Source: a virus
Taxonomy: Duplodnaviria > Heunggongvirae > Uroviricota > Caudoviricetes
Reading direction: 5' to 3' (one strand)
Length of the DNA stretch: 31,502 nucleotides
Virus record (IMG/VR): IMGVR_UViG_2531839662_000032
Numbering within the stretch: the first letter of the stretch is position 1; each line of letters begins with the position of its first letter. The notes under the pieces were generated by a model. The model was given only the letters and a program-made list of their open reading frames with translations, had not been told where the DNA came from and ran no database searches. This document shows, piece after piece, positions 1 to 31,502 of this stretch. The position numbers and the translations under genes were made by a program.

Positions 1-39
1 ATGGCGCTCATAAATCTGGTATACTTACCTTTACACATT

Positions 40-402
40 GGGGCTGATTCTGGATTCGACGGGATTTGCGAAACCCAAGGTGCATGCCGAGGGGCGGTTG
101 GCCTCGTAAAAAGCCGCAAAAAATAGTCGCAAACGACGAAAACTACGCTTTAGCAGCTTAATAACCTGCTTAGAGCCCTCTCTCCCTAGCCTCCGCTCTT
201 AGGACGGGGATCAAGAGAGGTCAAACCCAAAAGAGATCGCGTGGAAGCCCTGCCTGGGGTTGAAGCGTTAAAACTTAATCAGGCTAGTTTGTTAGTGGCG
301 TGTCCGTCCGCAGCTGGCAAGCGAATGTAAAGACTGACTAAGCATGTAGTACCGAGGATGTAGGAATTTCGGACGCGGGTTCAACTCCCGCCAGCTCCAC
401 CA
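40..402 (+). ncRNA. ssrA: tmRNA (SsrA), complete, about 363 nt
   Basis: Begins GGGGCTGATTCTGGATTCGAC and ends with tRNA-like T-arm/acceptor GGTTCAACTCCCGCCAGCTCCACCA (CCA at 400-402). Internal tag reading frame at 129-162 (GCAAACGACGAAAACTACGCTTTAGCAGCTTAA) encodes ANDENYALAA-stop. Confidence 0.95.
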
Positions 403-518
403 ATCATGATTGGACGGTGTAAGGACAACACCAACAAAAACAGGAAGTTAGCAGTCTCAGCAGGACACCGACCAGACGGTGAGGAGACAAAAAAGGATAC
501 GCAAAGGAGCCGCGGCTC
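373..518. repeat. Direct repeat copy 1 (ssrA 3' end plus about 115 bp trailer); putative prophage attachment site next to intact ssrA
   Basis: Near-identical to 21412-21556 (a handful of substitutions and a 1-nt indel, CCAGCTCCACCA versus CCAGCCCACCA). Homology stops abruptly at 518/21556. Confidence 0.7.
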
Positions 519-532
519 TCGAGTGACACAAA

Positions 533-560
533 AGCCCGCTTATGCGGGCTTTTTGTTTTT
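533..560 (+). terminator. Rho-independent terminator-like hairpin
   Basis: AGCCCGC-TTAT-GCGGGCT stem-loop followed by TTTTGTTTTT. Confidence 0.55.
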
Positions 561-636
561 CCCTTAAGTTCCTAGCCGCTTATCTATAACTATGGAAAAA
601 TGTTAACCCTGACTGTATGTTAACAAAGGGATGTAT

Positions 637-1845
637 ATGTCGGTTTTTCATAACTGGCTGCTTGATATCGCAAGCGGGAATTACTTTATCTACATCAAAC
701 GCCTTTCTGCAAACGACACAGGCGCAACAGGTGGCCATCAGGTCGGACTTTATATCCCCTCAAATATCGTTGAAAAGCTTTTTCCATCTATCAATCATAC
801 TCGCGAACTGAACCCTTCAGTCTTCCTTACTGCGCATGTATCATCCCATGATTGCCCTGATACCCAAGCACGCGCAATTTATTACAACAACCGTTATTTT
901 GGTAAGACCCGAAACGAAAAAAGAATTACGCGCTGGGGGAGAGGAAGTCCATTACAGAACCCTGAAAATACAGGAGCCCTCACAATTCTTGCTTTCAGGT
1001 TAAACGAACAGAACACTGACTGTTCCGAGGTAGATATATGGGTCTGCGTCAATCCCGATGAAGAGGATATCATCGAGTCTGCTATTGGCGAAATCATACC
1101 TGGAACCCTAATTTCCGGCCCTGCCGGACAAATTTTGGGCGGATTGTCTCTTCAGCAAACTCCAGTAAATCATAAATATGTTATTCCTGAAGACTGGAAG
1201 AAGCGTTTTCCTTCTGGAAACGAAATTATTCAATATGCTGCTGGCCATTATGCTAAAAACTCCAAGGATCCAGATGAGCAACTGATTGACCGTCGGCGTG
1301 TCGAGTATGATATTTTTCTACTCGTCGAGGAATTACATGTTCTTGATATTATTAAGAAAGGATTCGATTCTGTAGATGAGTTTATTGCATTAGCCAACTC
1401 TGTCAGTAATCGACGTAAATCAAGGGCAGGCAAATCACTTGAACTTCACCTAGAGAAGCTTTTTATCGAGCACGGACTACGGCATTTCTCCACTCAGGCA
1501 GTTACTGAAGGTAATAAAAAACCAGATTTCCTGTTTCCTTCAGCAGAGGCATATCATAACGTTGAATTTCCTGTAGAAAACTTACGTATGCTGGCAGTAA
1601 AGACCACCTGCAAAGATCGCTGGCGTCAGATACTGAATGAAGCAGATAAAATCCATCAGGTACATTTATTTACACTGCAAGAAGGTGTTTCTTCAGCACA
1701 ATACCGAGAAATGAAAGATGCGGGTGTCAGACTCGTTGTACCATCAACTTTACATAAAAAATACCCAGAAGCAGTTAGAGAAGAATTAATAACGCTCGGA
1801 GCATTCATTACTGAGCTGATAGAGCTTTACGCTGAACTATCATAG
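637..1845 (+). CDS. ecoRIIR: Type II restriction endonuclease, EcoRII-like (CCWGG family)
   Basis: N-terminus MSVFHNWLL...YIKRLSANDTGATGGHQVGLYIP matches my recollection of the EcoRII effector domain. RBS AAGGG at 626-630 is 6 nt before ATG 637 (the track start at 631 lacks spacing). Convergent with an adjacent Dcm-like methylase. Confidence 0.85.
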   Translation: MSVFHNWLLDIASGNYFIYIKRLSANDTGATGGHQVGLYIPSNIVEKLFPSINHTRELNPSVFLTAHVSSHDCPDTQARAIYYNNRYFGKTRNEKRITRWGRGSPLQNPENTGALTILAFRLNEQNTDCSEVDIWVCVNPDEEDIIESAIGEIIPGTLISGPAGQILGGLSLQQTPVNHKYVIPEDWKKRFPSGNEIIQYAAGHYAKNSKDPDEQLIDRRRVEYDIFLLVEELHVLDIIKKGFDSVDEFIALANSVSNRRKSRAGKSLELHLEKLFIEHGLRHFSTQAVTEGNKKPDFLFPSAEAYHNVEFPVENLRMLAVKTTCKDRWRQILNEADKIHQVHLFTLQEGVSSAQYREMKDAGVRLVVPSTLHKKYPEAVREELITLGAFITELIELYAELS

Positions 1846-1850
1846 GCTGA

Positions 1851-1873
1851 CTCCCGGCTTAAAAGGCCGGGAG
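1851..1873. terminator. Bidirectional hairpin between convergent R and M genes
   Basis: CTCCCGGC-loop-GCCGGGAG inverted repeat sits in the 34-bp gap between the stop at 1845 (+) and the stop at 1880 (-). Confidence 0.5.
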
Positions 1874-1879
1874 ATGTTC

Positions 1880-3313
1880 TCAAGGCTGCCCAGTCTTACC
1901 AGCATCAGCAGAAACAGCTTTGAGGATATAGGGTTCCAGAAGTCTGGCAACAGCTTCAAATACTGGCACCACAACTGAGTTACCGAACTGCCGATATGAC
2001 TGAGTATCTGAAACCGGAATACGGAATGGTTTCCCTCCAGGTTTTTCAAATCCCATAAGGCGTGCGCACTCTCGGGGAGTCAGCCTGCGTGGTCGACGAG
2101 CCTGATTACTCTCATTCATAAAGTCAGCCTCTCCCGTTGCCATATCCCAACCACGATCAATAAGAATTTCTGATCCGTCTTTGTGATATCTGGCAGAAAG
2201 TGTGCGTGCAATGCTTTCCTTATTCTCAGGATTGACCAACCCAAAGCCAAAACCATTCCCCTTGGCTGCATGCTTTTTGGCGTAGTTATAAAGGTACTCC
2301 CATAGTTTTGGCGTAAGTATATATTTACTGTCGACTACAGGCTCCAGCAATTCACCAAATGATGGGCGGTGTTCCGGATAAAAACGACTGATATCACGCA
2401 AGGTAAACCCCTTGTGAATATTCAGATCTCGTCTAAATCCGACCAGAACAATGCGTTCACGATGCTGAGGCAAAAAATGCTTCCCATCGATAATCTTTGG
2501 ATCGTTTTTTCCCATTTCTGCAGCATCGGCAACTTCGTAGCCCAGCTCGTCAAGGGTCTCCATAATGACTTTGAAAGTTTTACCCTTATCATGGCTCTTC
2601 AGATTTTTGACATTTTCCAGCACAAAAATTGCCGGTTTTTTTGCTCGTATAATACGTGCCACGTCAAAAAAAAGTGTTCCTTGTGCTTCACATTCAAAAC
2701 CATGCGCACGACCAAGTGAGTTTTTCTTACTAACACCAGCAAGGCTAAATGGCTGGCACGGGAACCCCGCAAGAAGCACATCATGATCCGGCACATGCTC
2801 ATCAATATATGCATAAGCATCCGTTTCCAATACATCGGTTTTATCACTCAGCGTGACTTCCCGAATATCGAGATTGAATTTATGCACCTGTTCATCGTTA
2901 AACCAGTTGGCCTTGTATGTACGCACAGCATCTTTATTCCATTCACTGGTAAAAACACACTGGCCTCCAATGGCCTCAAAACCTTTCCGTATCCCTCCAA
3001 TTCCAGCAAATAAGTCAATGAAGCGGAAAGCATATTCCGGATGGTTTGCAGGTGGTTCTGGTAGCATCTTACGCAGAAGAGACTCTTCTACTGAAGTCAA
3101 CGATTTTGGTAAACACTTGCCATTAATCCAGCGGTTAATGGTTTCACGGCTCCACTCATTTTTTCCGACTTTTCTCAGTAATTCAGCCACATACTTCTGA
3201 TCATAGATTTCCAGCACTTTCTCGATAAGCTTTTTATCATTTTCCTGTCGCAACTTTTCTTCCGCCTCGGCTTCCTTCAGCAGATGCTGTGCCAACACTT
3301 CAAATTCAGACAT
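1880..3313 (-). CDS. ecoRIIM: DNA cytosine-5 methyltransferase, M.EcoRII/Dcm-like
   Basis: C5-MTase motifs: [15 protein letters not shown] (motif I), [11 protein letters not shown] (catalytic PCQ), FVLENVKNL (ENV), QFGNSV near the C-terminus. Near-colinear with Dcm as I recall it. Start taken at the internal ATG at 3313 (MSEFEVLAQ...) preceded by GGAGG; the track's longer ORF to 3355 is a less likely start. Confidence 0.9.
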
Positions 3314-3674
3314 AATTCCTCCAAGGGGTCTAATGGGTGAAACTTTATCACTCATTCAACCCAGAAGGAAATGTTTTATCTGGATATTTAAACAGTGACT
3401 ACAACGTAATCTAGCACTGGTGATGCTTTGTTAGGCATAGAGAATCATTCTATATACGACTAATGACAGAAAAACAGCAGACAAGTAGTTTGTTCATAAA
3501 TTAACGCATACTATGTGTCTACGGTTTTCGAGACCGGTCCAATCATCAAACGAAACATAAAATTAGCTCACATTATGAGGAAAAGTATCTTTTTTGTACT
3601 ATGTAAATTCAAAGGCTTAGCCTCATTTCTCCGATGGTTTTCTCAACACTACTGGTTATGAGCCCTTGCAATGA

Positions 3675-5458
<1,784 letters not shown>

Positions 5459-5477
5459 ATTCACCCCACAAAAAAGC

Positions 5478-5510
5478 CCGCCTGAACCGGCGGGCTGTCA
5501 TAACACTGTG
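5478..5510 (-). terminator. Rho-independent terminator downstream of lom
   Basis: Minus-strand GCCCGCCGGTTCAGGCGGGC hairpin followed by TTTTTTGTGG. Confidence 0.5.
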
Positions 5511-5522
5511 TTACCTGGCTAA

Positions 5523-6122
5523 TCAGAACTTATAACCGACACCCACGATGAAACCGTCAGTGCGCCAGTCGCCACTGCCGGAGCCTTCATAAGCAATATC
5601 AATGGCCACGGATTCGGTCGGGTTAAACTGCACGCCAGCTCCCCACGCCAGAGACGTGTTGCTGTGGCGACCGTCATCACTTCCGGTCAGCACGTCGTGC
5701 GTTTTCCCCTTGTTGTCAGTTACGCGGAGATAATCCCCGGAGAAAGTCGACACACGGCTGTAAGCCATACCCGCCATCGCATACGCGCTGAACAATTCAT
5801 TCACGCGCACAGACGGCCCCACCATCACGCTGAACCAGCGGTTACGCACGGAATCTTCATGCCAGCGGGTATCGCTGTAACGGGTAAGCTGGCGATTCTT
5901 GTCTCCTGCATAGCTGAATGACGTCACCATCCCCAGTGTGTCCGTAAACTCATAACGGTATTTCACGTTAATCCCGTTCAGATCATCGCTGCCGGGAACG
6001 TTCGTCGAGGCATGAAGATACCCCGCGCTCAGCGTGGACTGATGTTCAGATGCCCATGCAGGCGCACCGGATACGGCCAGACAAATGGCTGCGGAAAAAA
6101 TGGCGGCATAAAGTTTACGCAT
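5523..6122 (-). CDS. lom: Lom/Ail-family outer membrane protein
   Basis: Signal peptide [24 protein letters not shown] and C-terminal [10 protein letters not shown]...[25 protein letters not shown], as in lambda Lom. RBS AGAGG 6 nt upstream of ATG. Confidence 0.85.
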
Positions 6123-6191
6123 AATTACCTCTCGCTTTTCTGCAATAAAAAAGGCACCATTTCTGGTGCCCTTATATGGGTTATAACAATT

Positions 6192-9100
6192 TCAACGAAT
6201 ACTGATGCCGGAAGCGGCTTTTTTGGTCACAATCACCGTACAGTCGGTGATATTACCTGCCCGCTGATTGCCTTTATGGAAAACCTTAAACTCCAGAGTG
6301 ACGCTTCCCCTGCCACTCGGCATATCAATAACCGCACTGTAGCTACCGGGAATGGCCCCTTTAGTTTCTCTGGATGCGATTAATACACCGTTTTTGCGAA
6401 CTTCAAAACCATAACCCGTGTATCTTGTACCTCCCGGGTTATTACCACTTCCCGGATCGCTATACGCTATTCCGTTAAAGATAATGGGCGGAATAATAAT
6501 CTGACGGTCAAAGTTATGATCATCGCTGATGGTGACTGTAACCGTCCCGTTTGGTGTTTCCGTATTACCCCACGTACCAGCCTGTTTCGGGAATGATTTG
6601 GATACAGCTTTAACGAAGTCACCTCTGACCTGAGTCGCCTCCAGCATGCCCTTAATCGTACAGTTTTCATTTACCGTGACATTGTTGAGCGTCCCGGCGT
6701 TCGCATTCACACTGCCACTGATATCCGCATTTTTAGCGGTCAGCTTTCCGTCCGGTGTCAGGGAAAATGCCGGTGGATTTCCACCGCTGGTAATGGTGGG
6801 GGCCGTCAGGCGTTTCAGGAACACGTCGTTCATGAATATCTGATCGCCCTGACCAACAAACATCGGTTTTGTGTTGCCATTCGCAGGATTAACCATCGCA
6901 ATCCTGTCCGCCGCCAGCAGCACCTGACTCTGCATGCCATCAGGGGTGTTCTCAATACCGGCACCAATACCCGCGATATAAAGGCGTCCGTCCTGCATCT
7001 GCTGCAGCTTCACAGCCCACATGCTGTTCAGGTTATTATTTGTATCAACCTGAACCTTCTGTATCTGCTGAATTGCCGCACTCTGGTCTTCCAGTTTCTT
7101 ATTGACGGTCTGCGTGATTTCATTGCTGACATCCTTAATGGACGTCCTGATTTCAGCCAGGTCAGGCGCAAGCTGACCGTTATCAATCTGCGTCCACAGC
7201 TCCTGAGCCAGATGGGTTTTCCCTATCTCGCCTTTGAAAAAATCCAGATAGCCGGATGCATCATCACTCGGCTGACCAACAGCCTCCACGAATGCCGATT
7301 TGCCAACGGTGTTCACACTGCGAACGTAAAAATAATAATCATAGCCCGGCCTGATATTGATACTGGCGGCTATCCAGTACAGCGCCGTGCCAAGATAGCG
7401 CGCTGTGGTTTCAACCTGCCTGATATCGGTAATCCGCTTTTCCGAGAACCAGAACTCAAACTGTACCGTCGGGTCATAAACGGCAAGATGCGGCGTGGCG
7501 GTTATCTGAAAATAGCCCGGCGTCAGCTCAATCCTCGACGGTGCTGCCGGTGCGGCAATCCGGAACGATACCGACGCCGGATCTCCCTGCTGCCCCCACG
7601 CATTTACCGCCCGGACTGTCAGCCTGTAGTTCCCCAGCGCCAGTTGCGTGAAGCGGTATGTGGTTTCCGTCGTCCGGGCCGTGCTGACCAGCCGCTCACT
7701 GCCGTCGTCCGCTGTTACGGTCAGACGGAGCAGGAAGCTCACGCCCTTCACCACCTTCGGTGTGTCCCAGCGCGCCAGCACCTGATATTCCCCGCTGTCT
7801 GCAGTGACTTCTGCGGTCAGGTGCTGCACCGCTGGCGGCGTGACACCGTTCACCGTGCCACTCTGTTCGCCGTCAAAGTGCGCCCCGTTATCCACGATGG
7901 CCTCTTTTTCCGGCACATGCTGCACGGCGGTGATGGCATACGTACCGTCATCGTTCTCACGGATACTCACGCAGCGGAACAGGCGCTGGCGCAGCGTCGG
8001 CAGCTTCAGCCCCCACACGCTGTATTCGGCAACGCCGTCAGGAACACGGCTCACTTTCACCTTCACGCCGTCGGTGACGGACTGGACCTCCACGCTGACC
8101 GGATTGCCATTTCCGTCAACCAGGCTTATCAGCGTGGTTCCGGAGGATGGCAGCATGATTTCACGGTCGAGCGTCAGTGTCCGGGTCTGGCTGTTTACCG
8201 CAAGCACGCGCCCGCCGACGCTGATACCCGCATAGTCATCATCGCAGATTTCAATGACATCGCCCGGTACATGGCGAAGCCCTTCTGCGCCCACGCTGAA
8301 GTCCACAGTCTGCGTTTCCAGCAGCTCCGTTTTAATCAGCCACAGCCCGGCGCGGTGTGCCTGCCCCCGGCTGGTACAGCCAAAGGCATCCATCTTCGTG
8401 ACGTTACGACCGTAACGGAGAATGGCCTGCGTGTCCTCCACAAGCTCTGTCGCCGTCTCCCAGCCGTTATTCGGGTCAATCCAGTTCACCTCAACGGCAT
8501 TATGGCGGTCCTTCAGGGCGCTGAAACTGTAGCGGAACGGCGCGCCATCATCCGGCATCACCACATTACTGCGGTTATAGGTCCACACCTTATCCGACGG
8601 TCGGTCCTGCACGAACGTCAGCGTCTGCCCGTTCCATACCGGCATACAGCGCATCGCCGAGCAGAAATCACTGAGAACATCCCACGCCTTACGCTGTGTG
8701 GTCAGGTAAGCGTTACAGGTGATGCGCGACTCCGTGCCGCCAAAACCGTCCGGCACCGACTGGTCGCAATACTGGCCGATGACATACAGCGCCCATTTGT
8801 CCACATCCGCCGCACCAAGACGTTTCCCCATGCCGTAGCGCGGGTGGGTCAGCATATCCCACAGACACCAGGCCATGTTGTTGCTGTATGCCGGTTTTAA
8901 CGTTCCGTCCCAGATACCGCTGTATTGCCGCGTCTGTGGGTTATAGTTCGACGGCACCTGCAGAATGCGCCCGCGAAGATGATAATTACGGCTCACCTGC
9001 TGGCTGCCGAACTGTTCCGAGTCCACCTGCACGCCGACCAGTGCCGTGTTCGGGTAGCACTGTTTCACATCGATGATTTCGGTGTATGACGACCAGAGCG

Positions 9101-9521
9101 TTTTGTTCTGCAGCTGGTCTGTGGTGCTGTCCGGCGTCATCCTGCGCATCCGGATATTAAACGGGCGCGGCGGCAGGTTACCCACCACCACCGAGGCCAG
9201 ATACTGCGAGGTGGTTTTGCCCTTAATGGTGATGTCTTTTTCCGTCACCCAGCCACCGTTACGTTGTATCTGAACCAGCAGGCGGACTTCCGACGGATTC
9301 CTGTCACCCTTTGAGGTGGTTTCCACCAGTGCCTGCACGCCGAAAGTAAAACGCAGTCGGTCGATGTTTGCCGACGTGATGGTGCGGGTGATCGGCGTGT
9401 CGTATTTCACTTCCGTACCCAGCACCGTCTCGGAGCCGGAGGATTCAAATCCCTCCGGCGGAGTCTGCTCCTGCTCACCAGCCCGGAACACCACCGTGAC
9501 ACCGGCGATGTTGGTATTCCC
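6192..9521 (-). pseudogene. J: Tail tip host-specificity protein J, N-terminally truncated (about 50-60 codons missing)
   Basis: Lambda J-like ...[58 protein letters not shown]... through the C-terminus. The J frame has an in-frame stop just upstream of the homology start, with no J N-terminus or start context. Confidence 0.85.
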
Positions 9522-9940
9522 CTCATCACGTCTTTTGAGGCAATGGTTTTACCCAGTGAGCTCAGCCAGCCACGGAAAACATCAACAGTGCCGTTGGGAT
9601 ATTTGATACGAAACGCGCAGACTTCACCGGAGTCGAACAACTGAACCAGTTTTTTCTGCCCGCTGTCACCCGGACGCCAGGCCAGCGTCGCCGAAGTATC
9701 ACCGACGGATTTCTGCCCCTGGGTTGTCGTTTTCCAGTCTGCATCTTCATCATCGAGATAAGAGTCATCTTCTGCATCAGCGGTCATTTCGCCAGGTTGC
9801 AGATCCTTCACCATCGCAAGACGCAGCCAGTCAGTGTCCGATAAAGGGTTCGCAAACGCATCGCCCTTGCCGGTGTACATCCAGAACGTCGTTCCCGCAC
9901 CTTTCGTTTTTGCCAGTGGATTTGGTGTGGTCATTGCCAC
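9522..9940 (-). pseudogene. V: Major tail protein V, N-terminal fragment (about 135 codons), fused out of frame to J
   Basis: [27 protein letters not shown]...YLDDEDADW...[22 protein letters not shown] is lambda V-like. After about residue 135 the frame runs into J-coding DNA and ends at 9407 as nonsense. Confidence 0.8.
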
Positions 9941-9945
9941 CTCCT

Positions 9946-10347
9946 TTAATTCGTGTACGTGATCTGGTACGTGATTTCCGCCATCGCCCAGGTGGCCATC
10001 TCATTATCACGTTGATAGTTAAAACCGAGAGGGATCAGGGTGTCGATGAGTCCGGAAAGTGCCGGTATATCATTCAGGGCCGGGAAAATGGTGCTCTCCA
10101 TCCACATATCCAGCTCTGAATCCGGTGCCTGTGCCCGGATGAAGACAGCAATATGCAGAACAGCCTGCCAGTCATCTTCATCCGTCATTTTTCCGGTGTA
10201 CTGAGCATCACTCAGCCACACCGCCACGGCAGGCAGTTCCTGCGCATCAATAAATGCCGGAAGCCCGTCAAAAAACGTGGCGCTGTCTCCACACTGTTCC
10301 CGAAGGCGTGCCAGTACGGCCTGGCGGATTTGTGTATGTCGGTTCAT
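9946..10347 (-). CDS. U: Tail terminator protein U
   Basis: ...[44 protein letters not shown]...[11 protein letters not shown]...IPALSGLI... is lambda gpU-like. ATG at 10347 overlaps the Z stop (ATGA). Confidence 0.85.
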
Positions 10348-10724
10348 CGGGTCAGCCATAACCTCAGTTGTTGTTTCAGTGCATACCCCAGCTGTTTCGG
10401 CATTTCCGCAGCAATGATGCGGTCGCGGGCATCTTCAAATGCCTGTGTCAGCGGTCCGGAAAGCGGGATTTTCACCACATCAATGGGGTAACGATTTTTG
10501 CCATCAATACGCCGCATCACATGCCAGCGACCATTCGCCAGTTGCTGAATAAACGCATCCCGGAAAAGATATTTACCCACCTTCAGCACACTGCCACGGT
10601 ACTGCAGTTTTCCACCACGCCGGGCCAGTCTGACCCGGGCTGTCCCCAGCTTAATGGCGGGCAGATTGCCCCGGTTAACGCGGATCCTGGCCGTCATTTT
10701 TCCTGACGGACTGGCTTTAAACAC
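10344..10724 (-). pseudogene. Z: Tail completion protein Z, C-terminal portion only
   Basis: ARIRVNRGNLPAIKLGTARV...FIQQLANGRWHVMRRIDGKNRYPIDVVKIPLSGPL...LGYALKQQLRLWL matches roughly the last 115 residues of lambda gpZ. The first 11 codons are unrelated and an in-frame stop lies just upstream. Confidence 0.65.
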
Positions 10725-10746
10725 CCGGACACGCTGACGTACCAGT

Positions 10747-11508
10747 TTACGCCGTACATTTCACCAGACCGCGGTGATCAACTGGCGCGACACCGGCGTC
10801 AATACGCACTTTCGTTGTCACGCCATCCACACTGAAGCCCTCCATCTGATCAATATATGGCGTATCCACACCGTTGAGATAAGCCACTTCAATCGTATCG
10901 GAGCCTTTGGACGCAGCCAGGTAGAAGGTGGTCTGGCTGTTATCATCAAGACGAGGCTCTGCAATAACGGTCGCAAAATCTTTCACCGGGTTAATAATAC
11001 CGGCGTTAATGTCAGCCCCCTTGACACTTGAGGAGCGAATGACCTGGTTAGCAACAGACTCCATCGCCGTCGGTACCAGTACGAACGCAGGACGAATATT
11101 CAGATGACGCTCCCCCTCTTTCTGAACGCGCATCAACTGGCGGGCTTTATCCAGCGATGCCACGTCCATTGCAGCGCTCTCCAGTACGTTTGCATGTTTC
11201 GCTTTATCGAACAGACTTACATTATCTGTGGAGATTTTCGGGTTAGACGTCAGAATGGCATAAACCAGATCGGCAATAGTGGATTTCGCCGCACGGCCCA
11301 GTTTCATCGGGACATCGGTCAGCATATTCAGATCATCATTGATAATGGCCTGACGGGTGATACTGAACAGCTCGCCATAGGTCGCCAGTGCAATAGTGGC
11401 CTGTTTATCTCCGGTGGTGACGTATTTATATTCCGCCCCTTCACGCACCTGACGCAGAGCACTGAAGCCCCCCATACCCACACGATGGGCAATTTTAAAA
11501 TCAGACAC
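10747..11508 (-). CDS. Phage structural (head-like) protein, probably a gene fragment; function not recognised with confidence
   Basis: 253-codon ORF ahead of Z in head-gene position. Only a GTG start with no RBS, and an in-frame TAA two codons upstream. A capsid-like assignment is guesswork from position and composition. Confidence 0.35.
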   Translation of the reverse strand: MSDFKIAHRVGMGGFSALRQVREGAEYKYVTTGDKQATIALATYGELFSITRQAIINDDLNMLTDVPMKLGRAAKSTIADLVYAILTSNPKISTDNVSLFDKAKHANVLESAAMDVASLDKARQLMRVQKEGERHLNIRPAFVLVPTAMESVANQVIRSSSVKGADINAGIINPVKDFATVIAEPRLDDNSQTTFYLAASKGSDTIEVAYLNGVDTPYIDQMEGFSVDGVTTKVRIDAGVAPVDHRGLVKCTA

Positions 11509-11574
11509 CCGTTGTTAACTTATCCATGGATTTCATAACCCCACCTCGCAGATGCGGGTGCTGTGTAATGGAAA

Positions 11575-11600
11575 TAAAAAGGCCACCTGACGTGGCCACC
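11575..11600 (-). terminator. Rho-independent terminator ending the early/replication operon
   Basis: Minus-strand GGCCACGTCAGGTGGCC hairpin followed by TTTTTATTT, immediately after the stop at 11604. Confidence 0.55.
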
Positions 11601-11603
11601 AGA

Positions 11604-12125
11604 TTATTTCCCCACCAGCTCGTTTATCTCTTTCACTGTCTGGTTAAACCGCTCTGACTCAAGCTCAACACCTAAGGCCCGACGCCCCAGCGCCATTGCT
11701 GCTTTTATTGTGGAACCGGATCCCATAAAAAAATCAGCAACCAGATCACCAGGTCGACTACTGGCATTGATTATTTGCCTGAGCATATCCGCCGGTTTCT
11801 CACACGGATGTTTACCCGGGTAGAACTGAACGGGTTTATGCATCCAGACATCGGTATAAGGCACGGAGACTGATACGGAGAAATAGCGCCGGAGAGATTT
11901 AAACTCATCCAGCAATTCAGAATATTTGCGATTCAGTGAATCATAAGATGCCACCAGCTGGTGGTGTGGTTGTTCCAGTTGTTGTTCCTGAAACTTCTCT
12001 GCCGCTATACGGGAAAACAGTGCCTGTAACTTCCGATAGTCAGCCTCATTCGGCAAGCCACGCTCTTTCTGATAAGAAATCAGCATATCCAGCACCTGCT
12101 GCTGGCATTGAGTTAACGTCGTCAT
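11604..12125 (-). CDS. DNA methyltransferase C-terminal (AdoMet-binding) domain protein; catalytic N-terminal region absent
   Basis: HPCEKPADMLRQIINASSRPGDLVADFFMGSGSTIKAAMALGRRALGVELESERF is the classic HPxxKP...GDxVxDPFxGSGTT...GR...G.E tail of N6/N4 beta-class MTases. No DPPY/NPPY motif in this ORF. Start ATG overlaps the Dam stop (ATGA). Confidence 0.6.
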   Translation of the reverse strand: MTTLTQCQQQVLDMLISYQKERGLPNEADYRKLQALFSRIAAEKFQEQQLEQPHHQLVASYDSLNRKYSELLDEFKSLRRYFSVSVSVPYTDVWMHKPVQFYPGKHPCEKPADMLRQIINASSRPGDLVADFFMGSGSTIKAAMALGRRALGVELESERFNQTVKEINELVGK

Positions 12126-12775
12126 GCCGCCATCTCCCTGACCAGTTTTTCCGCCTGCTGGCGAACCTGCGCCAGAAACGCCTCACCACATGCCTCAAGT
12201 TCATCGCGCCCGATGTAGCTGATTGCCGGTCCCTTCCAGGTCTTATCGAAAACAGCAATAGCACCAGCGAAGAAAGCGCCTGTCGGCACCTGCTTCTCGT
12301 CTTTCGGGATAAACCAGACAGGCAGTTCAAAACCAATACGCCCGCGAATAAAAGCAATATGATCTGCATCTTCCGGCCACCACACTTCGCTGGTGGCAGC
12401 TTTGATCAGGAAAACATAGCGCCCGCCTTTATCACGCATGGCACTGGCATGCTTCATGATGTAACGCATGCCGGTGATGTATTGCCCCTCATGCTGACTG
12501 GCGCGGCTGTATGGGGGATTACCAAAGGCAGCACCTTTAAGCTCCGCAAGACGTTCTGACCAGTCATGCGCCAGCGCGTTGTCTTCCGCCGTGTAATACG
12601 CGGCACATTTGGCGTTATCACCGTCAGTAAAAAGATCCAGAACAAACGGGCCAAACAGAGTGTTAATTCCCCAAAAAATGTTATCCGGCGTGCGCCACTG
12701 ATCGCCCACTTCCTTCAGTTCATGGGCTGGTTTGTTCCGTAGTTCCACCAGCGCCTGGCAATATTTATTACTCAT
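12122..12775 (-). CDS. Phage-type DNA N6-adenine methyltransferase (Dam family)
   Basis: WRTPDNIF...FVLDLFTDGDNAKCAAYYT...AFGNPPYSR (NPPY catalytic motif) is typical of the small phage Dam family. Start ATG at 12775 overlaps the upstream stop (TAATG); GGGGG RBS. Confidence 0.75.
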   Translation of the reverse strand: MSNKYCQALVELRNKPAHELKEVGDQWRTPDNIFWGINTLFGPFVLDLFTDGDNAKCAAYYTAEDNALAHDWSERLAELKGAAFGNPPYSRASQHEGQYITGMRYIMKHASAMRDKGGRYVFLIKAATSEVWWPEDADHIAFIRGRIGFELPVWFIPKDEKQVPTGAFFAGAIAVFDKTWKGPAISYIGRDELEACGEAFLAQVRQQAEKLVREMAA

Positions 12776-13263
12776 TAAGCCCCCACGTAATTCCCTGACA
12801 GATACCACTCTTCACCTGATGCAGCCCGCTTGCTGCTTTTCCGTAAACACTGTTCACGACGCGCCAGAAAATTGTTTCGTTCTGGCTGGGAGTGGCTTTC
12901 ACGGAATGCCGCCATCCACACCGTTGCAGCACGACGGTATAAGCCCCTCGACTCCAGTTCTTCAGCCTGGCGGGTCAGGCACAAAATCACCCGGGGGTCG
13001 TTAGTGCCGACATAGAACTTGCGCACAGGTCTGGTTTCACGAACTGGTTGTGGTTCCGGCTCCTGCGCTCTCTCAGTCAGGCGCGAGAAATGTCTGCGTG
13101 TATCTCCTTCACAACGGTGAGCCACACGCCCACTCTGACGTAACTTGCTTGCTGACTGCAGAACGCGCTGCCGTGAGTAACCAGCAAAAGCATCCGCAAT
13201 GTCTCCGGAAGTACACCCCGGATGGGCTTCAATGAATTTCTGAACTTCATTCAAAAGACTCAT
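12775..13263 (-). CDS. PerC-family-like transcriptional regulator (tentative)
   Basis: C-terminal AEELESRGLYRRAATVWMAAFRESHSQPERNNFLARREQCL resembles the PerC signature. ATG at 13263 lies 2 nt after the upstream stop; GGGGG RBS. Confidence 0.45.
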   Translation of the reverse strand: MSLLNEVQKFIEAHPGCTSGDIADAFAGYSRQRVLQSASKLRQSGRVAHRCEGDTRRHFSRLTERAQEPEPQPVRETRPVRKFYVGTNDPRVILCLTRQAEELESRGLYRRAATVWMAAFRESHSQPERNNFLARREQCLRKSSKRAASGEEWYLSGNYVGA

Positions 13264-13265
13264 GA

Positions 13266-14084
13266 TCACCCCCTGAATCCTGCCGGGATCTGGCTGTAGT
13301 CCACGTTGTCGTAACTGGCTTTGAAGTACGGGTCCTCGCGTCTGGCTGCAGATACCGCAGGAACTTCCCAGGATTCTTCGAAATGACGATCCGGGCCATA
13401 GAACGTGACAGCCTGTTTCACAAATTGTGTGCCGCTGTTACCCATCGCAGATACCCAGCCCGCGTAGCGTTTCACACCTTCCAGCATGGTTTCGGGGTTT
13501 ACCCCCTCGTTCAAACGGGCTTTCCAGGCTTTGAAGGCTGCTGATTTTGAATTGCCACCAGCACGTTTGGGATATGCCAGCCATGCCTGCTCAAACTCCG
13601 GAGAGTATTCCGGTCGGTTTGAACGAACTCGCACAGACTCATCAGCAGATGCACCAACAGCTATTGGTTCATTGACTGATTCTTTGACTGGTTCAAAAGA
13701 GTGACTGGTTCTGGGTGAATCTCCTTCACTACCACCAGGTGCAACTCCTGCACTACCTGGTGAATTTGCTGCACCAGATAGTGAATTATTTGCACTACCC
13801 CCTGGTGAATCTCCTGCACCATCCAGATGAAGGAAATAGATATTACTTGAGTTACCTTTTTCACCTTTTCGGGTGACTTTTTTTACCAGCCCGGACTCAC
13901 AAAGGGCCGCAATATGACTCATCACAGAACGTTTGCTAATCTCGCACTGGTCAGCGATATGCTGATAGCTGGGCCAGCACTCGCCCTGATCGCTGGCATT
14001 ATCAGCCAGCTTAATCAGAACCAGTTTTCGCAATGGATTACCCACTCGAATTTTCATCGCTTTAACCATCAGCTCCATACTCAT
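13266..14084 (-). CDS. Phage replication initiation protein (N-terminal winged-helix HTH, C-terminal replisome-organiser-like domain)
   Basis: N-terminal GNPLRKLVLIKLADNASDQGECWPSYQHIADQCEISKRSVMSHIAALCESGLV HTH. Gene carries an internal array of roughly 21-bp direct repeats (iterons). Position follows cro/cII-like genes. Confidence 0.6.
   Translation of the reverse strand: MSMELMVKAMKIRVGNPLRKLVLIKLADNASDQGECWPSYQHIADQCEISKRSVMSHIAALCESGLVKKVTRKGEKGNSSNIYFLHLDGAGDSPGGSANNSLSGAANSPGSAGVAPGGSEGDSPRTSHSFEPVKESVNEPIAVGASADESVRVRSNRPEYSPEFEQAWLAYPKRAGGNSKSAAFKAWKARLNEGVNPETMLEGVKRYAGWVSAMGNSGTQFVKQAVTFYGPDRHFEESWEVPAVSAARREDPYFKASYDNVDYSQIPAGFRG
13711..13820. repeat. Iteron-like direct repeats (about five copies of roughly 21 bp, core CTGGTGAAT..CTGCAC) inside the replication gene; candidate phage origin
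   Basis: Copies near 13711, 13735, 13757, 13777 and 13799; they encode a reiterated Ser/Gly/Ala/Asn-rich linker. Confidence 0.45.
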
Positions 14085-14317
14085 GCTGCACCTCCGAGAT
14101 GCTTCATGTTTTTTCCGGAGCGAAAGGCAATAAGCGGCATACTGACGCGGTAATTGCGGCCCAGCGGTTCACAAATCACCTTCTGACATTCACAGTCAAC
14201 CAGGCTGACACGTAGAACATGCCCTGCAGGCGTGGTGTACCACTGCCCAACTGTAGGAATTGATATTTTTTTACGCTGAAGTAAACGGTGAATATTGAGG
14301 ATCAACGGATTAAGCAT
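14081..14317 (-). CDS. Hypothetical small phage protein
   Basis: 78-codon ORF whose stop overlaps the replication gene start (ATGA) and whose start overlaps the upstream ORF end. Confidence 0.4.
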   Translation of the reverse strand: MLNPLILNIHRLLQRKKISIPTVGQWYTTPAGHVLRVSLVDCECQKVICEPLGRNYRVSMPLIAFRSGKNMKHLGGAA

Positions 14318-15146
14318 GACGATGCCCTCCGCTGATATTCAGGAGACAGTGAATATGAAGATTAGCCTTATCCGCCAAACGAATACGTTCAGCCTGCAAG
14401 TTAAGAAGGGTTTCTACCAGAAGTTGATGCGCCTGCGGATCTGAAAGAGTTACCTTGCGCAGAGCACGTAGTGCTGTTGTTACATAACTGAGTTTATGTA
14501 AGTCTTCATCATTCAGACGAGTGAGGGCTGGGACTGTAGCCATGATGGCAGCCTCCGTATGCAATGGATAACTTCCACCACCGGAAACGCCAATTTCGCT
14601 GGTGGTGAACTGAGCAGGGTTGGCGTAACCGGCGCATACGGAAACCGGCGCACCTTTCGGTGCCCCCACCCAGCCCACCATAATTTGGGTATAGCTGAGT
14701 TGTAGCAACAAAAAAGACGCTAACGCGCCAATTGTCGCCGTATGCAATTCCAGGACGCCAATCCCGGCACCCGCTTTATAAGGTGCCTGAACAGTGTAAC
14801 GTCCCGGAATGACAGAATCAATGTGCTGGTGCTGTTTCACACTCAACAAAATCACGCCTGAATTTCCACAAAGGACTAAAGCACTCATGCGGGTAGTCTT
14901 TGCGAAGATAGATAACGCGCTGTGTTTCTGGTTCCCAACGAATAACATGGACATAAAGCCCTCTTCCATCACGAAACCAGCGGTTAAGTTCCTGCACAAC
15001 TCGCCCCCCACAGTCAGGTAAAGTTCTCTGTGGTTATTTACAGACAGGTGATTTGGTAATCTGCATTCATGCCGTAACAACAGGTGTTCAGCCACGCTGA
15101 CCACCAGCTGTTGCGACAAACGGTTATTTGCCGTTAAACTGTTCAT
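14310..15146 (-). CDS. Hypothetical phage protein (278 aa), unrecognised
   Basis: Long ORF in the early operon; start ATG overlaps the upstream stop (ATGA). No motif I can name. Confidence 0.45.
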   Translation of the reverse strand: MNSLTANNRLSQQLVVSVAEHLLLRHECRLPNHLSVNNHRELYLTVGGELCRNLTAGFVMEEGFMSMLFVGNQKHSALSIFAKTTRMSALVLCGNSGVILLSVKQHQHIDSVIPGRYTVQAPYKAGAGIGVLELHTATIGALASFLLLQLSYTQIMVGWVGAPKGAPVSVCAGYANPAQFTTSEIGVSGGGSYPLHTEAAIMATVPALTRLNDEDLHKLSYVTTALRALRKVTLSDPQAHQLLVETLLNLQAERIRLADKANLHIHCLLNISGGHRHA

Positions 15147-15706
15147 GCGTTAGTTTCTCCACAGTCACGACACGCCACGGCGCCCGGAGCTGCACACTCG
15201 CGGGCGTCATTACTTTCTGAAACGCAAAAAATTTTGTAGACCAGTGCTGCATGCTCCTGCAGCTTCGAAATTGACAGGTACAGCTCGTCGTTAATTGCTG
15301 TCTTCTCATGCGGTTCCACTACACCGTCTTCGATTGCCGAACGAATCTGTTTGGAATAACTGCCAATTTGTTCAATGACTTCCAGCAGACGCTGGTTAAT
15401 ATCGGCGTTATCCACATCCTCGACATCAGGAAGAGACACAAAGACGCCATTTGCAGACTGCGCCACAGCGTCAGCAATGAAGTGAGTGCCACCAGCACGT
15501 TGCAAAATCATTGCCCATCCCAGCGGAAAAATCTGATCGCCATCGGCACGAAGGCGGTTAAATAATGCGTTCTCTGTTACATCCAGCCAGTCAGCAGCCT
15601 CAGCATAACCACCCGGCAACGCCGCGATAGTTTTTCTGACCGCTTTCACATACCACTCAGGCTGTTTTTTTACTTTCCAGTGATGCTTACCCACGGTTAG
15701 CCTCAT
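15143..15706 (-). CDS. Hypothetical early regulatory protein in the CII/YdaT position
   Basis: 187-codon ORF 31 nt downstream of the cro-like gene, coupled to downstream genes. Assignment is by position only. Confidence 0.4.
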   Translation of the reverse strand: MRLTVGKHHWKVKKQPEWYVKAVRKTIAALPGGYAEAADWLDVTENALFNRLRADGDQIFPLGWAMILQRAGGTHFIADAVAQSANGVFVSLPDVEDVDNADINQRLLEVIEQIGSYSKQIRSAIEDGVVEPHEKTAINDELYLSISKLQEHAALVYKIFCVSESNDARECAAPGAVACRDCGETNA

Positions 15707-15737
15707 CGTTCTGTGGTTAAAAATTGAAGGTCTTCTG

Positions 15738-15938
15738 CTAATCTTTCGGATAGATATCCGGTCTTAAGTCAGATTTCGTAATTGCTCCTGATGTGCATTG
15801 CTCAAGTTTTTTAGCCAGTACAAAGCTGGCTTTTTTATAGCCATTGAAAACCAGCCGTAAGTAGCCAGGTGTTGAACCAACTTTTCCGGCCAACTCGCCC
15901 TGCTGTTCTTTGGTTAAAGAGTTCCAATACGCTTTCAT
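15738..15938 (-). CDS. Cro/YdaS-like HTH DNA-binding protein (66 aa)
   Basis: MKAYWNSLTKEQQGELAGKVGSTPGYLRLVFNGYKKASFVLAKKLEQCTSGAITKSDLRPDIYPKD is a Cro/CI-type HTH, divergent from the cI-like gene. ATG at 15938 with an AGGGGG RBS; the track's longer ORF would overlap the cI start. Confidence 0.65.
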   Translation of the reverse strand: MKAYWNSLTKEQQGELAGKVGSTPGYLRLVFNGYKKASFVLAKKLEQCTSGAITKSDLRPDIYPKD

Positions 15939-16028
15939 ACAATATGTACCCCCTGTATACATATTACATGATTGAAATGAACCTTCAAGATACTTGTACC
16001 TTAACGGTACAAAGGTTTTAATTTCGTT
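15939..16028. promoter_or_regulatory. Operator/promoter region (OR-like) between divergent cro-like and cI-like genes
   Basis: Inverted repeat ATATGTA-N9-TACATAT at 15942-15964 and perfect palindrome TTGTACC-TTAAC-GGTACAA at 15994-16012. Shared half-site (A/T)TGTACC recurs downstream of cI. Confidence 0.5.
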
Positions 16029-16703
16029 ATGAAAACAGTCCATGACATCCGGCGGTCTAACGCCAGAAAACTGAGAGATGGTGTTGGCGGGAATTCTTCC
16101 TTTGCCACCATGATTGATCGCGAGCCAACCCAAACCAGCAGGTTTATGGGGGATGGCGCCACTAAAAATATCGGTGACAGCATGGCACGGCACATCGAAA
16201 AATGCTTCGACCTGCCTGTCGGATGGCTTGATCAAGAACACCAGACAACAAACATCACAAAAAAAACTGATGTTTCAATCACTAACAAACAAATTACGTT
16301 AGTTCCTGTCATATCATGGGTACAGGCCGGAGCATGGAAAGAAGTTGGTTATTCTGAGGTTGATTTGAGCACAGCGGAAACGTATCCCTGCCCTGTACCC
16401 TGTGGCGAAATGACTTATATCTTGCGGGTGATTGGTGATTCAATGATTGATGAGTACCGCCCGGGAGACATGATTTTTGTTGATCCTGAAGTGCCTGCTT
16501 GCCACGGTGACGACGTTATTGCATTGATGCACGATACAGGTGAAACCACCTTCAAAAGGTTGATAGAAGACGGAACACAACGTTATCTCAAAGCATTAAA
16601 CCCAAACTGGCCTGAGCCTTACATTAAGATCAACGGTAATTGCTCTATAATTGGCACAGTAATTTTCTCAGGAAAACCAAGAAGATACAAAATCAAAGCC
16701 TAA
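16029..16703 (+). CDS. CI-like prophage repressor (HTH plus S24 LexA-type autopeptidase domain)
   Basis: N-terminal XRE-type HTH (...FATMIDREPTQTSRFMG...) and C-terminal S24 domain (...ILRVIGDSMIDEYRPGDMIFVDP...TTFKRL...) with catalytic Ser in GDSM and Lys in FKRL. Confidence 0.85.
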   Translation: MKTVHDIRRSNARKLRDGVGGNSSFATMIDREPTQTSRFMGDGATKNIGDSMARHIEKCFDLPVGWLDQEHQTTNITKKTDVSITNKQITLVPVISWVQAGAWKEVGYSEVDLSTAETYPCPVPCGEMTYILRVIGDSMIDEYRPGDMIFVDPEVPACHGDDVIALMHDTGETTFKRLIEDGTQRYLKALNPNWPEPYIKINGNCSIIGTVIFSGKPRRYKIKA

Positions 16704-16715
16704 TCAATGTTATGA

Positions 16716-16741
16716 ACCTGCTTCGGCAGGTTTTTTTATAC
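16716..16741 (+). terminator. Rho-independent terminator after the cI-like gene
   Basis: AACCTGC-TTCG-GCAGGTT stem followed by TTTTTTTAT. Confidence 0.55.
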
Positions 16742-16770
16742 TTGACAATGTACCTTTGAGATACATAATG
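16742..16770 (+). promoter_or_regulatory. PL-like sigma70 promoter with overlapping operator half-sites
   Basis: TTGACA (16742-16747), 16-17 bp spacer, CATAAT/ATAATG (16764-16770). AATGTACC repeats at 16747-16754 and 16767-16774 overlap it. Confidence 0.5.
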
Positions 16771-17232
16771 TACCCAAAAGAAACATGAAGCAGGCAAGAT
16801 TCAAACAAAATTTGGTTGTAACACGGCGTATGGCACATGCGTCGTTAGCGGTCTGGAGACGTTAAAGGGGACAATCCACTCCTTGCTCGGGCAAACAAAC
16901 CAGGTAGCCGGAATGTGCAAGTCAATGAGGATGCTGATAAGACGCCTAACCAGCGTGGCGATTCGGTTTGACGCCTGGGAAGAGACCAGGGTGCAACGAT
17001 GAGGGCATTTATGGAACCGCGACAAAGTGTGGTGCCGTAACTGGCTAAGTGCTCTCTGCGTTGTGGTAATCCGCGAAATGGCGCGGCGGTAAGTATGGCG
17101 GGGTTACTCTTTCCCCGTTGAGGACACCGGGTTGTCAGGTTGACCATACGCCTGAGTGACAACCCCACCACAACTGCCATTGCTTTGGCGGTACCAGTTT
17201 TTTCCTTAGTCCTTTCTGGCACCGCCCTTTTT

Positions 17233-17320
17233 ACAAAACAGAGAAGAGCATCACCGGACGATGGGCTCATAACCCAATCCATCCGGCAGTGACTACCGTA
17301 GGTGTTCTTCTCTGTTTTGT
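17233..17320 (+). repeat. Perfect 15-bp inverted repeat (ACAAAACAGAGAAGA / TCTTCTCTGTTTTGT) enclosing a nested hairpin, within the 740-bp non-coding leader
   Basis: Arms at 17233-17247 and 17306-17320, extendable to about 20 bp with G-U pairs. Inner hairpin CCGGACGATGG...CCATCCGG. Confidence 0.5.
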
Positions 17321-17445
17321 GGAGAAACTAACCGCCCCAGCGGGGGCATTTATGGAAACGTAATTGACTCAATAATCGCCGGATGGCGAGGGATTCTTGC
17401 AACCAAAATTCAACGCGGTGCAGCGCATATAACGTGGAGAACGAA

Positions 17446-17982
17446 ATGTCATTTATTAAAACTTTTTCCGGGAAGCATTTTTTTTATGACCGGATAAATA
17501 AAGACAACATCGATATTAACGATATCGCGGTTTCACTTTCAAATATCTGCCGCTTTGCAGGACATCTTTCACACTTCTACAGCGTCGCCCAACATGCGGT
17601 GCTTTGCAGCCAGCTGGTACCGCACGAATTTGCTTTTGAAGCATTAATGCATGATGCAACAGAAGCGTATTGCCAGGACATCCCCGCTCCACTGAAACGC
17701 CTTCTTCCTGACTATAAACGGATGGAAGAAAAAATAGACGCCGTAATCCGTGAGAAATACGGGTTACCCCCGGTTATGAGTACACCCGTGAAATATGCCG
17801 ATCTCATCATGCTGGCAACCGAACGCCGCGATCTCGGGCTTGATGATGGCTCTTTCTGGCCTGTGCTGGAAGGTATCCCGGCAACAGAGATGTTCAACGT
17901 GATTCCACTGGCTCCAGGCCATGCCTACGGGATGTTTATGGAACGCTTTAACGAATTATCGGAGTTACGCAAATGCGCATGA
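17446..17982 (+). CDS. HD-domain metal-dependent phosphohydrolase
   Basis: HD signature (...CRFAGHLSHFYSVAQHAVL...ALMHDATEAYCQDIPAPLK...). ATG at 17446 preceded by GGAGA; the track's 17383 start lacks an RBS. Confidence 0.7.
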   Translation: MSFIKTFSGKHFFYDRINKDNIDINDIAVSLSNICRFAGHLSHFYSVAQHAVLCSQLVPHEFAFEALMHDATEAYCQDIPAPLKRLLPDYKRMEEKIDAVIREKYGLPPVMSTPVKYADLIMLATERRDLGLDDGSFWPVLEGIPATEMFNVIPLAPGHAYGMFMERFNELSELRKCA

Positions 17983-18335
17983 ATGTTTTCGAAATGGAAG
18001 GGTTTCTTCGCGGGAAATGTGTACCGCGAGATCTGAAAGTGAACGAAACAAATGCTGAGTACCTGGTACGTAAATTCGACGCGCTTGAAGCTAAATGTGC
18101 TGCACTGGAAAGCAAAATAATACCAGTGTCAGCTGAACTGCCTCCAGCAAATGAAAGTGTTCTGTTATTTGATGCTAACGGAGAAGGCTGGCTGATTGGC
18201 TGGCGTCCTCTCTGGTACACCTGGGGACAAAAAGAAACCGGAGAATGGCAGTGGACATTTCAGGTCGGGGACCTTGAAAACGTCAATATCACTCACTGGG
18301 CAGTAATGCCGAAAGCACCAGAGACTAAGAAATGA
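17979..18335 (+). CDS. DUF551-like phage protein
   Basis: C-terminal W-rich region ending ...NITHWAVMPKAPE is typical of DUF551. Start ATG overlaps the HD stop (ATGA). Confidence 0.5.
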   Translation: MNVFEMEGFLRGKCVPRDLKVNETNAEYLVRKFDALEAKCAALESKIIPVSAELPPANESVLLFDANGEGWLIGWRPLWYTWGQKETGEWQWTFQVGDLENVNITHWAVMPKAPETKK

Positions 18336-18547
18336 GCGTGATAAAAACTCATACAGGAATTGTTATCACCCGAGACGGTGAAAAGCGGATGAAATTACAT
18401 TCCACTGAAACGTCCTGGGTTGCCGGACGTTGTGAATCCTACGACAAAAAGACTGGTTACCGTTGGGGTGCACCTAACATGCGTCGCCGTCTGCTACTGG
18501 ACAGCATCAGGCCAATAAAACAAGTAGCAACCAGAGAACAAAATTAA
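18332..18547 (+). CDS. Hypothetical small phage protein (71 aa)
   Basis: ATG overlaps the upstream stop (ATGA); operon context. Confidence 0.45.
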   Translation: MSVIKTHTGIVITRDGEKRMKLHSTETSWVAGRCESYDKKTGYRWGAPNMRRRLLLDSIRPIKQVATREQN

Positions 18548-18606
18548 TTATCAGGACTGGAATTTGATATTACTGCCCATGTGCAGCGGGCTAAGTGGAG
18601 AAACAT

Positions 18607-18813
18607 ATGCTGAACCTCGATTGTGTTCCTATCTCAACTTATTGCAAAGAAACTGGCGAAACTCCTGAAGCAATAAACAAACGTGTACAGCGCGGTGTTT
18701 GGCGTGAAGGTGTTCAGGTTTTAAAGGTTGAAGGCGTTAAGGAGAGGTGGATTGATCTTAGTGAGGTTGCAAAATGGGCCAGACAAAACTGCTCAAACTA
18801 CCGCGCGGCGTAA
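18607..18813 (+). CDS. xis: Excisionase-like DNA-binding protein
   Basis: Small basic protein directly upstream of and overlapping the integrase start. GGAG RBS 6 nt before ATG 18607. Confidence 0.6.
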   Translation: MLNLDCVPISTYCKETGETPEAINKRVQRGVWREGVQVLKVEGVKERWIDLSEVAKWARQNCSNYRAA

Positions 18814-19943
18814 CAATCAGGAAACACCGCCAGGGCGAAACGATCAATATAACTTTCACCTACAAAGGTGTTAAATGTCGTGAGCCTCTTTCCAATCTGG
18901 AAGTAACACCAAAGAACATTAAATACGCCGAGCGCACACTCGGCGAAATTCATAATAAGATCGAAAGGGGAACATTCATTTATGCGGAATATTTTCCCCG
19001 TTCTGCTCGTTTGAAAATTTTTGGTAATGCTGCTGCAGGCAAAACGGTAAAAATGTACCTGGACGAATACCTTGAAATCTGCGAAACGAGAAAACTTTCA
19101 CCATCTACGATTGGTGGTTATAAAAAATGCCGTAGTGCGTTAGCCTCACTCCACATTTGCCCTGCAAGTGAACTAACACCAGCAATCCTGAAAGCGTGGA
19201 TTCAAAGCCAGAAAACGACCTTAAAAACAATTCGCAACCAGTTATCTTTCCTGCGGTCAGCACTTGATGAAGCCGTAACCGATGGGGTACTTCAAATTAA
19301 CCCCGTATCGTTGGTAACTGCTTCGCGCTACCAAAGTGATAAGTCAGAAGCAGAAAGCAGCTACGTGGTTGATCCGCTATCACCAGCAGAAGTTGATGCA
19401 TTACTAGCAGCAGCCGGAAACAAACAATGGGAGAATCTGTTCCGGTTCGCTATACATACAGGCCTGCGTAGTTCTGAATTATGTGCCCTTCGATGGCGTG
19501 ATATCGACTTTGTTGGAAAAACTGCCCATGTCCAGAGCGCAAGTGTTGTCGGTGTTATCAAAGGAACAAAGACAAAAGCCGGTACTCGTAAAGTTGAACT
19601 GACAGAAGATGCAATGTTGGCGCTGATAAATCAGAAGCCATTTACATTCATGAAGGATGCTACAGTCTTTGAAGATCCAAAGACCAATAAACCTTGGGCA
19701 AGTGCTGATGCAATTAGAAAAAAAGCATGGGTGCCAACATTGCGGAAAGCAGGTATTCGTTACAGAAACCCATATCAAACCAGACATACATTCGCCACCA
19801 GCCATATCAGCCGGGGAGCAAACCTGTTTTGGCTTGCGGTTCAAATGGGTCATAAAGGACCAGAGATGTTATTTAGACATTATGGCTCATACCTCAAAGA
19901 ATATGATGGAAATACATCTTTAAATAGAAAAAATAGATATTAA
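18774..19943 (+). CDS. int: Tyrosine recombinase / phage integrase (lambda-type)
   Basis: N-terminal arm-binding-type region (LPRGVTIRKHRQGETINITFTYKGVKCRE) and C-terminal catalytic region with ...TGLRSSELCALRW..., ...YQTRHTFAT..., ...GHKGPEMLFRHYGSY (R...HxxR...Y). GAGG RBS 7 nt upstream. Confidence 0.9.
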   Translation: MGQTKLLKLPRGVTIRKHRQGETINITFTYKGVKCREPLSNLEVTPKNIKYAERTLGEIHNKIERGTFIYAEYFPRSARLKIFGNAAAGKTVKMYLDEYLEICETRKLSPSTIGGYKKCRSALASLHICPASELTPAILKAWIQSQKTTLKTIRNQLSFLRSALDEAVTDGVLQINPVSLVTASRYQSDKSEAESSYVVDPLSPAEVDALLAAAGNKQWENLFRFAIHTGLRSSELCALRWRDIDFVGKTAHVQSASVVGVIKGTKTKAGTRKVELTEDAMLALINQKPFTFMKDATVFEDPKTNKPWASADAIRKKAWVPTLRKAGIRYRNPYQTRHTFATSHISRGANLFWLAVQMGHKGPEMLFRHYGSYLKEYDGNTSLNRKNRY

Positions 19944-19954
19944 TTTAGATAAAA

Positions 19955-19977
19955 ATGGCCTTTACAGGCCATTATTC
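19955..19977. terminator. Bidirectional hairpin between convergent int and the cargo operon
   Basis: AATGGCC-TTTACA-GGCCATT inverted repeat flanked by A/T runs. Confidence 0.45.
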
Positions 19978-29459: not shown

Positions 29460-30737
29460 ATGGCCGTCAATCTTACTGAAACAGCCATCCGAGCATTGAA
29501 AGCAAAAAAGACATCGTTCTATGTCTGGAGCAACAGCTCTCAACGTGGCACTGGACGACTTGGTGTCAAAGTTCAGTCTTCTGGCAGCAAGATTTTCTAT
29601 TTCCGCTATTACGTGGAAAAAGGGAAAAAAGAAAGATTCATTCAATTGGGTATATGGCCTGAGATGAAACTGGCCACAGCGAATGAACTGGCAAAAAAGT
29701 ATGGTGCCTGGCTCATTGAAGGAAAGGATCCCCAGGCAGAACTGGAACGACAACAGTTTGCAGAACAGCAGCGGATACAACTCCATCAATCACAGGGCTC
29801 ATTTGAAGCATTGATTCATGGTTATGTTAACAAAATGAAAATTGATAATAAGAGGACATGGCAGGATGTTCTGAAACGCCTTGAAAATGAATGCTATACA
29901 GTGATCCCCCGTGAAACTAAAGCTAAAGATGTGACTTCCGGACAGATTAAACATATCCTGGCCGGGATCATTCAGCGTGGTGCTGTGGTTCACTCTAACC
30001 GGATCCGTTCTTACCTGATGGCTGCATTTAACTATGGACTGAAAGCAGATAACGATCCGATGAACACAAGTGCAGGGATTACTTTTGGGCTGGAGGCAAA
30101 TCCGGTGTCAGTGATACCGAAACAGTCATCTGCTGAAAAAGTCGGTGATACCTGGCTGACACTTGAAGAGTTGCGTTTTCTAATGGAACATTTTGCTGAA
30201 GCAACCAACGTTGGATTATTGATGCAACATTTGATCCGATTCTGTATCTATACCGGAGGGCAACGTCCCTTCGAAATGATCGCCAGTCAGTGGTGTGATG
30301 TTGATTTTCAACAAAAAACGCTGCTGGTGACTGCTGATGTCTCTAAAAATAAACGAGAGCATTTGATACCGTTGACTGAATCAGCATTACAGGAATTATC
30401 CTGTGTGCAGGAGTTAACAAAAGAAAAATCCAGCCCTTACATTTTTCCACTTTCGACTAATGGTAAGCGTCCGGTTCGTACGGACAGTCTGGCTCGCGCT
30501 ATCATGTATTTCCGGGCTTTTAATCCTGACTTTAAAATTTTTACAGCACGTGACTTACGTCGGACCTGTAAAACGTTAATGGGAGAAGCTGGGATCAGTA
30601 AGGAAATCCGCGATCGTATTCAAAATCATGCGTTGAACGATGTCAGTTCAAAACATTATGATCGATACGATTATTTGCCAGAAAAACGCAGAGCACTTGA
30701 GATCTGGGAGGACCGGGTTAATAACTATCAACAGTAA
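29460..30737 (+). CDS. P4-type tyrosine integrase
   Basis: N-terminal arm-binding domain LTETAIRALKAKKTSFYVWSNSSQRGTGRLGVKVQSSGSKIFYFRY is P4-integrase-like; C-terminal catalytic region with ...TARDLRRT... and ...HYDRYDY. GAGG RBS 4 nt upstream. Sits about 200 bp from the tRNA-Ile fragment. Confidence 0.85.
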   Translation: MAVNLTETAIRALKAKKTSFYVWSNSSQRGTGRLGVKVQSSGSKIFYFRYYVEKGKKERFIQLGIWPEMKLATANELAKKYGAWLIEGKDPQAELERQQFAEQQRIQLHQSQGSFEALIHGYVNKMKIDNKRTWQDVLKRLENECYTVIPRETKAKDVTSGQIKHILAGIIQRGAVVHSNRIRSYLMAAFNYGLKADNDPMNTSAGITFGLEANPVSVIPKQSSAEKVGDTWLTLEELRFLMEHFAEATNVGLLMQHLIRFCIYTGGQRPFEMIASQWCDVDFQQKTLLVTADVSKNKREHLIPLTESALQELSCVQELTKEKSSPYIFPLSTNGKRPVRTDSLARAIMYFRAFNPDFKIFTARDLRRTCKTLMGEAGISKEIRDRIQNHALNDVSSKHYDRYDYLPEKRRALEIWEDRVNNYQQ

Positions 30738-30905
30738 ACAGGCAATAATGTTGTCAATCTGTTTGGCAGAAGGTGAGGGAGTTCCTGGTCGCTGTACGAA
30801 TTGTGTACAATCGATGGGTATTGTTGATGCACTTGGTTCTTGTATTGTTTACTATAATTATTGAGGTAAATTTTCGTGCCGGTATTACTCAGAGGGGATT
30901 CAAAA

Positions 30906-31502
30906 ATGGCTGTAATTCCAATGTCTTACTCCCCTGCTACTGTAGCTCGTCGTTTTTCGATACTGGATGGAGTAACTATTCAGGGCGTGCTTTACCAGAT
31001 CATCTGGGATCCAAAGACTCCGTTTGCTGCGGTAATCGAAGCTGCACCTTCTGTTATTGATGGTGATGTTCGCCATAAGGTTGTTGCCACTCTGGAGCTT
31101 CAGCGTCGTCCCCGGCTTGAAGGCGTGTTTGTCCAGAAATTCTGGGAAGAACAGGATGTTGCTCAGATTGAAGGGATTGTTGTCGATGGCGCTGTACGTG
31201 ATGTTGGTCTTGCAACGTTTGTTTATGAAACGATAGTCACAAAAGCGGGCGTTGTACTATTAAGTGATAACGAGCAATATGAAGGAGGTAAAGCTCTCTG
31301 GCAGCATATTGCGCGTCGTTCAACGAATCTGAAGGTGTTTATTTTAGATACTGATTCCGCACGGTATTACCCGTTTGATGGCGAACGGATCAGTTATGAC
31401 GGGAAAAGCATCCCGGAATCAGAAATCTGGAGTGAACATCCTGAGCGAAACAGACACGCTGTCGTTCTTGTGGCTGAATCTGTTAATGGTAAAGCCGCAT
31501 AA
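30906..31502 (+). CDS. Hypothetical protein (198 aa), first cargo gene after the P4-type integrase
   Basis: AGAGGGG RBS 8 nt upstream of ATG 30906. No motif recognised. Stop TAA coincides with the window end. Confidence 0.5.
   Translation: MAVIPMSYSPATVARRFSILDGVTIQGVLYQIIWDPKTPFAAVIEAAPSVIDGDVRHKVVATLELQRRPRLEGVFVQKFWEEQDVAQIEGIVVDGAVRDVGLATFVYETIVTKAGVVLLSDNEQYEGGKALWQHIARRSTNLKVFILDTDSARYYPFDGERISYDGKSIPESEIWSEHPERNRHAVVLVAESVNGKAA

Follow-up and report, generated by a model that had tools for sequence, protein, structure and literature searches.

The methyltransferase gene (M) of an EcoRII-type restriction–modification (R–M) module, carried by a degraded Escherichia coli prophage, is preceded by a conserved LexA (SOS) box, and from the conservation and placement of this site we lean towards SOS control of M, with DNA damage raising its expression. 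The module lies in a virus record of 31,502 nucleotides (IMG/VR IMGVR_UViG_2531839662_000032; hereafter, the window). The gene pair itself is intact but is an ordinary member of the EcoRII family, and both R and M have already been annotated by RefSeq. As a whole, positions ~571–3397 very probably constitute a complete EcoRII-family type II (IIE) R–M system carried as prophage cargo, with activity and CCWGG specificity assigned by homology and with the expression model described below. The conserved control elements upstream of M (3326–3397) lie outside the interval considered in the initial annotation of this DNA.

Location and distribution of the module

The features that define the setting of the module are:
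40–402, plus strand: ssrA (tmRNA) gene, the 3′ end of which is the prophage attachment site
373–558, plus strand: left copy of a 186-bp att-type direct repeat, comprising the ssrA 3′ end and terminator hairpin
3720–3935, plus strand: truncated PD-T4-3 (LEM-3-like GIY-YIG) defence gene (RefSeq pseudogene; PF22945)
18774–21595, both strands: right end of the element, with integrase (18774–19943, plus), NADAR antitoxin (19976–20665, minus), DarT (20669–21283, minus) and the right att repeat

The tmRNA gene was identified with ARAGORN (tag ANDENYALAA) and is annotated as ssrA by RefSeq. The left repeat, recovered by repeat search, blastn and alignment, includes the ssrA terminator hairpin (530–553; terminator scan) and is 91% identical over 186 nt to the right copy at 21412–21595 (blastn). 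Within the element bounded by these repeats RefSeq annotates tail, lom, J and cI-like genes, as well as many pseudogenes, the prophage being heavily decayed. The R–M pair thus lies between att direct repeats, as do an integrase and phage structural genes, and is shown by this position to be cargo of a degraded lambdoid E. coli prophage (~21 kb), at the end next to ssrA. The prophage edge next to ssrA that had been proposed initially is, therefore, borne out by the tmRNA gene, the 186-bp repeats and the RefSeq neighbours. None of the INPHARED phage genomes is a free phage carrying the module, so the label ‘phage cargo’ rests on its position within the att-bounded element.

The module (~2.8 kb, about 571–3397) starts directly inside the left 186-bp repeat. 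Homology with plasmid EcoRII systems spans window positions 585–623 to 3395–3396, and conservation of the R leader moved the left limit to about 571. It consists of two genes with no third conserved ORF, and thus lacks the separate small controller (C) gene of C-protein-controlled R–M systems. Among 5426 complete E. coli genomes, 377 hold at least 80% of the locus and 261 contain the att–R junction, while the M allele was found at ≥99% in 263 records; the prevalence of the EcoRII-type system is about 5–7% of complete E. coli genomes. Carrier strains include UMNF18 and A0 34/86.

Defence genes are stacked at both ends of the decayed ssrA prophage, with the R–M pair and a PD-T4-3 remnant at one end and DarT–NADAR at the other. 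The truncated PD-T4-3 gene, which adjoins the R–M module, is fused to a truncated tail-fibre gene; a full-length copy is found in the relative L002 (PADLOC PD-T4-3 match, 2e-140).

Endonuclease and methyltransferase

The two genes of the module are:
637–1845, plus strand: R gene, EcoRII-type type IIE endonuclease, 402 aa (PF09217, PF09019, 1NA6, PADLOC REase_II)
1880–3313, minus strand: M gene, M.EcoRII/Dcm-type C5 cytosine methyltransferase with an N-terminal HTH repressor domain, 477 aa

The R ORF extends over 631–1845 (stop TAG at 1843–1845) and would encode 404 aa if translated from the ATG at 631. We favour the ATG at 637, likewise the RefSeq start, because an SD-like AAGGGA sits at 626–631. 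R has the N-terminal effector-binding domain EcoRII-N (Pfam PF09217, E=3.9e-61, residues 16–163) and the C-terminal PD-(D/E)XK catalytic domain EcoRII-C (PF09019, E=2.4e-71), and matches PADLOC REase_II (1.5e-233) and the EcoRII structure PDB 1NA6 (E=1e-242; 86.3% identity over 401 aligned residues). Inactivating changes in catalytic residues had been named initially as grounds for rejecting a functional system; alignment revealed none, as E271, D299, K324 and E337 (1NA6 numbering), which we take from the EcoRII structure literature to be the catalytic residues, are all identical to EcoRII, as are their flanking motifs. Residues K92, R94 and R98 are also the same as in EcoRII.

The start ATG of M is preceded, at a 4-nt distance, by GGAGG (plus strand 3318–3322), and its stop codon is at 1880–1882. 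The protein has the DNA_methylase domain (Pfam PF00145, E=4.4e-78) and, at its N terminus, the HTH domain DNA_meth_N (PF18284, E=6.6e-27, residues 28–84); the C5-MTase motifs I, IV (PCQ), VI (ENV), VIII and X, including GNSVVVP, can be read in the translation, which is 91% identical to plasmid M.EcoRII-type proteins. We rejected a longer, 491-aa M ORF starting from an upstream ATG at 3355, which is in frame in most homologues and frameshifted in L005; because of this frameshift, we take the conservation at the upstream ATG to be regulatory. The Pfam domains in both proteins and the 1NA6 match thus support the complete EcoRII-type pair described initially, and the convergent, intact R (plus) and M (minus) genes hold with small coordinate corrections.

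Given 86% identity and what is known of EcoRII, we infer that R cleaves unmethylated CCWGG with a second site as effector: it would be autoinhibited and cut only DNA with at least two unmethylated CCWGG sites, and would therefore restrict incoming DNA from dcm-minus sources. M, by the same reasoning from 91% identity, would methylate the inner C of CCWGG.

Predicted promoter and candidate operator of the methyltransferase gene

Three elements are recognized upstream of M:
3342–3370, minus strand: predicted M promoter, with −35 TTCCTT (3370–3365), a 17-bp spacer and extended −10 TGaTAAAGT (3350–3342)
3326–3362, minus strand: long imperfect palindrome GGGTTGAATGAGTGATA-aag-TTTCACCCATTAGACCC, overlapping the −10 element and the predicted start site
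3378–3397, minus strand: LexA box CACTGTTTAAATATCCAGAT, with CTG-N10-CAG at 3380–3395, at the outer end of the conserved R–M module

The start site of M is predicted near 3335. In an alignment of M-upstream regions (38 distinct sequences) the TT of the −35 element, the TG and the TAnnnT are invariant columns, and so are CTGGGT and AGTGATA of the palindrome, the arms of which are perfect over 16 bp each in Marinomonas (L054). Binding of M.EcoRII to its own promoter region and autorepression of ecoRIIM have been published (PMC12707154). We infer that the palindrome at 3326–3362 is a candidate operator for the HTH domain of M itself, serving autorepression. As judged from conservation, M would be read from the extended −10 promoter overlapped by the palindrome, and its HTH domain would repress M there. 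Another candidate for the M operator, CCAGA-N13-TCTGG, was superseded by the longer palindrome together with the LexA reading.

LexA box upstream of the methyltransferase gene

We scored LexA boxes with a weight matrix built from known operator sequences; the consensus is of the type TACTG(TA)5CAGTA (PMC9578287; for LexA motifs see also PMC3091678 and PMC12907096). The box upstream of M scores 18.6 bits, the highest value in the window (runner-up, 10.3), within the range of known operators (training sites, 13.0–27.0); this score was reached in 2 of 300 random windows. The box ranks second across 33 kb of L001, above two of the three LexA-box matches upstream of the neighbouring recN gene. The three top-scoring sites upstream of recN match recN operator sequences; since two of them were in the training set, training-independent support for the matrix amounts to one site.

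Within the box none of the 38 distinct sequences departs from CTG and CA, and the final G is almost as constant. In nearly all gammaproteobacterial loci the box outscores every other site of the locus, the gamma-type sequence being present in Enterobacterales, Pseudomonas, Halioglobus, Pseudohongiella and others and missing from the gammaproteobacterial relatives L051, L056, L062 and L069; copies on EcoRII plasmids read ACCTGTTTAAATATCCAGAT (17.5 bits). In alphaproteobacterial loci the equivalent place is occupied by GAAC-N7-GAAC (5 of 5), and eight of the nine matches to this motif lie upstream of M (background, 0.025 per kb). The box is, thus, conserved in orthologous promoters and follows the LexA specificity of the host.

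It might be argued that CTG-N10-CAG is part of the M operator, or a site for some other factor, and resembles an SOS box by coincidence. Binding of M.EcoRII to the promoter region of its own gene is, after all, documented (PMC12707154); the right half-site reads CCAG in the close clade and makes up, with a downstream TCTGG, the inverted repeat CCAGA-N13-TCTGG, akin to half CCWGG sites, and CTG-N10-CAG lies upstream of the −35 element rather than over it. We consider this explanation unlikely, because the pattern of conservation is that of LexA sites (CTG and CAG fixed, the fourth base T, G or A, the centre AT-rich) and distant relatives come nearer to the LexA consensus, as with AACTGTATATTTATACAGTT at 27.2 bits. 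Furthermore, a similar downstream operator (GAGTCAAAT...) is retained in alphaproteobacterial relatives, but in its upstream neighbour the alpha LexA motif has taken over. In L062 and L069 the operator is present and the LexA box is not, so the two elements are separable, and E. coli K-12 dcm has neither of them.

If the box is, as we favour, a LexA site directly upstream of the M promoter, it would add SOS control to autorepression: DNA damage, including that from self-restriction or repair synthesis, would lead to cleavage of LexA, and M would rise. A gap of 9 nt (6–10 nt in relatives) separates the box from the predicted −35 element downstream, and the box occupies the UP-element zone, spanning about −43 to −62 relative to the start site predicted for M. 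Because it lies upstream of the predicted −35 without overlapping the core promoter, repression by LexA is not guaranteed. LexA repression of M also seems counter-intuitive for establishment in a new host.

Conservation of the box across gamma- and alphaproteobacterial relatives makes an SOS-inducible M plausible for the whole EcoRII family. We regard the chances as even that EcoRII-family modules generally, whether on prophages or plasmids and in Gamma- or Alphaproteobacteria, have a host-type LexA operator upstream of M, so that M and co-transcribed vsr would be induced by damage. In the accessible literature we found no report of LexA or SOS control of EcoRII.

The R leader

The R leader contains:
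593–601, plus strand: TGgAAAAAT, extended −10-like candidate R promoter, the sole invariant block of the leader
600–607, plus strand: ATGTTAAC copy 1, overlapping the end of the −10-like hexamer; 603–607 unconserved
617–624, plus strand: ATGTTAAC copy 2, in the predicted 5′ UTR; homologues read AGGGyAAC

In 22 of 22 distinct homologous leaders T593, G594, A596, A599, A600 and T601 are identical. No convincing match to a sigma-54 or canonical −35/−10 promoter for R was seen in the leader, by eye or by consensus scan. This pattern of conservation suggests that a weak extended −10 promoter, TGgAAAAAT, situated just past the ssrA terminator, drives R, with a predicted transcript start at about 608.

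The initial annotation described ATGTTAAC as present twice, 10 bp apart, at about 603–629, and proposed the copies as possible regulatory sites. There are indeed two copies, although the gap is 9 bp and they lie at 600–607 and 617–624 (period 17); a search of the window found a third at 29824. If they were operators controlling R, they might be bound, for example, by M or by a host factor recognizing a GTTAAC palindrome. In favour of this, the two identical 8-mers lie within 25 nt immediately before R, a repeat with a probability of about 0.013 within the 67-bp leader alone, and ATGTTAACC is also found 41 nt upstream of K-12 dcm. The window as a whole, however, has 42 seed positions for local 8-mer repeats (within about 30 nt), corresponding to about 20 separate repeats, where random sequence of matching composition has about 12 seed positions. 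The ATGTTAAC repeat is, therefore, real but statistically unremarkable.

Comparison of homologues is more telling. Where the ATGTTAAC copies stand, the homologues among the 22 distinct leaders read ATGGyrr ... AGGGyAAC, and the repeat is missing from all 21 leaders other than that of the window; its absence from homologous systems had been set out initially as the observation that would count against regulatory sites. Positions 603–607 and 618–621 are the most variable of the leader, the closest relative, L002, already has ATGCTAAC at copy 2, and no more than two bases of copy 1, its first two, belong to the conserved element TGnAAAAAT. Conserved RNA structure is likewise absent (0 pairs in 22 leaders, RNAalifold), and R of EcoRII is reported not to be regulated by M (PMC12707154). 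The repeat appears to be lineage-specific, created by substitutions relative to plasmid EcoRII, and the comparison largely refutes the operator reading, which we now hold to be highly improbable.

Several other candidates in the leader were rejected. A leader peptide mini-ORF upstream of R (MEKC followed by a stop here, MKKW in relatives having a stop) lacks an SD; the upstream RTG is always 45 nt from the R start and in frame with it, stop-closed in some homologues and open into R in others. A hairpin of the two GTTAAC cores is not the minimum-free-energy fold, and the folds of the leaders did not improve on those of shuffles (z from −1.6 to +1.1). Pairing of AUGRAAAAA (592–600) with codons 3–5 (GUUUUUCAU, 643–651) is 89% pairable, with no covariation and with all shuffles equal, and we regard it as a coincidence. 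A lineage-specific LexA-like half-site over copy 2 (611–630) has a score of 8.9 bits, lower than that of any known site.

The spacer between R and M

The spacer contains:
1851–1873: hairpin CTCCCGGC(TT)/(AA)GCCGGGAG, −18.1 kcal/mol

The spacer (1846–1879) is exactly 34 bp long and contains the hairpin, both as first described. Over 40 homologous loci keep the structure, with compensatory changes (9 compensatory cells; pairing in 95% of cells), and it clearly exceeds chance, 0 of 500 shuffles matching its covariation score; more distant relatives have hairpins of unrelated sequence in the same position. There is no U-tract on either strand. The hairpin is probably a bidirectional terminator or a 3′-end stabilizer, and its conservation suggests that both convergent transcripts end there.

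Probable role beside chromosomal dcm

The genome also has a chromosomal dcm homologue (two places in the record), so the interaction with dcm/vsr that had been anticipated is a real issue. Dcm is reported to suppress post-segregational killing by EcoRII (PMC3874152, PMC2993543), which weakens the initial suggestion that the module could act as addiction cargo. For such killing, loss of the module must leave unprotected sites; here a dcm homologue sits in the same chromosome, and the genome would be protected independently of M, presuming that dcm is active. An addiction role is, therefore, unlikely, and the module is probably defence cargo rather than an effective addiction system.

The same redundancy could mean that the module is a silent relic, with its genes unexpressed or R inactive, where only a redundant methylase matters, or nothing at all. 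The decay of the surrounding prophage, the truncation of the neighbouring PD-T4-3 gene and the weakness of the predicted R promoter would all fit. On the other hand, neither ORF is truncated or has lost any catalytic residue or motif, and every regulatory element is intact. About 250 genomes share the locus at 99% identity or more, and none of the rows inspected marks a pseudogene there. A functionless R gene would be expected to decay as its neighbours did. We therefore judge a silent relic distinctly unlikely and retain the reading of the module as defence cargo.

Comparison with known systems

The nearest counterpart is EcoRII of IncN-type plasmids (R.EcoRII 1NA6; M.EcoRII), which has the same two-domain R (86%) and HTH-fused M (91%), the same convergent layout with a 33–34 bp hairpin spacer, and the same block upstream of M, with palindrome and CTG-N10-CAG box. 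DNA identity is about 80%, and the window module resides in a chromosomal cryptic prophage rather than on a conjugative plasmid.

M is also homologous to Dcm of E. coli Dcm–Vsr (about 69% DNA identity over the catalytic part), a solitary CCWGG methylase with very-short-patch repair, the target of which is presumably the same as that of M; Dcm would protect the genome from the R of the window. Unlike M, dcm has no partner R and overlaps vsr, and upstream of K-12 dcm there is neither palindromic operator nor LexA box (best LexA score, 5.7 bits). No vsr accompanies the window module, whereas in its Yersinia and Rouxiella relatives vsr lies between M and R.

To our knowledge, no LexA box has been described for the SsoII, Ecl18kI and MspI systems. 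These share the logic of a methylase that regulates transcription by way of a palindromic operator located at the promoter of its own gene (PMC2760811, PMC12707154). Their genes are, however, divergent and M binding also activates R, whereas the pair in the window is convergent, R has its own distant, predicted promoter, and in EcoRII M reportedly has no effect on R (PMC12707154).

A working LexA box would have an effect analogous to the alleviation of type I restriction after DNA damage, namely less self-restriction when damage or repair creates unmodified sites. The analogy is functional only. Type I alleviation proceeds by proteolysis of the restriction subunit, while here methylase transcription would be induced through LexA.

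Implications

The gene pair itself is of little import, being routinely annotated and having its killing potential blunted by the host dcm. A conserved SOS box in the control region of classic EcoRII is, in contrast, unreported in the accessible literature. If LexA controls M, the old experiments on induction of the ecoRIIM promoter by 5-azacytidine need re-reading, because 5-azacytidine is an SOS inducer too. Such control would link a type II R–M system to the DNA-damage response and provide a mechanism limiting autoimmunity: SOS feedback would raise protection during cutting or re-synthesis of the chromosome, and would amount to restriction alleviation in a transcriptional, type II form.

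The EcoRII-type gene pair

The initial annotation described a complete and intact EcoRII-type R-M pair, convergent across a 34-bp hairpin-containing spacer; all the described features are present in the sequence, and the gene identities and the prophage-edge setting next to ssrA are correct. The features are:

40-402, ssrA (tmRNA), with which the window opens
631-1845 (+), R open reading frame; ATG 637 is the preferred start (SD-like AAGGGA at 626-631) and also the RefSeq start
1851-1873, hairpin in the R/M spacer, -18.1 kcal/mol
3313 down to 1880 (-), M gene, with GGAGG 4 nt ahead of the ATG
3397-3378 (-), CACTGTTTAAATATCCAGAT, the distal element upstream of M, followed by 9 nt
3370-3365 (-), TTCCTT, followed by a 17-nt spacer with an invariant CTGGGT
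3350-3342 (-), TGaTAAAGT, followed by the SD GGAGG and the ATG of M

R contains EcoRII-N and EcoRII-C domains and matches the EcoRII crystal structure 1NA6 with E=1e-242 and 86.3% identity. E271, D299, K324 and E337, the catalytic residues of EcoRII, are unchanged, as are the basic residues of the effector domain. M has a C5-methylase and an N-terminal DNA_meth_N domain, all classical C5-methylase motifs can be read in its translation, and it is ~91% identical to M.EcoRII-type proteins of plasmids. By similarity to EcoRII, the pair would be active and specific for CCWGG. It belongs to a well-known kind (PADLOC class type II REase + MTase), and both genes are already annotated in RefSeq.

The stop codons of R and M are separated by exactly 34 bp (1846-1879), and the hairpin in this spacer is present in all tightly convergent relatives. 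In an alignment of 21 sequences 95% of cells are paired, with compensatory changes in three pairs (9 cells), and the covariation score was reached by none of 500 shuffles. More distant relatives have hairpins of unrelated sequence at the same place. The U-tract is absent on both sides. We infer that the hairpin either terminates transcription from both sides or stabilises the 3' ends of the two converging transcripts.

The predicted M promoter and a putative LexA box

Judged by conservation, the control information of the module is upstream of M. Among 38 distinct M upstream sequences, the invariant columns are the TT of a -35, the TG and TAnnnT of an extended -10, and both arms of the long palindrome GGGTnnAATGAGTGA...TCACnCATTnnACCC (3362-3326), which extends over the -10 and the predicted start site and in its Marinomonas version is perfect over 16 bp. 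Autorepression by the HTH domain of M has been published (PMC12707154, PMC2760811), and the palindrome, positioned as expected for an HTH-domain repressor, is presumably its site.

The distal element has the form CTG-N10-CAG with an AT-rich centre. On a LexA weight matrix, built from E. coli LexA operators and giving 13-27 bits for known sites, it scores 18.6 bits; the runner-up in the 31.5-kb window has 10.3 bits, and among 300 random windows 2 reached 18.6. In 33 kb of adjoining chromosome the top four sites are this box and three upstream of recN (24.8, 17.4 and 15.0 bits), presumably the recN LexA operators, two of which belonged to the training set of the matrix.

Every enterobacterial relative has the box 80-93 nt ahead of the M start, and it is nearly always the top-scoring site of the locus. 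Within it, CTG and CA never change, the last G does so only rarely, and the inner positions are variable; the sequence upstream of the box is unrelated among relatives. The box is also found in relatives from Pseudomonas, Halioglobus, Pseudohongiella, Saccharospirillum, Marinomonas and Alteromonas, and distant relatives come nearer to consensus, e.g. AACTGTATATTTATACAGTT at 27.2 bits. In the five relatives from Alphaproteobacteria, the corresponding position is occupied by GAAC-N7-GAAC or GTTC-N7-GTTC, which is the LexA motif of that class (PMC3091678, PMC9578287, PMC12907096); 8 of the 9 motif hits in these loci fall there (background 0.025 per kb). Two relatives have the palindrome without the box, and K-12 dcm has neither a LexA box (best score 5.7 bits) nor an EcoRII-type operator. 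The conservation pattern, the host-matched motif, the separability from the palindrome and the absence at dcm together argue that LexA, rather than M, reads the element. Against this, there is no overlap between the box and the core promoter, the predicted -35 being downstream of it, and the box is missing from a few gammaproteobacterial relatives. Searches of the accessible literature turned up no report that LexA regulates EcoRII.

In the Pantoea sp. R13S299 locus, a 9-mer, CCCATAAGA, that derives from the right arm of the M operator is tandemly expanded over more than 100 nt, and parts the LexA box (-174) from the M start.

The R leader

Two copies of ATGTTAAC upstream of R had been proposed as regulatory sites. 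Both are present (600-607 and 617-624), though 9 bp apart rather than 10, and a third occurs at 29824. The window has 42 seed positions of local exact 8-mer repeats (~20 separate repeats) versus ~12 in random sequence; the chance of such a repeat within the 67-bp leader alone is ~0.013. The regulatory role finds no support, as the repeat is absent from homologous leaders: across 22 distinct leaders copy 1 reads ATGGyrr and copy 2 AGGGyAAC, and the nearest relative carries ATGCTAAC instead. By this comparison the repeat is a lineage-specific coincidence. What is invariant (22/22) is TGnAAAAAT at 593-601, which has the shape of an extended -10 element and with which copy 1 shares only its initial A and T; a second conserved block, CTrGCnG (572-578), is at the position expected for a -35.

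We found no conserved RNA structure in the R leader, which folds no better than shuffles. A pairing of the conserved AUGRAAAAA (592-600) with R codons 3-5 (GUUUUUCAU, 643-651), 89% pairable in the 22 homologues, was set aside since it shows no covariation. According to a review, M does not regulate R in the EcoRII system, and translational control is indicated but uncharacterised (PMC12707154); the complementarity might be linked to it.

Two further matches were noted. At 41 nt from the K-12 dcm start codon, on its upstream side (~1238-1246 of that locus), ATGTTAACC repeats copy 1 and the base that follows it, probably by coincidence. A weak resemblance to a LexA site (8.9 bits; CTGT-N8-AAAG) is seen in GACTGTATGTTAACAAAGGG at 611-630, which overlaps with the second ATGTTAAC copy as well as with the ribosome-binding region of R; it was rejected as an operator, as it scores under all known operators and is confined to this E. 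coli lineage.

The prophage and its cargo

The window consists of chromosomal E. coli DNA and has 100% identity to UMNF18 and further strains. The 3' end of ssrA together with its terminator makes up a 186-bp segment (373-558), of which a second copy lies at 21412-21595. Between the two copies are 21 kb with the R-M pair, a PD-T4-3 (GIY-YIG) defence gene that is truncated, an integrase, a DarT-NADAR pair beside the right repeat, truncated tail-fibre, lom, J and head genes, and replication and cI-like genes. The element is a lambdoid prophage in decay, each end of which carries defence cargo. The left repeat is followed, after ~13 nt, by the R-M module. Plasmid EcoRII systems align with the window (~80% DNA identity) from 585-623 to 3395-3396, and R-leader conservation pushes the left limit to ~571; together these define the mobile unit. 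Among 5426 complete genomes, at least 80% of the locus is present in 377, the att-R junction in 261, and the M allele at at least 99% in 263 records. The module was not found in any sequenced phage.

The DarT (PF14487) and NADAR-DarT1 antitoxin (PF22397) genes (19976-21283, -) lie between the integrase (18774-19943) and the right repeat, and thus place cargo, defence or toxin-antitoxin, at both prophage ends. Adjoining M, the GIY-YIG pseudogene (3720-3935, +) is a shortened PD-T4-3 anti-phage gene, joined to a tail-fibre gene that is also truncated; this fusion points to a deletion that took out pin and the tail-fibre end. A full-length copy (9315-10088; 257 aa, PADLOC PD-T4-3 match E=2e-140) is found in NZ_CP104634.1 (pHNAH212872-4), a 30-kb circular 'plasmid' without replicon type, whose match to the window begins at the att core (375), spans R-M and reaches to the full PD-T4-3 gene, after which comes pinE. 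Rather than a plasmid, it may represent an ssrA island that was excised or mis-assembled. Past the right repeat (21601-31502), a further island with an AIDA/pertactin-type autotransporter (21601-26310, -), DUF5508 (27093-27884, -) and another integrase, of P4 type (29460-30737, +), points to elements arranged in tandem at ssrA.

Proposed working of the module

The cryptic prophage, bounded by att repeats, contains an intact EcoRII-type R and M that converge on a conserved hairpin. As expected from homology and from what is established for EcoRII, M would methylate CCWGG, and R would be autoinhibited and cleave DNA bearing at least two unmethylated sites; M would shut down its own promoter after the genome has become methylated. 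Of the two roles first considered, defence and addiction, the latter is the less plausible: a dcm homologue is co-resident, and Dcm protects the same sites (PMC3874152, PMC2993543), so that defence against DNA coming from dcm-minus sources is the likelier role of this cargo.

In relatives from Rouxiella and Yersinia (R identity 58-68%) the M-R gap is ~470-560 bp; in the one such locus checked it holds a vsr gene (4249-4725; PF03852, E=1.6e-30), unlike the module in the window, which has none.

Conservation tips us slightly towards LexA adding SOS control, such that DNA damage would lead to more M. If co-transcribed with M, the vsr lying between M and R in relatives could be induced too. The one result here that goes beyond the routine is the conserved, host-matched putative SOS box in the promoter of an EcoRII-family methylase.

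Follow-up and report, generated by a model that had tools for sequence, protein, structure and literature searches.

Escherichia coli K-12 carries the defective lambdoid prophages Rac, Qin, DLP12 and e14, whose gene loss is comparable to that of the element described here. In phage lambda itself (J02459), the tail genes V and J are complete, with G, T, H, M, L, K and I between them, unlike in our element. Deletions of morphogenesis genes are common in E. coli lambdoid prophages, and the Sp prophages of O157 Sakai have had morphogenesis, packaging or lysis genes deleted, with some early genes and cargo kept (PMC2669165). Some defective Sakai prophages can still be packaged with co-resident help, whereas in the prophage of strain UMNF18 the cos/terminase region is deleted. 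The UMNF18 element also differs from other defective prophages in being very young, its late genes being almost free of substitutions relative to an intact relative.

Two intact prophages were used as references, those of E. coli A0 34/86 (NZ_CP120567.1, 4.129–4.175 Mb) and XPF_3_complete. Like the UMNF18 element, both have the late-gene module and a right-end cargo of genes for GIY-YIG, Dcm-type methylase and EcoRII-type endonuclease; unlike it, they contain the full V-G-T-H-M-L-K-I-J series as well as lysis, terminase, portal and capsid genes. Both occupy other chromosomal sites and have a different integrase, and their early regions are only 94–96% identical to that of UMNF18. Outside the deletions described below, the A0 34/86 prophage is 99.97–100% identical to UMNF18 over positions 11507–375. 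The head module of UMNF18 is of the ClpP-protease/capsid-fusion type and not lambda's. A third relative, the AB56 prophage (NZ_OZ547614.1), shares with UMNF18 the ssrA site, a 95% identical integrase and EcoRII-type cargo, but has lost its late genes through a different single deletion, which fused the Q antiterminator gene with minor tail gene L; its J is intact. The decay of AB56 and UMNF18 is thus parallel, not shared. No description of the UMNF18 prophage was found in the literature searched, a body of papers that did not include the UMNF18 genome paper.

The DNA under study (the window, 31,502 nucleotides, IMG/VR record IMGVR_UViG_2531839662_000032) is part of the chromosome of pig E. coli UMNF18, adjoins ssrA and contains a lambda-like prophage. 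The integrated element is bounded by a 183-bp direct repeat, of which the proximal copy (375..557, plus strand) comprises the last 28 nt of ssrA and the ssrA terminator, and the partner copy lies at 21414-21595. Integration between these att repeats, together with genes for an integrase, an excisionase and a CI-like repressor, identifies the element as a prophage. At its ssrA-side end, an EcoRII-type restriction-modification pair (637..3313) forms the cargo: an intact restriction endonuclease gene (637-1845, plus strand; Pfam EcoRII-N and EcoRII-C) and an intact Dcm-type cytosine methyltransferase gene (1880-3313, minus strand; Pfam DNA_methylase), both annotated by PGAP and with the domains found on the called genes. 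DarTG, which flanks the prophage, is full-length.

On the minus strand, homology to V ends at 9523 and homology to J starts at 9525, based on alignment to the intact relatives. The junction (D4, 9523..9525; 21-mer AAGACGTGATGAGGGGAATACC) is a 3-nt overlap, TGA, common to the V and J parental sequences. Filler DNA is absent, and both flanks align across the TGA in A0 34/86 and in XPF_3_complete. The flanks are collinear with A0 34/86 at 100% identity (1,226 bp) and 99.98% identity (5,602 bp). Against both intact prophages the loss amounts to 6,705 bp. In A0 34/86 this interval contains the C-terminal part of V, the genes G, T, H, M, L, K and I, and the start of J up to codon 55. No homologue of the seven intervening genes was found when the proteins of an intact relative were compared with the whole window by tblastn (E≤1e-3). 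A sequence-only reading had placed the join at about residue 135 of V and about residue 55 of J, a few nucleotides apart and in different frames, and proposed alignment to intact V-to-J regions. That alignment gives, at base level, V residues 1-137 and J residues 56-1165, in good agreement with the approximate figures. The V frame has its codon starts at 9523-type positions and the J frame at 9524-type positions; D4 is not an in-frame protein fusion. The absence of G to I that was read from the letters also held, with none of these genes elsewhere in the window. The view of a precise deletion was supported, with refinements: D4 is clean, but the prophage has four further deletions, and the cos region is also gone. 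In the phage collection D4 was found in no deposited phage; on the J side the sequence has 100% identity to mEp332 and 96.9% to lambda.

The V side (V', 9523..9934, minus strand) is the 5' part of a lambda-type tail tube gene, with codons 1-137 of 247 and a hybrid codon 138. Its start is an ATG at 9934 or, in the ORF listing, a GTG at 9940; an exact look-up of the ORF from the GTG gave no match, the ATG form being the one on record. V' matches Pfam PF16461 (Phage_TTP_12) with E=1e-59 over profile positions 1-120 of 135, and the solved lambda V (PDB 2k4q/6p3e) over residues 1 to about 140. Down to 9523, it is part of a 1,226-bp stretch with 100% identity to XPF_3_complete as well as A0 34/86. 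Past the junction the V' frame runs out of frame through J DNA for 38 codons (9407..9522, minus strand; stop at 9407-9409), giving a product of 175 aa; an identical 175-aa product is called in independent assemblies. The N-terminal tube-forming domain is incomplete, the PF16461 match stopping at residue 137, and the 175-aa product has no Pfam match to the C-terminal Ig-like Big_2 domain. The intact V of relatives has 247 aa, and intact V genes in related contigs carry PF02368. The PGAP label is "phage tail tube protein, missing C-terminus".

On the other side, the fragment of the tip attachment and host specificity gene ('J, 6192..9525, minus strand) retains codons 56-1165 and the stop, codons 1-55 being missing. 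Its frame is readable from 9524 to the natural stop at 6192-6194. By tblastn, residues 56-1165 match the 1165-aa J of A0 34/86 at 100% identity, and the fragment aligns to lambda J (8iyk_J) over residues 56-1132, with near-identity over residues 56-836. Six Pfam families score above cut-off, FNIII-A_GpJ, Phage-tail_3, Ig_J, Ig_J_second, Phage_Tail_Tip and Ig_GpJ_C, so that the J domain series is present from FNIII-A to the C-terminal receptor-binding domain. The native N-terminus and the gene's own start codon are missing: homology begins at residue 56, and upstream of it lies V in another frame. PGAP labels the fragment "gpJ, missing N-terminus". Based on Pfam and on the comparison with the solved lambda proteins, the V and J assignments of the sequence-only reading are sound.

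Intact relatives have roughly 43 kb, of which about 23.7 kb is missing here as the combined result of the five deletions. D1 (about 12051-12061; 21-mer GCGTGGCTTGCCGAATGAGG) accounts for about 5.55 kb with RusA, KilA-N, DUF968 and the Q antiterminator. It left a hybrid ORF (11604..12125, minus strand), in which 24 codons from the start of a LexA-family gene continue in frame into the last 150 residues of an N6/N4 DNA methyltransferase. D2 (11504-11507; overlap TGTC; 21-mer AACGGGTGTCTGATTTTAAAA) removed 7,494 bp with the lysis genes, the cos region and the genes for terminase, portal and protease. The protease/major-capsid fusion gene is represented by a 3' fragment (10747..11507, minus strand; residues ~423-675), followed by a Z' fragment (10344..10748, minus strand; residues 59-192); between them lies D3 (10745-10748; overlap AAAC; 865 bp lost; 21-mer GGCGTAAACTGGTACGTCAG). 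D5 (3924-3926; overlap TAA; 21-mer TACCCGATAACCTTATTT) truncated the side tail fibre gene, leaving stf' (3924..5458, minus strand) with residues 1-511 of 1133; the 3,090 bp lost held the 3' part of stf, tfa and part of the GIY-YIG gene. An apparent 45-nt filler at D5, seen against XPF_3_complete, was rejected as tail-fibre sequence variation, since against A0 34/86 the join is clean with its 3-nt overlap.

The late region thus consists of gene fragments (the methyltransferase and capsid remnants, Z', V', 'J and stf'). Two genes among them are intact: the minor tail gene U (9946..10347, minus strand; Phage_tail_U 1-130/130) and lom (5523..6122, minus strand), encoding an Ail/Lom outer-membrane protein (Ail_Lom 1-199/199), both 100% identical to their counterparts in A0 34/86. 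With the proteins of an intact relative as tblastn queries, the window contained no homologues of Q, holin, lysozyme, Rz, TerS, TerL, portal or Tfa, which agrees with the earlier remark that lysis and packaging genes were missing. Relative to intact relatives, the loss of lysis, packaging and morphogenesis genes is that of a defective lambdoid prophage. Based on gene content, the element is predicted to be unable to lyse the cell, make particles or be packaged specifically. As the cos region is deleted, a helper phage could not package it specifically either. A satellite of the PICI type and a tailocin were also considered and rejected: the late genes are fragmentary, and packaging, tape-measure, tail-tip assembly and lysis functions are lacking.

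By contrast with this late region, no deletion was detected in the early region (12122..19943), which aligns collinearly and in one piece to the XPF_3_complete prophage. It encodes a Dam-type methylase, PerC, an O-like replication protein, an ash/C4 RNA region, CII-like and Cro-like proteins, a CI-like S24 repressor, an excisionase (18607-18813) and an integrase (18774-19943); the PHROG assignments in this region are full-length. PGAP set no pseudogene flag on the integrase, excisionase, CI-like, Cro-like, CII-like or O-like genes, and the earlier impression that immunity, replication and int/xis are intact is borne out.

Based on the above results, the V'/'J junction is very probably the scar of a single 6,705-bp deletion, one of five that disabled a young prophage at ssrA. 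The flanks are collinear with the parental sequence, with neither filler nor a mobile element or long repeat at the join. We suggest the following course of events. One deletion inside the prophage would have removed the 3' part of V, the genes G-T-H-M-L-K-I and codons 1 to 55 of J, and the two ends would have been joined at the 3-nt TGA with no bases inserted. Judging from junction anatomy, the joining probably occurred by RecA-independent illegitimate recombination, either as microhomology-assisted end joining or by way of long-range slippage. The four further scars would account for the loss of Q, the lysis genes, cos, terminase, portal, protease, the capsid N-terminus, head-tail joining functions, and the fibre end with its chaperone. 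Overlaps of 3-4 nt are present at four of the five junctions (TGTC, AAAC, TGA and TAA), and the simulated null per junction gives P(≥3)=0.055 and P(≥4)=0.018. By itself, a 3-nt overlap is expected in about 5% of random joins. The case for illegitimate recombination therefore rests on the five junctions jointly.

The fate of the remnants can be read in more than one way. V and J are already flagged as pseudogenes by RefSeq, and the state of the element is ordinary defective-prophage erosion. It is improbable that a young prophage was "grounded" stepwise under selection into a defence-and-immunity island kept in a pig-associated lineage, in which the J fragment might also be used. Such an island would consist of the EcoRII-type restriction-modification pair, DarTG, the repressor and Lom, the lysis/packaging deletion having come first.

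As to tempo, the retained late segments have 2 mismatches in about 11 kb against A0 34/86, so the losses are all recent, and each carrier contig of sufficient length shows every junction that it spans. Both observations would fit a single catastrophic event such as multiple double-strand breaks end-joined together. This is an unlikely course, however, as one natural contig, L038, shares D2 exactly but lacks D1, D3 and D4 and has methylase, Q, Z, V, G, T and H intact. In addition, related prophages have other single, independent deletions, namely the one described above in AB56 and one from lysozyme to capsid in WCHEC020032. Decay probably proceeded in steps, and the simplest reading of L038 is that D2 came first. 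L038 is, however, a different mosaic (V 98.2% identical, early region different), and its D2 could instead reflect homologous recombination between prophages and not simple ancestry. No intermediate carrying the other deletions but lacking D4 was found. Candidates retrieved via the Z fragment were mostly error-ridden long-read assemblies with intact genes split by frameshifts and were uninformative; among those retrieved via the capsid fragment, L038 was the only useful one amid similar noise and an IS-disrupted copy.

Another suggestion is that the truncated J (residues 56-1165) and lom are retained and used, in a domesticated surface or receptor-binding role, and that the deletion was adaptive. 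In its favour, the 1,110-codon J frame is open and 100% identical to intact J, and lom, the restriction-modification pair and DarTG alongside are all intact. Yet the J frame has no natural start and sits after the out-of-frame V' ORF, Q, the late-gene activator, is deleted, and all partners for a tail or tailocin are missing. With substitutions nearly absent across the late region, the frame should be open even if no selection acts on it: it appears to be open because the loss is recent, and its being open is no evidence that the fragment is used. We therefore regard domestication as very unlikely.

An assembly artefact, with contig ends joined in a pseudomolecule or repeats of several lambdoid prophages collapsed, is hardly credible: of 5,426 complete E. 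coli genomes UMNF18 alone has D1-D5, and its record, a pseudomolecule, is labelled whole genome shotgun, but the exact 175-aa V' product and the junction strings occur with the same architecture in other NCBI and Logan assemblies from unrelated runs (GCA_001616175.1, GCA_000194535.2, ERR4899628 and SRR9734941; the D1 contig in at least 20 samples), the junctions have short overlaps rather than random abutment, and repeat collapse would link homologous sequences, not V with J.

Erosion of a young prophage, probably in steps, is the reading that we prefer, and the locus is best annotated as a remnant that is non-inducible to particles, with V and J as pseudogenes; beyond that it is of little importance. 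Its value is modest, as a clean and datable case of erosion with five short-overlap deletions, one natural intermediate and a parallel deletion in a sister prophage. It may be of use in population genomics of the rate and order in which prophages are disarmed while their defence cargo stays.

The breakpoint between the tail tube gene V and the tip attachment gene J, designated deletion D4, was defined by alignment with two intact collinear prophages, L003 (strain XPF_3_complete) and L009 (E. coli A0 34/86, NZ_CP120567.1), of which L009 was the better reference. The V side was identical to L009 over 1,226 bp, and the J side had one mismatch in 5,602 bp. V homology extends to position 9523 and J homology starts from 9525 without inserted bases, the junction (9523–9525) being a TGA trinucleotide present at both parental sites. 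Against either reference, 6,705 bp have been lost, comprising the 3′ part of V, the genes G, T, H (tape measure), M, L, K (C40 peptidase) and I, and J codons 1–55. The sequence-only reading had claimed that all genes between V and J were missing and would have been refuted by tail genes elsewhere; a tblastn search of the whole window with the proteins of this interval gave no match, and the claim holds.

The V-type ORF starts at 9934 on the minus strand and, past the V homology, reads 38 unrelated codons before it stops at 9407–9409. The J-type frame, offset by one base, covers 9524 down to its natural stop codon (6192–6194) on the same strand. V keeps residues 1–137 of its 247, and J everything from residue 56 onwards, close to the earlier estimates (V to about 135, J from about 55, in different frames, at about 9515–9525). 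The 175-aa V′ product matched Pfam Phage_TTP_12 (E = 1e-59, profile positions 1–120 of 135) and the solved lambda V structures (2k4q, 6p3e) over residues 1 to ~140. The ′J fragment has all six GpJ-type Pfam domains and aligned with residues 56–1132 of lambda J (chain J of 8iyk) and is near-identical over 56–836. Based on these matches, the original gene assignment is upheld, and the two broken genes are genuine lambda-type V and J. V′ does not qualify as a functional V, nor ′J as a complete J. It should be noted that both truncations are already known: in the RefSeq annotation, "phage tail tube protein, missing C-terminus" abuts "gpJ, missing N-terminus", and four additional genes of this prophage are marked as truncated.

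The window corresponds, in reverse complement, to the chromosome sequence NZ_AGTD01000001.1 of E. coli UMNF18, a porcine enterotoxigenic isolate. Of 5,426 complete genomes, UMNF18 alone has the D4 junction and, since the record is a shotgun one, mis-assembly was worth testing. It is ruled out by the junctions in other assemblies: the exact 175-aa fusion product is recorded in eight contigs, including GCA_001616175.1 (99.99% identical over 19.9 kb) and Logan assemblies of two runs, ERR4899628 and SRR9734941. The whole element is present at 100% identity in GCA_000194535.2, and the neighbouring junction, D1, lies on a short contig that occurs in at least 20 samples.

The prophage adjoins the tmRNA gene ssrA (40–402). 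The whole insertion is bounded by 183-bp direct repeats (375–557 and 21414–21595, ~91% identical) containing the last 28 nt of ssrA and its terminator hairpin; the distal copy has a 1-nt deletion within the ssrA-derived part. The remnant comprises ~19.5 kb, or 21 kb when measured to the distal repeat. The same 183-bp sequence occurs in L003 and L009 too, at their right ends; both prophages have other integration sites. A ypjA/ehaD-type large autotransporter adhesin gene (21601–26310, minus strand) lies directly past the distal repeat; in GCA_001616175.1 it is replaced by a P4-type integrase gene, so the neighbouring island differs among carriers of the remnant.

Compared with L003 and L009, the prophage has undergone five deletions (D1–D5), losing ~23.7 kb in all. 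D1 (~5.55 kb, junction ~12051–12061, imperfect overlap TT(S)CCG) eliminated RusA, KilA-N, DUF968 and Q and truncated a DNA methyltransferase gene at its 5′ end. The resulting in-frame hybrid ORF (173 aa; 11604–12125, minus strand) joins residues 1–24 of a LexA-family protein to the C-terminal 150 residues of an N6/N4 methyltransferase and was predicted as a gene by gene callers in several assemblies. Between holin codon ~11 and a point within the protease/capsid fusion gene, D2 (7,494 bp, junction 11504–11507, overlap TGTC) removed the lysis genes, the cos region and the terminase and portal genes. D3 (865 bp, junction 10745–10748, overlap AAAC) took out head-tail joining genes and truncated Z at its 5′ end. 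The stf gene lost its 3′ part to D5 (3,090 bp, junction 3924–3926, overlap TAA), which also removed tfa and some of a GIY-YIG gene. In simulated random joins in L009, overlaps of at least 3 nt had P = 0.055 and of at least 4 nt P = 0.018; jointly, the four junctions with 3–4 nt overlaps are far beyond chance. D4 is a clean deletion with collinear parental flanks and a 3-nt overlap; neither a mobile element nor a long repeat is present. By analogy with other RecA-independent deletions in E. coli, the ends were probably joined after a break by short-overlap-assisted end joining, or by long-range slippage. Losing late functions that are costly or lethal would be tolerated or favoured.

An identical D2 junction was found at ~7966 (within 7413–8731) of the Logan contig ERR5685384_105 (L038; run ERR5685384). 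This contig lacks D1 (350-aa methyltransferase and Q intact), D3 (head-tail genes and Z intact) and D4 (V intact, with G, T and H after it). Most simply read, D2, which removed lysis and packaging genes, preceded the V-J deletion, and L038 is an apparent decay intermediate in a different mosaic background. Since L038 is a different mosaic from the UMNF18 prophage, the D2 segment may instead have been shared through recombination exchange. Sister elements have decayed independently. Late-gene loss at the same locus in E. coli AB56 (NZ_OZ547614.1) is parallel: a different, single deletion in its ssrA prophage (L002, 10995–11236) has joined Q, the antiterminator gene, directly with the minor tail gene L. 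In strain WCHEC020032, the annotated features under the match indicate an apparent lysozyme-capsid gene join.

As the sequence-only reading had judged, immunity, replication and int/xis look intact: the integrase, 68-aa excisionase, CI-like S24 repressor and O-like replication initiator are full-length and unflagged, as are the Cro-like and CII-like regulators, PerC and a Dam-type methylase. The lom gene is intact as well. Rfam matches above the gathering score, both on the minus strand, point to C4 antisense RNA (14598–14685) and the Hfq-binding RNA isrK (14710–14786); they lie in the part of the early operon that holds the ash-family gene. At the end adjoining ssrA, an EcoRII-type restriction endonuclease and a Dcm-type cytosine methyltransferase (637–3313) are both intact; L003 and L009 carry the same cargo at other integration sites. 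A DarT toxin/NADAR antitoxin pair (19976–21283, minus strand) lies between the integrase and the distal repeat. The same slot of the AB56 prophage (L002, 768–1956) contains not DarT/NADAR but two unrelated hypothetical genes. This suggests that the position is a variable cargo slot.

Judging by gene content, late transcription would be abolished because Q is lost, and the element would have no lysis, heads or tails, nor specific packaging, the cos/terminase region being lost; excision and immunity are plausibly kept. Co-resident prophages sometimes help to mobilise defective E. coli lambdoid prophages (PMC2669165). For the UMNF18 remnant, helper mobilisation is unlikely, except via recombination with another phage, because the packaging region is lost. 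The remnant is neither a satellite nor a tailocin and belongs to the well-known class of defective lambdoid prophages. Nothing in the V-J junction would surprise a phage geneticist. Its value is modest: it is a young, well-resolved case of stepwise prophage erosion in which the defence cargo is kept.

Follow-up and report, generated by a model that had tools for sequence, protein, structure and literature searches.

The untranslated leader that follows the early-left promoter of this phage is assembled from four or more structurally conserved RNA cassettes, each mobile independently of the others, and is not the single element of about 740 bp that had originally been proposed. The leader is non-coding, its functional RNA lies on the + strand, and it holds four helical domains that are backed by covariation; the view of the region as structured RNA is borne out by pair counts for the modules that we designate M1, M2, and M3. 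Coordinates refer throughout to the window, the whole 31,502-nucleotide stretch of viral DNA that was analyzed (IMG/VR record IMGVR_UViG_2531839662_000032). Taking three propositions jointly, we consider it probable that the leader is the PL-proximal untranslated RNA of the early-left operon of an N-less lambdoid prophage of the e14/cdtI/mEp460/Ayreon type, that it is built as a chain of RNA cassettes, and that it would work much as the dicBF untranslated region does.

The mosaic construction is evident from the distribution of matches. Specifically, segments of the leader match different phages (P1, phiV10/SPN1S, PPompW phages, SfII/SfIV, and ST64B), and in SfII, ST64B, and e14 the same terminator and M3 are preceded by different cassettes. 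The ST64B leader, 815 nt long and free of ORFs, ends in this terminator and M3. The homologous slot of ST64B is expressed: a non-coding RNA, STnc1310, is located there 3' of cI, and its induction accompanies that of the lytic genes (PMC7067206). Homologues of the modules, found in 34-52% of the complete genomes of E. coli as well as in numerous phages of Shigella, Salmonella, and Klebsiella, are unannotated or overlaid with spurious ORFs, such as ymfH of K-12.

Location, extent, and strand of the leader

The cI-type gene upstream of the leader (16029-16703) is 95% identical to ymfK of K-12 e14 and is followed on the + strand by its intrinsic terminator at 16714-16741 (a hairpin at 16714-16733 and then a T-run), which is annotated as a terminator in phage Ayreon. 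Directly thereafter comes a PL-type promoter (16742-16769, + strand), with TTGACA at 16742, a 16-nt spacer, and CATAAT at 16764-16769, matching 11 of 12 positions in a promoter scan; both the cI terminator and the near-consensus promoter had been noted before, at this place. Two 20-nt operator-like direct repeats on the + strand, belonging to direct-repeat family D2, overlap the promoter (16747-16766 and 16767-16786). Identity to K-12 e14 stands at 95% over 16000-16799, promoter included, and the match to phages of other immunity types begins at 16795, just past the promoter. There the conserved 5' flank of the PL transcript starts (16795-16820, + strand, with AAATTTGGTTGTAACA), which is also present in SfII and in P1 lies directly after tRNA-Ile. 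A pairing of positions 16808-16821 with 17397-17410 was considered and rejected, since relatives differ in the 3' partner without any compensating change in the constant 5' partner.

From the end of the -10 hexamer at 16769 to the yfdR ATG at 17446, the leader spans ~677 nt. The original prediction of a gene-free leader thus holds for the absence of an ORF and needs a small correction for the length, given there as 740 bp. The whole leader folds better than shuffled sequences on the + strand (z = -3.8) and on the - strand (z = -3.3), and because both strands do so, folding energy alone cannot pick the strand. The + strand was chosen on the basis of G.U pairs in the covarying helices and of gene orientation: M1 is abutted by tRNA genes on its own strand, and the leader modules run in the same direction as dicF and the P1 promoter Pban.

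M1, a widespread pseudoknotted RNA

M1 (16821-16993, + strand, ~175 nt) is a well-supported and widespread structured RNA that is absent from Rfam, with no match in either gathering-score or E-value scans. It was delineated with a 41-sequence alignment (A3) and is a new family defined by covariance model R1, with which the window scores 135.3 bits. Its helices comprise a hairpin of 9 bp whose loop reads GCA, a long hairpin of variable sequence, H5 with the loop YYMACCA, and H6 with the loop GAAGAGA; a pseudoknot pairs (C/A)ACC with GGU(G/U), and a near-invariant block, GGTAGCCGGAATGTGCAAG, lies at 16903-16921. In A3, 91.9% of cells are paired, versus 30-47% when the partners are slid, and compensatory change is seen at 16 pairs, a level that none of 500 shuffles equaled; such changes occur in H1, H2, H5, H6, and the pseudoknot. 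A closing helix between the M1 5' flank and the M1 tail, judged by eye to be inconsistent across clades, was dropped. Conserved loops and a pseudoknot, as in M1, are more to be expected in an RNA that binds a protein or the ribosome than in an sRNA that acts by seed pairing.

M1 was found in more than 120 viral contigs, at 21 loci in Enterobacteriaceae-type genomes of about 10 genera, and in 1833 of 5426 complete E. coli genomes (34%). The phages that carry it include P1-like, epsilon15-like, and lambdoid types, and tRNA genes often adjoin it: in P1 it comes directly after tRNA-Ile and before ban, and in epsilon15-like phages it sits within a small RNA unit next to tRNA genes. In about 15 of 42 non-redundant contexts, M1 lies 80-140 nt past a cI-like gene, the repressor ORFs being of several lengths (218-277 aa). 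No description of the M1 segment of P1 was found in the literature searched.

The conserved M1 tail extends to about 17016, and it contains the first of two exact copies of the repeat GGGCATTTATGGAA (17003-17016, + strand), the second beginning at 17344. The original prediction had listed both copies within one structured leader. Both are present and exact, with 0.01 expected by chance and two copies in none of 100 shuffles; they are, rather than parts of one fold, module-boundary sequences, and a related tail containing GAGAGCATT follows M1 in many contexts. The repeat would also fit the RNase E motif RN|WUU. Between the tail and M2 runs a linker (17017-17059, + strand), recognized from alignment A1 and from tRNA positions, which holds a mini-ORF of nine codons and, at 17049-17059, the boxA-like TGCTCTCTGCG; phages of the phiV10 type have this linker ahead of tRNA-Arg.

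M2 and the DicF-type terminator hairpin

M2 (17060-17174, + strand) is a closed structured domain identified through homology to Qin and P1 and through pair counts. An 8-bp closing helix, GUUGUGGU/ACCACAAC, encloses hairpin 1 (17071-17086, which is the CCGCG-N6-CGCGG hairpin of the original prediction), hairpin 2 with a C/U-rich loop, and hairpin 3 of 9 bp, and there is a pseudoknot, GUAUGG:CCAUAC. Pairing amounts to 92%, and hairpin 3, the closing helix, and the pseudoknot all show compensatory changes. M2 shares 92% identity with the 115 nt that immediately precede dicF in K-12 Qin (1649251-1649365) and ~76% with the P1 Pban leader. Judged from these identities and from the order of elements, M2 and its synteny are evidently homologous to the Qin dicF locus. 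Further, M2 always lies 5' of DicF-type sRNAs, a pattern seen in 19 non-redundant loci; in all 19 representatives it is followed by a variable terminator hairpin, then by CCCTTTTT, and then by a long stem. In mEp460-type relatives, another cassette stands in for M2.

Directly 3' of M2, in an untranslated early-left prophage operon under a repressor and with the order and spacing of the dicF locus, lies a DicF-type sRNA with its intrinsic terminator (17184-17232, + strand), assigned from the hairpin, the U-tract, and dicF alignment and synteny. A terminator is present at 17187-17232: the arms GGCGGTACCAG (17187-17197) and CTGGCACCGCC (17216-17226) form 10 of 11 pairs around an 18-nt U/C-rich loop, and a C followed by UUUUU (U-tract 17228-17232) comes after the hairpin, with a folding energy of -16.2 kcal/mol. 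The GGCGG...CCGCC Rho-independent terminator that marks DicF is thus found here at 17187-17226, together with the U-tract, and the identical terminator hairpin occurs in K-12 e14. Over 51 nt, the hairpin region shares 76% identity with dicF, whose place in the gene order it also occupies. The best placement of the Rfam DicF model (RF00039), at 17184-17227 (+ strand), scores 11.4 bits (E = 5.4), below the gathering score of 48 bits; Qin dicF, as a positive control, scores 76.7 bits with this model.

In a crude RNAduplex test, complementarity to the ftsZ start reached -25.4 kcal/mol, weaker than the shuffle mean of -30.0, and K-12 DicF against ftsZ gave -38.5 in the same test, with 6.7% of shuffles at least as strong. 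Complementarity is thus no better than random, and a riboregulatory hairpin here would have to act on other targets than DicF does. The U/C-rich loop and poly-U tail of the putative sRNA would suit Hfq-dependent pairing with host mRNAs. The earlier suggestion of a riboregulator or attenuator is therefore upheld in part: there is a DicF-type sRNA-terminator module arranged as in the Qin dicF locus.

M3 and the junction to yfdR

M3 (17228-17325, + strand), characterized with a 29-sequence alignment (A4), has a 21-bp outer stem (17232-17252 with 17301-17321), an inner arm CCGGA..UCCGG, and a small third hairpin. The perfect 15-bp inverted repeat described earlier is its core (17233-17247 and 17306-17320) and extends to 25-nt arms that are 84% complementary. 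The segment 17200-17345 folds with z = -4.6 relative to shuffles. In A4, 94.5% of cells are paired, against 39-52% with partners slid; 6 of the 21 outer pairs show compensatory change, none of 500 shuffles scored as high, and the G.U pairs lie on the + strand. Lack of co-variation between the arms of the 17233-17320 repeat had been named in advance as an observation that would count against a structured RNA; the arms do co-vary. M3 occurs in 2801 of 5426 complete E. coli genomes (52%), and the phages that bear it include Shigella and Salmonella phages. Matches of the leader to Rfam miRNA and hairpin-ribozyme families were discarded as artifacts of the long M3 stem.

Enclosed by this stem is a hairpin, GGG-CUCAUAA-CCC (17263-17275, + strand), that is a 13-nt exact copy of the initiator tRNA-fMet anticodon stem-loop, with its three G-C pairs and CAU loop, and constitutes the longest common substring with K-12 metZ (nt 30-42). 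It is the most conserved part of M3 and is kept where the flanks differ; the CAU is retained in every variant seen, including loci retrieved without the motif, except the defective copy in K-12 e14. ARAGORN and the Rfam tRNA model detected no tRNA in the region, which has 13 nt of the anticodon arm only and no cloverleaf.

The junction that follows (17334-17357, + strand) holds a small hairpin, GCCCC-AGC-GGGGC, and the second GGGCATTTATGGAA copy, and relatives carry three extra ORFs at this point: in Ayreon and mEp460, these ORFs and a terminator hairpin, AAATGCCCC-TGC-GGGGGCATTT, come first, and sequence matching window positions 17334-17500 is picked up again behind them. The remainder (17358-17445, + strand) is the 5' UTR of the yfdR-like HD-domain gene, with a likely start at ATG 17446 preceded by GGAGAA, and it is conserved upstream of HD genes at many loci. 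The yfdR product has a sub-threshold Pfam YfbR-like/HD match (23.4 bits; cut-off 25.9), and the RefSeq name for the HD gene is yfdR 5'-deoxynucleotidase.

Proposed mechanism

The mechanism that we favor is modeled on the dicBF untranslated region, with a terminated and processed sRNA precursor and with read-through RNA cut in the M3 stem. Upon removal of the LexA-like cI repressor, RNA polymerase would start near 16777 and transcribe M1, M2, and the DicF-type hairpin. Many transcripts would end at the 17187-17232 terminator, yielding a primary non-coding RNA of ~460 nt, from which RNase E-type cuts at A/U-rich borders (e.g., GC|AUUU), and possibly other RNases, may free stable pieces, namely, M1, M2 as a closed domain, and an sRNA of ~50 nt that consists of the terminator hairpin. 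Read-through RNA would instead form the M3 stem, U-tract included, and an RNase III cut there would part the sRNA from the yfdR-xis-int mRNA.

In Qin, RNase III is reported to cut the stem 3' of dicF to give a 72-nt DicF, and RNase E to make the DicF 5' end (PMC5069750, PMC9438474). The roles of RNase E, RNase III, and Hfq here are predicted by analogy with that locus, and efficient termination, the processing sites, and trans-acting targets are likewise putative; suitable substrates, in the form of the 21-bp M3 stem and RN|WUU-like sites, are present. By its position, M3 is the presumptive analogue of the RNase III stem 3' of dicF. Qin folds into a comparable long stem right after dicF, and the parallel is positional only, as the two stems have no common sequence.

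As a separate observation, yfdR, xis, and int need read-through of the terminator, a step that the dicBF-like model leaves unexplained.

Alternative explanations

We find it barely credible that the leader is, as had been raised originally, a decayed early gene (e.g., a former N or exclusion gene) with incidental hairpins. A minus-strand ORF of 145 aa that belongs to a longer open frame of the window (160 aa), short hypothetical proteins annotated here in some phage records, and the K-12 annotation of ymfH over the homologous e14 segment could all be read that way, but the ORF is broken in nearly all of 32 relatives, and close relatives have different ORFs. Indels among the relatives are mostly 1 nt long rather than in threes, variable sites are spread evenly over codon positions (53/54/60), and a Pfam search of the leader gave zero matches; the listed ORFs are, as first suspected, not credible as genes. 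An intact coding gene in homologues would have spoken for the opposite view, and the ORFs seen there are broken, with none conserved. In addition, the helices are maintained by compensatory changes across sequences 70-95% identical, and the modules recur next to tRNA genes. Scarcely more probable is that the product is a minus-strand C4/CI-type antisense RNA across M2 that controls the PL transcript. The window does contain a true C4 and isrK pair elsewhere, and Rfam C4 matches weakly on the minus strand at 17082-17184 (21.3 bits, E = 0.26), yet this is far under the 45-bit gathering score (RF01695), the + strand G.U pairs in the M2 helices would turn into A.C mismatches in a minus-strand RNA, the orientation of M2 always agrees with that of dicF, the tRNA genes, and the promoter upstream, and a promoter scan for a nearby minus-strand promoter found none.

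Two further readings, both unlikely, concern M1 and M3. Lambda carries nutL and N at the slot where M1 sits, which makes read-through of early terminators in N-less lambdoid phages directly testable. Occupation of the slot by nutL and N, as in lambda, is not what we see: the window has no N-like ORF and no clear nut site, only the boxA-like sequence with a nearby hairpin, and an arginine-rich N-terminus is absent from the first PL proteins of Ayreon and ST64B. By analogy with HK022 put, M1, alone or with the rest of the leader, might act in cis as a processive antiterminator that replaces N, which we hold to be unlikely; so, too, is the joint proposition that it would modify its own polymerase and thereby allow read-through of the DicF-type and later terminators. 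This would accord with the spacing of M1 behind cI-like genes, with terminators downstream in the same operon (including the hairpin at 17187-17232), with the lack of an N-like arginine-rich protein, and with near-invariant unpaired nucleotides and a pseudoknot that suit macromolecule binding. HK022, however, has both putL and putR, whereas R1 finds one M1 per genome and, both in the window and in the complete phage Ayreon, no second copy in the PR operon; SfII, ST64B, and e14 share the terminator, M3, and the genes that follow with the window yet have no M1, even with the R1 model filters off; M1 also stands beside tRNA genes in P1 and in the epsilon15-like RNA unit; and M1 has four or more helices in ~175 nt, against two stems in ~70 nt for put, with no such two-stem sequence seen here. 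Neither blast nor R1 matched the 22-30 kb segment of HK022, a segment that is not a confirmed putL/putR site. The processive antitermination once suggested has found no positive support. Somewhat less likely still is that M3 is mainly a decoy or ligand built around the tRNA-fMet arm mimic, which, expressed at induction, would titrate a factor that recognizes the G-C pairs and CAU loop; such a factor might be a nuclease that cleaves tRNA-fMet (a toxin of the VapC type or an anticodon nuclease induced by DNA damage), MetRS, or the 30S P site together with IF3. An earlier example of a leader RNA that imitates an anticodon arm is the thrS operator. The exact 13-nt identity to metZ, the preservation of the arm and its CAU, and the carriage of M3 by Shigella and Salmonella phages argue for a decoy, as does the finding that Salmonella tRNA-fMet is cut in its anticodon loop on DNA damage and that VapC-LT2 cleaves tRNA-fMet (PMC7790460). 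Against it, the hairpin alone is mimicked and not the rest of the tRNA, no nuclease co-occurrence or experimental link was found, the mimic could be a structurally retained relic of a tRNA-Met gene fragment, and an RNase III site, as in the dicBF-like mechanism, is the simpler account of a long covarying outer stem.

Comparison with known systems and implications

Qin dicF (the ydfABC-dicF-dicB untranslated region, RF00039) is the closest parallel, having the same order of a structured domain, a terminator-hairpin sRNA, CCCUUUUU, a long double-stranded stem, and a downstream gene, likewise in a repressor-controlled early-left operon of a lambdoid prophage. It differs in that, in the window, the sRNA loop and 5' part have diverged, with no ftsZ complementarity and 11.4 rather than 48 bits, the M3 stem is unrelated in sequence and carries the tRNA-fMet arm mimic, ydfABC and dicB are lacking, and M1 is added upstream. 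The P1 ban leader, annotated as a 'dicF-like region' with tRNA genes, similarly has M2 and a dicF-like terminator directly after the C1-repressed Pban, with M1 and M2 alike under an early lytic promoter, but there M1 and M2 are 2.2 kb apart, as opposed to about 65 nt here, and P1 is without M3. HK022 put resembles M1 in lying just downstream of PL in an N-less lambdoid phage and in being RNA only, structured, and endowed with conserved unpaired bases, and M1 differs in being pseudoknotted, present in a single copy per genome, and found also outside lambdoid early operons. As for the tRNA-fMet anticodon stem-loop, its three G-C pairs and CUCAUAA loop are copied exactly in M3, and no cognate protein gene is linked to M3.

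Rfam scans of the leader, at gathering scores and by E-value, a check put forward with the original prediction, returned no family. The model of STnc100 (RF02076), which like STnc1310 is a prophage sRNA of Salmonella and E. coli, gives sub-threshold matches over the cassette that replaces M2 in SfII, ST64B, e14, and P1 and also over the Qin dicF-dicB spacer; the SfII match finishes with the GGCGGTACCAG terminator hairpin that the window also has. The window itself scores 12.9 bits (E = 4.4) at 17306-17489, under the gathering score of 47, and relatives reach 33-39.5 bits, also under 47. The Pas sRNAs (bioRxiv 2026.05.13.724894) were rejected as relatives, being late-region sRNAs unrelated to this locus.

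There is a small chance that the early-left leaders of N-less lambdoid phages are, more generally, exchangeable functional RNA arrays, of which M1 as a host-machine binder and M3 as a tRNA-fMet decoy would be new kinds. If so, M1 would bind RNA polymerase, Rho, or the ribosome, resulting in RNA-only antitermination or a takeover distinct from put, and the M3 decoy would neutralize tRNA-fMet-directed nucleases, or manipulate initiation, during induction. The tRNA-fMet arm copy in a phage early RNA in itself suggests a simple RNA-level interaction with initiator-tRNA-recognizing factors. Further, DicF seems to belong to a larger family of shuffled elements, each with a conserved structured domain, an sRNA whose terminator hairpin is hypervariable, and a long stem for processing, which would widen the pool of phage riboregulators made at induction.

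Setting and coding status of the leader

The window is DNA of Escherichia coli, and a 751-nt query around the gene-free leader, which lies within a lambdoid immunity region, matched strain UMNF18 at 100% identity in a similarity search. A cro-like gene (15738-15942, minus strand) and a LexA/S24-type cI gene (16029-16703), the latter 95% identical to ymfK of the K-12 prophage e14, are followed by the cI gene terminator (16714-16733) and a near-consensus promoter, TTGACA-16-CATAAT (16742-16769) with two 20-nt operator-like repeats overlapping it. Downstream, the first credible gene is a yfdR-like HD-domain gene with a likely start at ATG 17446, beyond which lie small ORFs, then an excisionase-like gene and the integrase. 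This layout bears out the proposal that the leader occupies the slot of nutL and N in lambda. The individual features named in the original prediction were all present at their positions, and the span does lack a coding ORF, its length being ~677 nt rather than the 740 proposed.

The leader is non-protein-coding. Across 33 distinct near-full-length sequences, the long minus-strand open frame of the window is broken in nearly all relatives, 72 of 115 indels scored relative to the window sequence are 1-nt events, and variable sites are spread evenly over codon positions (53/54/60). Together with a Pfam search of the leader that returned no match, these observations led us to reject the decayed early gene that had been offered as an alternative to a structured RNA. 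The short "hypothetical proteins" annotated over the leader differ from one phage record to another.

Mosaic make-up

Similarity searches showed that segments of the leader have differing relatives. As one block, 16795-17345 is found in phages cdtI, 2H10, Ayreon, mEp460 and Stx2c phages, beginning directly 3' of their own, differing repressor genes and promoters. Shorter segments match phage P1 between tRNA-Ile and ban (16810-16987), phiV10-type phages (16823-17066, ending exactly at the start of their tRNA-Arg), the start of the P1 Pban transcript, a GenBank "dicF-like region" (17071-17166), SfII and SfIV (17186-17345), and ST64B (17222-17332). We therefore handled the leader as four modules: M1, M2, a DicF-type terminator hairpin and M3.

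The 14-mer GGGCATTTATGGAA occurs twice in the window, versus 0.01 copies expected by chance, and both copies lie at 3' module borders, one in the M1 tail and one just downstream of M3. Between 17345 and the yfdR leader, Ayreon and mEp460 have an insertion of three ORFs with a terminator, and in Ayreon the second copy forms the 3' half of the terminator hairpin closing these ORFs, so that the window junction looks like a deletion between hairpins. By its published consensus, the RNase E preference RN|WUU would fit GGGCATTTATGGAA. Mini-ORFs also start from an ATG within each copy, namely MEPRQSVVP (17012-17041), which phiV10-type phages and a Klebsiella prophage retain save for a single amino-acid substitution, and a 3-codon ORF (17352-17363).

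A relative of the dicF locus

The central finding is the 92% identity of M2 (17060-17174, + strand) to the stretch of the K-12 Qin prophage directly upstream of dicF. The next segment, 17184-17233, aligns with dicF proper (76% identity), and GGCGGUAxCAG...CCGCCCUUUUU falls within the aligned part. By sequence similarity, part of the leader is thus clearly a relative of the dicF locus. In Qin, the dicBF operon is described as having a "long untranslated region" that contains dicF; the DicF 5' end is reported to be made by RNase E and the 3' end by either Rho-independent termination (53 nt) or RNase III acting on read-through RNA (72 nt) (PMC5069750, PMC9438474).

M2 is modelled as a closed domain of four elements: an 8-bp closing helix, GUUGUGGU/ACCACAAC, with a C-G to U-A compensation; the CCGCG-N6-CGCGG hairpin of the original prediction; a further hairpin with a C/U-rich loop; and a 9-bp hairpin with a CCAUAC loop that pairs with upstream GUAUGG, a pairing that becomes GCAUGG:CCAUGC in P1. 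Its structural support is weaker than that for M1 and M3, given the modest diversity of the alignment. Each of 19 non-redundant loci has, after M2, a terminator hairpin of similar stem and hypervariable loop, and then CCCTTTTT and a long stem. The hairpin of the window (17187-17232), also present in K-12 e14, is one variant of this series; at 11.4 bits it is not a member of the Rfam DicF family, and in a crude duplex test its complementarity to the ftsZ start region was no better than random.

SfII, ST64B, e14 and P1 have a different cassette ahead of the terminator, with sub-threshold matches to Rfam STnc100. The dicF-dicB spacer of Qin (L128:3433-3642), where both the dicB ribosome-binding site and the RNase III stem lie, also gave a full-length sub-threshold STnc100 match (34.4 bits), suggesting that this spacer and STnc100-type RNAs are related. 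In phages without M1, a further conserved cassette (..AACAGGCAGGACGCCCACGAAGTAGCC..GGATGATTCG..) comes first after PL: ST64B (L152:1949-2167), e14 (L337:~6090-6175, minus strand) and SfII (L003:1728-1798). Separately, a boxA-like string, TGCTCTC(T/A)GCG, lies at 17049-17059, 13 nt ahead of the CCGCG..CGCGG hairpin. The same string stands directly 5' of tRNA-Arg in phiV10- and SPN1S-type phages (L005, L006), and the first M2 bases, GTGGYA, match that tRNA's 5' acceptor strand exactly, so M2 stands in the place of a tRNA.

M3 and its copy of an initiator tRNA arm

M3 (17228-17325) begins at the terminator U-tract, and its G.U pairs place the RNA on the + strand. The inverted repeat of the original prediction is the outer stem of its three-way junction, and the arms do co-vary, 6 of 21 outer pairs being compensatory (e.g., G-C to C-G in 13 sequences). 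In an alignment of 29 non-redundant sequences, paired cells make up 94.5%, versus 39-52% with partners slid, and none of 500 shuffles reached the observed values. A comparable long folded stem lies directly 3' of dicF in Qin, where RNase III is reported to act (PMC5069750, PMC9438474); M3 is hence best read, by analogy, as the positional counterpart of this processing stem.

Unexpectedly, conservation within M3 peaks at GGGCTCATAACCC (17263-17275), a 13-nt exact match to the anticodon stem-loop of initiator tRNA-fMet (compared with K-12 metZ), forming three G-C pairs and a CUCAUAA loop. The hairpin is kept even where its flanks differ, and CAU is retained in every variant among loci gathered without using the motif; the M3 copy of the defective prophage e14 has lost it, its loop having mutated to UUAAUAA. 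M3 occurs in 2801 of 5426 E. coli genomes. In K-12, ymfH ("putative protein YmfH"; NC_000913.3 1201069-1201380, e14) runs on the opposite strand over the STnc100-like cassette, the DicF-type terminator hairpin and M3, and is probably a spurious ORF rather than a gene.

M1, a widespread structured RNA

Over an alignment of 41 non-redundant sequences, we propose that M1 (16821-16993, tail to ~17016) folds into four hairpins and a pseudoknot. The first hairpin has 9 bp and a GCA loop; the second is long, with a tip that varies; the third (4 bp) carries the loop YYMACCA and the fourth (5 bp) the loop GAAGAGA. The pseudoknot, of 4 bp, joins (C/A)ACC of the third loop to downstream GGU(G/U). In these sequences 91.9% of cells are paired, versus 30-47% with partners slid, compensatory change affects 16 pairs, and 0/500 shuffles reached the observed values. 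The pseudoknot changes from CAC:GUG to AAC:GUU between two near-identical Kosakonia sequences, and G.U pairs (e.g., in 40/41 sequences at two positions) assign the RNA to the + strand.

Exact search with the M1 19-mer GGTAGCCGGAATGTGCAAG matched >120 viral contigs, and an independent search with the first hairpin block found 21 loci in species-representative genomes, nearly all Enterobacteriaceae (~10 genera), the outliers being a contig of an Erwinia symbiont and a MAG contig of 1.7 kb that bears the label Bacillota. M1 is present in 1833 of 5426 complete E. coli genomes; 554 of all matching places are plasmid-borne, probably on P1-like phage-plasmids. The covariance model built here detected a single copy each in the window and in the complete phage Ayreon, with no match in SfII, ST64B, e14, Qin or the HK022 segment searched. 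No Rfam 15 family matched M1, and all 12 sampled matches lacked annotation beneath them. M1 lies 80-140 nt downstream of a cI-sized gene in ~15/42 contexts, and same-strand tRNA genes adjoin it in about one quarter, with tRNA-Ile2/Met directly 5' in P1 types and tRNA-Arg 40-110 nt 3' in epsilon15-like types.

The viral contig IMGVR_UViG_2791355294_000005 carries two same-strand copies ~800 nt apart (L024:3997-4155, 4804-4960), the second diverged even within the otherwise near-invariant 19-mer. In the Salmonella phage SPN1S, T-loop-like strings (GGTTCAATTCC, AGTTCGATTCGG) between M1 and tRNA-Arg (L006:2605-2725) suggest that tRNA genes have decayed within a small unit of promoter, M1 and tRNA, which is inserted opposite to the structural genes.

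Possible function and novelty

By analogy with Qin, the leader most likely works in a dicBF-like manner, in which a terminated, processed sRNA precursor would be made from PL and read-through RNA would be cut in the M3 stem. Independent support for non-coding transcription of this slot comes from ST64B, whose ncRNA STnc1310, downstream of cI, rises with the lytic genes (PMC7067206); the leader of this phage, ORF-free over 815 nt, ends in a terminator and M3. That M1 might instead be an antiterminator like put, the HK022 antiterminator RNA, a possibility raised for a related phage by Casjens and colleagues (PMC12315714), would suit leader-bearing phages that lack N and have terminators to pass; we nevertheless consider it unlikely, given that M1 has no PR twin, is absent from relatives with the same terminator and also lies beside tRNA genes in unrelated phages. 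For the tRNA-fMet mimic, a decoy or ligand role is speculative, and we give it very little weight; it takes concrete form from the reported cutting of the Salmonella tRNA-fMet anticodon loop on DNA damage and the reported cleavage of this tRNA by enteric VapC (PMC7790460).

A prophage early-operon untranslated region yielding sRNAs is of a kind already known. Within Rfam 15 and the literature searched, three things appear to be new: M1, a structured RNA family that is both widespread and well supported; the definition of M2 as a closed domain always accompanying DicF-type sRNAs; and the initiator-tRNA arm copy in M3.

Other elements of the window

A minus-strand C4-like RNA in the leader was considered and rejected. 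On the PR side, the minus-strand operon holds a full C4 antisense RNA (80.7 bits) beside an isrK RNA (61.2 bits) by Rfam (14598-14786), nested in a 278-aa ORF (14310-15146) that looks spurious; the pair, also present in Ayreon, resembles the P1 immI/Gifsy-1 isrK-type antirepressor control module. The window starts with the tmRNA gene ssrA (40-402; tag ANDENYALAA), and the integrase (18774-19943), at the distal end of the PL operon, is ~18 kb from it. Short for a lambdoid prophage, the element between the two may be a remnant or reflect a tandem arrangement.
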